NCBI GenBank assembly: GCA_964479475.1
Contig: CAYZMI010000005.1
Coordinates: forward strand, 11,819 to 64,909
DNA length: 53,091 nucleotides
DNA from: an uncultured Rhodospirillaceae bacterium
Lineage (GTDB): Bacteria > Pseudomonadota > Alphaproteobacteria > MPNO01 > UBA2964
Reading direction: 5' to 3'
Position numbers and translations under genes: made by a program. The notes beneath the pieces were generated by a model. The model saw only the letters and a program-made list of their open reading frames with translations, had not been told where the DNA came from and did no database searches. Shown one piece after another: positions 1-53,091 of the stretch; positions within the stretch are counted from its first letter, which is position 1, and every line of letters begins with the position of its first letter.

Positions 1-174
1 ACCGGCAATGATGCCGATACGCTGGCACTCATCAATCAATTACTCAAACGTAATGGCAACTCGGATGAATTTCGAAAAGAATTGGAAGAGTACAGGAAAG
101 AAATTGACGATGGCGAGTTCGAGAATAGCGACCACCAATACATACGTGCACTGCACCACCGACTAATGAAATGA
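1..174 (+). CDS. 3' end of an unidentified protein-coding gene (5' part outside window)
   Basis: Frame 1 is open from the window edge to TGA at 172..174. It translates to TGNDADTLALINQLLKRNGNSDEFRKELEEYRKEIDDGEFENSDHQYIRALHHRLMK, a charged helical tail. It is absent from the ORF track because it is under 60 aa and has no start in the window. Confidence 0.35.
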   Translation, partial: TGNDADTLALINQLLKRNGNSDEFRKELEEYRKEIDDGEFENSDHQYIRALHHRLMK

Positions 175-490
175 GGAGTGGTGTCGATGGGGTCAGAAGT
201 TAGAAGTTCGGAAAATGGTCTGCAACGTTGATCACTTAAATTTAGATATTTAGCAAAGATAATTTGAGGGGTATGTGGGGTATGTAGTGTCGGGAAAATA
301 GTAAACTCAGTACGAATAAGCGGCCGTAGGCTCGTTGTTGGTGCCTTCTTGATTTTATCTACGTTCCAAACGATTAGCATTGCCGACGAAATCAAGGCCT
401 TAATTCATAAGCTCGAATTACTTAAGACATAGGCATCGCATAAACTTGAATACAAAAAGTTACGAGGAATGCTCGACGCGTACCTTGACA

Positions 491-886
491 CTATTCGTCC
501 ACTACGGCGATACCCTGAATTTCCACCATCATATCCGGTCTGGCGAGCCCGTCGCAGGTGATCAGTGCGCTGGCGGGCCATTTATCCTGTTCGAAATACT
601 CGGCGCGGATTTTAACAAACTCATCGCCGTTACGAGAGTCCGTAATAAAAACCGTCATCGTCACCAAGTCAGCTAAAGTGGCTTCAGCGCGATCGAGCGT
701 TAACTGAATATTCTTGAATACTTGCCGAGTTTGCGCCGCGAATTGGCCAGCGAGCGAATTACCTCCTTCATCGATGGGCGCACCATGACCTGCAACCCAA
801 AGCATCTTCCCTCCGCTTGTAATCACAAGTGGTGAAAATGACCGGTCCCGTTGCCAGGTTCCAGCAGAATGTTCTCTTTGTAACAT
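491..886 (-). CDS. RidA/YjgF/UK114-family reactive-intermediate deaminase
   Basis: The size and sequence (WVAGHGAPIDEGG...TMTVFITD...ALITCDGLARPDMMVEIQGIAV) are typical of the family. I prefer the internal ATG at 886 because GGGAGGG lies just upstream of it. The ORF track starts at 901. Confidence 0.8.
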   Translation of the reverse strand: MLQREHSAGTWQRDRSFSPLVITSGGKMLWVAGHGAPIDEGGNSLAGQFAAQTRQVFKNIQLTLDRAEATLADLVTMTVFITDSRNGDEFVKIRAEYFEQDKWPASALITCDGLARPDMMVEIQGIAVVDE

Positions 887-985
887 ATGACCCTCCCTCA
901 TAGTTGGTTAGCGCCAGCTTCAATACCCAATCCTTTATCAGGGAGCATTGGCCAAGAGATTTGGTTGGCGCACACGGAATTGTCT

Positions 986-1423
986 TTAATCCATCAAATT
1001 GCGCACCGCGTGCATACCCAGTCGATATACATTTGGTCCAAACCCGCAAATAATACCCACTGCAACGCAGGTTAATTGCGAGGGTGGCCGATCGTCGCGC
1101 TGGTATATGTTAGTCGTGTGCACCTCAATGACCGGGACCGCCATTGCACTGACGGTGGATTGTAGCACCAGAGAGGTCCGTGAAAAGGCGCTGGCGTTGA
1201 GCACAACACCTTGCGCCTTGTTATCGGCCTCCTGCAGCCAATCAATTAAGTGACCTTCATGATTGGACTGACGAAATTCAATATCGCAACCCAATTCCTT
1301 GGCCTCACTACGGCATAAATTCTCAACGTCGGAAATAGTTTGCGTACCATAGAGATTGGGTTCCCGATCACCGAGCATATTATGGTTGGCACCAAGCAGG
1401 ATATAGATTTGCGGCTTAGCCAT
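986..1423 (-). CDS. aroQ: Type II 3-dehydroquinate dehydratase
   Basis: 145 aa. NLYGTQT, FRQSNHEGHLIDWL and IEVHTTNIY match the AroQ signature regions. A GAGGAAAAAGG RBS precedes the ATG. Confidence 0.9.
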   Translation of the reverse strand: MAKPQIYILLGANHNMLGDREPNLYGTQTISDVENLCRSEAKELGCDIEFRQSNHEGHLIDWLQEADNKAQGVVLNASAFSRTSLVLQSTVSAMAVPVIEVHTTNIYQRDDRPPSQLTCVAVGIICGFGPNVYRLGMHAVRNLMD

Positions 1424-1432
1424 CCTTTTTCC

Positions 1433-2794
1433 TCAGAGATTGGGACTCAAGAGCTTTTCGACCGACAGTCCAATCCCCAGTATGCGGCGATCAGCCATGT
1501 TCTCCCCCATCAGTGTAAACCCCACCGGCGGAGTACCAGGGGCATGGCAGGGGATGGTGAGAGCGCAACGGTCCAGTAGATTGGCGACACAAGTATTACG
1601 GATAATTATAATGTGAGGATCGCGCAGTCGCTCATCGCTTCCGTAAAATTGCGCTATGGGTGGCGCTGTGATTGGCAAGGTGGGCATAATCACTGCATCA
1701 AAGGCTCCGGTAAGTAGCGCCGCCCGGGACATAAAGCCTTTACGGAATTCGAGGATCTCATAGTAGTCAGCGCCGCTGAGCTGAGCGCCACCAAGAAACC
1801 TCTCGGTAATTCGTGGGTCCATCTGACCCTGACTATGTTCAAGCCTATCACGATGGATGGAATAACCTTCCACCATTGCCGGGAAGCGAGTGCGCCCCAT
1901 TCCACCTAGCTCCGCTAGTTCCTCAAACGGAAACGTAAGGGTTCGTACGCCGGCGTCCGATAATTTTTGCACTGATTGGTGAAAAGCATCCGAAACGGTT
2001 GGTTCCAAATCATCCATAACAAGAGTATCGGGGATACCGAAACGTAACCCGTCGAGCGGTACTGGAACGGGACAATTTGGCACTTCATTAGCGAAAACAG
2101 CATCTACCAATGCACAGCATGCCACAGTGGGGGCAAGGGGGCCGACCGAATCCAGCGTCGTCGAAAGAGGAAAAATTCCATCGGTGGGTATGCGGGACTT
2201 GGTTGGTTTAAAACCAGTTAACCCACAAAATGCAGCGGGGATACGTACCGAACCGGCTGTGTCGGTTCCCAGACCAGCGGCAGCCATACCATCCGTCACA
2301 GACACTGCCGCACCGGAAGATGAGCCACCAGGAATTCGCCCGGTTTCACGGTCATAAGGGTTGAGGCAATCGCCAAAATGGGGGTTAAGTCCAAGCCCAC
2401 CGCACGCGAATTCGGTAAGATTAGTAGTTCCCATAACCACGGCGCCTGCCGACCGAAGCCGAGCTACGACAGGAGCATCCACCTGTGCCGGTGGCTCGTT
2501 ATTCCTTGTTACCGAACCGGCGTAGGTCGTCACACCAGCGATGTCGCATAAATCCTTAACCGAGACTGGAATACCGGCGATTGGCGACGGAACGACCCCC
2601 GCCGCTCGAAGGCGGTCGCTAGCGTCGGCCGCAGCGAGAGCCGCATCGCGAAATACACGTATAAAAGTGCGGGAACCTTCCCCATTCGGATCTTCAATTT
2701 TATCAAGGGCCTCTTCGGTCAGTTGGCGGCTGGTGGCGACACCATTTTCCAAATCCTGGGCTATGGCAAAAATTGGTCTCATGGCTGACCCCAT
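1433..2794 (-). CDS. Amidase-signature (AS) family amidase
   Basis: GGSSSGAAVSV and GTDTAGSVRIPA match the Ser-cisSer-Lys signature. The start is uncertain: ATG at 2794 or 2782, while the ORF track extends to 2872. The stop lies 9 nt before the aroQ start. Confidence 0.85.
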   Translation of the reverse strand: MGSAMRPIFAIAQDLENGVATSRQLTEEALDKIEDPNGEGSRTFIRVFRDAALAAADASDRLRAAGVVPSPIAGIPVSVKDLCDIAGVTTYAGSVTRNNEPPAQVDAPVVARLRSAGAVVMGTTNLTEFACGGLGLNPHFGDCLNPYDRETGRIPGGSSSGAAVSVTDGMAAAGLGTDTAGSVRIPAAFCGLTGFKPTKSRIPTDGIFPLSTTLDSVGPLAPTVACCALVDAVFANEVPNCPVPVPLDGLRFGIPDTLVMDDLEPTVSDAFHQSVQKLSDAGVRTLTFPFEELAELGGMGRTRFPAMVEGYSIHRDRLEHSQGQMDPRITERFLGGAQLSGADYYEILEFRKGFMSRAALLTGAFDAVIMPTLPITAPPIAQFYGSDERLRDPHIIIIRNTCVANLLDRCALTIPCHAPGTPPVGFTLMGENMADRRILGIGLSVEKLLSPNL

Positions 2795-2931
2795 TGTCGG
2801 TTTATCAATGTAAGAAGAATAGCCTATTCCAGTGATTGACACGACAAGAACTGTCCTTGTGTCCGCCCTCAATTACGGGCTATCTCATTAAACACCTTTG
2901 ATCTCCTAATAATTCAGTACGGGACACCACG

Positions 2932-3840
2932 GTGGTTGAACTCTGGATACCGATCACCTTATTTGCCGCGTTTATGCAGAATTTGCGATCGGCACTACAA
3001 AAACACATCAAGGGCCGGCTATCGACGGGTGGCGCCGCTTATGTTCGTTTTTGCTATGCACTACCGTTCTCGGTCCTGTTGCTTATAGGCCTGACACAAG
3101 TGGGGGATTATACGCTTCCAAAACCCAATACTTTATTCTTCTTCTATTGCTTGCTCGGTGGGATCTCGCAGATTCTGTTTACCTTTCTACTCATCTATTT
3201 ATTCTCGTTCCGGAACTTCGCAGTTGGCACCACTTATTCCAAAACTGAGGTCATTCAGGTAGCACTCCTTGGCCTCGTATTGCTGGGAGATACCATCGGG
3301 TTAATTGGCGTCTTTGGTATTTCAATAGGTGTTATCGGCGTGATGACAATGGCAGTCGCGCACACGAAAGTTACATTTAAGAACCTTGTAACCAGTCTAT
3401 TTGAACGGACCACCCTTTTGGGACTTCTCTGCGGACTATTTTTAGGTGCCTCGGTGGTCTTTTTTAGAGGTGCCACCTTGTCACTAGAAATGGGCGCGGT
3501 GTTGGAACGCGCAGCCTTCGCCCTCGCCGTTGGACTTATAATACAAACGGTTATTATGGGAGCCTATTTAAGGTTACGCGAACCCGGCCAGCTTACCGAT
3601 GTGATACGTCATTGGCGACCCGGCCTATTAGTCGGGATCGTGGGTTTTTTTGGTTCAGCGTGCTGGTTCGTAGCCTTTACCTTACAAAACGCGGCCTATG
3701 TGCGTGCTGTCGGGCAAATCGAATTGGTTTTTACGTTCATTGCCTCAATATTTATCTTTAAAGAACGAATAAAGCCTATTGAAATATATGGGATTATATT
3801 AATTCTAGTCTCTATACTTATTCTTGTATTGTATGGCTGA
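2932..3840 (+). CDS. DMT-superfamily (EamA-like) membrane transporter
   Basis: 302 aa and highly hydrophobic, with about 10 predicted TM segments in two repeated halves. GTG start. Confidence 0.7.
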   Translation: MVELWIPITLFAAFMQNLRSALQKHIKGRLSTGGAAYVRFCYALPFSVLLLIGLTQVGDYTLPKPNTLFFFYCLLGGISQILFTFLLIYLFSFRNFAVGTTYSKTEVIQVALLGLVLLGDTIGLIGVFGISIGVIGVMTMAVAHTKVTFKNLVTSLFERTTLLGLLCGLFLGASVVFFRGATLSLEMGAVLERAAFALAVGLIIQTVIMGAYLRLREPGQLTDVIRHWRPGLLVGIVGFFGSACWFVAFTLQNAAYVRAVGQIELVFTFIASIFIFKERIKPIEIYGIILILVSILILVLYG

Positions 3841-4825
3841 TCCCAAGCTGAATGATTTGGTAAAGCCGATTAAAATTGTTCCCCAGATTGTAGGTTTCTG
3901 GCGCGGTGAATTCCGCGCCTATTGTTTTCTTATCCTCGCCTTTTTGTTCATGGCTCTCAACGTAATCGTAGGGCGTGCAGTCCACACCGAAATACCGCCG
4001 TTGGGATTCTCTTTCTGGCGTTGGCTATTGGCATGTTTTTTATTCTTGCCTTTCTCCTACCACCATCTTCGCCAACAATGGCCGTTGGTAATTGAAAATT
4101 GGAAAATGTTGATTTTGATTAGCGTCGTCATGATTCCACTGGGTAACAATTTGATCTATGTAGGTTTACAAGAAACCACAGCGCTGAATGGCGGGCTTAT
4201 TCCAGTGGCGCGACCAGTAATAATACTCATGTTGTCTTGGATTTTATTTCGCGGCACCGTGACACTTTATCAGTGGCTGGGCATCTCCATCGCCATGTCA
4301 GGCGTACTGTTAGTACTTACCCGAGGCGAACCTTCAGTACTTGGAGATTTTTCGTTTAACCATGGAGATTTGTGGCTTGTGGGTGCGAGCCTTGGAATCG
4401 CAACTTATCAAGTGCTTATCGGACGGATGACTAGGGAACTGCATCCCAGAGTGCTTCTACAAATAACCATGGTGATTGGTACGCTAATGATGTTGCCACC
4501 CTATTTAATAGAAACTGCGGTTGCGCGCCCCGTAGAACTAACAGGGCCAGCACTAAGCGCAATCGTATTTTGCGCAATTTTTCCATCGATCTGTGCCGTT
4601 TATTTAATCAATGCCGGCATTAGGATCTTAGGACCAGCTCGGATGGGTATTTTTAACTATCTCCCACCATTGTTCGTCGCAGCCATCGCTGTACCGGTTC
4701 TCGGGGAAACCTTAGTTTGGTACCATCTAGCCGCTTTCGTAATCGTTACAATGGGAATTATAACGTCAATTCGGGGTGGGATGTTAAAAAATGCCTCCGT
4801 ACCCAAGAGGGAAAAGGGCAATTGA
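3833..4825 (+). CDS. DMT-superfamily (EamA-like) membrane transporter
   Basis: About 330 aa with a multi-TM duplicated-EamA architecture. The ATG at 3833 overlaps the upstream stop (ATGGCTGA). Confidence 0.7.
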   Translation: MADPKLNDLVKPIKIVPQIVGFWRGEFRAYCFLILAFLFMALNVIVGRAVHTEIPPLGFSFWRWLLACFLFLPFSYHHLRQQWPLVIENWKMLILISVVMIPLGNNLIYVGLQETTALNGGLIPVARPVIILMLSWILFRGTVTLYQWLGISIAMSGVLLVLTRGEPSVLGDFSFNHGDLWLVGASLGIATYQVLIGRMTRELHPRVLLQITMVIGTLMMLPPYLIETAVARPVELTGPALSAIVFCAIFPSICAVYLINAGIRILGPARMGIFNYLPPLFVAAIAVPVLGETLVWYHLAAFVIVTMGIITSIRGGMLKNASVPKREKGN

Positions 4826-4829
4826 TCAA

Positions 4830-5477
4830 ATGGTACGACAGGCAGACTGGTATATAGACTTCGTCTCCCCTTACCCCTATTTACAACTTCCGAAGTTTGA
4901 AGGATTTCCCAAAAACTTTAATATCCGAGTAATCCCGGTCCTATTTTCTGCACTTCTTCAACATTGGGAAAATAAAGGACCTGCAGAAATTCCCGCCAAG
5001 CGGCTTCAAACATATCGCTATTGTCACTGGCTCGCCCACAAAAGGGGGATCCCGTTCAAAACCCCGCCGCGGCATCCCTTCAACCCGATACCGTTGTTAC
5101 GATTAGCGGTTACAGTCGCAGACGACCTCCAAGCTATCAAAATTATATTTCATCATATTTGGGGTGAAGGCCAGGATGGCCAGGACCCCAGTTCGCTTGC
5201 CGCTTTAGGCCAAAAACTGGGTATCAGGGATGTTGAAAAACGGACCAGCGACCAGGCGGTGAAGGACAAATTGCGGTCTAATACAGATGCTGCCATTAAA
5301 ACCGGGGTGTTTGGCGTGCCCACTTTTGGTATTGGCAATGAATTGTTTTGGGGTGATGACGTGACCGATATGATGCTGGATTATGTAGCAAATCCTGATT
5401 TCTTCACGAGTGGCGAACTGAGCAGGCTCGCTAATCTACCAGTTGGAATGGAGCGCAAGGAGAGTCGATTAAGATAA
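4830..5477 (+). CDS. 2-hydroxychromene-2-carboxylate isomerase-like protein (DsbA fold, no CxxC)
   Basis: WYIDFVSPYPYL at the N-terminus and GVFGVPTFGIGNELFWGDD near the C-terminus are typical of HCCA-isomerase/DsbA-like proteins. I chose the internal ATG at 4830. Confidence 0.7.
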   Translation: MVRQADWYIDFVSPYPYLQLPKFEGFPKNFNIRVIPVLFSALLQHWENKGPAEIPAKRLQTYRYCHWLAHKRGIPFKTPPRHPFNPIPLLRLAVTVADDLQAIKIIFHHIWGEGQDGQDPSSLAALGQKLGIRDVEKRTSDQAVKDKLRSNTDAAIKTGVFGVPTFGIGNELFWGDDVTDMMLDYVANPDFFTSGELSRLANLPVGMERKESRLR

Positions 5478-5839
5478 TCGGCCTTTGAAGTTCGCATCAA
5501 AGTATTGGTGGTTGAATTAAATCCCGATAAGCATTTAACCCTTTAACGGCCACGTGTTCGAAATATTGCGTCGATTTTTAAAAGGCAATGACTGTGAGAC
5601 ACACGTAATGAATCGTGACTAAAAACCTAAAATTTAGTAATTGATATTCTAAATGGGTAGAAAAATTTTGTAGGTGGGGTATCAGTATTAAATTCCGTGG
5701 AGACTAGTAACAATACCTAAATTTTCGACACTGCAGATAGAGTCCTTGTTCAACAGATAGTGGACCATATGAAGTTACTGTTTTGTCCGATTCTCTTGGC
5801 CGATGCCGTTCAAGCAGGTCGAGAAAAGGGAAAATTAAT

Positions 5840-6574
5840 ATGCTGACACTTTATCACGGCGTAACATCAACCTGTTCTAAACGCGTCAGAATTACGCTCG
5901 CCGAAAAGGGAGTTGACTGGGATAGTGTTCATTTAGATCTCGCCCAACGCGAGAATCTCGATCCCCAGTACCTTAAGCTCAACCCAAATGGTGTGGTGCC
6001 AACCCTGGTTCATGACGGCCACATAATTTATGAATCCAATTTTATCATTGAATATTTAGACGATATTTTTCCCGAACCCCCGTTGCGTCCGGCAGACCCA
6101 TACGACCGCGCTCATATGAGGATTTGGATGGATCAGATTGAGCACGTGCTACATCGTAATATCAACACTGTCTCATGGATAAAACAGGGTCGCTATAGGA
6201 GATTTGACGGATTGACTGAAGAACAATTACAGGCTGTATACGACAGTCAGGCTACGGAAGAAAAGCGAGCACTCCTGAAGAAAAGGCTCAAAGAGGGGGT
6301 TTCACAAGCGGACTTAGATTTCGCCGAAGCACGCGTTGCGGAGGTTCTCGATAGGATGGAAGACCAACTACAAGACCGCCCATGGTTGTGTGGGGTCGAG
6401 CTAACCCTCGCAGATATAAGCGTTGCACCATTTATCGAACGGTTCGAGGCCAACGATATGCCCGGGCTGACCGATTGGAACAAAAGACCCAAGCTAGGCA
6501 ATTGGTGGCAACGAATAAATACGCGCCAATCATTCAAAACCGCGTTCGCCTTCCGACCACCCGAGGTAGGATAA
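5840..6574 (+). CDS. Glutathione S-transferase family protein
   Basis: MLTLYHGVTSTCSKRVRITLAEKGV...NPNGVVPTLVHDG..IYESNFIIEYL matches the GST N-terminal thioredoxin-like domain. An AAGGGAAA RBS precedes the ATG at 5840. Confidence 0.8.
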   Translation: MLTLYHGVTSTCSKRVRITLAEKGVDWDSVHLDLAQRENLDPQYLKLNPNGVVPTLVHDGHIIYESNFIIEYLDDIFPEPPLRPADPYDRAHMRIWMDQIEHVLHRNINTVSWIKQGRYRRFDGLTEEQLQAVYDSQATEEKRALLKKRLKEGVSQADLDFAEARVAEVLDRMEDQLQDRPWLCGVELTLADISVAPFIERFEANDMPGLTDWNKRPKLGNWWQRINTRQSFKTAFAFRPPEVG

Positions 6575-6575
6575 A

Positions 6576-7646
6576 TTGACACTATTCCTTACGAATGACG
6601 AAGTGGAACAGCTCGTATCTGTGGAAGACGCCATCGAAGTGTTGGAGCCAACGTTTGCAGATCTCGGCGGAGGGCGCCTATCGAGCAGGCCCCGCACACT
6701 TAATTACACCGGCCTAGGCGATGGCGAATTCTACCTATACTCCAGCATGGATGCATCCGTACCGCGTTATGGCGTCCATCTCATACGGATGACGTCAGAG
6801 CATTTGTCACGAAAAATGGTCGCTGGTTTTCCGCGCCGATTTCAGATTCCAAACCCTGCTGGGAAGTTTTCGGGTTTGATAATTATGTTCAGCATTGAAG
6901 ATCACTCACCGCTAGCATTGTTCCAGGACGCCGTACTAAACCGGACTATGATAGGCGCCACCAGCGGCATTGCCGCTAAATATATCAGTCGCGAAGACAG
7001 CGAGGTCATGGCACTATTGGGTGCGGGTTGGCTGGCTCCAACCCAAGTAATTGGCCACTGTGCTGTGCGGCCAATCCGTGAAATTCGGGTCTATGGCCCG
7101 ACCGAAGAAAATAAGATTAATTTATGCGAAAAAATGGAGGGTCGGGTTTCAGCAAAATTAATCCCTGTGAACAGCACGGAAGAAGCACTCCAGGGTGCCG
7201 ACATAATCGCTTGCGCGACAAACTCATATGAACCTGTATTCGATGGCGCCATGCTCAAACCTGGCCATTACGTGGGATCCCTACAGGTCGGGGAACTCGA
7301 CGATCTTACTCATGAGACCGCCGATACGATTACTGCGCGGGCGCGAGAGCCGGCTACTATTTGGCATATGAATTCAGGTGAGGAACCACCAGATCAGCTT
7401 TGGCTAGACCGCTGGAAACCGCACTGGAACGAAAAGCTAAAATTCTTAGGTGAGATCGTAGAGGGACTTGATCAGGCGCGCACCCGCAATGACGATATTA
7501 CGCTATACGGCGGTGTCGGCACAGGCCCCTCAAGCGGGCTGGGTTTACAATATATTCCAGCTTGGGTTGCCTACCAACGCGCTAGAGAACAGGGTGTCGG
7601 CTTCGAAATTCCCGATGAGTTGTTCCTACAGGACGCACATCCGTAA
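6576..7646 (+). CDS. Ornithine cyclodeaminase/mu-crystallin family enzyme (paralog 1 of 3)
   Basis: It has an LGAGWLAP Rossmann motif and OCD-like overall length. The N-terminus MTLFLTNDEVEQ and the C-terminal ...HP match the two paralogs at 28132..30312. That alignment supports the TTG start, which has a GAGGTAGGA RBS. Confidence 0.8.
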   Translation: MTLFLTNDEVEQLVSVEDAIEVLEPTFADLGGGRLSSRPRTLNYTGLGDGEFYLYSSMDASVPRYGVHLIRMTSEHLSRKMVAGFPRRFQIPNPAGKFSGLIIMFSIEDHSPLALFQDAVLNRTMIGATSGIAAKYISREDSEVMALLGAGWLAPTQVIGHCAVRPIREIRVYGPTEENKINLCEKMEGRVSAKLIPVNSTEEALQGADIIACATNSYEPVFDGAMLKPGHYVGSLQVGELDDLTHETADTITARAREPATIWHMNSGEEPPDQLWLDRWKPHWNEKLKFLGEIVEGLDQARTRNDDITLYGGVGTGPSSGLGLQYIPAWVAYQRAREQGVGFEIPDELFLQDAHP

Positions 7647-7652
7647 ATTTGT

Positions 7653-8183
7653 TCACCAATCCCCAAAATTAGCTTTCCAATCGTCCATGCTCTGATAGCT
7701 GGGATCAGCAATGCACTTTGACTCGCATGCCGCCAGCAACTCATCATCCGTTTGAGAAAAATCGATTGGCTGCGCGTGTGGTTGATCTATATACCAAGGT
7801 GTCGCCCAATAGATTTCGAATCGATTGCCTTCCGGATCGGCGAAATAGACGGATAGCGCCGCACCATGATCGATCGCAGCAACCCCCTGGATGCCTGCAT
7901 TTTTTACACGATCATACATCGTACGCACGTCAGCCAGACTATTGACTTTAAAAGACATCTGATTGACCGTACTTACGTTATTAGCGGGTCTCCCTTCGGC
8001 CAGTACAATGTGATGATGCTCCTCTGGATCCCTGCTAAGAAATGCCATCTCAGAACCGCGCGAAGATGTGCCCCGGTCAGTCACGGTAAAGCCCATGATA
8101 TCAACGTAAAAATCCACCATAGGCCCTATATCAACAACGTTGACGCCGATATGACCAAACTTCATCTCGGGAATGTTTGCCAT
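7653..8183 (-). CDS. VOC-superfamily protein (glyoxalase / single-domain extradiol dioxygenase-like), paralog A
   Basis: FGHIGVNV...AFLSRDPEEHHHIVL...IDHGAALSVYFADPEGNRFEIY shows a VOC beta-alpha-beta-beta-beta module with metal-ligand His/Glu positions. Confidence 0.75.
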   Translation of the reverse strand: MANIPEMKFGHIGVNVVDIGPMVDFYVDIMGFTVTDRGTSSRGSEMAFLSRDPEEHHHIVLAEGRPANNVSTVNQMSFKVNSLADVRTMYDRVKNAGIQGVAAIDHGAALSVYFADPEGNRFEIYWATPWYIDQPHAQPIDFSQTDDELLAACESKCIADPSYQSMDDWKANFGDW

Positions 8184-8311
8184 AACTTTCTCCGATGCTT
8201 GAATTCAAAGGATAGATTATCGCATACATAATGGGGGAAATAGACCTGAAGTACCAATTGCGTCAAAATTTCGTATACTTATAGTCTGCACAGATCGGAG
8301 GAGATCGGCAA

Positions 8312-9511
8312 ATGATCTCAGGATACGAACACCCAGCACTGCCAGAGACGCATTATCTCGACAATCGTATATTTACTGATGAAACCATTTTCACGCAGGA
8401 GAAAAATGACATTTTCGAAAATGTCTGGTTATTTATTTGCCATGAAAGCGAACTTAGCGAACCAGGGGATTTTCGTACGACTTCTGTTGCCGGCAAACCT
8501 ATCATCATGGTTCGCGGGTCCGATAGCGTCATCCGTGCATTTTTTAATGTGTGCCGTCATCGCGCGGCGCCTGTAGTACGAGAAGACGCGGGCAACGCAA
8601 CAGAATTTCAGTGCTTTTATCATTTATGGACTTATGATCTGGACGGGGCTTGTACTGGCATCAGCAAACCCGATGGGTATACAGCTGTCAAACTTGACCG
8701 TGATCAGCTCGGCCTCATTCCGGTTCGCTGTGATAGCATTGCCGGATTGGTGTTTGTTTGCCTTAGCCAAAGTACGGAGCCACTGGAAGACTATGTCGGA
8801 CCCATAATTGAGCCAGTTCTCGAGCCACTCGCCGCGGCGCCGCTAAAAGTGTTTCACTACAATAAGGCCGATCTAGCCGCTAATTGGAAGCTGTGGCAAG
8901 ACAACAATAGCGAGCGCTATCACAGTATGCTCCATTTCATCAATCGCAAGACCCTGCCATGGGTTACTGGGAAAACCAGCCCAATGAAGCTGCGGCTATT
9001 TGATAAAGGCCATAGCGGCTATTGGTCCGACGGCAAGGCCACTGTGGAGTACGACGCCGGCGGGTATGAAGATGCCTCGGTGGGAACGCTCCCCGGACTG
9101 CGCGACAACGAAATGCGTGTCATTAATATCTTTCCTGATCTTATGATCAATATTAGAGCAAATGTGATTCGACTCGATCGAATGGTACCTGTGGCAGCGG
9201 GTAAGACGATGGTAGAATGGCGCGGTCTTGGACTAATAGATGTACCAAAAGAAATCGAAGAGGATCGACTGCGTCATCACAATATGTTTTGGGGCCCAGC
9301 TGGCCGGAATTTAGGTGAAGATGTTATAGCGGTCGAAGCCCAATGGGCATCGATGCAAACGGATGTGGTGCGCTACAGCATCATAGCTCGGGAAGAAAAT
9401 CTCAACCCCACTGACGACGCAAATGTTCGCGCCTATTACCAGGAATGGGGTCGACGCATGGGACGGGCACCCAACGCGCCGATGAATGGCGCAATGGAGC
9501 AATCAAATTGA
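8312..9511 (+). CDS. Rieske non-heme iron ring-hydroxylating oxygenase, alpha subunit
   Basis: The Rieske motif is CRHR-x17-CFYHLW. A catalytic-domain His pair lies in ERYHSMLH. A small NTF2-like subunit gene follows. Confidence 0.9.
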   Translation: MISGYEHPALPETHYLDNRIFTDETIFTQEKNDIFENVWLFICHESELSEPGDFRTTSVAGKPIIMVRGSDSVIRAFFNVCRHRAAPVVREDAGNATEFQCFYHLWTYDLDGACTGISKPDGYTAVKLDRDQLGLIPVRCDSIAGLVFVCLSQSTEPLEDYVGPIIEPVLEPLAAAPLKVFHYNKADLAANWKLWQDNNSERYHSMLHFINRKTLPWVTGKTSPMKLRLFDKGHSGYWSDGKATVEYDAGGYEDASVGTLPGLRDNEMRVINIFPDLMINIRANVIRLDRMVPVAAGKTMVEWRGLGLIDVPKEIEEDRLRHHNMFWGPAGRNLGEDVIAVEAQWASMQTDVVRYSIIAREENLNPTDDANVRAYYQEWGRRMGRAPNAPMNGAMEQSN

Positions 9512-9984
9512 GTGTCGATGCACTATCAATTCTCGTGGAAAAAGATGCTATATTCCAACTAATCCGAACCACCGCAGCCAGACTCGATGAAGAAGCGTTG
9601 GACGGTTGGTTGGCTCTATTCGCTAATGAAGCGCGATACGAAATCAAAACCTATGGCCCGGAAATTAAGGCAGATATGTCTTGGTGGCATTCAAATCGTG
9701 ATGAACTTGAAAATATATTGTCTGAAGTCAAACAACATGTGCGCGATCCGGGGCAGCGGCTGCATTTGGTTACCCCTATCTCTATAGAGTTTTTAAACGA
9801 GCGAGCAACGTCTCTTTCGCATTTCAGCATTGTGCACACCGATACTGAAGGCAATAGCAAGATTTATGCTGCAGGCCGCTACGACGACACATTCATCAAA
9901 CAAGACAGCCAATGGCTTTATGAAAAACATTGCGTAGTACTTGATACCCGCAAACTAGAACCTTTTACACACCTACCACTTTAA
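9508..9984 (+). CDS. Ring-hydroxylating oxygenase beta subunit (NTF2/SnoaL-like)
   Basis: 158 aa if it starts at the TTG at 9508, which overlaps the alpha stop (TTGA). The sequence IRTTAARLDEEALDGWLALFANEARYEI is typical of beta subunits. The ATG at 9445 in the ORF track would add a 21-aa overlapping extension. Confidence 0.7.
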   Translation: MSVDALSILVEKDAIFQLIRTTAARLDEEALDGWLALFANEARYEIKTYGPEIKADMSWWHSNRDELENILSEVKQHVRDPGQRLHLVTPISIEFLNERATSLSHFSIVHTDTEGNSKIYAAGRYDDTFIKQDSQWLYEKHCVVLDTRKLEPFTHLPL

Positions 9985-10023
9985 GAAATTATTTAATAAA
10001 ATCCATTCGAGTCTGGACAAAAG

Positions 10024-10049
10024 CGCTGATATCTCAATTGATACCAGCG
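10024..10049. terminator. Imperfect hairpin between convergent genes (possible bidirectional terminator)
   Basis: cgctgAtatc-tcaatt-gataCcagcg forms a 10-bp stem with one mismatch. On the minus strand it is followed by CTTTTGTCC. There is no strong U-tract on the plus strand. Confidence 0.35.
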
Positions 10050-10156
10050 ATTTGCGGATTGTTAATCAGAATTTCAGAAAGGCTTGTCTAAACCAAAATT
10101 GGCGATCCTATATTCAAAAGCCTAAATGAAATTTAGCTAATTAAAAAAAGAAAGAC

Positions 10157-10681
10157 TCAAACTAACCCTGCAACCCAATCTTCCAACGGCTTAAAACTTG
10201 GGTCTGCGCGGCACTTTTGTTCATTAGCTAGCAATATCTCTTCATCAGATAGGGAGAAGTCCAACGCTGTTCTATTGGGTTGGGTAACATACCAAGATGT
10301 TGGAATGTACACCTCAACTCTGTTGTCTTCGGGATCCCAGAAATAAACCGACAGCGCATTGCCATGATCTATAGGTTCAACCTTTGGAACACCGGCCTCT
10401 ATTAATAGATCGTAAGTGGTCCGCAAATCAGCCACCGTTTGGGCACGAAAGGAAATTTGGTTGACCGTATTGAACGATCCCTCAGGTCTTCCACTCATTA
10501 CCACAATTTCATGATGCTCTTCGGCCGGATCGCGAGTTAGAAAGGCTATTTCTTCACCGCGAAATGGACCGCGATCAGCAACCTTAAATCCGAGCACCTC
10601 CTTATAAAAATCGACGATCGCATTAATATTGTTGACATATATTCCCACGTGCCGAAGCGTCACATCCGGTAATTTTCCCAT
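10157..10681 (-). CDS. VOC-superfamily protein, paralog B
   Basis: It aligns end to end with 7653..8183 (AFLTRDPAEEHHEIV, TVNQISF, IDHGNALSVYFWDPEDNRVEVY, C-terminal CRADPSF..EDW). The ATG at 10681 has a GGAGG 7 nt upstream and matches the paralog N-terminus. Confidence 0.75.
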   Translation of the reverse strand: MGKLPDVTLRHVGIYVNNINAIVDFYKEVLGFKVADRGPFRGEEIAFLTRDPAEEHHEIVVMSGRPEGSFNTVNQISFRAQTVADLRTTYDLLIEAGVPKVEPIDHGNALSVYFWDPEDNRVEVYIPTSWYVTQPNRTALDFSLSDEEILLANEQKCRADPSFKPLEDWVAGLV

Positions 10682-10768
10682 CCCGGGCCTCCAAATTTTG
10701 TCCATAGCCCATTGTAACCATCCCGTATCTAGATGTAGAGCGGCAAAATGGCAGACTATTCTGGCGTG

Positions 10769-11455
10769 TTATCGTGGGGCATGCGAAGTGTTATATGCAG
10801 CTTTGCGCTGTTTAACGATTGCGACTTCACTGGGAGTCAGCACCTGTATCACCGCATCACGGGCACTTGCAGCACCCGGAATGTTCTGCTCCGTAGCCAA
10901 TAATAGCCACAAACAACCCTCCATCTTGGCGGCACGGTCTTCGCTACTAGCTAACAACAAACCGAGATTGAGACGGGCATCGCCTAGTCCGTACTTGGCT
11001 GCCAAACGGTAGTAGTATTTAGCTTTAGCGAGATTAGCGTCGACGCCAAGGCCACGCTCTAAGAGATAAGCGACATTAAGTGCTGCTTCGGCCACGCCCC
11101 GCGACGCCGCGCTGAGGTACAATGAGACCGCTTTACCGAGGTCCAAGGGCACACCACTGCCATTTTGATACATCCTACCCAGCCGGAACTGGGCCATTGG
11201 GTGGCTTTGTGCTGCCGCAGAGCGGTACCAGCGAGCCGCCTTAAATAGGTCACGCGGTCCGCCAGTCCCGGTTTCTAACTTATACCCCAATAAATATTGC
11301 GCGGCAGACGAGCCGTCTTTCGCCGCCTTTTCATACCAACGTATCGCTTCCCCATAGGTCTGAGCCATGGCAGCTGGTAAAAGGAACACTGGCAACATCA
11401 GCCACAAAACAGCGACAAGTATTTTGTGAATGTGCACGAACTTAGCGTGCTTCAT
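10769..11455 (-). CDS. Secreted Sel1-like (SLR/TPR-like) repeat protein
   Basis: A signal peptide (MKHAKFVHIHKILVAVLWLMLPVFLLPAAMAQ) is followed by repeated A..WY..AA..G...AQ..LG..Y..G.GV modules. The ORF track's longer N-terminus to 11593 is unlikely. Confidence 0.8.
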   Translation of the reverse strand: MKHAKFVHIHKILVAVLWLMLPVFLLPAAMAQTYGEAIRWYEKAAKDGSSAAQYLLGYKLETGTGGPRDLFKAARWYRSAAAQSHPMAQFRLGRMYQNGSGVPLDLGKAVSLYLSAASRGVAEAALNVAYLLERGLGVDANLAKAKYYYRLAAKYGLGDARLNLGLLLASSEDRAAKMEGCLWLLLATEQNIPGAASARDAVIQVLTPSEVAIVKQRKAAYNTSHAPR

Positions 11456-11607
11456 CCCCTCCCCCGACCTGTGTAAATGCTTATTATAGGGGCGTTTCCG
11501 ACGAATCGTCAGAAGTCGTCCAACATAGATTCCCTGATTTGGGGAATTTGAACAGTTAGTATCTTGAAGTTGCACTACGGTCTCATAAAACAAGATAAAT
11601 TTGATGG

Positions 11608-13368
11608 TTAACCAGCTTCCAGTAAATCAAATACATCACCGTCTCCGCGTACTCCCTCGACGTGGTATCGGTGCCAAAGTGCGTAAAACAACAACACCCA
11701 CGCCGCGAAACCAGCCCGACGACGATTGCTGCAAAAAATCTTTTCCACAGCGCCAGGTCGGCAGAGGTCAGCGACACCTGCCTGCCGTGCCACCAAAGGT
11801 CCCAGTTTAGAACCCCGGTCTATCAACCACTCACCCACCGGAACGGTAAATCCACGTTTGGCGGAAAACGGTTTCGCCTCAGGCAACATCTTTAGCAACC
11901 ATTTGCGCAAAATCCATTTTCCAATTCGCCCCCGGACCTTTAACTGGTCAGGAAGACGAAATGCCGCCCCAGTAACGGCAGAATCTAAAAGCGGCGTTCG
12001 TCCTTCAACACCATGAGCCATTAAACAACGGTCTAGTTTAATAAGCAGGTCATGTGCTAGCCAATCTGTACAGTCCATCGCCTGCGCAATTTGCAGGGAT
12101 GTGCGGCCAACCCCACCTGCCACGGACTCACTCGTAGCAACTCCTTTACGCCAGTCACGGTTTTCCATACGTGCGACTTCTAGTCCCTCGAGTGCGCCCC
12201 GCGAACGCATCGCCCGCTTATATTGCCACCACGGCCGCATCATAGAGCGATATCGACCATATCCTCCAAATAGTTCGTCACCACCCTCACCGCAGAGAAT
12301 AACTTTAAGCTCTTGGCCGGCAACCGCCGCTAGTTTGTAAGTTGGTAATACTGCGTAATCTGCAACAGGATCGTCCATAACGCGTGCAATATTAGGCAAG
12401 GTTTCCCAAAAATCTTGTTCTGTGAAATCTACTTCGACATGTTCCGCGCCGACCGCTGCAGCCACGGCGCGAGCATGCTCCCTTTCGTCGGTTGCCGAGG
12501 TATTCGAAAAACCAACTGTAAAGGCATTTACAGGACGGTCGTTTAGCTTTGCCATCAATGCGATCACAGCCGATGAATCGACTCCTCCCGATAAAAACAT
12601 GCCGTACGGCACATCACTCCGTTGGTGAACTGTCACACTGTCAAGCAAACTAGCTTCAAGACGCTCTAAGGCGCTCCCTTCATCGATGTTCTCGGGTTCT
12701 CCCTCCGGAAGAGCGGGCAATCTTATACGGCGGGCAATTCTGCCAGCCTCTATAACAAGTGTTTCCCCGGGCAACACCCTGTATATGCCCGGGAAAATTG
12801 TTTCCCTTCCTGTCGTGAACTGCAATTGCAATAGTTCCATTGCTGCATCCGGACGAACATCTGCACAAACGACACCCGATGAGATGAGCGATTGAGGTTC
12901 GGAAGCAAAAGCAAAGCCGAACGAGCCCTCAGCGTAATACAATTGCTTGATGCCGAACGGATCGCGCGCAACGAGCAATTTTCTTTGTACAATGTCGTGG
13001 ATCGCGATCGCATACATACCACGCAGATTTTTTGCGAATGAATCACCGTCTCGTTGATAAAGATGAAGCGGCACTTCACAATCTGACTTTGACGAAAATT
13101 CTACATCAGGTAATTCCTTACAGAGCTCGAGGTAGTTATAAATCTCTGCATTTGCAATAAGCGCAGTGCCACTTTGAAGATAAAAGGGCTGATCTCCCGT
13201 TTCCAAATCGATGATCGCTAAACGCCGATGCGCCATTCCAACACTGTCGACAAAATGCTGGCCGTCACCGTCGGGACCTCGATGGACTAAGCTTTCTTGC
13301 ATAGCCCTAATGGCAGCGCGATTTGGCGGCGCACCCGACGCCGTCATAATCCCTGTGATACCACACAT
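11608..13368 (-). CDS. Asparagine synthase (glutamine-hydrolysing)-family amidotransferase
   Basis: It has the N-terminal nucleophile MCGI and the PP-loop FLSGGVDSS. It is 586 aa. Its start overlaps the upstream GT4 stop by 1 nt (TAATG). Confidence 0.9.
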   Translation of the reverse strand: MCGITGIMTASGAPPNRAAIRAMQESLVHRGPDGDGQHFVDSVGMAHRRLAIIDLETGDQPFYLQSGTALIANAEIYNYLELCKELPDVEFSSKSDCEVPLHLYQRDGDSFAKNLRGMYAIAIHDIVQRKLLVARDPFGIKQLYYAEGSFGFAFASEPQSLISSGVVCADVRPDAAMELLQLQFTTGRETIFPGIYRVLPGETLVIEAGRIARRIRLPALPEGEPENIDEGSALERLEASLLDSVTVHQRSDVPYGMFLSGGVDSSAVIALMAKLNDRPVNAFTVGFSNTSATDEREHARAVAAAVGAEHVEVDFTEQDFWETLPNIARVMDDPVADYAVLPTYKLAAVAGQELKVILCGEGGDELFGGYGRYRSMMRPWWQYKRAMRSRGALEGLEVARMENRDWRKGVATSESVAGGVGRTSLQIAQAMDCTDWLAHDLLIKLDRCLMAHGVEGRTPLLDSAVTGAAFRLPDQLKVRGRIGKWILRKWLLKMLPEAKPFSAKRGFTVPVGEWLIDRGSKLGPLVARQAGVADLCRPGAVEKIFCSNRRRAGFAAWVLLFYALWHRYHVEGVRGDGDVFDLLEAG

Positions 13369-14402
13369 TAGGAAGCAAGCCTTTCGAATAGATCAATATA
13401 TTGCGGAAGGACAACATCTTCCGCGTAATAGGTTTCATAGCGCCTCTTGCCGGCGACGGCCAGTCTCGTAGCCAATCGGGGGTCATCGACCAATTGCCGA
13501 ATTGATTCCGCTAGGGCACCCGAGCTATCGACATCTATTAAAAGTCCCGTTACCTCGTCTTCTATAAGGGCTGAAGGCCCCTCGCTCGCGGCCGCAACAA
13601 TTGGCACATCATGCATCCATGCTTCGATCACGATGTTACCAAAGGGTTCATGCCGCGAAGAGCAAACAAACACATCTGCCGCGGCTAGCAAAGCGGGAAC
13701 ATCATTTCGCCAACCAAGAAATCGAATCCGATCTAGAACGCCCAACTTTTTAGCCAGCTTCTTTAGCTGTCTTTCAAGAGGACCCGCTCCGCCCAGCCAA
13801 AGAAAAGTGTCTGGCAATTGGACCAAAGCTTCGATAAGGGTGTCGAAACCTTTATTTTCATGAAAACGTCCGAGAGCGAGCAATAAATTAACGTCCTCGG
13901 GCGTATCTTGTGCTTCTCTTTCAATGGCTTTCATAGGTTCATATGGCGCAAAGTTGGGAATAACACTCAAATCCTCCACATTCCAACCATGACCAGCATA
14001 GAATTGAGCCAAGTCGTCCGTCGTCACCAAGAGGTGATCGCATCGGTTATAATATTTTGGATCATAATACCCTCTCGGTGTTCCCAAATGGGGAAAAGGC
14101 CGATGGGGGGAAGAAACCGGGCACAACGATGATGCCCTATTCATCCATGTCAGAACAATATCCGGTTTAAAATGTTCGATCTCTCGTTTCAGCACCCATT
14201 TAGTCGAAAAATCGAGTACTCCACCATAACGGCAGGTTAAAATATTTATTCCCGCATCGCGCAAAATCTGTTCCCGGGTTGGTTCAGGTCGAATAATTAA
14301 AGTTTGCGAAATTCCTCTATGGTGAAGCGCCAGTGCTAGACGGGCAAAAAATGTCTCCGCTCCTCCTGCGGCGGCCCCCGCCATCAACTGCAATACCTTC
14401 AT
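13368..14402 (-). CDS. GT4-family (GT-B) glycosyltransferase
   Basis: It has the N-terminal GGAETFF motif and the C-terminal EPFGNIVIEAW (E-x7-E). Its start overlaps the upstream stop (TGATG). Confidence 0.85.
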   Translation of the reverse strand: MKVLQLMAGAAAGGAETFFARLALALHHRGISQTLIIRPEPTREQILRDAGINILTCRYGGVLDFSTKWVLKREIEHFKPDIVLTWMNRASSLCPVSSPHRPFPHLGTPRGYYDPKYYNRCDHLLVTTDDLAQFYAGHGWNVEDLSVIPNFAPYEPMKAIEREAQDTPEDVNLLLALGRFHENKGFDTLIEALVQLPDTFLWLGGAGPLERQLKKLAKKLGVLDRIRFLGWRNDVPALLAAADVFVCSSRHEPFGNIVIEAWMHDVPIVAAASEGPSALIEDEVTGLLIDVDSSGALAESIRQLVDDPRLATRLAVAGKRRYETYYAEDVVLPQYIDLFERLAS

Positions 14403-15436
14403 CAGTCGATGAACTCTTCAAACTTGTCTGCAGCTAATTCCCAAGTCCAACGGCGTTGCGATGAAAGCGACACAGAGCTCTGTTCAAGCCACAACGAATC
14501 GTCATTCAAGAGAAGAACCGCATGTTCAGCGAACGATTCATCGTCATCTGTAACAAAACCAGACTGACCATTGATTACCCTCTCAGGAATACAACCCACA
14601 TTCATTACTACCGCCGGTACTCCTACAGCCTGCGCTTCACCAACTGCCAGGCAAAACGTCTCTCCTGGATCACCCCGATACAACAAAAGTCTAGCATTGG
14701 ACAATTCGTTTGCGAGTTCTTCCTTAGCCACCGGTTCCTTCAAGATAACTCCTTCAGACGCCATAGTCGCCGCTTTGTCGAGTATAGGTTTAATTTTTTC
14801 TAGCCGCGCCACACCGTGTGCGCCATACGTTTTCGCACCGGTAAATAGATGTAGCTCCGCAGTTGGACACTCAGGGCGAATTCTCTTCTGCCAAATATCA
14901 AGCAACGGATCGAGACCACGCAGTGGATTGGAAGTAAATACGGCACGTGGCAATGGTGGTACATCATTTCGAGACACGGATAAAAATTCGTCGGATATTC
15001 CATATGGAATAGTCCGCCGCCCGCCATCTGGTGCCCAGCACGGGTATGTTCGTGCGTGATAATTCCCAGAAAACACAATTGTGGGACTTCTGTGCCATAA
15101 CTTCCACAAGTAACGAAATTTCAATAAATAATTAGCAGGATTATGGATCCAAAATACCGCATTTCGCGCGTTCTTGACCAACAGCAGCAATTTATCGCTC
15201 CTATTAGCAATGTAGAGATCGCAGATATTTGGTGTCCCGCTCGACAATGGAACCCATTCGACCCCATTGCGTTGGATCCTTCTATTGCATTTATTATAAA
15301 CCCGTACACGATGTCCCTTAGCTGCAAGGGCATTGGCCAATGAAACAAATGCCGTCTCGGCACCACCTAAGGGCCCAGAAGCAAGAGAATCCCCATCGAA
15401 TTCGATACCGTCATCTGCCATGACGATATCTGCCAT
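14402..15436 (-). CDS. GT4-like (GT-B) glycosyltransferase
   Basis: It has GGAETAFVSLANALAAKGH and ETFCLAVGEAQAVGVP motifs. The ATG at 15436 overlaps the GT2 stop by 1 nt (TGATG). Confidence 0.75.
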   Translation of the reverse strand: MADIVMADDGIEFDGDSLASGPLGGAETAFVSLANALAAKGHRVRVYNKCNRRIQRNGVEWVPLSSGTPNICDLYIANRSDKLLLLVKNARNAVFWIHNPANYLLKFRYLWKLWHRSPTIVFSGNYHARTYPCWAPDGGRRTIPYGISDEFLSVSRNDVPPLPRAVFTSNPLRGLDPLLDIWQKRIRPECPTAELHLFTGAKTYGAHGVARLEKIKPILDKAATMASEGVILKEPVAKEELANELSNARLLLYRGDPGETFCLAVGEAQAVGVPAVVMNVGCIPERVINGQSGFVTDDDESFAEHAVLLLNDDSLWLEQSSVSLSSQRRWTWELAADKFEEFID

Positions 15437-16197
15437 CAATCACCACCCGAACTCGTTTCAAGACGAGCCTTTAGATAAGACAGCACAGGATATAATCCGG
15501 CTAACAAAGCTATCAAGAACCCATAAGGGCCCTCGCGATAGCCACAACGCACGACATAGCATTTGTAAAATCTTGAGAAAATTCGCCGAATGTTATGTCC
15601 GAATGATCCAATATTACCAGAATCCCGCAGATCCTGAGCGCGTGCGGAGGAATAGCTATCGAGTTTAAGTATCAAACCCGAAATATTTAGATCAACGAAG
15701 TGTTGAATGGGCGTCACAAGCCTCGCACCTTTAGTCCCTAGAAATGTTAGTTTGGGATGTACACGCTCTGATCCCCATATTTTTGCCTTTTTTCTAAAGA
15801 GCGCTGCATGTGCGCCACGCCCGAATGATCCACCCCATCCGTACCGCACAAGACGTTCACCTATATGGTTATCAACCGGTATGTCATGCCAGGTTGCTGA
15901 AGACGTCTTTATCACAACAGAAATTTCTTCAGCTAGTTGGCTTGTTACCCTCTCATCCGCATCAATCTCCAATATCCACGTCCCGTCGCATGCTGCGATC
16001 CCCTGATTTCGTCTATCCCCTTCTCTTTCCCAGTCACCCTCTAAAATCTTGCACCCTTGATCTAAAGCAATCTGTTTTGATCGATCAGTGCAACTATCAA
16101 GCACAACAACAATTTCGTCGGTAAATTTTAATTCTTCCAAGCACTCCAACAGTTGCCGTTCTTCATTATGAACAACCACAAGTGCAGAAAGAGACAT
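15436..16197 (-). CDS. GT2-family glycosyltransferase
   Basis: It has LSALVVVHNEE, VVVLDSCTDRS and an EIDADE (DxD-like) motif. I prefer the ATG at 16197, which has a GAAGGAAG RBS. The ORF track starts at 16239. Confidence 0.8.
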   Translation of the reverse strand: MSLSALVVVHNEERQLLECLEELKFTDEIVVVLDSCTDRSKQIALDQGCKILEGDWEREGDRRNQGIAACDGTWILEIDADERVTSQLAEEISVVIKTSSATWHDIPVDNHIGERLVRYGWGGSFGRGAHAALFRKKAKIWGSERVHPKLTFLGTKGARLVTPIQHFVDLNISGLILKLDSYSSARAQDLRDSGNIGSFGHNIRRIFSRFYKCYVVRCGYREGPYGFLIALLAGLYPVLSYLKARLETSSGGD

Positions 16198-16214
16198 TTT
16201 TCTTCCTTCTGACA

Positions 16215-17171
16215 TCATTTCACTTGACTTCGATTCCATAAATCGATTGTTGCAATTGTTGCATTTTCAACGGTTAGACTCGTCATAAGTGATTGGGTAT
16301 CTAAATGATCAAAATCAGGAGCGCCTACCAATTTTTCATAAGGAATTTCAGTTTTTGCGACAGCACATTTACTTCCCCACGGAGCGTAATTAATTGGAGG
16401 GCTGGGTCCGAACAGTCCCAATGTCGGGACGCCCGTTGCAGCCGAAAGATGCATTAGCCCTGAATCATTACCAATGAATAATTGACAACGGCTTAGACAT
16501 GCGGCTGCAGACAGAATATCAACCGAACCAACTAAATCTATACATCGCTCAGGAGGAATTGAATTTAAAATTGGAAGCGCTAGATCTCTCTCATCTTCAC
16601 CACCTAGGACAGCCACGCGCGCACCGGGCAAAATTCCATCTTTTGCCGTAAGTAAATTCAAGAGAGAAACAAATCGATCAGCAGGCCAAATTTTTGCCGC
16701 CCAATTGGCCGTGGGACCAATTGCAATAATTGGGGTTTCACCGTTCATAAATTCATCAGCATAATTTTCCTCATTCCCCGACCACCAAAGCTTCGGAGAT
16801 GGAGGATCGGGCAATTCCATAAAGTTCGCCAAAGCCTCTACCCGATGGAGGTCGTCGTCGACGCTTTGGAGAACCCGTCTCTTTTTTGCAACTAAAGTCC
16901 AAGCCAACCCAGATCCCCGCAAATCAACGACTAGGTCCCACGCGGTTCCAACTACGTTTTTCCAAAGGCTTAACCAATGTAACGAGAAGGGTTGCTTTAC
17001 CAGAGCAATTCTTCTCAAAACCCCTGGGGTAAATTTAAACAAGGGAGCTGGCAGAGAGCCGCTAGCAATAGTAAAATGCGCATCTTCATATTTTTCGATA
17101 AGATGTTGAAGCAATCCAGTGGATAAAACTGCATCGCCAATGCGCGTAGAGCTAATGAAAAGTATGTTCAT
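16215..17171 (-). CDS. GT9-family glycosyltransferase (LPS heptosyltransferase-like)
   Basis: It has MNILFISSTRIGDAV at the N-terminus and NDSGLMHLSAATGVPTLGLFGPS near the C-terminus, both typical of GT9. Confidence 0.8.
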   Translation of the reverse strand: MNILFISSTRIGDAVLSTGLLQHLIEKYEDAHFTIASGSLPAPLFKFTPGVLRRIALVKQPFSLHWLSLWKNVVGTAWDLVVDLRGSGLAWTLVAKKRRVLQSVDDDLHRVEALANFMELPDPPSPKLWWSGNEENYADEFMNGETPIIAIGPTANWAAKIWPADRFVSLLNLLTAKDGILPGARVAVLGGEDERDLALPILNSIPPERCIDLVGSVDILSAAACLSRCQLFIGNDSGLMHLSAATGVPTLGLFGPSPPINYAPWGSKCAVAKTEIPYEKLVGAPDFDHLDTQSLMTSLTVENATIATIDLWNRSQVK

Positions 17172-17360
17172 CTATGTTCTTTGCGACCCTATCAACAATA
17201 AATTTGTTTGGTAGACGTATTATATAGAATAGGAGGCCGCGAATTTGCACCTGAATTGGTCCTTATCCTGTCTTGCCAGGTGTCGCAAGTCTAACGACGA
17301 TATTGGGTGATATGGAACTTTAAAATGTTTTTTTGTATTAATTGCTCCAGGTGACGTTGT

Positions 17361-18251
17361 ATGGCCGATAAATCATTTATCGCATTACCAAACCGCCGCA
17401 TCATAAATGTTTCCGGTGAAGACGCCCGAGAATTTTTACAGGGACTAATAACCAATGATATGGAGTTGGTTTCAGAAAATCGTGCGGTATTCGCAGCCCT
17501 CCTGACACCACAAGGAAAGTATTTACATGATTTCTTCATTATTGAGAACAAACATGAGTTTTACATTGATTGCGAAAAGGACCGCGTCGAAGACCTGATT
17601 GAGCGTTTCTCCCGATATCGTCTCAGAGCCCGGGTTTCCATACAAGACACTGGTGTAGAGTTAACCGTCTACGCCTTGACCGGAAAAATTAAAACTTTAG
17701 TTGATGGATTATCCATGGGCGAAGGTAGGACCAAACCGTTTGCCGATGGAATTGTATTCGAAGACCCCCGCACGCCAGCGTTAGGAGAGCGCGCAATAAT
17801 TCCGTCTTCAATGGGTAATGATTGCTTTGAACAACTGGGGTTCTTAGAGCTGCCACTCAGCGATTACGATTCCCTTCGGTACACATTAGCTATCCCACAA
17901 GGTTCGCCGGAAATAGTGCCTGAGGTATCGTTCCCTATGGAATATGGATTTGACCGTTTAAATGGTGTGTCGTTCTCAAAGGGGTGCTATGTGGGACAGG
18001 AAGTAACGGTCCGGATGAAGAATCGCGATTTGGTAAAAAAAGACCTTGTTCCGGTCCGAATTGAAGGCAACCTAAACGAAAAAGAAAATAAAATTTATTT
18101 GGGCGATACTTTGGCTGGAGAATTGCGTGGTATTTGTGGTGATTTGGGTCTCGCACTAATTCGAAAAGAACATTTAGATCGAGCATTAACAAAGGGCTCT
18201 ACACTTCAAATCAACGGGTCCCGCGTTTATCCAATAAATTACCTTCGTTAA
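17361..18251 (+). CDS. ygfZ: Folate-binding YgfZ/CAF17-family protein (Fe-S cluster-related)
   Basis: It carries the family signature KGCYVGQE (FSKGCYVGQEVTVRMKNR) and a GcvT-like N-terminal region. 296 aa. Confidence 0.85.
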   Translation: MADKSFIALPNRRIINVSGEDAREFLQGLITNDMELVSENRAVFAALLTPQGKYLHDFFIIENKHEFYIDCEKDRVEDLIERFSRYRLRARVSIQDTGVELTVYALTGKIKTLVDGLSMGEGRTKPFADGIVFEDPRTPALGERAIIPSSMGNDCFEQLGFLELPLSDYDSLRYTLAIPQGSPEIVPEVSFPMEYGFDRLNGVSFSKGCYVGQEVTVRMKNRDLVKKDLVPVRIEGNLNEKENKIYLGDTLAGELRGICGDLGLALIRKEHLDRALTKGSTLQINGSRVYPINYLR

Positions 18252-18483
18252 TCGTTTCAATTTAGATAGCCAACTCAGACAATATTTGAGGCAATTCTAA
18301 AAACCCATTTTTTGCAACAACCTGCTGCCTAGCTACATCGGATACTTAAGGTTGTTTAATGCCATCCCCGGCCGGAATGAAGCGTATATGTTTTGGTCTC
18401 GCCTCAGTACAAAATATTTCGGATAATCTATGTACAAATTGAATAGATTATACGTTACCGCATAACTCTATTAGAATTGAAAT

Positions 18484-20088
18484 GTGGTCACAAAATTATT
18501 TAGGCGTTGTGGTTTGACAAAGAAGAATCACTATAAATTCAATTTAGGCTATTTTAATTACGATGCCGCATTGCAGTATGGTGAACGGCCCGCGCTAATT
18601 GATTTATCTGGCAGCAACCCACGAGAAATTAACCACGCTGAACTAAATCAGCGCATGGATCGTGTGGCTTCTGGACTGTGCACCATGGGCCTTAAAACTG
18701 GTGATCGTCTCCTTCTCGCTATGTCTAACCGCTACGAATTTGTAGAGGCCTTTTTTGGTGCGATGCGGGCCGGGGTCGTACCGATCCCTTTAAATACAAA
18801 GCTAGGCGCGGAAACAATTAGTTTCATCATCGATGATTGTCGCTGCAACGCCGCCATAATCGAGCCTTCTTGTAATCCACAGCTCGAAAATATTATCGAT
18901 AAAAAAGAACTTTCAGTGCGGATCGCGCTTCCGTCGCCTCATTCAGGATGGACAGATTATGACAACTGGATTTCAACAAACAATGTGACGGCATTTCAAT
19001 CTCCAGAAATTCCAGCCGATCAAGTTGCCTTTCTACCCTATACCTCAGGTTCAACTGGGCGACCCAAAGGTGTCCTACTAACGCATTCCGGAATGCTTTG
19101 GGCAATCCGATTGTCGCAAGAATTTTGGCCTTGTACCCCCGAGGACCGAACATTGGTAGCCGGCCCGCTCTATCACAAAAATGCTATGCGGGTATCTATC
19201 AAGCCAAAACTTTATGTAGGCGCTTCCGCCGTAATATTACCAAAGTTCGAGCCTCAAACATTTCTCCGTTCCTTAGCCGACTTTGGCTGTACAGATACCG
19301 GCGGAGTACCCGCGATGTATCGCATGATGCTCGCAGAAGAAGAATTATTGTCAGAACTCCAATTCCCCAATCTAAAAACGCTAGAGATGGGCTCCGCGGT
19401 AGTAGGAGCTGAACTAATCCAAGCCGTTGAGCGAAAATTCGGGGCCCAGGTAGAGGAAGCATATGGTTTGACCGAAGGTGGCGGCCCCCTACGTCAGCCT
19501 ATCGACGGACGCTCAGTTCCCCGAGGTAGTTGTGGCGTAGTTTCCCCCGGTGTCGACATTAAGCTAATGGATGAAAACGGCAAAATTAATCCTCATGAGG
19601 GCGAATTATGGGTGCGTTCTCCTGCCGTTTTGGCGGGTTACAATAACCGACCAGAACTTAATAAGGAGCGCCTCACCGACGGTTGGTTGCATACAAACGA
19701 CATATTTCACAAGGACAAAGATGGATTTTTCTTCTTTAAGGGACGCACTGATGATCAATTTTCCTGTGGCGGCGAAAACATCCAACCAAAGGAGGTCGAA
19801 CTACTTCTCGTTCAGCACCCATCCGTGATTGATGCCGTGGTGGTTCCCATAAAACATGAGGTAAAAGGGCTAGCACCCGCCGCCCTAGTGACGCAAAGAC
19901 CTGATCGGCCTACAGATGAAGTCAACATCAAAAATTTTTGCTTGGAATACGGGCCAGCCTATGCACATCCGCGGCGGGTAATTTGTATCGACAACCTACC
20001 TATAGGCGGTACCGGAAAAGTAGATAGAAAATTAGCTAAAGAAATCGTTGAACAAGCTATTGCCAGCGGGACCACTTTCACGGATTGA
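18484..20088 (+). CDS. AMP-dependent synthetase/ligase (acyl-CoA synthetase family)
   Basis: It has the AMP-binding motif YTSGSTGRPKGV, plus YGLTEGG and GRTDD. The start is uncertain: GTG at 18484 or TTG at about 18514. Confidence 0.85.
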   Translation: MVTKLFRRCGLTKKNHYKFNLGYFNYDAALQYGERPALIDLSGSNPREINHAELNQRMDRVASGLCTMGLKTGDRLLLAMSNRYEFVEAFFGAMRAGVVPIPLNTKLGAETISFIIDDCRCNAAIIEPSCNPQLENIIDKKELSVRIALPSPHSGWTDYDNWISTNNVTAFQSPEIPADQVAFLPYTSGSTGRPKGVLLTHSGMLWAIRLSQEFWPCTPEDRTLVAGPLYHKNAMRVSIKPKLYVGASAVILPKFEPQTFLRSLADFGCTDTGGVPAMYRMMLAEEELLSELQFPNLKTLEMGSAVVGAELIQAVERKFGAQVEEAYGLTEGGGPLRQPIDGRSVPRGSCGVVSPGVDIKLMDENGKINPHEGELWVRSPAVLAGYNNRPELNKERLTDGWLHTNDIFHKDKDGFFFFKGRTDDQFSCGGENIQPKEVELLLVQHPSVIDAVVVPIKHEVKGLAPAALVTQRPDRPTDEVNIKNFCLEYGPAYAHPRRVICIDNLPIGGTGKVDRKLAKEIVEQAIASGTTFTD

Positions 20089-21055
20089 TGATTATCTTTC
20101 CAAAAAAATTACGTTGTTCCATAAGTGCCTCTGCCTCGGCGGTACGTTCTAAGGGAAAGGTAGAACTGATAACAGGTGAAAACCGACCGGCCGAAATCAA
20201 CGCAACACAAATTTCAATGTCCTCTTGGCTATAACTATTGGACCCGAGAACATCTAGTTCACGCACCCAGATAAACCGTAAATCGGTTTGGGGAGAATGC
20301 CCGGCTGTTGCGCCACAGGTCAGCACCCGACCGCCTCGCTTCGTCGCACGCAAAGAAGGGGCCCAAGTATCACCACCCGTGAAGTTCACCACCATGTCGG
20401 CGCCAATCTTACCCGTCAAATTCCACGTTTCTTTGCTGAAATCTTCCTCACTGTAATTGATCACGTGATCAGCGCCGATGTCCAACAACCTATTACATTT
20501 ATTTTGAGATCCTGCTGCGGCGATCACCGTCGCGCCAACCATGCTAGCCAATTGAACACAGGCAACGCCAACGCCACCGCTAGCGCCCAAGACTAATATA
20601 GTCTCCCCATCTTTAAGCCTTCCACGGCTAAACAACATTCGGTGCGCAGTGCCATAGTTAATAGGAATTGCAGCCCCAACATTGAATGAAATATTCTCCG
20701 GCAACCTAACCAAAAATTTTGCTGGCACTCTAACCAGTTCAGCTAAACCACCAATTAATTCCTCACCAATCATCCCTTCGTCCGTTCCCGGATTAACCGT
20801 AACCCGGTCTCCAACAGACCAACTCTTGACGTTGCTGCCAACTACCGAAATATCGCCAGCAATATCGCCACCCGAAATAAACGGCATAGGGACTGGAAAC
20901 CCGGGCATGCCCCGGCGAACAAAAATATCCAAGTGATTTAAGCCGCAGGCACGGACACGAACTATGACATCGTCGGGACCAGCACTAGGATCTGGCCAGT
21001 CACGATAAACGATGTTTTCAGCCCCACCCTGTTTTTCAATGACCGCAGCTTTCAT
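20078..21055 (-). CDS. Medium-chain dehydrogenase/reductase (quinone oxidoreductase-like)
   Basis: It has MKAAVIEKQGG, a GroES-like N-terminal domain and a GASGGVGVACVQLA NAD(P) motif. Its 3' end overlaps the convergent ligase gene by 11 nt. Confidence 0.85.
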   Translation of the reverse strand: MKAAVIEKQGGAENIVYRDWPDPSAGPDDVIVRVRACGLNHLDIFVRRGMPGFPVPMPFISGGDIAGDISVVGSNVKSWSVGDRVTVNPGTDEGMIGEELIGGLAELVRVPAKFLVRLPENISFNVGAAIPINYGTAHRMLFSRGRLKDGETILVLGASGGVGVACVQLASMVGATVIAAAGSQNKCNRLLDIGADHVINYSEEDFSKETWNLTGKIGADMVVNFTGGDTWAPSLRATKRGGRVLTCGATAGHSPQTDLRFIWVRELDVLGSNSYSQEDIEICVALISAGRFSPVISSTFPLERTAEAEALMEQRNFFGKIIINP

Positions 21056-21160
21056 TACACCCGTCCTTTTTTTCACTATAGAATTTTACCGATATGTGAT
21101 TCAAATTTCTAACCTGTCTCTTGAAGGCTATGCTAGCTTGCCATGTTTAGGAGGAAGGTC

Positions 21161-21586
21161 ATGGCAGAATGGATAGAGACCCATCGCGCGGTGGTGCATC
21201 AGTGGTGGTGTGATCATTTAGGACATATGAACGTGCGCTATTATGCGCATTTTTTCGACGATGCCGGCTTTCATTATTGGACCGGGATCCCTGAGGCCAA
21301 GGCTATCTTGGAACGGCAGGGCATCGGCGTGGTTGTCGCAAGAACTACCAACAACTTTATTAAAGAAGCACGCGCGGGGGAGCTTGTAGTAATACATAGT
21401 GGCCTGACAAGACTTGGCAACAAAAGCCTCACCTATACGCAACGAATGACAAACGCACAGAACTGCGACCTCCTAGCAACGCAGGATGCAGTTGAAGTGA
21501 TCTTTGACCCTAAGCTGCGTAAGGCAACAAATATGCCTGTGGAGTTAAGAAAACTTCTCGAAATTTCGTTAGTTGATCAGGACTAA
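21161..21586 (+). CDS. Hotdog-fold (4HBT-type) acyl-CoA thioesterase
   Basis: It is about 141 aa. VVHQWWCDHLGHMNVRYY is typical of 4HBT thioesterases. A strong AGGAGGAAGG RBS precedes the ATG at 21161. Confidence 0.7.
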   Translation: MAEWIETHRAVVHQWWCDHLGHMNVRYYAHFFDDAGFHYWTGIPEAKAILERQGIGVVVARTTNNFIKEARAGELVVIHSGLTRLGNKSLTYTQRMTNAQNCDLLATQDAVEVIFDPKLRKATNMPVELRKLLEISLVDQD

Positions 21587-21596
21587 ACAAGCGTCC

Positions 21597-22388
21597 TCAC
21601 CCCCCAGCTGTGGCATAATTCATACTGTCGCGCGTTGCCCAACCTGTAAAACGTGATTCCATAGCTGCGAAAATGGCATACATCCCAATAGCCATGACCG
21701 CAATAACGATCAATCCGGCAAAAGCAAGTGGTGTGTTGAAATCAGCGCTTGCAACCAACATCAGGTTTCCGATCCCACTTCCGCCAGCGACTGTTTCCGC
21801 TATCACCGCACCGACAAATGCTAAAGTGATGGCAATTTTAAGTGCGGCGAATAGATAAGGCATGGAACGCGGGATGCCAATTTTAAACACTATATCCATT
21901 TGGTTCGCACCAAGTGCGCGGAGTACGTCCTTAAGTTCGGGTTCGATAGTGGCCAACGCTACTGCCATGTTCACAACAATGGGGAAAAAACAAAGAATAA
22001 ACGCTGTTAGCATATTTGTGGTAAATCCGATGCCAAACCAAATTACCATAATCGGCACCACGGCAACTTTAGGAATGGAGTTAAAAGCTACCATCAAAGG
22101 ATAAAGCGCGGCGTAGGCAGGCCGCCAAAGACCGATTGCCACACCAACTGCAACGCCAAATACAACAGCAATTCCAAACCCGACCAGTGTAGCTATCAAT
22201 GTTGGCTCCGAGTTCCGCCAGAGGCCAACTCGATACTCATATATTGCCGCAAAGGTCTCAGATGCAGACGGCATAACTATACGTGGCACATCGAATATTT
22301 TGACAAGGGCTTCCCACAGAACAATAAGAATTAAGGTAAGTAACCAAGGAGAAAGCCGTTCAAAGGTTTTGGTATGAATAAATTTCAT
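21597..22388 (-). CDS. ABC transporter permease (NitT/TauT family)
   Basis: 263 aa with 6 TM segments. Its topology and EAA-like region resemble SsuC/TauC-type permeases. Confidence 0.85.
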   Translation of the reverse strand: MKFIHTKTFERLSPWLLTLILIVLWEALVKIFDVPRIVMPSASETFAAIYEYRVGLWRNSEPTLIATLVGFGIAVVFGVAVGVAIGLWRPAYAALYPLMVAFNSIPKVAVVPIMVIWFGIGFTTNMLTAFILCFFPIVVNMAVALATIEPELKDVLRALGANQMDIVFKIGIPRSMPYLFAALKIAITLAFVGAVIAETVAGGSGIGNLMLVASADFNTPLAFAGLIVIAVMAIGMYAIFAAMESRFTGWATRDSMNYATAGG

Positions 22389-22397
22389 TAGTTGTTC

Positions 22398-23201
22398 CTA
22401 TTGGTCAGAACGCGCCACATTAATGTGATGACGAAGATCTTGAACGAGTTCTACTATCTCACGCCCATACATATCGTCTAACTTACGTGGACGTGGCATT
22501 TTTACCTCGCGATCAAGAATAATGCGGCCTGGGCGAGCGCTCATGACATAAACTGTATCGGCTAGATAGACAGCTTCACGAAGGTCATGTGTTACAAGAA
22601 TAACGGTGCAGTTACGTTCCATGTAGAGCTTCTGAAGGACGTCCCATAACTCCTCACGCGTAAATGCATCAAGTGCACCGAAAGGCTCGTCCAAAAGAAG
22701 AAGATCCGGCTTGTGTACAAGAGCGCGGCATAACTGTGCCCGCTGCTGCATCCCGCCTGACAACTGCCAGGGCGCCCGGTCGCCAAATCCATCAAGCCCC
22801 ACTGTTTCCAATAATTCATCAGCCAATGCTTTGTATTCCGCTTTTTTGGATTTAAACTGTTGGCGGTGGGGTTCTACGATTTCAAGCGGCAACAACACGT
22901 TTTCACGCGTCGAACGCCACGGCAACAAAGTAGCGTTTTGAAATGCCATACCGACGATCTTGAGAGGCTCCGTGACCTCTTCACCGCCAACAAAAACCTT
23001 ACCTTTGTTTGCGTGGATAAGCCCAGCTATCACCTTTAGCAATGTAGACTTGCCGCAACCACTCGGCCCAACCAAGGCAATAAAATCACCCTTCTCCATT
23101 TGGAGAGACGTGTTGGATAGCGCTAACGTCCCGTCCCCCACAGTATCACCTTCACTATTGCGGTAGACGAGATCGATGTTGTCAATATCGATGAAACTCA
23201 T
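22398..23201 (-). CDS. ABC transporter ATP-binding protein (NitT/TauT family)
   Basis: It has Walker A GPSGCGKST, the signature LSGGMQQR and Walker B LLLLDEPF. Confidence 0.9.
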   Translation of the reverse strand: MSFIDIDNIDLVYRNSEGDTVGDGTLALSNTSLQMEKGDFIALVGPSGCGKSTLLKVIAGLIHANKGKVFVGGEEVTEPLKIVGMAFQNATLLPWRSTRENVLLPLEIVEPHRQQFKSKKAEYKALADELLETVGLDGFGDRAPWQLSGGMQQRAQLCRALVHKPDLLLLDEPFGALDAFTREELWDVLQKLYMERNCTVILVTHDLREAVYLADTVYVMSARPGRIILDREVKMPRPRKLDDMYGREIVELVQDLRHHINVARSDQ

Positions 23202-23202
23202 G

Positions 23203-23235
23203 AAAACTCAAGCGGGGCGCTTCACAGCGCCCCGC
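23203..23235 (-). terminator. Intra-operon stem-loop (attenuator or partial terminator) between the binding-protein and ATPase genes
   Basis: A perfect 10-bp GC-rich stem (gcggggcgct / agcgccccgc, 23212..23235) encloses a 4-nt loop. On the minus strand it is followed by UUGAGUUUUC. Confidence 0.5.
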
Positions 23236-23262
23236 CCCTTTCGAAACCAAATTGTGAATAGT

Positions 23263-24279
23263 CTATTTGTGTATATACCGTTTAGATTGAGGCGGTAAAT
23301 AAGACCTATCAAACATGTCTTGCGCCTTAGGAATATTCTTTAAACCATAGGCTAGGGCTGCCTGTTGTATGGATCGCTGTAACCGCGCCATATCAACATC
23401 ACCATAACCATTCTTCTTAACCCAAGGGGTTAAAATGCAACATTCCACACCTAAACGGAGGCGGTCAGCTTCCACCGCTTTATTGGCCAGCGGTTGGAAT
23501 TTTCTGACTGCGCTAACAGCCATTTTGGGCCGTAATACCGTATCGCGCGCGGCCTTGATAGTGGCACGAATAAAGCCCTTCACCGCTTCGGGATGTTTCT
23601 TTAAGAAAGCTGGTGATACCGCGATCCCGTTTGCATAGGATTCCATCCCATGATCGCCATAAAGGAAACACCGAATGTCTTGCTCTTTATAACCGGCCGC
23701 TTTAACTGCAAGCACGGTGGAGAATATATGGCCTGAAATGGCGTCAACATCGCCACGCAGAAGCATCGGTTCACGTAACCGAGGATCCATATTCTTTTTC
23801 GTCACAGAGTTTGGGTCGATGCCGATCGCCTTTGCAAAGGCCGGGAAAAGCTTGTAGCTCGCGTCAAAGACCGGTGCGCCAAGCGATTTACCTACAAGTT
23901 GCTGCGGCTTCTTGACCGGCGACTTTGCTAACACACAGATGGAGAATGGCGGTTGCTCGTACAACATCATCACGGTCTTAATAGCCTTATTCGGATTCTT
24001 TGAGTTGTACTGAATGATAGCGTTAATATCAGCCCACCCCAGATCATGAGTACCGGCAACCAGTTTACGAACAGCGTCCGCAGACCCCTTGCCCGCATCG
24101 ATTTTCACGTCCAGACCTTCAGCTTTAAAATAACCTTCATATTGAGCAATGAATGATGGACCATGTGTCGATTGCGGAACCCAGTCCAAGGTCAAACGAA
24201 TTTTAGTTGCGGCTTCAACGGTTGCAGCACCGGCGATAATCGCAATCGCGGCACCTGCCATAACGAACTTGCGGATCAT
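23263..24279 (-). CDS. ABC transporter substrate-binding protein (NMT1/THI5-like)
   Basis: It has a signal peptide (MIRKFVMAGAAIAIIAGAATVEA). Its length and sequence pattern (LDWVPQSTHGPSFIA..GYF) resemble NMT1/SsuA-like binding proteins. Confidence 0.8.
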   Translation of the reverse strand: MIRKFVMAGAAIAIIAGAATVEAATKIRLTLDWVPQSTHGPSFIAQYEGYFKAEGLDVKIDAGKGSADAVRKLVAGTHDLGWADINAIIQYNSKNPNKAIKTVMMLYEQPPFSICVLAKSPVKKPQQLVGKSLGAPVFDASYKLFPAFAKAIGIDPNSVTKKNMDPRLREPMLLRGDVDAISGHIFSTVLAVKAAGYKEQDIRCFLYGDHGMESYANGIAVSPAFLKKHPEAVKGFIRATIKAARDTVLRPKMAVSAVRKFQPLANKAVEADRLRLGVECCILTPWVKKNGYGDVDMARLQRSIQQAALAYGLKNIPKAQDMFDRSYLPPQSKRYIHK

Positions 24280-24475
24280 AGAATCTCCCCCTTTAAGAAA
24301 TTGAAACGCATTATTAAGAATGCAAACAGCAAATCCAACTGTGAGGCAAGTTTATATCAATTCAACGGCGACCGAAATACCTACTCAAGCTATTGTATAT
24401 ATTAAATTAAATAAATTGAGTGACATAAAGCAGAATGACAAATGTGGAACAGCGGACACCAATTTTGGATACACA

Positions 24476-24487
24476 TGTTGTACAACA
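24476..24487. promoter_or_regulatory. Perfect 12-bp palindrome TGTTGTACAACA in a divergent promoter region (candidate operator)
   Basis: It is seen directly in the sequence, about 73 nt upstream of the M20 ATG, between divergent operons. Confidence 0.3.
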
Positions 24488-24559
24488 AAATAACGCTTTA
24501 GTTGGCAAAGAGAATACAATTCGACATGTTCGGCATAAAAGGCCTTCAAAGGTAAGTTC

Positions 24560-25711
24560 ATGACAAACAAAATTGATATTCTCCAAATCCTGACAGATTT
24601 GATAGCCATCCCGTCCAGCTATCCGCCGGGTAATTCCACAAAGATTTGTGGCTATACCGCGAAGCGCATGCAGCGGGCGGGTTATGAAACCGCAGTACAT
24701 ACTAAAATAGCACCGATCGACAATGTCGTTGCACGTATGGGGACCGGAAAACCCTCAATCGTCTTTAATTCTCACGTCGATACCATCGCGATATCCGACC
24801 CCAGTGAATGGTCGACAGACCCGTTCGATGCAACAATGATAGAAGGTCGCGTTCATGGGCTAGGTGCTGGGAATTGCAAAGGCTCAATGGCCGTACAAAT
24901 TTGGCTCGCGGAAGAAATCGCACGCCGTGGCGGGCCCGCGAATGGCGAAGTGGTATTCACCTTCGTTGGTGATGAGGAAAATCTTGGGGCCAACGGCCTG
25001 GCGTATTTACGCAAGTCGGACTTGATTGATCCAGATGTGCTGATCTGCGGCGCACAAACGCAACTTCAGGCGATAACCGAAGAACGTGGGGTCGTGTGGG
25101 TAGAAATTACCACAAGTGGGATGAGTGCACATGCCGGAGAACCAGAAAACGGCGATAATGCGATCAACAGAATGGTACGGCTGATCTCAATACTTGAACG
25201 CGATTTAGTCCCCAAATTGGAGAAAAGGCAGCGCGGTGTTTTACGGTCAACCATAAACATAGGAAAAATCTATGGTGGTACCAACACTAATGCGGTACCT
25301 AGCGCTTGCCGAATTGAAATAGATCGACGTCTATTACCAGAAGAAAAAATTCAAGATGCCGTTGATGAATTGGAAGAGACAATAGCTACATCCGGTGAAC
25401 CAGAAGGGACTTGGGACATCCAATTGATTACAGGAAGCAAGGGGTTTGCTTCACCTCGAGAGGCTCCGTCCCTAACCATTTTCCAAAATGCCATCGAAAC
25501 CAAAACAGGCAAACCCTGCCGCGATATTGTCGCTATTGGTGCTAGCGATGCGCGGTACTTCGCCGATGACGGAATAATATTGATGACTTTCGGCCCAGGT
25601 CACGCGAAGGACGGACATAAAGCCAATGAATTCGTGCCGGTCGCAGACTTGGAAGCAGCTGCGCTAATTCAATTGTCTGTGATTGAACAACTATTGGGTT
25701 TCGCAAATTAA
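24560..25711 (+). CDS. M20-family metallopeptidase/deacylase (ArgE/DapE/carbamoylase-like)
   Basis: The HVDTI and FVGDEENLG metal-ligand regions, the SAHAG motif and the 383-aa length are typical of ArgE/DapE-type enzymes. Confidence 0.85.
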   Translation: MTNKIDILQILTDLIAIPSSYPPGNSTKICGYTAKRMQRAGYETAVHTKIAPIDNVVARMGTGKPSIVFNSHVDTIAISDPSEWSTDPFDATMIEGRVHGLGAGNCKGSMAVQIWLAEEIARRGGPANGEVVFTFVGDEENLGANGLAYLRKSDLIDPDVLICGAQTQLQAITEERGVVWVEITTSGMSAHAGEPENGDNAINRMVRLISILERDLVPKLEKRQRGVLRSTINIGKIYGGTNTNAVPSACRIEIDRRLLPEEKIQDAVDELEETIATSGEPEGTWDIQLITGSKGFASPREAPSLTIFQNAIETKTGKPCRDIVAIGASDARYFADDGIILMTFGPGHAKDGHKANEFVPVADLEAAALIQLSVIEQLLGFAN

Positions 25712-25827
25712 CACACTGGCATTCTTGGGAATGGGTGAATTCTTTTTGCAGACCTAACTGTCAAAGCTCACAATTGTTTGTTAGCCGGATGCGGCAGAGA
25801 ATGATTATGCGAAATTCAACCAGCTAA

Positions 25828-27252
25828 CTAAATTTGGGGGTTGTTGATAATTGCATCCATGGTTTTGTTGGTATTACGGGGAGCGGGTGATGGCATCTCC
25901 TGCACGATCGGCCTACCCCACCCCTGCTCCCCCACCAATTCTCTTTCTTTTACAACGATACGGCCCCGCACCAGCGTCCAGTCAACCGAAGCGGTAGTTT
26001 CAAAACCATGCCAGGCCGTAATTTTGCTTTTGGAATGCAAATCAGCGTTATCGATCATGCTCCCCTTAGCAAGATCGGCAATAACAATATCTGCGTCGGA
26101 CCCAGCCTGTATTACACCTTTGTTTGGGTAGCAACCCCAAGCCTGAGCTGGCGCATGCGCCGACCACTGGACATATTGGTTTATCGATAGCCGTCCCGCA
26201 TTTACTTGGGTTAGCATAACCGGCATTTGAGTCTCAACACCAGGAAAGCCACAGTCACACTGCCAGATATTTTCGCTGGATACTTCGTCCGGTTGATGGG
26301 GAGCGTGATCCGTCGCGATCATGTCAATTGTGCCATCATGCAACGCCTCCCATAACGCCTCACCATGACCGGGCTCCCGGATAGGCGGGTTAACTCGCAT
26401 TACGCCCCCTTTACGCTTCATGTCTTCAGTCGTCAGCAAAAGGTAGTGGGGACACGTTTCAACGGTCACATCGACCCCACGCGCCTTAGCGTCTTTAAGT
26501 ATATAAAGTGCATCTTTCGAACTTTTATGAGCGATATGCAATCGCGCGCCTGTCCACTCGGCAAAGGCAACGGCCCGACCTACAGCTTCTACAGCGCAGA
26601 TTTCAGGACGGGCCGCGAGGTGCGCTAGCAAGTCGGTCCGTCCTGCTTTTTCCATTCGATCCTGCCGACGTGCCATTATGGAAGGGTTTTCAGCGTGCAC
26701 GGTGCAGCGATAACCATGTTTTGCGAGTATTTCGAAGCCTTCGAGCATTGCTCCATCTGATGGTGCCGGCAAATCGCCAAAAGTATTTCCCATAAAGCAT
26801 TTAAACCCGCTTACGCCATGGGCGATCAAATCTTCTAACTGATCGATATTTTCTTCATCAAGAAGGCCATATATACCGTAATCTACATGTGCTTGGGCAG
26901 TAGCACGTTCTTGCTTTAGTTTTAGAGCATCCAGCGTCCCGGTTGGAGGATTGGTGTTAGGCATTTCGAAAACACTTGTTGTGCCGCCGCACGCAGCAGC
27001 AGCCGTACCGGTTGCCCAGTCTTCCTTATGTTCATATCCCGGCTCGCGAAAATGCACATGGCTATCGACCGCGCCCGGAAGGACATAACGTCCATTGGCA
27101 TCAATATCCCGATCACTGTGCGCGATTACACCGGGCGACGTTACCGCAGCGATCTTTTCTCCAGAGATAGCAACGTCAGCGTGCACTGTGGAGGACGGCG
27201 AAACCACTTTGCCCCCGCGTATAACAAAATCTAATTCGGCGTTGTTCATCAA
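25828..27252 (-). CDS. Cyclic amidohydrolase (dihydroorotase/allantoinase/hydantoinase family)
   Basis: It has the DSHVHFREPG metal site, GGTTSVFEMPNTNPP, and FKCFMG containing the candidate carbamylated Lys. 474 aa. Confidence 0.85.
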   Translation of the reverse strand: MMNNAELDFVIRGGKVVSPSSTVHADVAISGEKIAAVTSPGVIAHSDRDIDANGRYVLPGAVDSHVHFREPGYEHKEDWATGTAAAACGGTTSVFEMPNTNPPTGTLDALKLKQERATAQAHVDYGIYGLLDEENIDQLEDLIAHGVSGFKCFMGNTFGDLPAPSDGAMLEGFEILAKHGYRCTVHAENPSIMARRQDRMEKAGRTDLLAHLAARPEICAVEAVGRAVAFAEWTGARLHIAHKSSKDALYILKDAKARGVDVTVETCPHYLLLTTEDMKRKGGVMRVNPPIREPGHGEALWEALHDGTIDMIATDHAPHQPDEVSSENIWQCDCGFPGVETQMPVMLTQVNAGRLSINQYVQWSAHAPAQAWGCYPNKGVIQAGSDADIVIADLAKGSMIDNADLHSKSKITAWHGFETTASVDWTLVRGRIVVKERELVGEQGWGRPIVQEMPSPAPRNTNKTMDAIINNPQI

Positions 27253-27268
27253 GCCTCCCCTTAACCGG

Positions 27269-28060
27269 TTAAATCACCCAGCCACCGTCAATGGCGAGAT
27301 CTTGACCAGTGATATTCTTTGCTGCATCGCTGGCGAAAAACAGTATGGCATTGGCAACGTCCTGATCAGTCGAAATCCGCCGCAACGCATATTCTTCCTC
27401 ATGCTGCGCACGGGCCTCTTCCACCGAAATATTGAGGCGTTTTGCTCTTTCCATACAGACCTTTTGGAAGCGGGGCCCATCGACCATACCTGGACAAACG
27501 CAGTTAACATTGATGTTGTATGGACCAACTTCGAGCGCTGTACTTTTGGTTATGCCACGAAGCCCCCATTTAGACGCGCTATAGGCCATCCTTAATGCGC
27601 GGCCACGCAATCCGAATGTCCCACCGACATTGACGATTTTACCGTAGCACCTCTCGATCATACTCGGCAGTATGGCCCGCATGGTTTGGAAGCAACCCTT
27701 CATATTCAGATCGATGATTTGATCAAACTGCTCCGGTGTGGTTTCCCATGCAGTAGTCTCTAACGGGCCGGTTCCACCCGCGATATTGACCAATATATCG
27801 ACACGACCAAATTTCTCCAACGCAGTATCACACATAACTTTGACATCGCGTGTGGATGTCACGTCACATCTCGTAACTTCTACGTGTCGGCCCAAACTCT
27901 GAGCCTTGGCCGCCACCTCTTCGATTGGACCCAAATCGCGCCCTACGAGTAGAAGATCTGCTCCGGCATTCGCCAAAGTGAGTGTCGTGGCCGCACCCAT
28001 GCCTTTAGCCGGACCGGTTATAACGGCAACTCGATCTTCGAGATTACAAAAACCATTCAC
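27269..28060 (-). CDS. Short-chain dehydrogenase/reductase (SDR)
   Basis: It has ITGPAKGMGAAT (TGxxxGxG), NIAGG and the YSASK catalytic motif. The start is uncertain: GTG at 28060 is preferred, while the ORF track uses TTG at 28117. Confidence 0.85.
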   Translation of the reverse strand: MNGFCNLEDRVAVITGPAKGMGAATTLTLANAGADLLLVGRDLGPIEEVAAKAQSLGRHVEVTRCDVTSTRDVKVMCDTALEKFGRVDILVNIAGGTGPLETTAWETTPEQFDQIIDLNMKGCFQTMRAILPSMIERCYGKIVNVGGTFGLRGRALRMAYSASKWGLRGITKSTALEVGPYNINVNCVCPGMVDGPRFQKVCMERAKRLNISVEEARAQHEEEYALRRISTDQDVANAILFFASDAAKNITGQDLAIDGGWVI

Positions 28061-28131
28061 CTGTTCTGCCCCCAAATTAGGTGCTCGGCAGCCTAACCAA
28101 ATGCAATCCGACGACAACCCTCGTTATCAGC

Positions 28132-29211
28132 TCAAGGGTGCACTGTCTCAGTAAACCAATCCGTCGGCAGTTCCTGCCCGATTCCTAATTCTCTTGCCTT
28201 TTTATTTATGAGGTACCCCGCGGCGGCGAATTGGTACCCCATACCATTGTTAAAAAAACTGCTAATTTGGTCGTCGTTCGTTCGCCCTTCCCGACGCCCT
28301 GCCATAATGTCGGGGAACGTCGGTAGGGACGCGTGAAATTCATCGCGCTCCATGCTGTAATTACCTTTCCCTTTTTCTTCACCAATTTGTACATCATGCG
28401 TATAAATAAGGCGCGCATGATCGTTGTAATGAAGCAAAGTCATCAGATCGACCCGTGGCCAGGCTTTTTTATCTAACTCAGTCGCTCCTGGACGAATTGT
28501 CCCGATATGCATACCCGGTTCTAGCCAGGGATCCAAAAACACTGGCGCCGATGTGTTAGTTGCGCAATGAATGATCTGCGCTCCTTTGCACGCATCTTCA
28601 GCACTACCGTAGACACGGACCTCCTTTCCAAGCAATGCACTCATTTCCTCAGCAAACGTTGTGCAATTTGCGTTGTTAGGACTGTAGACGCGAATATCCT
28701 TAAGGGTTCGCACAAGATTGAGACCAGTGAGCTGAGTGCGCGCTTGCCAACCTGAACCTAATATAGCGACTGTATCTGCGTCCTTACGGGCAAGATAATC
28801 GGCGGCTATGGCACTTGTACCGCCGACACGCATACTTTGGACTACGCCATCGGGGAAAATTGCCAATGGCTCGCCAGTGTGAGTACTGAACAAAAGAACA
28901 AGTCCTACATACCGGTCACCAGGGGCAGCCGGAATTTTAACACGACGCATACCGGCCGCCGTTTTGGGAAAAGTCAGAATGTCAGAGTTGATACGAATTG
29001 CCCCTACACCGAATTTGGGAACCACCCCGTCCATGGATTTCAGAGCGTAAAGACCATCTTTTGACCAGGTGGTTGGCGTCACAATATCTGTTCGTACCCG
29101 ATCGCCACCCCGACCTTCGCCCAACTCCACAAACGCGTCGGCCAACACTACAATCAAGTCCTCCATAGTGAGAACCTGTTCCACCTCTTCGTTGGATAAG
29201 ATGAGTGTCAT
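28132..29211 (-). CDS. Ornithine cyclodeaminase/mu-crystallin family enzyme (paralog 2)
   Basis: It has an LGSGWQA Rossmann motif, is 359 aa, and by eye is roughly two-thirds identical to its neighbour at 29233..30312. Confidence 0.85.
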   Translation of the reverse strand: MTLILSNEEVEQVLTMEDLIVVLADAFVELGEGRGGDRVRTDIVTPTTWSKDGLYALKSMDGVVPKFGVGAIRINSDILTFPKTAAGMRRVKIPAAPGDRYVGLVLLFSTHTGEPLAIFPDGVVQSMRVGGTSAIAADYLARKDADTVAILGSGWQARTQLTGLNLVRTLKDIRVYSPNNANCTTFAEEMSALLGKEVRVYGSAEDACKGAQIIHCATNTSAPVFLDPWLEPGMHIGTIRPGATELDKKAWPRVDLMTLLHYNDHARLIYTHDVQIGEEKGKGNYSMERDEFHASLPTFPDIMAGRREGRTNDDQISSFFNNGMGYQFAAAGYLINKKARELGIGQELPTDWFTETVHP

Positions 29212-29232
29212 TAAATTGGGCCGAGTTATCGC

Positions 29233-30312
29233 TTAAGGGTGAACGGTTTCAGTAAACAAGTCAGTCGGAAGTTCATGGCCCAGGCCCAACTCCTTCGCCT
29301 TGTTGTAAACGACGTAGCCCGCCGCAGCAAATTGATAGCCCATCCCTAAGTTATTAAGAAAACAGGTGACCTGCGAATCGTCAGTTCGACCATCCAGATC
29401 TCCATTGATGATCTGTGGGAGTGAGGGAAGCGAAGCATGCCAATCGTCGTGCTCCATGCCGTAATTTCCAACCTTATCTTCTCCCACTTGAACGCCATGA
29501 GTGTAAATTAGTTCCGCATTATCGTTGTGATCCAATAGTACAAATAAATCGATATCGGGCCATGCAGCTTTCTCGACCTCTGTAGCGCCAGGACGTACGG
29601 TGCCGATATGCATTCCTGGCTCCAGCCAATCCCGCATAAAAACCGGCATCACAGCATTGGTAGAACAGGCCACCATATCTACGCCCTTGCATGCCTCTTC
29701 ACCGCTGCTACAGGGTCGGACCTCTAGGTTTGTTTCCTCCGACATTTCCTTCGCAAATGCCTCACGGTTTTTTTTATTCGGGCTAAACACCCTGATATCT
29801 GTCAAATCGCGAACCGCCGCGTGGGCCGTCACCTGTGCACCTGCCTGCCAACCAGAACCTAGTACAGCAAGCGAAGTAGCGTCCTCGCGAGCTAGATATT
29901 TAGCCGCAATGCCATTCGTCGCTCCAACGCGCGCGCGCTGCATTACGCCGTCAGGACAAATCACCAATGGCTCACCATTATGGGTACTGAATAACAATAC
30001 GAGGCCGACGTATCGATTATTGGGCGCCGCGGGGACTTTGACCCTACGCATTTCGTTTCCAGTTTGTGGAAATGTAAGAATATCTGAGTTGAGCCTGATC
30101 GCCCCGATGCCAAATTTTGGTATAACACCGTCCATGGACTTTAGAGCGTAAAGACCATCCTCCCGTAAAGTTGTTGGAGTGACAATATCCGAACGCAAGC
30201 GATTACCCCCACGACCGTTCACAAGCTCGATATAAGCATCTTCAAGCGTGGGAACGAGATCCTCCATAGTTAGAATTTGTTCAATATCTTCATTGGATAG
30301 AATAAGTGTCAT
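29233..30312 (-). CDS. Ornithine cyclodeaminase/mu-crystallin family enzyme (paralog 3)
   Basis: It has the same length and termini as paralog 2 (MTLILSNE...FTETVHP) and the LGSGWQA motif. Confidence 0.85.
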   Translation of the reverse strand: MTLILSNEDIEQILTMEDLVPTLEDAYIELVNGRGGNRLRSDIVTPTTLREDGLYALKSMDGVIPKFGIGAIRLNSDILTFPQTGNEMRRVKVPAAPNNRYVGLVLLFSTHNGEPLVICPDGVMQRARVGATNGIAAKYLAREDATSLAVLGSGWQAGAQVTAHAAVRDLTDIRVFSPNKKNREAFAKEMSEETNLEVRPCSSGEEACKGVDMVACSTNAVMPVFMRDWLEPGMHIGTVRPGATEVEKAAWPDIDLFVLLDHNDNAELIYTHGVQVGEDKVGNYGMEHDDWHASLPSLPQIINGDLDGRTDDSQVTCFLNNLGMGYQFAAAGYVVYNKAKELGLGHELPTDLFTETVHP

Positions 30313-30441
30313 TTAGGACCTCCGTTAGGATTTGCATTTGGTCGGAAAATTGTTACAGAAGCCTGAAAATACTGGGTATAATAACAATACAATTAGTCAG
30401 GCGATTTTCTAAATTTGTATAAGATTGTTGCGTTCTATTTT

Positions 30442-31773
30442 TTAAATCGATGTAACGGGTATGCCTTCCCGCGTACGAAGAATTTCGCCAATGAGCGATG
30501 CATACTGTACTTCGCGATTTTCCACGAGTGAGGCGGCCCGAATGCGTTGGTCAACGGAAGTCAAGCCTGGTGGATCTTCACCACGTTCGTTAATTCTTAC
30601 ACAATCAAGCAAACGCCGCCGTGTCATGATAATTGACTTGTCGCTATTGACCAGCTGTTCTTCCTGTCGCCGATGGATCGACCCTTGGCTCTCTTGCATG
30701 GCCTTGTCTTGCATCCCCACTGTGTAGATACCGTTATATGTTTTTTTGTTTTTCTGACCATCGCGATCTATCAGATAGTCGTTGTCCTTATTAGCATCAG
30801 GACGCAAGGTTTCTGGATCTACTACAACATGGGTTCCTTTTCCCTGTTCCATTGCCGACCGCTCACTATTTGAGAGTGGTCGTGTCGGATGACAGCTGAT
30901 GATCCATCGCCAAAAACTCTCGTCGTCCCGCGGCACCCAGGCGTTCGATCCCATCGCAAAATCACCGTAGGGTGGCGCTATAGTAAAACAAGGGATGACC
31001 CATTGCCCGATGCGCCAATAGTATGAGTCATCTCCTGCATCGCGCCGTGCGATGACATTGATTCCATAATCCTGCGCGACACTATCAAAGAATAAATTTG
31101 AGTTAGATGTTAGGTCGGAGCCCGTATTTCCCTTGTGTAAAGGATCAGAGCTAAGTTCGAATTTATGCAAATAAGGCACGTGCACGGGATCAATTCCGCC
31201 TTCAAGCCCCTGAAGCCAATTACATTCCTCCCAGCGGCGCGATGCATAGCGATGCTCATCAGACACCAGACAATACTCGTATTCCGGTGGTGAGGGTATT
31301 CTGTCAGGCGGCCCCATATAGGCCCAAATAATTCCGCCCGTTTCAACTACAGGGTAGGACTTAACAGTCGGCTTAACGCTCCAGCTGGCAAAGTCGGGTT
31401 CGGATGGGATATCAACAATATTCCCATCCACATCAAACTTCCAGCCGTGGTATGAACACCGCAAACCGCATTCCTCGTTACGTCCAAAGAAAAGTGATGA
31501 TCGACGATGTGGACAAAATTGATCAAGGATGCCGACACGGCCTTTGGTATCCCGAAAGACAATAAGGTCCTCCCCCATTAATTTGAGTCTAACTTGAGGC
31601 CCGTCCGGGTTAGCCACTTCATCGGATTGCACCGCTGGTAGCCAGTAACGGCGGAGCAAATTACCCATAGGCGTTCCCGGCCCTGTACGAGTTAGGATTT
31701 CGTTTTCTTCAGCTGAGAACATGGTGAATGGATTGCTCACGTCTATTCTCCAATTATTTGGCGACCGTTGCAT
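30442..31773 (-). CDS. Rieske [2Fe-2S] oxygenase, phthalate-dioxygenase-like (alpha-only type)
   Basis: The Rieske motif is CPHRRSSL-x-CSYHGWKF. The N-terminal TRTGPGTPMGNLLRRYWLP resembles phthalate-family oxygenases. No beta subunit follows. The start is uncertain (31773 or 31722). Confidence 0.85.
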   Translation of the reverse strand: MQRSPNNWRIDVSNPFTMFSAEENEILTRTGPGTPMGNLLRRYWLPAVQSDEVANPDGPQVRLKLMGEDLIVFRDTKGRVGILDQFCPHRRSSLFFGRNEECGLRCSYHGWKFDVDGNIVDIPSEPDFASWSVKPTVKSYPVVETGGIIWAYMGPPDRIPSPPEYEYCLVSDEHRYASRRWEECNWLQGLEGGIDPVHVPYLHKFELSSDPLHKGNTGSDLTSNSNLFFDSVAQDYGINVIARRDAGDDSYYWRIGQWVIPCFTIAPPYGDFAMGSNAWVPRDDESFWRWIISCHPTRPLSNSERSAMEQGKGTHVVVDPETLRPDANKDNDYLIDRDGQKNKKTYNGIYTVGMQDKAMQESQGSIHRRQEEQLVNSDKSIIMTRRRLLDCVRINERGEDPPGLTSVDQRIRAASLVENREVQYASLIGEILRTREGIPVTSI

Positions 31774-31928
31774 TCACCTGAAGCTAACGATCCTCAATAT
31801 AGCAAACCCTAACAACCGGTGGTTAACAGGACAAGGAACGGAATAACTAATTCTGGGTCCTTGCAGTATCGCGCAACACACTATATGGGCTACGGTCAAT
31901 CGCCATCGACCAAAATCACACGTTAGAC

Positions 31929-32684
31929 ATGAGCTTCGAAGCCCTCGCTATTATTTTTATTGGAATTGCTGCCGGATCATTTTTTAAGGGGGCACTCGGT
32001 ATAGGCCTGCCAATCATTGCCATCCCCACGCTGGCCACTTATTTAGGTGTGGAACACGCAGTCGTCGTCATCATCGTCCCGACATTTTTGACCAACATTT
32101 GGATTGTTTGGCGCTACCGTAAGATGGCGGCGGGAGTGCCTCATTTGCCAAAATCCCTAATCGCCGCCGGGATCGGAACAGCAATAGGCGCATTTATTCT
32201 CGCCGAATTAACCGACCAAGCCTTGCTGTGGCTCCTGGTCATCTGGGTTGCAGCCTATTTAATACACCTTGCCATCAATCCCGAATTCAGACTGGAGGGC
32301 CGCGCATCACGGATATTTTCTCCTGTTATTGCGGGGGCTGCTGGACTCAGTCAAGGCTCAACCGGCATTGGCGGGCCTATAGTAGCAACCTGGATGCACT
32401 CCTACCGGTTAGAGAGCCAGGTCTATGTTTTCGCCGCTTCGATTATGTTTCTTGTAATTTCCGGTACGCACTTTTTCACTGCCGCAGGCATCGGCCTTTT
32501 TGACCAGGAAAGATTATTACAGGGTCTACTCGCAGTAATTCCAGCTACTCTTTTTGTTCAGATCGGCATGTGGACCACACCATATATAAGTAAAAAATGG
32601 TTCAATCGGTTAGTAATAGCCATTGTTTGTATCATGGAGATCAAATTGATCTTTCAGGTTACTGGAATAGATTTATTCCGATGA
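31929..32684 (+). CDS. TauE/SafE-family membrane protein (sulfite/anion exporter-like), copy 1
   Basis: 251 aa and very hydrophobic, with 7-8 TM segments and Gly-rich TM motifs typical of DUF81/TauE. Confidence 0.75.
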   Translation: MSFEALAIIFIGIAAGSFFKGALGIGLPIIAIPTLATYLGVEHAVVVIIVPTFLTNIWIVWRYRKMAAGVPHLPKSLIAAGIGTAIGAFILAELTDQALLWLLVIWVAAYLIHLAINPEFRLEGRASRIFSPVIAGAAGLSQGSTGIGGPIVATWMHSYRLESQVYVFAASIMFLVISGTHFFTAAGIGLFDQERLLQGLLAVIPATLFVQIGMWTTPYISKKWFNRLVIAIVCIMEIKLIFQVTGIDLFR

Positions 32685-33409
32685 GCGATTTTACGAAGTC
32701 TGTTATCGCAGTCCGCCACGTATCATTTGAACACCTCGGTACATTTGAAAAGCTCTTCAGACAATGGGGATATGTCATCCGTTATATCGATGCCGGAATA
32801 GACAAAATTTGTATGGAACCTGCGGATACCGCCGATTTACTTATTATGCTGGGTGGCCCAATCGGGGCCTATGAAAGCCATACTTATCCCTATTTGGGCG
32901 ATGAAATGAAGCTCATCGAACGACGCCTCAGCAACGGAAGGCCACTGATCGGAATTTGCTTAGGCGCACAACTTATCGCCCACGCGCTGGGCTCGAAAAT
33001 ATATCCCGGAAAACAAAAAGAAATTGGATGGTCGGCGATCAGCCTAACAGAAGAAGGCAAATCATCCCCACTATCGCACATCGCAAATGTTGGGGGGTAT
33101 GTGTTGCATTGGCATGGTGATACTTTTGATTTACCGACTAAGGCAATGCGTCTAGCTACAACCGAATTAACATTCAACCAAGCGTTTAGTTTCGGCCAAA
33201 ACGTACTTGGCCTGCAATTCCATATCGAAATTGAGCCGACCGAGATAGAAAGCTGGCTAATTGGGCATGCCTGTGAAATCTCTACAACCGACACAACCTC
33301 AGTAAAAAATATTCGCTCCGATACGGCTACTCACGGCAGCACTTTAGTAACCCAAGGAGCACGAGTTTTATCCAATTGGATGACGGAGGCAGGGCTTCAA
33401 GCCTGTTAA
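32681..33409 (+). CDS. Class I glutamine amidotransferase-like protein
   Basis: It has IGICLGAQL (nucleophile elbow Cys) and LQFHIE (His-Glu). Its ATG at 32681 overlaps the TauE stop (ATGA). Confidence 0.8.
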   Translation: MSDFTKSVIAVRHVSFEHLGTFEKLFRQWGYVIRYIDAGIDKICMEPADTADLLIMLGGPIGAYESHTYPYLGDEMKLIERRLSNGRPLIGICLGAQLIAHALGSKIYPGKQKEIGWSAISLTEEGKSSPLSHIANVGGYVLHWHGDTFDLPTKAMRLATTELTFNQAFSFGQNVLGLQFHIEIEPTEIESWLIGHACEISTTDTTSVKNIRSDTATHGSTLVTQGARVLSNWMTEAGLQAC

Positions 33410-34035
33410 GTACTCTCGCGGAGTTGAGCGCCGGCCTCATTTTGTAGCATGTGGGCAATCGCCTCATATGGTTGTGCCCCGACAACTCCATAGCCACCCG
33501 CAACAAATGTTGGCACACCAGTTACCCCATAGCTGCGAGATTTTTCCCAATCCGCATCCACCGCATCCTTGAAGCGTTCTTCGTCCAGTGCTTTCCGAGC
33601 ATCGGAACCCGACAGTCCTACGGTCTCTACAAGATCTACCAAAACATCAAAATCTGCGATGTTGTGGTTAGCAACAAAATAGGCCCTGTAGAGCTCCTCG
33701 TGGATAGCATCCCCACCGTCTTGTGTATCTGCCCACTTACCCAACTCTTGGGCGCGACGACTGTTATAAGTATTGGCGCGCTGGCCATAGGGAAGGCCCT
33801 CTTTATCCATCAACCCCTTCATTCGTTCATACATAGCCTTGGGGTCCATACCACGTGCTGCGTACATTTCCGCAACTGACCGGCCTTCTAGGGGAGTTTC
33901 AGGATGCAGAGGGAAATGCACCAATTTTACATAGATGTTGAAGTTATTTCTGAGCTTTTCAATACGCACGGTACTGAGATAGCACCATGGTCAAACATAG
34001 TCTGTAAAGACCTCAAGTGTAATCGGTTCTGCCAT
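33406..34035 (-). CDS. DsbA/FrnE-like thiol:disulfide oxidoreductase with an in-frame TGA at the first CxxC position (candidate selenoprotein, U-P-W-C)
   Basis: The ORF track gives only 33406..33969. The same frame continues upstream: ATG(34035) AEPITLEVFTDYV TGA(33993..33991) PWCYLSTV. A GGGAGG lies 7 nt before the ATG. The family consensus here is F.D..CPWCY. The C-terminal GVTGVPTFV matches the cis-Pro loop of the DsbA fold. Confidence 0.6.
33959..33989 (-). other. Stem-loops immediately 3' of the in-frame UGA (candidate bacterial SECIS)
   Basis: The mRNA reads UGACCAUGGUGCUAUCUCAGUACCGUGCGUAUUGAAAAG. Hairpin A is CAUGGUGC/GUACCGUG, 8 bp including 2 G-U pairs. Hairpin B is UCAGUAC-CGUGC-GUAUUGA, 7 bp, and its G/U-containing 5-nt loop lies 21-25 nt after the UGA. 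I folded both by eye only. Confidence 0.35.
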
Positions 34036-34199
34036 TACTAACCTCCCTTTAAATAATAACTAGTACAATTGCATGGGGACATAGGCATAATAATTACTTG
34101 CTTCGATTGGCAATACTCCACCCGTCTACAATGTGTATGACAAAGTTCCATGTGAGTTTATAGAGCTATCAATTTTTACGCTAATTTTTGTCGTCTTAA

Positions 34200-35057
34200 T
34201 TAGTACGGAATACCACCGGCAATGGATGTACGGTGCAGATGTCTGACCCCCGGTGGCTTAATCCCGCCAACAGCCAGGTGCGCTGTACACCGATTGTCCC
34301 AAAAAACTAAATCACCAACCCGCCACTTGTGCTGGTATATGAATTCGGACCGAATTTGATGACTGAATAGCTCATCCAATAATGGTTGGGCTTCATTGTC
34401 ATCCATTCCATTAATGGCAACAGAAAATCTCGGCGTCACAAACAGAGATTTTCGACCCGTAACAGGGTGCGTGCGGACCATAGGATGAAGAGAATCGGGT
34501 ACATTGATACTGTAATATTCCTTAACGTCACGATCGAACGCCTCAGTGATAGCGCCTCGTGGATTACGACGCCTATCTCGGACATGGATTGCTTTAAGTC
34601 CCTCGATGCGTTGCTTTGTCTCTTCCGACAAAGTTTCATATGCCAAATACATGTTGGCCCAGGCGGTATCTCCACCCTCTTCAGCTACCTCTAATGCATG
34701 TAGCATGGATCCCATGCTTGGCTTTTCGGCATAAGTCAAATCAGTATGCCAAAGTTCCCCAGCATATGCGCCTGTAGCACCTACATATTTACCATCCACT
34801 TTACGATTGCAGAGAACCAAAACTTCAGGGTGATCCGGATGGAGAAATTCCCCCGAAACGCGGACAACGAGCTTACCGAAACGTCGACTAAAGGCGACCT
34901 GCTGCTTTGGGGATAGATCCTGATTGCGAATTACCAAAACTAAATTATTCAACAATGCCTGAGTAAGGGCCTCAATTAAATCGTCACTTACAGCGCCCCC
35001 AACGTCGATTCCCGTCACCTCAGCTCCCAGAGCACCCGAAAGTCGTGTGACTTTCAT
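34200..35057 (-). CDS. TauD/TfdA-family Fe(II)/2-oxoglutarate-dependent dioxygenase
   Basis: It has WHTDLTY (the HxD iron ligands), WDNRCTAHLA (distal His) and an N-terminus typical of taurine-dioxygenase-like enzymes. The ATG at 35057 lies 6 nt after the msrA stop. Confidence 0.85.
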   Translation of the reverse strand: MKVTRLSGALGAEVTGIDVGGAVSDDLIEALTQALLNNLVLVIRNQDLSPKQQVAFSRRFGKLVVRVSGEFLHPDHPEVLVLCNRKVDGKYVGATGAYAGELWHTDLTYAEKPSMGSMLHALEVAEEGGDTAWANMYLAYETLSEETKQRIEGLKAIHVRDRRRNPRGAITEAFDRDVKEYYSINVPDSLHPMVRTHPVTGRKSLFVTPRFSVAINGMDDNEAQPLLDELFSHQIRSEFIYQHKWRVGDLVFWDNRCTAHLAVGGIKPPGVRHLHRTSIAGGIPY

Positions 35058-35063
35058 CGTCAA

Positions 35064-35717
35064 TCAGGCGTTCGCGGCGATCCCGGAGGGACAGACAACG
35101 CCCGTTCCACCAAGCCCGCAATAGCCATTGGGATTTTTGGCCAAATATTGTTGATGATATTCTTCAGCATAATAAAATTCCGGCGCGTCAAGAATTTCCG
35201 TAGTTATTTCATCATAACCGTTTCCTCGCAGCGCCGTTTCGTATGTATGATGCGACGCTTTAACCGCCAGATTTTGTTCAGCAGAGTAAGTATAGACACC
35301 AGACCGGTATTGCGTACCAACATCGTTGCCTTGACGCATTCCTTGCGTGGGATTGTGACCCTCCCAAAATACTCTAAGTATTTCTTCATAGGTCACCTTT
35401 TTGGGATCGAACACCACTAGTACAACTTCTGTATGGCCAGTCATGCCACTACAGACCTCCTCATAAAGTGGATTTTTCGTGTGACCTGCCGCATAGCCCA
35501 CCGCCGTCGAATAAACACCAGGAATTTGCCAAAACAACCGTTCAGCACCCCAAAAACATCCCATACCAAACATGGCTGTCTCCAGCCCCTCATCAAAAGG
35601 TGGAATTATTGGATTTTTGTTAACAAAATGATTGCCCGAGATAGTTATCGGGTTGTCCCGTCCGGGAAGTGCCTTTTCAGCATCGGGGATGGTCAATTTA
35701 TCGGGTGAAAGCCACAT
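35064..35717 (-). CDS. msrA: Peptide-methionine (S)-S-oxide reductase
   Basis: It has the GMGCFWGAE active-site motif (Cys form) and YHQQYL near the C-terminus. 217 aa. Confidence 0.9.
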
Positions 35718-35885
35718 GATGTACCTCGATCGATGTGTTTATATGGCTTCAAGATAAGGTTTCAAAGGCGCGACGCCAAGCCTGATTTCTAAATACGGCC
35801 CATAATTTGATCAGGTATGTTTAGGTATTATGAGTGACTAGTTGACTAACGAGGTCCTCCGCACCAATTTGACAACACAAATTTA

Positions 35886-37388
35886 ATGCCGTGGGAGAAA
35901 ATTTTGAAAACAACAAAAGACATCAGTGAAGTTGGCGCGCTGAACTTCATCAACGGTAAATATTTGGTAGGCTCATCTGGAAAGACCTTTGAAAACATCA
36001 GCCCAGTCGATGGCTCTCTTATCTCCATAGTTCACGAGGCAAATGAGTTTGATGTGGATGCCGCAGTACAAGCCGCTCGCGCGGCGCTAAATGGACCTTG
36101 GGGAACAATGGCGTTGGCCGAACGGCTGAATATTGTCTCCGCGCTCGTTGAAGGAATTCAAGCGCGTTTCGACGATTTTCTGGCTGCCGAAGTTGCCGAT
36201 ACAGGAAAGCCAGTTAGCCTCGCCTCCCACTTAGACATTCCGCGCGGCGCCGCAAACTTTCAAATATTTGCCGATATCGTGCGAAACCACCACGGCGAAT
36301 CATTCCGAATGCCGACACCGGACGGTACCGGTGCAATAAATTACACCGTTAGCCGGCCCAAAGGTGTAATTGGTGTGGTTTGCCCATGGAACTTACCCTT
36401 GCTGTTGATGACCTGGAAAGTAGGACCAGCTTTAGCATGCGGCAATACGGTAATAGTCAAACCATCGGAAGAAACGCCATCAACAGCAGCCATGCTAGGC
36501 GAAGTAATGAATACAGTTGGAGTGCCGATGGGTGTCTACAATGTGGTTCAAGGCTTTGGCCCTGATTCGGCAGGTGAATTTCTTGTTAAACATCCGGATG
36601 TAGATGCAATCACTTTCACCGGTGAAACACGTACCGGTGAGGCCATCATGCAAAATGCCGCCATTGGTGTTCGCGATGTTTCGTTTGAGTTAGGAGGTAA
36701 AAATCCTGCCATTGTTTTTGCCGATTGCGACATGGAGAAAGCAATAGAAGGCACTATGCGTTCAGTGTTCGCCAATTGCGGCCAGGTGTGCCTTGGAACT
36801 GAAAGGGTTTACGTTGAAAAGCCCATCTTCGACGAATTCGTTGAAAAGTTAAAAGCAGGTGCCGAAGCTCTCATATGTGGTCGACCGGAAGAAGATTCCA
36901 CCTCTTTGGGGCCTCTGATTAGTAAAGAACACCAAGAAAAGGTCTTAGGTTATTATAAAAAAGCGGCAAATGAAGGCGCCAAAGTAATAACCGGGGGTGG
37001 CGTCCCCAAATTGGAAGATGGACTTGCAAATGGTGCATGGGTCGAGCCCACCATTTGGACAGGCTTACCGGACAATTCAGCGTTGATTACAGATGAAATA
37101 TTTGGTCCTTGCTGTCATATTCGGTCGTTCGATACTGAAGACGAAGTCATCCAACTAGCCAATAACACACCGTACGGTCTAGCCTGTTCTATTTGGACAG
37201 ATGACTTAACCCGGGCACATCGCGTTGCACCGCAAATCGAAGCCGGCATCCTCTGGATCAACAGCTGGTTCCTACGAGATTTGCGGACACCATTTGGTGG
37301 GTCTAAACAATCAGGGATTGGACGTGAGGGCGGCACCTATTCACTCGAGTTTTATACTGAGCTCAGTAATGTTTGTGTAAAACTCTAA
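35886..37388 (+). CDS. NAD(P)+-dependent aldehyde dehydrogenase
   Basis: It has ELGGKNP, the catalytic Cys in FANCGQVCLGTER, and GxWN-type cofactor motifs. 500 aa. Confidence 0.9.
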   Translation: MPWEKILKTTKDISEVGALNFINGKYLVGSSGKTFENISPVDGSLISIVHEANEFDVDAAVQAARAALNGPWGTMALAERLNIVSALVEGIQARFDDFLAAEVADTGKPVSLASHLDIPRGAANFQIFADIVRNHHGESFRMPTPDGTGAINYTVSRPKGVIGVVCPWNLPLLLMTWKVGPALACGNTVIVKPSEETPSTAAMLGEVMNTVGVPMGVYNVVQGFGPDSAGEFLVKHPDVDAITFTGETRTGEAIMQNAAIGVRDVSFELGGKNPAIVFADCDMEKAIEGTMRSVFANCGQVCLGTERVYVEKPIFDEFVEKLKAGAEALICGRPEEDSTSLGPLISKEHQEKVLGYYKKAANEGAKVITGGGVPKLEDGLANGAWVEPTIWTGLPDNSALITDEIFGPCCHIRSFDTEDEVIQLANNTPYGLACSIWTDDLTRAHRVAPQIEAGILWINSWFLRDLRTPFGGSKQSGIGREGGTYSLEFYTELSNVCVKL

Positions 37389-37433
37389 GATCAATCCCAC
37401 TTGTCGCCACTATCACGCCCAAACCTCTGGAGG

Positions 37434-39035
37434 CTATGCACGACCAGTGGGAAAGGGGCTCGTGTCGTTTAGTTCTACTAATTGCGATAACATAATTTGG
37501 ACAAGTTCCTCAGCGACAGCGGGACGGTCCGCCCCTTCCCAGAGATTGGCGTTTTCGTCTGGATCTGCCTTTAGATCGTAAAGCTCCCACCAATTGCCGC
37601 AATGATGATAGGTGAGCCGCCAGCGGTCAGTGACCATTGTCCGAACGCGATCGACTTCATTATTATCGAACTGCGGAATAGCGCTATCTTCTTCTATTAC
37701 AATGGCTGAACGCGGCGGGACTTCACTATCGTTCAGGTTCCGTCCCTGCATACCGTTAAAAGGTTGTAGGCCGGCCATAGACAATATGGTGGGTGCGAGA
37801 TCGATAGTGCCCGTTAAATTTTCGCAAACACCTCCTGCAGATTTCAGGGTGGGATCGTAGATAATGCAAGGCACACGAACCAACCCCTGATAGTGTAGCA
37901 TATATTTCAGCATAATGCCGTGTTCGCCCATAAAATCACCGTGATCTGCAGTAAATATCACGACAGTGTTTTCACTTTGCCCAGTAAGTTCCAAGACCGA
38001 CAGAATTTCACCGATCGCGTCATCTACCATGGCAATCATGCCGTAAGTTAAGGCAATAATACTCTTCGCTTCCTCAGCCGTGACTGCAAATGGTTTTAGC
38101 GGACCTTCTCGGTCTGCGGTGCCGGTCGCCAACTCCTCTCTAAGCCATCTCAACGGTGCTAGTTCTCCTTCGTTAAAGGAAGACGAAAGTAAAATGTCAT
38201 CAGGATCATATAAATCCCAATATTTTCCTGGTGGGGTGAACGGATGATGCGGGTCCGGAAATGAGACTTGAAGAAAGAATGGATTGTCGCGATTTGCTGC
38301 TTGGCGTTCAATAAATTCGCAACTTAATTCTTTTACATAAGACGTCGGGTATAAATTCTCAGGTAATGAAGTACGCCACGCTTGTGGCGCCATACGACGT
38401 TGATCGGAAAGAGCGTTGTCTACTCCGGCTAGCGCGCTAGCACCCGGCTGCTTTTCCTCAAGCCAACGTTGATAATCACCACCAACCATATCGCCATGAC
38501 CCGTGCAGATACGGGCTTCCTTAAAGCCGTAAAATGGTAAGCGGACGTCGTGTTTGGGGTCAGACCACAGCCGCGCATTTTCATTGTCATATGCAGGTCC
38601 GGTGAGCGGGCGCCTATTTGCTTCACGCAAGTCTTCTGGCGGAGCTGATTGACCCTCTATTGTCTTAAATTTTAGGGGTGATAGCCGCCCAGTCATGTTT
38701 TGCAAATGGGATTTGCCCATCAGCCCTGTCCAATAGCCCGCCGATGCGAGTAGCTCGACGAACGTCACATGGTCACGCGACAGCGGGATCCCATTATTGC
38801 GCACGCCATGAACCGATGGCATTCGTCCCGTCATGAGGGATGCTCGGTTAGGCTGGCAAACGGGGTTAGCTACGTAAAAACGGTCATAACGGATACCACG
38901 GGTGGCTAGACTATCAATGTGTGGTGTCTTCAATACCGAATTGCCATAGCAACCGAGATGATCGGCACGGTGTTGATCCGTAATGATAAATAAAAAATTC
39001 GGACGATTTTCCATATTGTTAACTACGTGTGCCAT
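37434..39035 (-). CDS. Type I sulfatase-family hydrolase (Cys-type, apparently cytoplasmic)
   Basis: It has FLFIITDQHRADHLGCYG and the formylglycine motif C-Q-P-N-R-ASLMTGR. No signal peptide is evident. Its start overlaps the upstream gene by 13 nt. Confidence 0.85.
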   Translation of the reverse strand: MAHVVNNMENRPNFLFIITDQHRADHLGCYGNSVLKTPHIDSLATRGIRYDRFYVANPVCQPNRASLMTGRMPSVHGVRNNGIPLSRDHVTFVELLASAGYWTGLMGKSHLQNMTGRLSPLKFKTIEGQSAPPEDLREANRRPLTGPAYDNENARLWSDPKHDVRLPFYGFKEARICTGHGDMVGGDYQRWLEEKQPGASALAGVDNALSDQRRMAPQAWRTSLPENLYPTSYVKELSCEFIERQAANRDNPFFLQVSFPDPHHPFTPPGKYWDLYDPDDILLSSSFNEGELAPLRWLREELATGTADREGPLKPFAVTAEEAKSIIALTYGMIAMVDDAIGEILSVLELTGQSENTVVIFTADHGDFMGEHGIMLKYMLHYQGLVRVPCIIYDPTLKSAGGVCENLTGTIDLAPTILSMAGLQPFNGMQGRNLNDSEVPPRSAIVIEEDSAIPQFDNNEVDRVRTMVTDRWRLTYHHCGNWWELYDLKADPDENANLWEGADRPAVAEELVQIMLSQLVELNDTSPFPTGRA

Positions 39036-39640
39036 CCTCGGGCACGCTTAAATAAATCGGTAATCCAATAAGCTTGGGCGCCAACGGCACCAAGTGGCAG
39101 CAAAATCCATACTAGGTCAAACAGCACGAGTATGAGAACGATGAAACAAAAATCCGCCCGACTAAGCTTGTGAAATACATAGATGAGCCAATCACACCAG
39201 TCTTCCGGTTTGCGAATGTCAGAGGCTTCCTGTTCACGGCTTTTCGTGTCCGGCCCCTTCGCTCCCCGCCAATGCATAATCAAATCTACTACATAGTCGA
39301 TGGTTGCACCTATCGCAGCAACTAGGCCAAGCCAAAACCAAATTATGTTATCGGACACATTCCAGGTGCCATATCCCAATGCAGTGAAAAAAGCACTGTC
39401 CACTGCCCAATCAACGAAGTCATCGAATTTAGCACCCCAAATAGAAGATAGACCTTTAAGGCGTGCGATTTCTCCATCGCAATTATCAAGTGTATAGGAA
39501 AAGACTAATAACATCGCGCCGCAAACTGACCAGCCCCACTCACCTCCACTGAAACAAACAACCCCACTAAGCCCGACCAGTAGCGAACACGCTGTGATTT
39601 GGTTAGGGGTCAGTGAGGTTTTCGCTAACACCCGCGTCAA
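39023..39640 (-). CDS. CDP-alcohol phosphatidyltransferase family protein (copy 1)
   Basis: It has the full signature DNCDGEIAR-x8-G-x3-D-x3-D and a multi-TM architecture. The TTG at 39640 is the first canonical start, but the frame stays open upstream (..LFPLIRHFSFW), so the true start is uncertain. Confidence 0.75.
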   Translation of the reverse strand: MTRVLAKTSLTPNQITACSLLVGLSGVVCFSGGEWGWSVCGAMLLVFSYTLDNCDGEIARLKGLSSIWGAKFDDFVDWAVDSAFFTALGYGTWNVSDNIIWFWLGLVAAIGATIDYVVDLIMHWRGAKGPDTKSREQEASDIRKPEDWCDWLIYVFHKLSRADFCFIVLILVLFDLVWILLPLGAVGAQAYWITDLFKRARGWHT

Positions 39641-39840
39641 CCAAAACGAGAAATGGCGTATCAGCGGGAAAAGCTGCGTAGGGGGCAGGATCTTATTCGT
39701 CGAATTTGATATGTTACCGCTTTCTTTTAAAAACCGAAATTTATTCGAATTAAATTATATTCTTTCCTACAAAATTGGAAAATTTCAATGCTGTCGATTT
39801 GCGCGTATGATCAAACCATATAGCTAACACGGAGAAAATA

Positions 39841-40626
39841 ATGGCGACTAACATTATATCGCCGCAAAGCGAAGAAACACTCAAAGGAAAAGTCAGTGAT
39901 CCCGAATGGCAGGTACGGATGGAGCTCGCAGCAGCTTTTCGCATCGCCTATCACCGTGGTTGGAACGCTTCGACAGCTAACCATATGACTGCGCGCGTGC
40001 CCAACGAACCGCAATATTTTTTAATGAATGCGGCTGATTTCTCCTGGGATGAAATAACTGCTTCCAATCTTCTCAAGTTAGACCACGACGGCAATGTAAT
40101 TGGCGCGACGAACCGAAAACCGCGACCAGCTGGTCTTAATTTTCACAGCGCAATTCAGCGCGAATTGCCACATATTTGCTGTACGCTGCATTTGCACCCA
40201 ATGGCGGGCGTCGTTGTGTCATCTATGCAGGAGGGATTGATGTTCTTCGACCAGGGATCTTGCGGGGTCTACGGACAGGTCTCCTATCACGATTTTGAGG
40301 GTATCGCACAAGAGGCTGATGAAGCCCCCCGAATTCTTTCCGACTTAGGCAATAAATTCACGATGATAATGCGTAATCACGGGCTGCTAACGGTCGGCCG
40401 AACAGTTGCTGAAGCAATGACCTACATGGGACGTCTTGTGCGAGCGTGCGAAACACAAGAGCGCTTGTTGTCAACCAACGCAACCCCAGTACCGTTGTCC
40501 GAAGAAATTTGTGAGTTCACGGTAAAACAGTTTTCCAGTCGAGCAGGGAATAAACCAATCGGTGACATCGAATGGAAAGCGGCTGTTCGCCGACAAGTCA
40601 GACTGGATCCTTCATTCATGAATTGA
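39841..40626 (+). CDS. Class II aldolase/adducin-domain protein
   Basis: It has HLHPMAG and MRNHGLLTVG (metal-binding His residues). At 261 aa it is typical of the family. Confidence 0.8.
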   Translation: MATNIISPQSEETLKGKVSDPEWQVRMELAAAFRIAYHRGWNASTANHMTARVPNEPQYFLMNAADFSWDEITASNLLKLDHDGNVIGATNRKPRPAGLNFHSAIQRELPHICCTLHLHPMAGVVVSSMQEGLMFFDQGSCGVYGQVSYHDFEGIAQEADEAPRILSDLGNKFTMIMRNHGLLTVGRTVAEAMTYMGRLVRACETQERLLSTNATPVPLSEEICEFTVKQFSSRAGNKPIGDIEWKAAVRRQVRLDPSFMN

Positions 40627-40809
40627 ATGTCGGGACGACTGAGAGAGTAGAACAGATATTCTACTATGAATTAGTCAAATCAAATTTCAAAGGCACATTT
40701 TCGACTATATACCTCTCCCGAGCTCCTAAAGACCTCGGTTATATTCGATCCAACTTTTCGAGGTTCCGCACCACTATAGGAAATGTAACTTTTAGACGAA
40801 CGAACGGGT

Positions 40810-41793
40810 ATGAAGATCGCATCGTACATTGGGTTAGCCATCGGCCTAACCCTGCTCACGGGACTGATTGCTTGGCAGGGGCTAGGCGACGTTGTTGCCA
40901 TTCTATTTTCGACAGGCTGGTCACTCTTACTAATACCGCTCGTTTGGTTTCCAACTGTTCTGCTTAACGCACGATCTTGGCAGTTATTGTTCGCTGCCGA
41001 AAACGCACCGAAATTTGTCCAAGCCTTCCTAGCTCAATGGATTGGCCGTGCCGTCAACACCCTTCTACCTGTCGCGACAATAGGCGGCGAAATTGTTAAG
41101 GCACGCGTTCTTACTTTATGGGGCCTCGATGTCCGGCACACTTCCGCATCAGTTGTCGTCGATAAGACCATTCAGGTCATTACAATTATTATATGGGGAC
41201 TGATAGGTATTATTTTACTCGCTTGGATGTCGCTCGACGATGGGATTGCTGCCACGGGATTGATCGGGCTGACACTACTGGGCTTCGGTGTTGTAGGTTT
41301 TATCGTGGCCCAACGTGCAGGATTATTTGGCTTTATGGCTAAGTCGGCCAAGCTAATTTCAAAAGAAAAATACTTCTCAAATCTACAGGTTACGGCGGAA
41401 GGTATAGATCTTGTCGTCATAGACGTTTATCGGCGCAAAGGCCAAGTCTTTCGTGCCGGAATATGGCGTCTGTCGGCCCTCATATTGCAAACCGGTGAAG
41501 TATGGTTAGCGGCTTATTTGCTTGGGTATCCCATCGGACTAATAGAAGCGTTAATGCTCAAGAGCCTAAGCAGCACACTAAGTGATGCAGCCTTTGTGGT
41601 ACCAAACAGCTATGGTGTACAGGAAGGTGCATTCGTCGTCTTGGGTTCGCTTGTCGGTCTAACACCAGACGTTGCAATTGCAATTTCATTGGCCATCCGA
41701 ATTCGAGAAATTTTAATTGATATTCCTGGTCTAGTTTTTTGGCAAATCACCGAAGGAAAAACCCTGTTCCGACATCGCCGTGACACCCGGTAA
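40810..41793 (+). CDS. UPF0104 / LPG-synthase-TM 'flippase-like' membrane protein (HpnL-like)
   Basis: It has 8 or so TM segments and the LLPVATIGGEIVKARVL motif characteristic of PF03706-type proteins. Confidence 0.7.
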   Translation: MKIASYIGLAIGLTLLTGLIAWQGLGDVVAILFSTGWSLLLIPLVWFPTVLLNARSWQLLFAAENAPKFVQAFLAQWIGRAVNTLLPVATIGGEIVKARVLTLWGLDVRHTSASVVVDKTIQVITIIIWGLIGIILLAWMSLDDGIAATGLIGLTLLGFGVVGFIVAQRAGLFGFMAKSAKLISKEKYFSNLQVTAEGIDLVVIDVYRRKGQVFRAGIWRLSALILQTGEVWLAAYLLGYPIGLIEALMLKSLSSTLSDAAFVVPNSYGVQEGAFVVLGSLVGLTPDVAIAISLAIRIREILIDIPGLVFWQITEGKTLFRHRRDTR

Positions 41794-41957
41794 GTTTAAT
41801 AAATTTGATGATTTTTTCCTCCGTAAGCAAAACCTAACCTGAATTAATGTATAAAACTCAACTCAATTCAAACGTATGCCAATCACTTGACTTTAATAAT
41901 TTGATCGCACACGTTTCGGTTAATATTTGAGTTGTAATCGAATTAAAGGAATGCAAC

Positions 41958-43127
41958 TTGGCTGAACCAGGCACCCTTTTTCTGATTCTATTTGGGTGTA
42001 TTTTCGCGTCGTCGGTCGTCTATGTCTTGCTAGCGGCAATCCAGGTATCCAAACAAAAGTCTCGACCTAAAACAAACAAGACCTTCGCACCCGAAATAAC
42101 AATTTTAAAACCGCTTTGCGGGCTCGATTATCAATTATACGAAAATTTATGTAGCTACTGCGAACAAGACTATTCTTCAAATTACCAGATAGTCTTTGGC
42201 CTAAAGGATTGTAGCGACCCAGCATTATCTGTGCTTGAGCAAGTAAAGTCAGAATTTCCTGACCACGACATCTATGTCGTCATTGATGAGAGAGTTTCCG
42301 GTACAAACTATAAGGTCAGTAATCTAAAGCATATGTATCACCACGCAAAATACGACATTGTAATTTGTGCAGATAGTGATGTCCGCGTGAATCGCGACTA
42401 CCTCTCATCCGTTGTAGCACCTTTCAATGATCCAATAGTGGGTGGTGTTACCTGCGCCTATACGGCATCTTCGCATCCTGATTTCGCGTCAACACTTGGA
42501 GCTATGTATATCAATTCTTGGTTCTTACCATCGATACTCATCCATAACGCATTCCAAAATTTTCGCGGATGTTTCGGACAAACGATAGCCGTTCGTCGCC
42601 AATTGCTTGATGAGGTTGGTGGATTTGATTCCTTGAATTCTGTATTGGCTGACGATTACGTTCTCGCAGAATTGATTAGAAAACGAGGATTTAAGGTCGT
42701 GCTTTCCGACTATTTCGTTGATAATGTGGTGCGTGAAAATGGTATAGCCGGCCTTCTCCACCATGAACTTCGATGGGCACGGACAATCTTGTCCATTGAG
42801 CCATTTGGCTATTTCTTTTCAGTATTGACATTCACTATCCCGATATCTTTGTTAACAGCGGTCATAAATTGGTCAATTACAGGATCCGTGTTAGTTAGCA
42901 GCATGCCTGTTCTCGCAGCCTGTGCGTTAAGAATGGCGTTAAATTGCCAAGTGAGTAGCAAATTTAAATTGACAGCGCAAAATGCTATTTGGTTGATACC
43001 GTTGAGAGATTGTTTGAACTTCTTCGTGTGGTGCACCAGTTTTTTTGGACGACGTGTCCGTTGGCGCGAAGAGGAATTTGATATAAGAAACGACGGCAAG
43101 TTGGAGCTTACGGAGCAACAACGTTAA
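41958..43127 (+). CDS. GT2/GT21-type glycosyltransferase (ceramide-glucosyltransferase / HpnI-like)
   Basis: An N-terminal TM segment is followed by ITILKPLCG, CADSDVRV (D-x-D) and HELRWART (Q/HxxRW). It is 389 aa. The TTG start has an AAAGGAA RBS. Confidence 0.8.
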   Translation: MAEPGTLFLILFGCIFASSVVYVLLAAIQVSKQKSRPKTNKTFAPEITILKPLCGLDYQLYENLCSYCEQDYSSNYQIVFGLKDCSDPALSVLEQVKSEFPDHDIYVVIDERVSGTNYKVSNLKHMYHHAKYDIVICADSDVRVNRDYLSSVVAPFNDPIVGGVTCAYTASSHPDFASTLGAMYINSWFLPSILIHNAFQNFRGCFGQTIAVRRQLLDEVGGFDSLNSVLADDYVLAELIRKRGFKVVLSDYFVDNVVRENGIAGLLHHELRWARTILSIEPFGYFFSVLTFTIPISLLTAVINWSITGSVLVSSMPVLAACALRMALNCQVSSKFKLTAQNAIWLIPLRDCLNFFVWCTSFFGRRVRWREEEFDIRNDGKLELTEQQR

Positions 43128-44554
43128 TGATGAAATCTCTCTTTCTAAACCCGCCCTCCTACGACGGCTTTGACGGAGGTGCGGGCGCTCGATATCAATG
43201 CAAGAGGGAGATCCGTTCTTTTTGGTATCCTGTTTGGCTTGCACAACCGGCAGCGCTAATTCCAGGCAGCCGGTTGATTGATGCGCCACCCCGCGGTCTT
43301 TCACTCGACGATGTACTGCCGTTAGCAAATGACTATGAACTTCTCATATTGTATACGAGCACACCGACATTTCCTTCCGACGTGAAGGTTGCTGAAGAAT
43401 TCAAAGCTGCTAATTCAAAACTGTTGATTGGATTTTGTGGTGCCCATGTCGCCGTCAACAACCGCATGACAGTCGTCGCCTCGGATGCCATCGATTTTGT
43501 GTGTGGCAACGAGTTCGATTTCACAATTAAGGAAATTGCCGAGGGCCGATCCCTTTCCGAGGTATACGGCATAACATATAAATCAAACGGTCAAGTTATT
43601 GTAAATCCAGAACGCGAAATCCTCGAAGACATGGACCTACTGCCGTGGGTGACGGATGTTTACGAAAGAGATCTCGTAGTTGAGGATTATTACAATGGCT
43701 ACATGTTGCATCCATACATGTCTCTTTATACCGGTCGCGGCTGCAAATCCCGTTGTACATTTTGCTTATGGCCACAGACTATTGGCGGCCACAATTACCG
43801 AACGCGATCCGTGGCCCATATCACAGCGGAAATAGCATCTGCGCGCGACCGGTTTCCTCAAGTCAAAGAGTTCTTTTTCGACGACGACACTCTAACTGAC
43901 AACATCGCACAGGTTGAGGCATTGGCTAGGGAACTTGGTAAGCTAGGTGTAACCTGGTCCTGCAATGCCAAGGCCAATGTACCGCGTAAAACACTTGAAA
44001 TTATGAAAAGTAATGGCCTTCGTCTTCTGACTGTTGGTTATGAATCTGGAAATCAAAAAATTCTCAACAATATGAAAAAAGGTATTCGGCTAGATTTTGC
44101 GCGCCGTTTTACTTCCGATTGCCACGATCTCGGGATATTAATTCACGGCACATTCATCGTGGGATTACCAGGTGAAACTCCCACAACCATAGAAGAAACC
44201 ATTGCGTATGCAAAAGAGCTAAATCCTAAAACCATCCAAGTCTCTCTGCCGGCGGCTTATCCCGGCACTTACCTTTACGAGCAGGCAAGACAGCATGGCT
44301 GGCTGGAAGAGCAAGGAGACAGGCAGCTTGTAGGTGTTCTAGGCAACCAAGTAAGTGTCCTAAATTACGATCACTTAACCAGCGATGAAATTTTTAAGGC
44401 CGTCGACGATTTTTATAAACGATTCTATTTTCGACCTAAAAAAATGGGGGCGTTAGCAATGGATATGCTGAAGAGTCCTGCGGTAATGAAACGCCAAGTT
44501 CGGGAAGGTGCTGAATTTTTTCGATTCCTTTGGCAACGTCAGAACGCAACTTGA
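43127..44554 (+). CDS. B12-binding-domain radical SAM enzyme (HpnJ-like)
   Basis: It has the CxxxCxxC motif GRGCKSRCTFCLWPQ at about residue 205, after a B12-binding-like N-terminal domain. The N-terminus LFLNPPSYDGFDGGAGARYQCKREIRSFWYPVWLAQPAAL resembles HpnJ as I recall it. TAATG coupling links it to the glycosyltransferase gene. Confidence 0.8.
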   Translation: MMKSLFLNPPSYDGFDGGAGARYQCKREIRSFWYPVWLAQPAALIPGSRLIDAPPRGLSLDDVLPLANDYELLILYTSTPTFPSDVKVAEEFKAANSKLLIGFCGAHVAVNNRMTVVASDAIDFVCGNEFDFTIKEIAEGRSLSEVYGITYKSNGQVIVNPEREILEDMDLLPWVTDVYERDLVVEDYYNGYMLHPYMSLYTGRGCKSRCTFCLWPQTIGGHNYRTRSVAHITAEIASARDRFPQVKEFFFDDDTLTDNIAQVEALARELGKLGVTWSCNAKANVPRKTLEIMKSNGLRLLTVGYESGNQKILNNMKKGIRLDFARRFTSDCHDLGILIHGTFIVGLPGETPTTIEETIAYAKELNPKTIQVSLPAAYPGTYLYEQARQHGWLEEQGDRQLVGVLGNQVSVLNYDHLTSDEIFKAVDDFYKRFYFRPKKMGALAMDMLKSPAVMKRQVREGAEFFRFLWQRQNAT

Positions 44555-44575
44555 ATTCGACACGCCATTCGCGAA

Positions 44576-45178
44576 ATGGCTTTTAATTCATGGTCCCATA
44601 AATTCGTACGAGTGCTGGTCAAGCCACTGGCAAATTCGGTCGTTACACCAAATCACTTAACCACTATTCGTTTATTGACCGGATTGGCTGCCTGTATAGC
44701 ACTTGCTTTCGGCGATCGCACTTGGGACATCTGGGGAGGTGCACTATGGGTAGTGTCAGCGCTATTCGACCGGGCAGACGGTGAGCTGGCTCGCATCAGT
44801 GAAAAGTATAGCGAATGGGGGCATATTTACGATTATTATTGTGACGTTACTATTCTTGGGTTGTTTTTTATTGGCGTGGGTATTGGCGCGCAAGACAGTG
44901 GCTATGGCTCCTGGACAATTCTGATGGGCACGATAGCGGGATTTGCTGCAGCTTATTGCACTGTTTTGGCTGAAAAATTTGCTCAAACACAAGGTAATCG
45001 CGCCAAGGTTTACCCCAGCAAATTTGGTTTTGACTTTGATGACATCCTTTATTTATTTGCACCCATCATATGGTTAGATTGGCATGTGGAATTTGTCATT
45101 GCGGCGGCATTTGGCGCGCCCATTTTTGTGTTAATTACGAGGTGGAAATTAGGGAGAACGGATCGTCAAATACCTTAA
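44576..45178 (+). CDS. CDP-alcohol phosphatidyltransferase family protein (copy 2)
   Basis: It has the signature DRADGELAR-x8-G-x3-D-x3-D. It is 200 aa, multi-TM, and a paralog of 39023..39640. Confidence 0.75.
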   Translation: MAFNSWSHKFVRVLVKPLANSVVTPNHLTTIRLLTGLAACIALAFGDRTWDIWGGALWVVSALFDRADGELARISEKYSEWGHIYDYYCDVTILGLFFIGVGIGAQDSGYGSWTILMGTIAGFAAAYCTVLAEKFAQTQGNRAKVYPSKFGFDFDDILYLFAPIIWLDWHVEFVIAAAFGAPIFVLITRWKLGRTDRQIP

Positions 45179-45560
45179 ACCCGATGCAGAGCTTGAGTAT
45201 TTCTCCTCTATCCCTGCGACAGGCTATTAACAGAATATACGCAACCCATCCACAAGCGTCTCGAGCCATCCCTATAGTTTGGCAGTATGAAATTACTAAT
45301 ATTTGATCTCAAAATATTTCTTCATAAATCGTAGTTTTTAGGTCTACGTATGTGGCGATTGATGCATAGGCCGCACTAATTGAATTAAATATCCAATTTT
45401 GGCAAAATTTAATGAAATTTACCCGTACATACGGATGGGCTGAAAGTTAGATCAGCTTAAAACTTTATTGCCCTCGCGAAGACGCCATTCTTGCGGCATT
45501 GTTTGGTCTAAGGCATTTTGGCACCCTGAGTTGATCCTATTAAAGGGAGTCCGAATAAGT

Positions 45561-46628
45561 ATGGCGCGCGATGAACAAATCGATATTGTAATTCGAATTT
45601 TTACACACCGATTTATTACTAGCGGCATACCGCTTGCAGATTTTCATGAAGCCACAGATGGCATTGAACACTGGGAAGACTGGCTACCACGTTGGTCGGC
45701 TCGTGCCGAAATACACGAGGCATTAGGCCACCAAGCCATTGAGAACAACAATAAACTAAGCGCTGGCGAACATCTTACCACTGCCGCTTTGCTGTATCAT
45801 TTCGGCAAATTTATGGCTGTGCAATTCCCTGACGAAATGAAGGCCGCACATAAAAAAGCAATTGAATGCCGTACGTTAGCACTCCCCTATTTGGATCCTA
45901 GAGGGGAACGCGTTGAGATACCATTTGAAGCAAAATCGCTTTTCGCAAATCTTCGCCAACCTAGTGGAATAGACAAACCACCAATCGTCATGCTCGTTCC
46001 CGGTTTAGAAGCAACCAAAGAGGAAATTGGGCGCTATGAGGATTCTCTATTGGCCCGAGGTTTAGCAACTCTATCAATCGATGGGCCTGGACAAGGGGAA
46101 GGTGAATATGATTTTCCTATTAGAGGAAATTATGAAACTGTCGCAAGCCCCATTATTGACTGGCTAGAATTCCGAGGCGATGTCGATATTAACCGAATAG
46201 GTATCTACGGCGTCAGCATGGGCGGGTATCATGCGCCGCGCGCCTGCTGTTTTGAAAAACGGATAAAAGCATGTGTTAGTGTATCAGGCGCCTATGAATG
46301 GGGAGCAAATTGGGACAAAAAATCGCACCTGAACCGCGATGTATTTCGTATAAGGAGCCATTGTGCAACCATGGAAGAAGCCAAGGAAAAGTCCAAAACG
46401 TTGTCTCTTCGAGGAATAGCGGGAAACATTACCTGTCCAATCTTTATTGTCGCCGGAGGACTTGACCAATTGACAGCCGTGGAAGCAGCTGAACAACTCG
46501 CAGCCGATGTGTCAGGGCCTAAAATTTTATCAATTGTTGAGGACGGGGTACACGTCTGTCATAACCGACCTTATAAATTCCGACCGCAGACGTCCGATTG
46601 GATGGCGCGGCAATTACAGACAACTTAA
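45561..46628 (+). CDS. Alpha/beta hydrolase with N-terminal helical domain (FrsA / DHPON-hydrolase-like)
   Basis: It has the nucleophile elbow GVSMGG, preceded by a helical region of about 130 aa. An AAAGGGAG RBS precedes the ATG at 45561. Confidence 0.65.
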   Translation: MARDEQIDIVIRIFTHRFITSGIPLADFHEATDGIEHWEDWLPRWSARAEIHEALGHQAIENNNKLSAGEHLTTAALLYHFGKFMAVQFPDEMKAAHKKAIECRTLALPYLDPRGERVEIPFEAKSLFANLRQPSGIDKPPIVMLVPGLEATKEEIGRYEDSLLARGLATLSIDGPGQGEGEYDFPIRGNYETVASPIIDWLEFRGDVDINRIGIYGVSMGGYHAPRACCFEKRIKACVSVSGAYEWGANWDKKSHLNRDVFRIRSHCATMEEAKEKSKTLSLRGIAGNITCPIFIVAGGLDQLTAVEAAEQLAADVSGPKILSIVEDGVHVCHNRPYKFRPQTSDWMARQLQTT

Positions 46629-46639
46629 GGGTACTAAAA

Positions 46640-46888
46640 ATGTCAAATTATTACTCTCCTGACCTGGGACAAAACCCGAATGACCCTTTTGCACGCGACG
46701 CCGATGGCAAACTAGCTCGACGGTCATTTTGGCTGGATTTGAGTGATCGGTCGCTTGTCTTGTTAATGAATCAAGGACTGGGTGCTGCTCTTTCCAACGA
46801 ACACAAACGCATGCATCTCGACGACATCGGTCGCGGACATTTGATCGATGAAGTATGCACGGTGGAAATTTTGCCACCTGAAGAGTGA
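46640..46888 (+). CDS. Small hypothetical protein (82 aa)
   Basis: The ATG at 46640 lies 11 nt after the hydrolase stop and has an AAGGG upstream. I recognise no family. Confidence 0.4.
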   Translation: MSNYYSPDLGQNPNDPFARDADGKLARRSFWLDLSDRSLVLLMNQGLGAALSNEHKRMHLDDIGRGHLIDEVCTVEILPPEE

Positions 46889-46909
46889 TTATTCTTTAGC
46901 AAGAAAAGC

Positions 46910-48817
46910 ATGCTTCGAGTAGAAAACCTAACCTATCGGATTGGACCCCGAACTCTTTTTGAACACGCCAACTTTGGTGTTAATCCAGGCCACAGAATAG
47001 GTTTAGTCGGCCGAAATGGTACGGGCAAAACAACACTCCTTCGCATGATCATGGGCTACCTAGATCCGGACGAAGGTGACATTGAACTACCCAATGCCTG
47101 GCGGGTCGGCATTACGCTACAGGAAGCCCCAAACGGACAAAATAGTTTAATAGATACCGTTCTAGCCGCAGATAAGGAGTTGGTTCAACTTACTCAAGAG
47201 GCAGAAACAGAGACCGATCCTATCCGAATTTCTGAAATTCATGATCGGTTACGGGATAAAAATGCGCAAAGCGCTCGGTCTAGGGCCGCACGCATTCTCG
47301 CAGGCTTAGGTTTTCTGGAAACAGAACAACAAAAACCCTGCAGCCACTTTTCCGGGGGTTGGCGAATGCGGGTTGCTCTTGCCTCCCTATTATTCACGGA
47401 GCCGGATCTTCTTTTGTTGGATGAACCAACCAATCATCTCGACCTCGAGGCCAGCCTCTGGCTTGAAGATTATTTACGGCGGTATGACGGCACCATAGTT
47501 CTTGTCAGTCATGACCGCGGTTTGCTTAACCGGGTTGTGACTGGAATTGTTCATTTGGAGGGCGGTAACCTTACGGTGTATTCCGGCAGTTACGACAAAT
47601 TTGAAGAAACCAGACGACGTCGACTCGCTCAAATAGAAAGCGAGCGTGCCAAACAAGAGGCTCAACGGGCTCATATAAAGAAATTCGTGGAACGCTTTCG
47701 TTATAAGGCTACTAAAGCTCGCCAGGCACAAAGCCGTCTTAAAATGTTGGAACGTCTGCAACCAATCGTAGGACAACGCGAGGAAAGTGTAATTAGCTTT
47801 AATTTTCCTGAGCCTGAAATACTTGCTCCCCCCCTTTACACAATCGAAAATGTTTCCGTTGGTTATGACGACAAGCCGGTTCTTTCCAATTTATCCCTCC
47901 GGCTGGATTCCGATGATCGGGTTGCCTTGCTGGGTGCGAATGGCAATGGTAAATCAACACTCATTAAATTACTCGCCGGGCGAATTTCACCCTTGTCCGG
48001 TTTTCAAAATCAATCCAACAAATTGCGTGTGGGCTATTTCGCCCAACATCAAACAGACGAGCTGGATTGCGAAGCCACGCCTGTATTGGAGTTGGGACGT
48101 CGCCGGCCACGCGACCTTGACGTGACGCTTCGCAAACATTTGGGGGCCTTTGGGTTTTCGCAAGAACGCGCCGACACATCAGTCGGCAATCTATCCGGCG
48201 GAGAAAAGGCACGATTATTATTCGCATTAATGACTAGCGACAAACCGCACATCCTTCTTTTGGACGAGCCCACCAATCATTTGGACGTACAATCGCGTGA
48301 GGCACTAATCCACGCAATTAATAATTTTTCAGGTGCAGTAGTCATTGTGAGCCATGACCCGCACGTGATAGAGCTAACTACCGACCGATTATGGCTGGTG
48401 GCAGATGGCAGTGTCACCACCTACGACGGCGATATGGATGAATATCGCATGTTGCTCCTTTCGAGCCGAAAATCCTCAAATCAAAACGCCGGGCCAAGTC
48501 CGGATAACCGCAAAAATCACTCCACTGACGGAAACCCGGACAAACGAAAACAGCGTCGAATGGCGGCAGAGAAACGACAGGCACTCGCTCCACTACGTAC
48601 TAAGCTACAAAGAGCAGAAAAGAACGTAGAAAAATTAGAAGCCGAAAAATCGAAAATTACTGAAGCTCTAACCGACCCTATTCTTTACGAAGGAGATAAA
48701 AGTAAGCTTATTGATTTACAACGCCAACATGGCTATTTGGAGCACCATCTCAAAGAGGCGGAAGAAGCTTGGCTAGTTCTCCAAGAAGAATGGGAAACCG
48801 TGGCTGCTGGAAATTAA
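46910..48817 (+). CDS. ABC-F family ATPase (translation-factor type, no TM domain)
   Basis: It has two NBDs (Walker A GRNGTGKTT and GANGNGKST; signatures FSGGWRMR and LSGGEKAR), an inter-domain linker and a C-terminal charged coiled coil. Confidence 0.9.
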   Translation: MLRVENLTYRIGPRTLFEHANFGVNPGHRIGLVGRNGTGKTTLLRMIMGYLDPDEGDIELPNAWRVGITLQEAPNGQNSLIDTVLAADKELVQLTQEAETETDPIRISEIHDRLRDKNAQSARSRAARILAGLGFLETEQQKPCSHFSGGWRMRVALASLLFTEPDLLLLDEPTNHLDLEASLWLEDYLRRYDGTIVLVSHDRGLLNRVVTGIVHLEGGNLTVYSGSYDKFEETRRRRLAQIESERAKQEAQRAHIKKFVERFRYKATKARQAQSRLKMLERLQPIVGQREESVISFNFPEPEILAPPLYTIENVSVGYDDKPVLSNLSLRLDSDDRVALLGANGNGKSTLIKLLAGRISPLSGFQNQSNKLRVGYFAQHQTDELDCEATPVLELGRRRPRDLDVTLRKHLGAFGFSQERADTSVGNLSGGEKARLLFALMTSDKPHILLLDEPTNHLDVQSREALIHAINNFSGAVVIVSHDPHVIELTTDRLWLVADGSVTTYDGDMDEYRMLLLSSRKSSNQNAGPSPDNRKNHSTDGNPDKRKQRRMAAEKRQALAPLRTKLQRAEKNVEKLEAEKSKITEALTDPILYEGDKSKLIDLQRQHGYLEHHLKEAEEAWLVLQEEWETVAAGN

Positions 48818-49680
48818 ATGTCAATAATTTCAAATATCTCACGGCACAAACGGGTGCTCGGATCACGTAGCTCGTGGGGAATATTGAAATGGTTTCGTTC
48901 TGTAACCTCAAAAAGAGAACATGGCCAGCCTTGTTCTTTCCACGCTGCAGCGTAGATATTACTCTGACGTTTAAATTCCGATGTTTCGGAACCTCCGTAT
49001 GAGACAACTAGAGGACAACCTAGTTCAGGAAGATGATGGATAGGACTATTGCGGTAGGCAGCCTCTTCGTCCAGCTGCACCCAATTGTTTGGTTCTGACA
49101 AACGAACCGGCTCTAGATCATAAAGCCCATTTAGCGCTAGCGCACCCTTGACGGTATTCTTCGGCACACCAAAATTTTCGTGCCAACCACGGGCCAAAAT
49201 CATTCCGGTTAGATGCCCACCCGCCGATGTGCCCCCAACAAATATTCGGTCAGGATCCGCGCCGAAAGTTTTCTCCCCATTTTCCCACACCCACGCGACA
49301 GCGGCACGACATTGGCGGGTAATGGTATCCAACGAAGCTCCCGGTGCGAGACTATAATTCACCGGGACGACAGCAATACCATGCTCAACAAAATTAGCCG
49401 CCATGGTAGCGGCCTGTTTCTGACTGTTAGCCCGCCAGTAACCACCGTGAATGTACAGAAATACCGGTGCTTTCTGTCCAGAGGGAAAAATATCTATAAC
49501 TTCGTCAGGGTGTTCTCCGAATGAAACGTCGAGTAGGCAATCCAATTGCTGGCGCGCCTCTTCGCTATATGCATCGTTCATACGTCCGAAAACTGTATAA
49601 TCTGGAACAGTCCCACGGGCACTATATTCGATATCGAGGTGCGCCTGATCGAATTCGCGATAAATTTTTGCCATCGTCAT
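48814..49680 (-). CDS. Alpha/beta-hydrolase fold esterase/arylformamidase-like protein (paralog 1)
   Basis: It has the HGGYW oxyanion motif and the GGTSAGGH nucleophile elbow. Its start overlaps the upstream paralog's stop (ATGA). Confidence 0.8.
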   Translation of the reverse strand: MTMAKIYREFDQAHLDIEYSARGTVPDYTVFGRMNDAYSEEARQQLDCLLDVSFGEHPDEVIDIFPSGQKAPVFLYIHGGYWRANSQKQAATMAANFVEHGIAVVPVNYSLAPGASLDTITRQCRAAVAWVWENGEKTFGADPDRIFVGGTSAGGHLTGMILARGWHENFGVPKNTVKGALALNGLYDLEPVRLSEPNNWVQLDEEAAYRNSPIHHLPELGCPLVVSYGGSETSEFKRQSNIYAAAWKEQGWPCSLFEVTERNHFNIPHELRDPSTRLCREIFEIIDI

Positions 49681-50537
49681 ACACCTATCATTAAAAATAA
49701 CTCTCGGGCGATACGGCTAGATGGTTCACACATATCAAAGACGATATCGAAATGGTTCCGATCAGGTGTCACAAAATGGCTACAAGGCCAACCGCGCCCT
49801 AGCCAGGCTTCTGCATAAATTTTGCTTTGACGTTTGAATTCATCTGTTTCGTGCTCGCCACAGGTCACTATAAGCGAACAACCATTTTCGGGAAGATGGT
49901 ATACCGGGCTATTCCGGTACGCCGATTCTTCATCCAACAAGGCCCATTCATTGATGTTAGCAAGCCGAATGGGTTCTAAATCATGCAAACCGCTAAAGGA
50001 AATGGCCCCCTTGATCAGGTCTTCAGGCAAACCACGTTCTTCTCGCCACCCTCCAGCAAGCATCATTCCCGTCAAATGGCCACCTGCCGAGGACCCACCG
50101 ACAAAAATTCGATTTGGATCAATACCCAATTCTTTGGTGCCTTCCCGCCATACCCATTCCAAGGCGTCTCGGCACTGCCGAACGATTGTGTCGATAGAGG
50201 CCTCGGGTGCTAAGCTATAATTAACGGACACAACCGATATGCCCTTCTGTACAAACGCCGACGCCATAAAATCGCCCTCACGTTGGCTAAGCATTCGCCA
50301 ATAGCCACCGTGAATAAAGATAAACACTGGCGTATTTAAACCGGCCGAAAATCCATCAACAACCTCATCTTTATGTTGTCCGTATGCTATGTCGAGTTTA
50401 CCGGGAACCCGCCGACGAGCCTGATCACTTTTTTCACTGTAAGCCCTAATAAGAGCATCCGCGTTCGATACTGTTTCGCGTGCGCTATACTCTTTGTTCA
50501 GCTTCTTTTGATCATAATCTCGATAGACGTAGGTCAT
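49677..50537 (-). CDS. Alpha/beta-hydrolase fold esterase/arylformamidase-like protein (paralog 2)
   Basis: It has HGGYW and GGSSAGGH. The ATG at 50537 overlaps the TauE-2 stop (ATGA). It aligns along its full length with paralog 1. Confidence 0.8.
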   Translation of the reverse strand: MTYVYRDYDQKKLNKEYSARETVSNADALIRAYSEKSDQARRRVPGKLDIAYGQHKDEVVDGFSAGLNTPVFIFIHGGYWRMLSQREGDFMASAFVQKGISVVSVNYSLAPEASIDTIVRQCRDALEWVWREGTKELGIDPNRIFVGGSSAGGHLTGMMLAGGWREERGLPEDLIKGAISFSGLHDLEPIRLANINEWALLDEESAYRNSPVYHLPENGCSLIVTCGEHETDEFKRQSKIYAEAWLGRGWPCSHFVTPDRNHFDIVFDMCEPSSRIARELFLMIGV

Positions 50538-51301
50538 AGCCACTGCCAATTTTCGATCCCGGTATAGAGCAACCGCACTGCTAATACTGTTAGCACCACT
50601 TGAAAAATTCGACGAAATGCTTGCTCAGGCATGCGATTTAAGACAGCACGGCCAAACATATTACCGAAAAACGCAGTACCGATCATCACAATAACCAGTG
50701 GCAAATATGTTCCAATGGCAAAACCTAGAATGCCAAAGACCACCACTTTTAGCCCATGAACGAGTGTCATGAAAACTGAATGTGTAGCCACATATTGACG
50801 CCGATCCGGACACGCAGCAGCGACATAAGGCGCCATAAGAGTGCCGCTGGAGCCAACGAACATACCAATCAGTGTACCCAAAAGACCAAGCAGAAAAAAT
50901 TTCGTATGGGTATAGGCACGCGCGGCTATCTTTGGCGCCCAACAGACATAGAGGATAAAGCTTCCAAGAATAATTTGAAGAATTGCGGTAGGGAGTGCGA
51001 CTACAACTTTACCACCGATCACCGCTCCCGCGATTGCGCCGAAAAAGAATACAGGCAAGAGTTTTTTCAGGATGTGTGGCCACATTATTATAAAGCGACC
51101 CCCGTTCGTGCCCAACAGTACCATCCCATGAAGGGGAATTAGTACGGCCGGCGGGAATATGGTCGCCATCACTCCGAGCAAAAGAACGCCGCCACCGAGT
51201 CCAGCAACAACGCCGAACGCAGCGGTAAAAAAACTCAAAATAGACAATCCCAAGAAAACAAAGGGCGTAACGCCGGGAACAAGGTCAAATAATTCAATCA
51301 T
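50534..51301 (-). CDS. TauE/SafE-family membrane protein, copy 2
   Basis: 255 aa, Gly-rich and multi-TM, with the same architecture as 31929..32684. Confidence 0.75.
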   Translation of the reverse strand: MIELFDLVPGVTPFVFLGLSILSFFTAAFGVVAGLGGGVLLLGVMATIFPPAVLIPLHGMVLLGTNGGRFIIMWPHILKKLLPVFFFGAIAGAVIGGKVVVALPTAILQIILGSFILYVCWAPKIAARAYTHTKFFLLGLLGTLIGMFVGSSGTLMAPYVAAACPDRRQYVATHSVFMTLVHGLKVVVFGILGFAIGTYLPLVIVMIGTAFFGNMFGRAVLNRMPEQAFRRIFQVVLTVLAVRLLYTGIENWQWL

Positions 51302-51374
51302 ACCAGCGGATTCAGGCGCCTAGTTTATGTTTAGCATTGGACATAATCATAGATTTCACCCATATAACCCCGGA

Positions 51375-51866
51375 ATGAACAGAATAAAACAACGCGATCG
51401 GAATGTTTCGGCAGCCAAAAAGCGTCGTAGCCGCTATCGCGAAGAAGAACATCGCCGAAAAAAGGGCATGGCCGAAAAACCGCCCGGTCATGACGACCCC
51501 CTCTTCGCCCAATTCAAAGAAATTACCGACACAAGACATATATTTACATATCTTGCCTCGCCATTCGTGGCAGACAAAAACAAACCCGTTAGCCTTTATA
51601 TAGCAAAACGAATTTCAGAAGCGGTCAAAGTAAACTACTCGGATCTATTTTTCTCCTCGGTGACAAACGTATACCACTACATGCTTTACCAGGATTTCGT
51701 CGAATATATGACTGATGTCTGCGGCGTCCCTCTAAATGACGACAATCTGCTAGAAAGTTTTCATGGCACATATTTTCTTCGCTTCCAAAATACAGAGGTC
51801 TACACCAGGTTATGGCCTAAACTGGGCCAAAATATGGAAGAAGGCGAGGGATTTCCGCAATGCTGA
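51375..51866 (+). CDS. Hypothetical protein with a strongly basic N-terminal segment
   Basis: The frame is open over 51327..51866. Candidate starts are 51375 and 51468, and the latter has an AAGGG upstream. The basic segment is KQRDRNVSAAKKRRSRYREEEHRRKKG. I recognise no family. Confidence 0.4.
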   Translation: MNRIKQRDRNVSAAKKRRSRYREEEHRRKKGMAEKPPGHDDPLFAQFKEITDTRHIFTYLASPFVADKNKPVSLYIAKRISEAVKVNYSDLFFSSVTNVYHYMLYQDFVEYMTDVCGVPLNDDNLLESFHGTYFLRFQNTEVYTRLWPKLGQNMEEGEGFPQC

Positions 51867-51879
51867 TGGGAAACCGAGA

Positions 51880-53076
51880 TTAACCACCTCCGTATGGCGG
51901 GTTGGGCGCCATTTCAAGCTCCACCCGACCCGCGTTTTCAGCAGCGATATCGGGCATGATCATAAAATGGCTGCGCAGCGTGTGAATATCACGGAATGTA
52001 CGTTGTAAGACAGAACCGTCGAGGGTTGCGCCAGTGCCTGCATCGCAAAATAGATCGTAGACGATTTTAGTACATTGACTGACCACGTCGACCACGGTCA
52101 TCCGGTACCGGCTTCGTTGCTCCACTGAAACCACCTCTGTTTGCTCTATCTGGGTAGTAAGCGTTTCAGCGCTTCGTAACAAAGATTCTTTTGCAACCTG
52201 CCAGCGAGATTGTGAGCGACCAAGTCGAGCTTGTGACGCGGACCATTCAGTTTGTGATGATGGCATTCGAGCGCTCCAACGAGTTCGGAGCCGTTCTTTG
52301 TATGCCTCGATTGCGCAGGACGCGAGACCGATTGCAGGCGCCGCCACTACCATCGCAAATATGATGGAATTCGGAGCTCCAACATAGAGAGCGGTAGGAT
52401 CTACCTCCGCACCCGGTGGACCGTCTCGCTCGGCTTCGCGGAAACACAAAACACGGTGATCCGGAACAAATTCATCTTGCAATAGAACTGATTTGCTACC
52501 GGTCCCCCGTAGTCCCATCGAATACCAGTCATCTTCAATTTCACCGGCTTCCGAGGGAATCAAACAAGTCAATACCCGTCCATTTTCGTTAGGATCACGA
52601 GCACTAAGCATCATCCAATTGGCTTGGTCGATTCCACTGACATAGGGCCACCGTCCGTTTAAACGGACCCCACCGTCGACACGTTCAGCGATCACTGGGG
52701 GCCCCATGACTAGAGCTGTAAAAAGCGGAGCGCCCGTATTTCGTACTTCAGCCTGTGCTCGCGGCCCATACCAGGCAACATGTGAATTTTGGTTTCCCAC
52801 AAGGCCCTGAACCCAAGCGGTAGACCCGCATCCTCGGGCTAATTCCCCGGTGATTTCGAGATGAGTAGATAAATCCAAACCATAACCACCAAGATGCTGC
52901 GTTTGCATTACACGAAACAAGCCGGCATCGGTTAAGCGCGCATGAACCTCTGGCAACAAACCGCGATTACGTTCTGTCTCCGTTGCCATTTCCGCCAAAT
53001 AGGGCACTAAAGCGCGAGCGCGGGTTAACATTTCTGCCCGATCAACTGCGGGGCTAATTCTATCCGTAACAACCAT
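51880..53076 (-). CDS. Acyl-CoA-dehydrogenase-fold flavin-dependent monooxygenase (HsaA/HpaB-C2-like oxygenase component)
   Basis: It is 398 aa. The N-terminal ERNRGLLPEVHARLTDAGLFRVMQ, the GLRGTGS motif and the C-terminal helical domain are typical of the ACAD-like two-component monooxygenase group. Confidence 0.75.
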   Translation of the reverse strand: MVVTDRISPAVDRAEMLTRARALVPYLAEMATETERNRGLLPEVHARLTDAGLFRVMQTQHLGGYGLDLSTHLEITGELARGCGSTAWVQGLVGNQNSHVAWYGPRAQAEVRNTGAPLFTALVMGPPVIAERVDGGVRLNGRWPYVSGIDQANWMMLSARDPNENGRVLTCLIPSEAGEIEDDWYSMGLRGTGSKSVLLQDEFVPDHRVLCFREAERDGPPGAEVDPTALYVGAPNSIIFAMVVAAPAIGLASCAIEAYKERLRTRWSARMPSSQTEWSASQARLGRSQSRWQVAKESLLRSAETLTTQIEQTEVVSVEQRSRYRMTVVDVVSQCTKIVYDLFCDAGTGATLDGSVLQRTFRDIHTLRSHFMIMPDIAAENAGRVELEMAPNPPYGGG

Positions 53077-53091
53077 AATACCATATATACC

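Follow-up and report, generated by a model that had tools for sequence, protein, structure and literature searches.

The window analysed here, a whole stretch of 53 kb of DNA, contains a minus-strand reading frame interrupted by one in-frame TGA, which raises the question of whether the locus is a broken gene or a selenoprotein gene in which TGA encodes selenocysteine (Sec, U). The frame is a single one of 210 codons, running from an ATG at 34035..34033 to a TAA at 33408..33406; it reads MAEPITLEVFTDYV, then the in-frame TGA, then PWCYLSTVRIEKL, and the TGA at 33993..33991 is its sole internal stop. The mechanical ORF list gives just 33406..33969, with a GTG start. Re-reading of the sequence bears out the initial annotation in that the frame extends past this listed ORF up to the ATG at 34035 and contains no lesion besides the TGA. 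A GGGAGG does precede that ATG, as had been claimed, and the spacing of 6 nt given here as against the 7 nt given there reflects a counting convention. The evidence set out below supports 34035..33406 on the minus strand as a real gene, encoding a small redox enzyme in which the key Cys is replaced by Sec via TGA (Table 1).

Table 1. Coordinates of the putative selenoprotein gene and of its sequence and RNA features in the window.
Feature	Position	Strand	Remarks
Full putative selenoprotein gene	33406..34035	minus	209 aa + stop; FrnE/DsbA-like oxidoreductase, U = residue 15; one TGA, no further lesion
Shine-Dalgarno-like GGGAGG	34042..34047	minus	Spacer to ATG 34035 of 6 nt; same in independent contig L081
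Putative Sec codon TGA, residue 15	33991..33993	minus	First position of U-P-W-C; TGA in 78/80, TGC in 2/80 relatives
Redox motif U15-P16-W17-C18	33982..33993	minus	P16, W17 and C18 invariant against 25 Cys-form homologs
Val174-Pro175 codons, motif GVPTF	33511..33516	minus	V174, P175 and T176 invariant in homolog alignment
SECIS candidate H2x	33954..33983	minus	Starts 7 nt after UGA; covariation and bSECIS constraints
H2x lower stem	33983..33981 with 33956..33954	minus	Weaker extra pair 33979-33958
H2x upper stem, 7 bp	33977..33971 with 33965..33959	minus	Begins 13 nt after UGA
H2x apical loop CGUGC	33970..33966	minus	5 nt, 20 nt from UGA
Alternative hairpin H1	33969..33987	minus	7 bp, loop AUCUC; overlaps SECIS candidate, mutually exclusive with it; thermodynamically favoured

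With Cys substituted for Sec, residues 6-198 of the product match profile positions 1-191 of 191 of the Pfam DSBA family (PF01323; E=8e-36, 124 bits, cutoff 25.6), and the best solved relative is FrnE of D. radiodurans (PDB 5cnw; E=5e-24, query residues 3-197). The TGA had been placed on the nucleophilic Cys of a CPWC site, and alignment with Cys-containing FrnE/DsbA homologs confirms this assignment: residue 15 is aligned with Cys22, the first Cys of the FrnE CPWC, and with a position at which Cys is invariant among 25 full-length Cys-form homologs. C18 is the protein's sole Cys. Towards the C-terminus, Val174-Pro175 occupies what we take, from general knowledge of the DsbA fold, to be the cis-Pro loop position of thioredoxin-fold/DsbA proteins. 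The motif of the CP(W/F)C type, by which the FrnE active site is defined (PMC8945050), begins 14 residues after Met1 with Sec for the first Cys. The protein stops at residue 209 and has no C-terminal CXXXXC motif, a feature that is optional among FrnE homologs, those of S. roseofulvus and D. maricopensis being tail-less in the same way (PMC8945050). NCBIfam has no model specific to the family, and its matches to the product were sub-threshold and to other (seleno)thioredoxin-like models only. The N-terminus leads directly into the first beta-strand, so that a signal peptide would not fit in front of it, and on this basis the product is predicted to be cytoplasmic. Judged by its sequence, it forms a Sec/Cys pair with its homologs and belongs to the FrnE subfamily of the DsbA family (PF01323/COG2761/cd03024).

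For comparison we took the 80 best-matching loci among species-representative genomes (59-71% protein identity), in which ortholog matches (tblastn) extend across residues 1-206. The homologous codon is TGA in 78 of these loci, in the same frame and context and well above what chance would give, and TGC in 2, and the TGA bearers belong to the Alphaproteobacteria, including many Stellaceae, and to the Rokubacteria/Methylomirabilota. Conservation is kept on both sides of the codon (LE[IV]F[TS]DYV-U-PWCYLSTVR), with PWCYLSTVRIEKL downstream in all 78 loci and the 14 codons 5' of the TGA conserved as protein (MxxPxxLEIFTDYV). An independent JGI metagenome contig that is 98% identical (L081) has the same TGA and the same upstream region. 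The prediction that standard gene callers would shorten the gene is borne out by all 11 of the closest database proteins (76-98% identity), which are N-terminally cut to 180-190 aa, and about half of the 120 best matches in the database search are likewise recorded as 180-190 aa with the active site missing, which is what gene callers halting at this TGA would produce; Cys forms of full length appear only at <=66% identity. MsrA and TauD are encoded just upstream in the window, yet across the 80 related loci no neighbour is conserved beside the gene, and a conserved operon partner was rejected because neither of the two is kept next to it there.

The candidate SECIS is an in-gene hairpin, H2x, for which covariation was assessed over 79 Sec-form sequences. 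Ninety-six per cent of its cells are paired and 40 cells are compensated, with changes on both sides at 5 pairs; the observed covariation score was reached by 0 of 500 shuffles, and the slid controls collapse. Taken alone, the upper stem is 98.2% paired with 3 compensated pairs. Among the compensatory changes, U-A is replaced by C-G in 13 sequences and A-U by U-A in 2, and the third codon positions of Cys18 and Lys27, both synonymous, change in concert (C-G in 52, U-A in 20). Synonymous codon entropy is 0.41 across codons +1..+13 compared with 0.62 elsewhere in the gene (Mann-Whitney p=0.008), and six codons inside the hairpin are near-fixed (CTC, AGT, ACC, GTG, CGT and ATT). The loop is CGUGC in 71/79 and CGGGC in 7/79 sequences; its second base is G and its third U or G. 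The published bSECIS model specifies a loop of 3-9 nt with G among its first two bases, an upper stem of 4-16 bp, a UGA-to-loop distance of 16-37 nt and an MFE <= -7.5 kcal/mol (PMC13188914). H2x fits this model, with an energy that is borderline against the threshold (-7.3 kcal/mol as drawn, -9.1 with the upper stem enforced). It shares with the E. coli fdhF-type SECIS and the bSECISearch consensus (PMC13188914) the location of the hairpin within the coding sequence 3' of the UGA, a small loop with G then U, and stem length and loop distance within those ranges, but differs from the fdhF type in primary sequence, to which it has no similarity, in its borderline energy, and in that its 5' arm is overlapped by a more stable competing hairpin. 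Nor is there an Rfam SECIS match: no Rfam family was found in the window at gathering thresholds, and a search of 33300..34200 at E<=10 gave no SECIS model, its sole match being the irrelevant eukaryotic CAESAR on the other strand. Cys-form relatives are mostly without the hairpin (-2.9 to +5.2 kcal/mol); one (L086) retains it, as would be seen if Sec had been replaced by Cys only recently. A covarying hairpin 3' of the UGA that fits the bacterial SECIS model supports the SECIS-dependent recoding proposed in the initial annotation.

Folding of the region next to the UGA, suggested at the same time, does yield a hairpin, although in isolation the competing hairpin H1 folds most stably, with the candidate SECIS overlapping it slightly further 3'. 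H1 begins 3 nt after the UGA, has an MFE of -12.9 kcal/mol (z=-1.9) and is likewise the structure returned by RNAalifold. It is 98.9% paired across relatives with zero compensatory pairs, and SECIS-preserving double changes break it (variants L060, L061 and L052). H1 was rejected as the SECIS itself on account of its lack of compensatory pairs, its G-less loop, its distance of merely 10 nt from the UGA and its disruption where the SECIS candidate is kept. Across 79 genomes, pairing exceeds 96% for H1 and for the SECIS candidate alike, and the two could conceivably act as a conformational toggle by which Sec insertion is tuned, for instance to SelB/Sec-tRNA availability or ribosome speed. If true, this would mean a regulated rather than a constitutive SECIS in the DsbA-like selenoprotein family. 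We consider such a toggle improbable: the evidence leans against it, because the 5' arm of H1 is fixed by the Trp-Cys-Tyr codons with no compensatory change in H1, and because two independent SECIS-preserving double changes break H1.

Recoding by Sec implies a decoding machinery, and the host genome presumably carries selA, selB, selC and selD; a selC nested within selB has been described in Alphaproteobacteria (PMC8124441). A Pfam scan covering 51 of the 53 long ORFs and an ARAGORN run on the 53-kb window detected neither selA, selB or selD nor tRNA-Sec, and ~14 kb of sister-contig sequence past both window ends and the flanks of the 80 loci (3 kb; ARAGORN on the loci) likewise yielded none of them. 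This result favours Sec-independent read-through of the UGA, either because near-cognate or suppressor decoding places Trp, Cys or Gly there or because of a lineage-specific reassignment, with the hairpin as a generic stimulator; in general, read-through can be promoted by a hairpin that follows the stop codon. We nevertheless regard such read-through as very improbable. Reassignment is contradicted by the other genes of the window, in which TGA terminates 22 of the 53 long ORFs, so that the genetic code is standard; the TGAs at 32682..32684, 1433..1435 and 35064..35066, earlier cited as ordinary stops, each end long ORFs. Sec-independent decoding is disfavoured by the position of the codon on the catalytic Cys, which is the classic Sec/Cys signature, by the loop G followed by U/G at SelB-type bSECIS spacing, and by the listing of the family as a selenoprotein (PMC1088965, PMC13188914), while Trp or Gly as nucleophile would inactivate the enzyme. 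Further selenoprotein genes in the window were considered and rejected, all other TGA-joined frame pairs being two adjacent genes (amidase/dehydroquinase, MsrA/TauD and radical-SAM/CDP-OH transferase). Exact-product look-ups for MsrA and for ORF 491..901 gave no match.

ORF finders and public gene calls place the start at GTG 33969, in which case the product would be a DsbA-fold protein of 187 aa that lacks a redox site, and the 22 codons before it an untranslated leader. Such a start is extremely unlikely, as the 14 codons before the TGA are conserved as protein with the ATG and GGGAGG ahead of them, and the upstream codons provide the first beta-strand and the active-site motif in the same place as in FrnE and the Cys-form homologs, whereas the GTG has no preceding Shine-Dalgarno-like sequence and falls within the conserved hairpin. 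A pseudogene or a sequencing or assembly error, that is a dead gene or a wrong base call at a TGC or TGT Cys codon, would need one base change, and point variants do occur at this codon (CGA in the related contig L085), but both possibilities, raised in the initial annotation as decay or miscall, are effectively refuted by the sequence comparison, since the same TGA is found in 78 of the 80 species-level genomes and in the independent contig, with no second lesion, protein constraint on both flanks and structural constraint on the downstream RNA.

The selenoprotein reading also agrees with earlier reports of DsbA-like UxxC selenoproteins from ocean metagenomes, to which the initial annotation had alluded. 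Zhang, Fomenko & Gladyshev first reported a ‘DsbA-like protein’ family of selenoproteins (COG2761; ‘DsbA-like protein form 1’, PF01323, UxxC) in 2005, from Sargasso Sea data (PMC1088965), and a 2026 review lists it, with no experimental evidence for Se incorporation in the family (PMC13188914). Shared with the 2005 family are PF01323, the UxxC motif with Sec for the first Cys, an open-ocean metagenome source, a SECIS right after the UGA with G in a small apical loop, and widespread Cys homologs, and we found no substantive difference. The shared COG/Pfam assignment, motif and habitat, rather than sequence identity, suggest orthology with AACY01178397 and NIP15863.1. The finding is thus correct but already known, the family having been on record since 2005 together with its UxxC motif and its presence in the sea. 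D. radiodurans FrnE (DR_0659; PDB 5cnw, 5cp1), a cytoplasmic DsbA-family disulfide reductase/isomerase (PMC8945050), shares with the window protein the position of the CPWC-type site, the absence of a signal peptide and, to judge from the full-length match, probably the DsbA fold with a helical insertion. It differs in having Cys, not Sec, and in its C-terminal CX4C tail (residues 239-244), which is implicated in active-site regeneration. Lacking this tail and any Cys besides C18, the window protein would have to use a reductant different from that of FrnE.

We conclude that the gene very probably encodes a 209-residue cytoplasmic thiol-disulfide oxidoreductase of the FrnE/DsbA family with a U-P-W-C site, its Sec being inserted through UGA recoding with an in-gene SECIS. 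In the proposed mechanism, the UGA at 33993..33991 would be recoded co-translationally as Sec under the direction of the coding-sequence hairpin at 33983..33954 (7-bp upper stem, CGUGC loop and short lower stem), which SelB with Sec-tRNA(Sec) would bind, bringing Sec to the ribosome. The enzyme would then alternate between selenol/thiol and selenenylsulfide (U15-C18) states, reducing or isomerising disulfides of partner proteins, with Se, the more nucleophilic and better-leaving atom, making the attack. Within this scheme we infer SelB binding, Sec insertion, and the substrates and reductant of the enzyme.

The gene opens no new biological question. What is added here is a covariation-backed SECIS structure and the wide presence of the gene in soil Stellaceae and in Rokubacteria/Methylomirabilota MAGs. 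Its value is in annotation, as this redox enzyme, found widely among Alphaproteobacteria of sea and soil and among Rokubacteria, is systematically mis-called, given that the 11 closest homologs and about half of the 120 best matches lack the active site, and the covariation-backed SECIS model can be used for re-annotating the family. The host, an uncultured open-ocean alphaproteobacterium, is probably a selenium user.

On the minus strand the frame runs for 210 codons with a single internal stop, a TGA in the context MAEPITLEVFTDYV-TGA-PWCYLSTVRIEKL, and strand reading confirms exactly what the initial annotation had described. The ATG follows a GGGAGG with a spacer of 6 nt by sequence reading, while the mechanical ORF list calls only the part after the TGA. 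With U15 replaced by C for profile and structure comparisons, the product aligns with Pfam DSBA (PF01323) over the model's full length (E=8e-36; score 124 bits, cutoff 25.6). The nearest solved structure is the cytoplasmic disulfide oxidoreductase FrnE from Deinococcus radiodurans (5cnw/5cp1; E=5e-24, query residues 3-197), and the alignment with it puts residue 15 on the first Cys of the CPWC site, where the TGA had been claimed to lie. C18 is the only Cys of the protein, which has neither a signal peptide nor a CX4C tail.

Positions of features in the window
Feature	Position	Strand	Remark
GGGAGG	34047..34042	-	upstream of start
Start codon	34035..34033	-	ATG
In-frame TGA	33993..33991	-	residue 15
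Stop codon	33408..33406	-	TAA
Called ORF	33406..33969	-	GTG start
H1	33987..33969	-	lowest-energy hairpin
H2 stem	33977..33971 with 33965..33959	-	7 bp
H2 loop	33970..33966	-	CGUGC
Lower stem	33983..33981 with 33956..33954	-	plus one weaker pair
TauD-family dioxygenase	34200..35063	-	TTG start
MsrA	35064..35717	-	TGA end
Glutamine amidotransferase	32597..33409		converges on selenoprotein gene
TauE exporters	31929..32684; 50534..51301		
Sulfatase	37434..39035		
Second DSBA-domain protein	4791..5477	+	PF01323, E=1e-24
Glutathione S-transferase	5783..6574	+	adjoins second DSBA gene
Ornithine cyclodeaminase/mu-crystallin	6576..7646	+	
Ornithine cyclodeaminase/mu-crystallin	28132..29211; 29233..30312	-	tandem
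CDP-alcohol phosphatidyltransferase	39023..39640	-	second copy
LPG-synthase-TM protein	40810..41793		
Lipid-modification-like cluster	41958..45178	+	

Among the top 120 matches of a protein search, the 11 closest (76-98% identity) are 180-190 aa long, cover about 88% of the query and lack the N-terminus as the window ORF does. About half of the 120 are cut in the same way (180-190 aa, ~88% cover), and full-length proteins of 202-210 aa, which carry CPWC, occur only at 66% identity or less. One representative genome per GTDB species was scanned, which gave 80 loci whose tblastn matches cover residues 1-206, hosted by uncultured Alphaproteobacteria (many Stellaceae, Rhodospirillaceae and MarineAlpha10) and Rokubacteria/Methylomirabilota. 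The residue-15 codon is TGA in 78 of them and TGC in two (L072 and L080). In all loci the 5' side retains an ATG and the residues xxPxxLE[IV]F[TS]DYV, and the 3' side retains PWCYLSTVRIEKL. The same TGA, ribosome binding site and start recur in an independent JGI contig, L081, 98% identical to the window. Together, these findings rule out sequencing error, a recent pseudogene and a truncated protein with a GTG start. The comparison is evidence that the Sec form prevails (78/80) in the nearest relatives at species level, from soil lineages as well as marine ones. At a further relative, L085 (ENA FUCH22 SAMN21575210 scaffold_104551), a CGA at 498..500 places Arg at the Sec position, as is also seen in a relative protein, P0012; in both, neither the SECIS hairpin nor any other part of the gene is damaged, and because of the Arg codon the gene caller gives a full-length 'DYVRPWC' protein. 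The Arg reflects either a T-to-C mutation that recently inactivated the gene or a mistake of assembly or base calling.

Simple folding of the RNA 3' of the UGA yields H1, a hairpin beginning 3 nt past the UGA (7 bp plus an extension, loop AUCUC, -12.9 kcal/mol, z=-1.9), and RNAalifold of the 79 Sec-form sequences returns it again. H1 is 98.9% paired across 79 genomes, with no pair changed on both sides; its loop contains no G, and its distance from the UGA is below the minimum of the published bacterial SECIS model. We rejected it as the SECIS on these three grounds. H1 probably arises as a side effect of the fixed Trp-Cys-Tyr codons, and a regulatory role for it is conceivable. The alignment contains an overlapping hairpin, H2, whose stem is 98.2% paired in the Sec forms. 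Compensatory double changes are seen at three of the stem's pairs (13 sequences with U-A to C-G, two with A-U to U-A, four with A-U to G-C or U-A). The covariation score of H2 was matched by none of 500 column shuffles, and pairing falls to 18-43% in slid controls. When the lower stem is added, giving the SECIS candidate, which competes with H1 for the segment AGUACC, there are five compensated pairs, 40 compensated cells and 96% pairing. The most telling pair of the lower stem joins the synonymous third positions of Cys18 (TGC/TGT) and Lys27 (AAG/AAA), 27 nt apart; 52 sequences have C-G there, 20 have U-A and six a mismatch. In several of the compensating substitutions one arm changes silently while the other alters the amino acid (for example CGT to CGA with ACC to TCC), a pattern that protein selection alone can hardly account for. 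Double changes in three loci (L060, L061 and L052) preserve H2 and break H1, so that it is H2 and not H1 on which selection acts. Covariation thus offers evidence for a SECIS structure 3' of the UGA, unlike the naive minimum-energy fold, and backs the SECIS-dependent recoding originally proposed.

The published bSECIS model has an apical loop of 3-9 nt with a G within its first two positions and in most cases a G or U after it, an upper stem of 4-16 bp, a UGA-to-loop distance of 16-37 nt and an MFE of -7.5 kcal/mol or lower (PMC13188914). The candidate lies within these ranges with a 5-nt loop, a 7-bp upper stem and a distance of 20 nt, its loop (C-G-U-G-C, or C-G-G-G-C in seven sequences) agrees with the G rule, and its energy is borderline (-7.3 kcal/mol as drawn; enforcing the upper stem gives -9.1). 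Codons here are nearly fixed in the 79 Sec forms: CTC for L20 (74/78), only AGT or AGC for S21 (75/75), ACC for T22 (76/77), GTG for V23 (71/72), CGT for R24 (77/79) and ATT for I25 (54/59). In the rest of the gene, CGG and ATC are the codons favoured by these genomes. Normalised codon entropy is 0.41 over codons +1 to +13 versus 0.62 over the other 152 conserved codons (Mann-Whitney p=0.008).

The hairpin is unable to form in three relatives with TGC (L072, L080 and L088; -2.9 to +5.2 kcal/mol) and is partly lost in L087, which shows an intermediate state of decay. L086 (JGI 3300086621 Ga0683539_0209128; gene 501..1121), also with TGC, has a complete SECIS-type hairpin with loop CGCGC and the same energy as the window's, and apparently exchanged Sec for Cys very recently. 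Sec-to-Cys replacement followed by relaxed RNA constraint would produce this graded series. One locus, L051 (CAVSNJ010000025.1), has an intact gene at about 3001 and, upstream, two extra copies of its 5' end (670..743 and 1931..1991; 61-74 nt, 97% and 93% identical) containing the ATG, the TGA and the first SECIS half. Both end within the SECIS loop, after ...AGTACCGTGCG, and continue into unrelated sequence with a common short conserved peptide (...ALSxPVGxPRFERVW*); they have the look of scars, or of target duplications, left where a mobile element inserted twice in succession at one site of the hairpin.

TGA is a stop codon in this organism: it terminates 22 of 53 long non-overlapping ORFs in the window (47.9% G+C), including the three cited in the initial annotation. 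When all frames were scanned for further genes interrupted by TGA, every case proved to be two neighbouring genes, each recognisable by itself. The end of MsrA abuts, in frame, the start of TauD; a read-through fusion was rejected, as both are genuine genes. The MsrA catalytic domain begins at residue 46 of 217, leaving an N-terminal extension. Neither tRNA genes nor Rfam matches were found in the 53-kb window. Pfam was run on 51 of the 53 ORFs and shows ordinary chromosomal metabolism, with no SelA, SelB or SelD among them, and sel genes and tRNA-Sec were likewise absent from about 14 kb past the window ends on sister contigs and from the flanks of the 80 loci. TauD and then MsrA are the nearest genes upstream and share the strand, and farther genes encode TauE, sulfatase, Rieske oxygenases, glycosyltransferases and others. 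This neighbourhood, including MsrA two genes upstream, is not conserved in the 80 loci, and the selenoprotein gene therefore appears to stand alone.

Three cyclodeaminase paralogs within 53 kb, together with two TauE exporters, TauD, the sulfatase and several Rieske oxygenases, suggest a region of organosulfur, amine and aromatic catabolism. The second DSBA-domain protein has S-P-Y-P in place of CxxC and no active-site Cys, and so is not a selenoprotein candidate; it resembles the 2-hydroxychromene-2-carboxylate isomerase/GST-kappa type. A compact lipid-modification-like cluster (family-21 glycosyltransferase, radical-SAM protein and CDP-alcohol phosphatidyltransferase) is preceded by the LPG-synthase-TM protein. 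Sister contigs prolong the region to recA and alaS, and the best named relatives of RecA (84-89% identity) and ABC-F (63-65%) are from Rhodospirillaceae/Rhodospirillales MAGs. Exact window proteins occur in open-ocean metagenome assemblies (ENA LUOE20, SAMN05991682/-696/-717; run SRR5002404; JGI 3300032006), the samples being presumably from Station ALOHA, judging by their names.

Proteins of the FrnE subfamily are thiol oxidoreductases of the cytoplasm that have a DsbA fold and a CP(W/F)C site, and many of them have a C-terminal CX4C that aids active-site regeneration; D. radiodurans FrnE both isomerises and reduces disulfides and gives protection from cadmium and diamide (PMC8945050). Without this tail, the window protein is like those of S. 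roseofulvus and D. maricopensis and unlike many FrnE members. Judging from the family, the U15 selenolate would likely attack a disulfide of the substrate. The intermediate would be resolved by C18, leaving a U15-C18 selenenylsulfide for an external reductant, possibly Trx/TrxR or GSH, to reduce.

The DsbA-like selenoproteins fall in COG2761, the FrnE COG. This 'DsbA-like protein' family was described in 2005 from nine UxxC sequences of the Sargasso Sea metagenome (PMC1088965), in line with the ocean-metagenome origin given in the initial annotation, and was later found in a few cultured Deltaproteobacteria and Firmicutes (PMC1794560); a 2026 review lists 'DsbA-like protein form 1, PF01323, UxxC' (PMC13188914). 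The window gene agrees with it in every sequence-level character and is therefore of an already known kind. The selenoprotein reading was sound, supported by the conserved TGA, the covarying hairpin and the family match. Added here are a covariation-supported SECIS and evidence that the Sec form dominates in the closest soil and marine relatives and that public protein collections keep these genes almost uniformly truncated.

Follow-up and report, generated by a model that had tools for sequence, protein, structure and literature searches.

The 53-kb window, by which we mean the whole stretch of DNA analysed, contains a run of five plus-strand genes, and both the run and the identities given to its members in the original prediction hold up: all five ORFs were confirmed at 39841-45178, and profile matches support every assignment. 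The run begins with a class II aldolase/adducin-family protein (39841..40626; PF00596, 134 bits; NF005451, 244 bits against a cut-off of 207), followed by the flippase-like membrane protein HpnL from the LPG_synthase_TM family (40810..41793; PF03706), the GT2/GT21 glycosyltransferase HpnI (41958..43127; PF13506, GT21) and the B12-binding radical SAM enzyme HpnJ (43127..44554). A 21-nt spacer (44555..44575) then precedes CDP-OH-PT_B, a CDP-alcohol phosphotransferase (44576..45178, plus strand; PF01066). Its paralogue, CDP-OH-PT_A (39023..39640, minus strand; PF01066), is read in the opposite direction, away from the hpn operon, and lies next to a Cys-type sulfatase-family hydrolase (37434..39035, minus strand; PF00884, 163 bits), while an FrsA-like alpha/beta hydrolase (45468..46628, plus strand; PF06500) lies downstream. 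Since a 99-100% identical copy occurs in an independent marine assembly from ENA (L081), the locus is real and not an assembly artefact; near-identical copies of parts of it are also found in several independently assembled metagenome samples.

The proposed likeness of the three central proteins to HpnL, HpnI and HpnJ was borne out by searches against the curated NCBIfam models, which are of equivalog type for HpnI and HpnJ and of subfamily type for HpnL. All three exceed their cut-offs: HpnL with 254.9 bits (TIGR03476, cut-off 195.65), HpnI with 418.7 bits (TIGR03472, cut-off 310) and HpnJ with 738 bits (TIGR03471, cut-off 577.6), the last matched end to end over profile positions 1-471 of 472. 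Near-invariant residues are kept at 26 of 26 positions in HpnL, 42 of 44 in HpnI, which also has the DSD and HELRW motifs, and 192 of 196 in HpnJ, whose cluster motif reads CKSRCTFC; this retention is similar to that of control members of the clade. The junction of hpnI and hpnJ is indeed the TAATG overlap noted earlier, indicating translational coupling. In characterised systems, HpnI adds GlcNAc to the C-35 hydroxyl of bacteriohopanetetrol (BHT), and HpnJ is the putative enzyme for the ring contraction of glucosamine to a cyclitol ether. With the exception of the near-identical P0001, the HpnI of the window is 41-49% identical to every other HpnI.

CDP-alcohol phosphotransferases do flank the HpnL-HpnI-HpnJ set on both sides, as originally described. 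Both are intact, share 33% identity, keep 22 of 22 near-invariant family residues each, and carry the full motif D-x2-D-G-x2-A-R-x8-G-x3-D-x3-D, at residue 52 in A and residue 65 in B. The A group was seen only beside hpnL-I-J-K modules. CDP-OH-PT_B has more than 1,100 homologues; its identity is 40% to the copy in the phosphonate cluster of Burkholderia cenocepacia and 35% to that of Roseomonas marmotae. In 48 loci retrieved by the transferase and no other gene, HpnL, its conserved partner, lies directly upstream of CDP-OH-PT_B in 15, and HpnK, HpnL or HpnJ occupies that position in 38. The best structural-database matches are AF2299/IPCT-DIPPS (4O6M, 4MND) and CHPT1/CEPT1 (9UET, 8GYW), with E-values from 2e-7 to 5e-3; the fold family and signature motif are common to all, the similarity is weak, and these enzymes take soluble CDP-alcohol donors. 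Scores on the equivalog models of archaetidylinositol-phosphate synthase, of PIP synthase and of PgsA are far under the cut-offs, so substrates are not transferable by homology.

The aldolase, which had been counted as a member of the pathway, does not belong with these genes on comparative grounds. It is present only in the window and in the near-identical L081, is absent from all other module-bearing loci, and is replaced in relatives by unrelated UbiD, GST or hydrolase genes; it is probably a lineage-specific insertion rather than part of the system. The sulfatase-family gene shares 13 nt with the 3' end of CDP-OH-PT_A and encodes a CQPNR formylglycine motif. Its pairing with CDP-OH-PT_A recurs in the syntenic relative L179 (74% identity), and sulfatases also lie near CDP-OH-PT_B at three further loci (L107, L125 and L126); it is a possible accessory gene. 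Scores for arylsulfatase, choline sulfatase and PehA fell below the respective cut-offs. The FrsA-like hydrolase is found at the corresponding site downstream in both L176 and L179 (84-85% identity) and was not found adjoining the module in more distant lineages; a role for it in the pathway is speculative.

The order CDP-OH-PT_A (minus strand), then HpnL-HpnI-HpnJ-HpnK-CDP-OH-PT_B, occurs in 12 species genomes and dozens of metagenome contigs, including the complete module in the cultured Shumkonia mesophila. The module recurs at more than 40 loci in different lineages, far beyond what chance would give, and its carriers make up what is essentially one monophyletic group in HpnJ. The coupling to the transferases is thus conserved, and our literature search found no paper tying this transferase family to hopanoids, in agreement with the statement in the original prediction that no characterised pathway of this composition was known. 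In every close relative, HpnK, a YdjC-type deacetylase, sits between HpnJ and CDP-OH-PT_B (340 bits in L006, 356 bits in L179). The closest syntenic relatives (L176-L179) retain hpnK, and it was therefore cleanly deleted in the lineage of the window, at the 21-nt spacer. Its absence had been reported correctly, only as one of several missing hopanoid genes; its place inside the operon of relatives had been overlooked. The canonical cyclitol-ether route is incomplete without hpnK. Two further loci (L092 and L114) likewise lack it beside an otherwise intact module, which indicates that hpnK can reside elsewhere.

Divergence within the operon is uneven. Compared with L179, neighbouring genes are 66-85% identical, against 45% for HpnI and 51% for CDP-OH-PT_B. 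The identity of CDP-OH-PT_B to outgroups is 51% for the window and 72.5% for the L179 copy, a relative-rate gap of 21 points, whereas HpnJ, HpnL and CDP-OH-PT_A show gaps of 5-7 points; for all module proteins, the lineage of the window has evolved more rapidly than the syntenic relative. With hpnK gone from the operon, either deacetylation must be provided in trans or the chemistry of the head group has changed, and a diverged HpnI together with a strongly accelerated CDP-OH-PT_B is consistent with such a change.

The earlier observation that shc, hpnH, hpnG and hpnK are missing was confirmed: tblastn with several reference sequences per protein gave no match at E<=1e-3 in the 53-kb window for SHC, HpnH, HpnG, HpnM, HpnN, HpnA, IspH, Dxs or HpnK. 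Neither shc nor hpnH was found in about 67 kb of the source genome, comprising the window and the additional flanking sequence from L171 and L174. Housekeeping genes surround most of the marine module loci, none of which, two contigs apart, has hopanoid core genes within 10 kb, and pepM, ppd, phnW and cytidylyltransferase genes are absent near the module both in the window and across the marine clade. These two marine contigs, L112 and L120, are the exception for the core genes. There, within about 3 kb after HpnJ-HpnK-CDP-OH-PT_B, come a squalene-synthase-like gene, SHC (786 bits), HpnG, HpnN (817 bits), another CDP-OH-PT and HpnA (detected by tblastn), and the HpnK, HpnJ and CDP-OH-PT_B of both contigs fall within the clade of the window. 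At L155, the transferase is surrounded by HpnN (995 bits), HpnI and two copies of HpnL. For an ABC-F protein in the window, the closest relatives with a name are Rhodospirillales MAGs, and approximately 70% of Rhodospirillales genomes carry shc (PMC12583986).

Among the closest known systems is the HpnI-HpnK-HpnJ pathway for BHT cyclitol ether in B. cenocepacia (Schmerk et al. 2015, through the summaries in PMC12583986 and PMC13459092), whose genes can likewise lie away from shc. By curated score and conserved residues, the HpnI and HpnJ of the window are members of it, and the agreement extends to adjacent, translationally coupled hpnI and hpnJ with HpnL in the same operon. The window differs in that hpnK is missing, HpnI is distant from all others, and two flanking transferases are present, an arrangement not described for characterised producers. 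Calditol synthase (Cds) of Sulfolobus offers an analogy in proposed chemistry only: as in HpnJ, the hexose carried by a membrane lipid would be turned into a cyclopentyl polyol ether, although the acceptor is an archaeal tetraether instead of a hopanoid.

The HpnL and CDP-OH-PT pair, in turn, makes up the lipid-handling side, so far uncharacterised, of the predicted "Group 1 phosphonolipid" or "Burkholderiales_CDP-OH" pepM clusters (Yu et al. 2013; Li & Horsman 2022, PMC8942020). In soil loci and B. cenocepacia, PepM-NTP, Ppd, PhnW, HpnL and the transferase form a single cluster that fits both the seven-gene core of Li & Horsman and a Nostoc cluster. Group 1 clusters and the window both combine an HpnL-family protein with a B-family transferase, and the product is uncharacterised in both; the window lacks the other five core genes (PepM-cytidylyltransferase, Ppd, AEP transaminase, a second cytidylyltransferase and a 2OG oxygenase) and has paralogue A, hpnI and hpnJ instead. 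A tie to hopanoids is seen on plasmid p1318-3 of R. marmotae, of the Acetobacteraceae "terpene-phosphonate" type (PMC8776678). A first block (hpnA, hpnC, hpnD, hpnE, shc, hpnG, hpnH, ispH) is followed by CDP-OH-PT, PhnW, HpnL, aepY, aepX and a cytidylyltransferase, and then by dxs and hpnN, which places the pair and a complete 2-aminoethylphosphonate (AEP) pathway within an annotated hopanoid cluster. The pair is physically joined to hopanoid genes in both cases: on p1318-3 to shc, hpnH, hpnN and a full set of phosphonate supply genes, with hpnIJK absent from the part of the plasmid that was inspected, and in the window to hpnI and hpnJ, without core or phosphonate genes.

Taken together, these findings probably reflect a split locus for tailoring BHT to its cyclitol ether, fused to a pair of head-group phospho-/phosphonotransferases, in an uncultured marine Rhodospirillales-like alphaproteobacterium, and not a pathway independent of hopanoids, the sterol-like lipids of bacteria. 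The two transferases joined to the tailoring operon are of a kind that, in other bacteria, lies within hopanoid clusters beside phosphonate-making genes. SHC, HpnH and HpnG, which provide the hopanoid core and BHT, would be encoded at another place in the genome, a separation often seen for hpnIJK. Judging from characterised homologues, HpnI would place GlcNAc on the C-35 hydroxyl, HpnK would deacetylate the sugar, and HpnJ would contract its ring to an amino-cyclitol ether. HpnL and the two transferases may constitute a second unit, in which a CMP-activated phospho- or phosphono-alcohol would be moved onto a lipid hydroxyl, most likely one on the hopanoid polyol itself or on the sugar/cyclitol head that it bears, with HpnL as membrane partner or flippase.

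A possible, though doubtful, alternative is that HpnI and HpnJ tailor hopanoids while HpnL and the transferases make a separate phospho- or phosphonoglycerolipid, such as diacylglyceryl-AEP, the two being co-regulated for membrane remodelling and not covalently linked. The Group 1 prediction itself was made by analogy with CMP-AEP:diacylglycerol transfer, the Burkholderia phosphonate cluster lies distant from the hopanoid genes, and MprF and AglD, relatives of HpnL, act on phospholipids; moreover, none of the 63 BHP structures recorded for 52 cultured alphaproteobacteria contains phosphorus (PMC12583986). However, the phosphonolipid was undetected in Burkholderia even though the clusters are prevalent and expressed (PMC8942020), hpnL is absent from hpnH-less genomes in the alphaproteobacteria surveyed, and the transferase lies within the hopanoid clusters of R. 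marmotae, L112, L120 and L155. The sharp divergence of CDP-OH-PT_B with the loss of hpnK would also be hard to explain if the transferase never met the sugar head.

The original prediction had envisaged a phospholipid-type or polyol acceptor rather than a hopanoid. On such a reading, the transferases would build a phosphatidyl-polyol mimicking BHT, which HpnI would glycosylate and HpnJ ring-contract to a calditol-like phospholipid, with no hopanoids involved. The lack of core genes in about 67 kb, the housekeeping surroundings of most marine loci, the precedent of Cds for ring contraction on a non-hopanoid ether lipid (PMC13459092), and the diverged HpnI without hpnK, which could mean a changed substrate, are compatible with this idea. 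We nevertheless regard it as very improbable, given that shc, hpnG and hpnN adjoin the module in members of the same clade (L112 and L120), that the genus of the cultured carrier Shumkonia has two Shc hits and one HpnH hit (genus-level, PMC12583986 Table 2), that HpnI and HpnJ domains occurred only in genomes with SHC and HpnH in a survey of 15,541 species (bioRxiv 10.1101/2025.07.29.667474), and that p1318-3 joins the pair to a hopanoid cluster. The three Hpn proteins, with curated-level scores and family-invariant residues, point the same way. Furthermore, canonical hpnIJK(L) systems work without the transferase, which in many loci accompanies HpnL alone, so that it is not the supplier of the HpnI acceptor. 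Equally remote is the idea of a non-functional operon drifting after the loss of hpnK. The deletion and the faster evolution of all module proteins would fit decay, but the ORFs are intact and match control clade members in keeping the catalytic motifs and 95-100% of near-invariant residues, near-identical partial copies recur in independently assembled samples, and L092 and L114 carry otherwise intact modules without an adjacent hpnK.

In the window, hopanoid cyclitol-ether genes are joined to the uncharacterised HpnL/CDP-alcohol phosphotransferase pair known from "Group 1 phosphonolipid" clusters, the predicted pepM gene clusters of Li & Horsman (PMC8942020), in a version without hpnK. On the plus strand, a class II aldolase gene (39841-40626; NF005451 244 bits, cut-off 207; PF00596) is followed by genes for HpnL (40810-41793; TIGR03476 254.9 bits, curated subfamily cut-off 195.65), HpnI (41958-43127; TIGR03472 418.7 bits, curated equivalog cut-off 310), HpnJ (43127-44554; TIGR03471 738 bits, equivalog cut-off 577.6) and the 200-aa phosphotransferase CDP-OH-PT_B (44576-45178; PF01066 53.9 bits, gathering score 22). 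Its paralogue CDP-OH-PT_A lies on the minus strand (39023-39640; PF01066 40.1 bits, gathering score 22), where its gene is overlapped by 13 nt by the start of a Cys-type sulfatase-family gene with a CQPNR motif (37434-39035, minus strand). The five plus-strand reading frames are located where the original prediction had placed them, and its naming of HpnL, HpnI and HpnJ and of a flanking phosphotransferase on both sides is borne out by these scores, all above their cut-offs.

The individual proteins appear intact. In the profile search, HpnI residues 15-382 align to positions 11-370 of the 373 in TIGR03472, the GT2/GT21 catalytic motifs DSD and HELRW are found, and of the 44 columns with a conservation of 93% or more, 42 are kept, as in control members. 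HpnJ, whose gene is joined to hpnI by a TAATG overlap, covers positions 1-471 of 472 of TIGR03471, carries its CxxxCxxC cluster motif as CKSRCTFC at residue 206 and keeps 192 of 196 conserved columns; HpnL keeps all 26 of 26. The complete D-x2-D-G-x2-A-R-x8-G-x3-D-x3-D motif is found in both phosphotransferases, whose starts are uncertain: the longest reading frames give 205 (TTG start) and 200 aa, whereas a gene caller gives 163 and 188 aa in L081, an independent marine assembly. The copy of the locus in L081 is 99-100% identical to the window and, together with the reading-frame positions and the curated models, confirms the gene arrangement. An exact-sequence look-up with the window HpnJ returned no record.

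A scan for HpnJ with one genome per species returned 80 loci, 12 of which have a common order, CDP-OH-PT_A on the opposite strand and then HpnL-HpnI-HpnJ-HpnK-CDP-OH-PT_B, hereafter the module. All 12 come from uncultured alpha- and gammaproteobacteria, and their HpnJ proteins are 68-73% identical to that of the window. The gene between HpnJ and CDP-OH-PT_B encodes HpnK, a YdjC-type deacetylase (TIGR03473 340 bits, cut-off 232.6). The other 68 loci are canonical, with hpnIJ among hopanoid genes (hpnH in 23, ispH in 21, shc and dxs in 20 each, hpnM in 19, hpnG in 14 and hpnN in 12), and the phosphotransferase is present in 0 of 68. In the HpnJ tree the transferase-bearing loci are essentially monophyletic, with the window at their base on a rather long branch. 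As for the gene set that had been proposed as a system, HpnL, HpnI, HpnJ and the phosphotransferase are thus conserved across the 12 loci, together with HpnK, and the aldolase is not. The aldolase belongs to its predicted family, but its co-occurrence with the hpn and phosphotransferase genes is not conserved (0 of 12 module loci), and we rejected it as a part of the pathway because it is missing from every other module-bearing locus. Its position is a variable insertion site, occupied in relatives by UbiD, GST or hydrolase genes.

It had also been suggested that, since the hopanoid core is absent, the locus encodes a new phospholipid pathway. The absence itself is real: searches with reference sequences of SHC (squalene-hopene cyclase), HpnH, HpnG, HpnM, HpnN, HpnA, IspH, Dxs and HpnK gave no match in the 53-kb window, in agreement with the earlier statement on shc, hpnH, hpnG and hpnK. 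When the contig was extended, by ~10 kb on the left side and 4 kb on the right side, solely housekeeping and catabolic genes were gained, and SHC and HpnH are absent from the ~67 kb of genome read in this way. The conclusion drawn from it is not supported, as hopanoid core genes adjoin the module in two marine contigs, L112 and L120, and the module also occurs in a genus with Shc and HpnH hits. All six genes of the module are present in the cultured Shumkonia mesophila (GCA_026163695.1), a source of one of the CDP-OH-PT_B homologues, and its genus is listed with two Shc hits and one HpnH hit (genus-level Table 2, PMC12583986).

The query that led to the two marine contigs was a phosphotransferase-only alignment, run against metagenome contigs and unbiased as to hopanoid genes. 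They run from HpnK (L112) or HpnJ (L120) onward to CDP-OH-PT_B, then through methyltransferase and PPTase genes and a squalene-synthase-like gene to SHC (786 bits, cut-off 431), HpnG, a PhyH-type dioxygenase and HpnN (817 bits, cut-off 752), and end with a third phosphotransferase and HpnA. Their HpnK, HpnJ and CDP-OH-PT_B are 72-86% identical to those of main-clade loci (L119, L115, L008), which places them in the same lineage as the relatives of the window. In a soil locus, L155, the phosphotransferase is surrounded by HpnN (995 bits), two HpnL copies and HpnI, and HpnN adjoins it in three further loci (L158, L162, L167). Among the alphaproteobacteria surveyed, genomes without hpnH are also without hpnL. 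Across 15,541 species covered by another survey, HpnI and HpnJ domains were confined to genomes with SHC and HpnH (bioRxiv 10.1101/2025.07.29.667474). The nearest named sequences to the ABC-F protein of the window are from Rhodospirillales MAGs, and shc is found in ~70% of Rhodospirillales genomes (PMC12583986). On four lines of evidence, then, the module clade is not hopanoid-free. A hopanoid core elsewhere, which the original prediction had itself named as a result that would count against it, is seen in relatives. Given these relatives, the co-occurrence of HpnI and HpnJ with SHC and the frequency of shc in Rhodospirillales, its lack in 53 kb, or in ~67 kb, is uninformative.

Some further features of these contigs were recorded. 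The third phosphotransferase, between hpnN and hpnA (L112 10247-10855, L120 10668-11276), is a divergent type with 36-42% identity to the B group, and the dioxygenase between hpnG and hpnN is PhyH/PhnY*-like. In an abundant carrier from the gammaproteobacteria, represented by more than 24 contigs, the module is followed 5 kb downstream by an operon of PPTase, HpnA-like epimerase/reductase, AMP-binding enzyme and hydrolase genes (15070-18448 in L088-L090), with cytochrome P460 and PQQ dehydrogenase genes nearby. The methyltransferase and PPTase genes are found again in L112, L119 and L120.

The nearest solved structures to the phosphotransferases themselves, AF2299/DIPPS and CHPT1/CEPT1, are users of soluble CDP-alcohols. 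No cut-off of a characterised equivalog model is approached: the best scores for PIP synthase, archaetidylinositol-phosphate synthase and PgsA are 46-54 bits, far below cut-offs of 109-580. Homologues of CDP-OH-PT_B number more than 1,100. Upstream sequence was usable for 48 transferase-anchored loci, and the gene directly upstream encodes HpnK in 22, HpnL in 15 and HpnJ in one. Two deep paralogue groups, A and B, make up the transferase tree: group A occurs only in the hpnLIJK module, and group B interleaves the copies from the window, marine contigs, phosphonate clusters and HpnN-adjacent loci. We found no literature that links hopanoids with transferases of this family.

Many soil loci have the HpnL-transferase pair in one operon with phosphonate genes, namely a PEP mutase-nucleotidyltransferase fusion (TIGR02320 382 bits, cut-off 320), phosphonopyruvate decarboxylase (TIGR03297 429 bits, cut-off 312), the 2-aminoethylphosphonate (AEP) transaminase PhnW (NF010006 543 bits, cut-off 296), a PhnY*-like dioxygenase and, as a separate gene, a cytidylyltransferase-like one. 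The seven-gene Group 1 core is defined by the PepM-cytidylyltransferase fusion, Ppd, AEP transaminase, a second cytidylyltransferase, a 2OG oxygenase, HpnL and the phosphotransferase, and the full set was confirmed in five loci (L144, L145, L156, L180, L181). The window, by contrast, shares only HpnL and the phosphotransferase with this core; tblastn with PepM-NTP, PhnW, NTP and PhyH as queries gave no match there. The product of the Group 1 cluster was never characterised (Li & Horsman, PMC8942020), and for Nostoc an identical gene list has been drawn, hpnL included. Burkholderia cenocepacia NZ_CP091013.1 (L180) has the cluster, and its HpnL (13166-14455) reaches 371 bits, the top TIGR03476 score in this analysis, suggesting that the model may centre on phosphonate-cluster proteins and not on those of hopanoid loci.

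The most telling case of the transferase and HpnL inside a hopanoid cluster is plasmid p1318-3 of the cultured Roseomonas marmotae (L181, NZ_CP061094.1 9977-34447), where a complete AEP pathway lies within an annotated hopanoid cluster, between hpnH/ispH and dxs/hpnN. According to the RefSeq annotation, confirmed by tblastn, the first block (hpnA, glycosyltransferase, hpnC, hpnD, hpnE, shc, hpnG, hpnH, ispH) is followed by CDP-alcohol phosphatidyltransferase, PhnW, an HpnL-family protein (260 bits), aepY, aepX and a cytidylyltransferase, and then by polyprenyl synthetase, dxs, HpnN and VacJ. The pepM gene is often tied to terpenoid genes in acidophilic Acetobacteraceae, for which "an undiscovered terpene-phosphonate" has been suggested (PMC8776678).

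The window lineage differs from its relatives in hpnK. Its closest syntenic relatives, contigs L176-L179 (ABC-F 76% identical), have the order ALDH, sulfatase (minus strand), CDP-OH-PT_A (minus strand), inserted genes, HpnL, HpnI, HpnJ, HpnK (356 bits), CDP-OH-PT_B, FrsA-like hydrolase, an 82-aa reading frame and ABC-F. The window has no HpnK (TIGR03473)-like sequence, so that the hpnI, hpnK and hpnJ set is incomplete at this locus, and the synteny indicates that hpnK was cleanly deleted, leaving a 21-nt spacer; a copy may be present at another place in the genome. Two other module-bearing contigs, L092 and L114, also lack hpnK after hpnJ. The HpnJ tree places L092 with L011, a carrier of hpnK, so this gene seems to have left the operon, by loss or by relocation, on more than one occasion.

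Divergence from L179 is uneven along the locus: identity is 85% for ALDH and the FrsA-like hydrolase, 76% for ABC-F, 74% for sulfatase and HpnJ, 72% for HpnL, 66% for CDP-OH-PT_A, 51% for CDP-OH-PT_B and 45% for HpnI. When the window and L179 were each compared with 17-18 common outgroups, the window was 5-7 identity points behind L179 for CDP-OH-PT_A, HpnL and HpnJ, 9.5 for HpnI and 21 for CDP-OH-PT_B, a divergence of the latter about three to four times that of its neighbours in the window lineage. All five window proteins keep 95-100% of near-invariant residues, like control clade members, which makes this look like a functional shift and not decay. We considered the window HpnI as a xenologous outlier and rejected the idea, because HpnI is fast-evolving everywhere: clade members share a mean of 46% identity among themselves and 41% with the window, leaving only moderate extra acceleration. 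The sharp divergence of CDP-OH-PT_B in the lineage that lost hpnK speaks indirectly for an action of this transferase on the sugar or cyclitol head, the normal target of HpnK.

In the pathway that we propose, bacteriohopanetetrol would be made by SHC, HpnH and HpnG encoded elsewhere in the genome. For these protein families it is established in Burkholderia, according to two papers (PMC12583986, PMC13459092), that HpnI puts GlcNAc on C-35, HpnK then deacetylates it, and HpnJ ring-contracts the glucosamine to the cyclitol ether. HpnL and the transferases may add or otherwise handle a head group linked through a phosphodiester or phosphonate, with a hopanoid hydroxyl as the most likely acceptor. 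The donor in clusters of the soil and Burkholderia type is plausibly CMP-AEP, and no donor-supplying gene lies near the module in the window or the marine clade. A phosphorus-containing hopanoid has not yet been reported, and there is none among 63 BHP structures from 52 cultured alphaproteobacteria (PMC12583986). We put forward only tentatively, as a rather doubtful possibility, that the HpnL/CDP-OH-PT pair places a CMP-activated phosphonate (2-AEP or its 1-hydroxy form) or a phospho-alcohol on the hopanoid side chain or on the glucosamine/cyclitol head. Should this transfer occur, hpnK loss and the divergence of CDP-OH-PT_B and HpnI would mark a switch of head-group acceptor, to a still N-acetylated or other sugar. 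If it does not, the locus is a split hopanoid-tailoring operon beside a phospholipid-modifying pair.

For over ten years it has been asked what HpnL does and what is made by the abundant Group 1 clusters found in Burkholderia, Nostoc and others. Throughout a clade that is widespread in marine and sediment samples, the HpnL/CDP-OH-PT pair stands in one operon with the cyclitol-ether genes, and in other bacteria it lies inside shc clusters with a full aminoethylphosphonate pathway, so hopanoids with phosphonate or phosphodiester heads can be tested for in cultured Shumkonia mesophila, Roseomonas marmotae and Burkholderia. If present, phosphorus-containing composite hopanoids would be the long-missing Group 1 product and would explain HpnL; they would also constitute a new bacteriohopanepolyol class, relevant to biomarker geochemistry, and tie marine phosphonate production to membrane lipids.

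The pairing of sulfatase and CDP-OH-PT_A is conserved in L179, and three other loci (L107, L125, L126) likewise have sulfatase genes close to the transferase. With its CxPxR formylglycine motif, no transmembrane region seen in its sequence and negligible LtaS/YejM scores (~21 bits), the window protein was rejected as an LtaS/EptA-type head-group transferase. It looks like a soluble ester hydrolase; sub-threshold matches include a PehA-type phosphonate/sulfate ester hydrolase, and the enzyme might turn over the head group. The FrsA-like alpha/beta hydrolase (45468-46628, plus strand), between CDP-OH-PT_B and ABC-F, is 84-85% identical in L176 and L179 and was rejected as a replacement deacetylase for HpnK, being equally present in relatives that keep hpnK. 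A small reading frame (46598-46888, plus strand) has the same position in L176 and L179, where it is called as 82 aa.

No tRNA genes or Rfam matches were found within the window, and promoter and terminator scans gave sites no more numerous than in shuffled sequence. The remaining genes encode amidases, transporters, dioxygenases and an LPS-core-like glycosyltransferase cluster. An envelope-glycan-type cluster (11608-17171, minus strand), which appears unrelated to the hpn locus, comprises a glutamine-dependent asparagine synthase, two GT4 and one GT2 glycosyltransferases and a GT9 heptosyltransferase-like gene.
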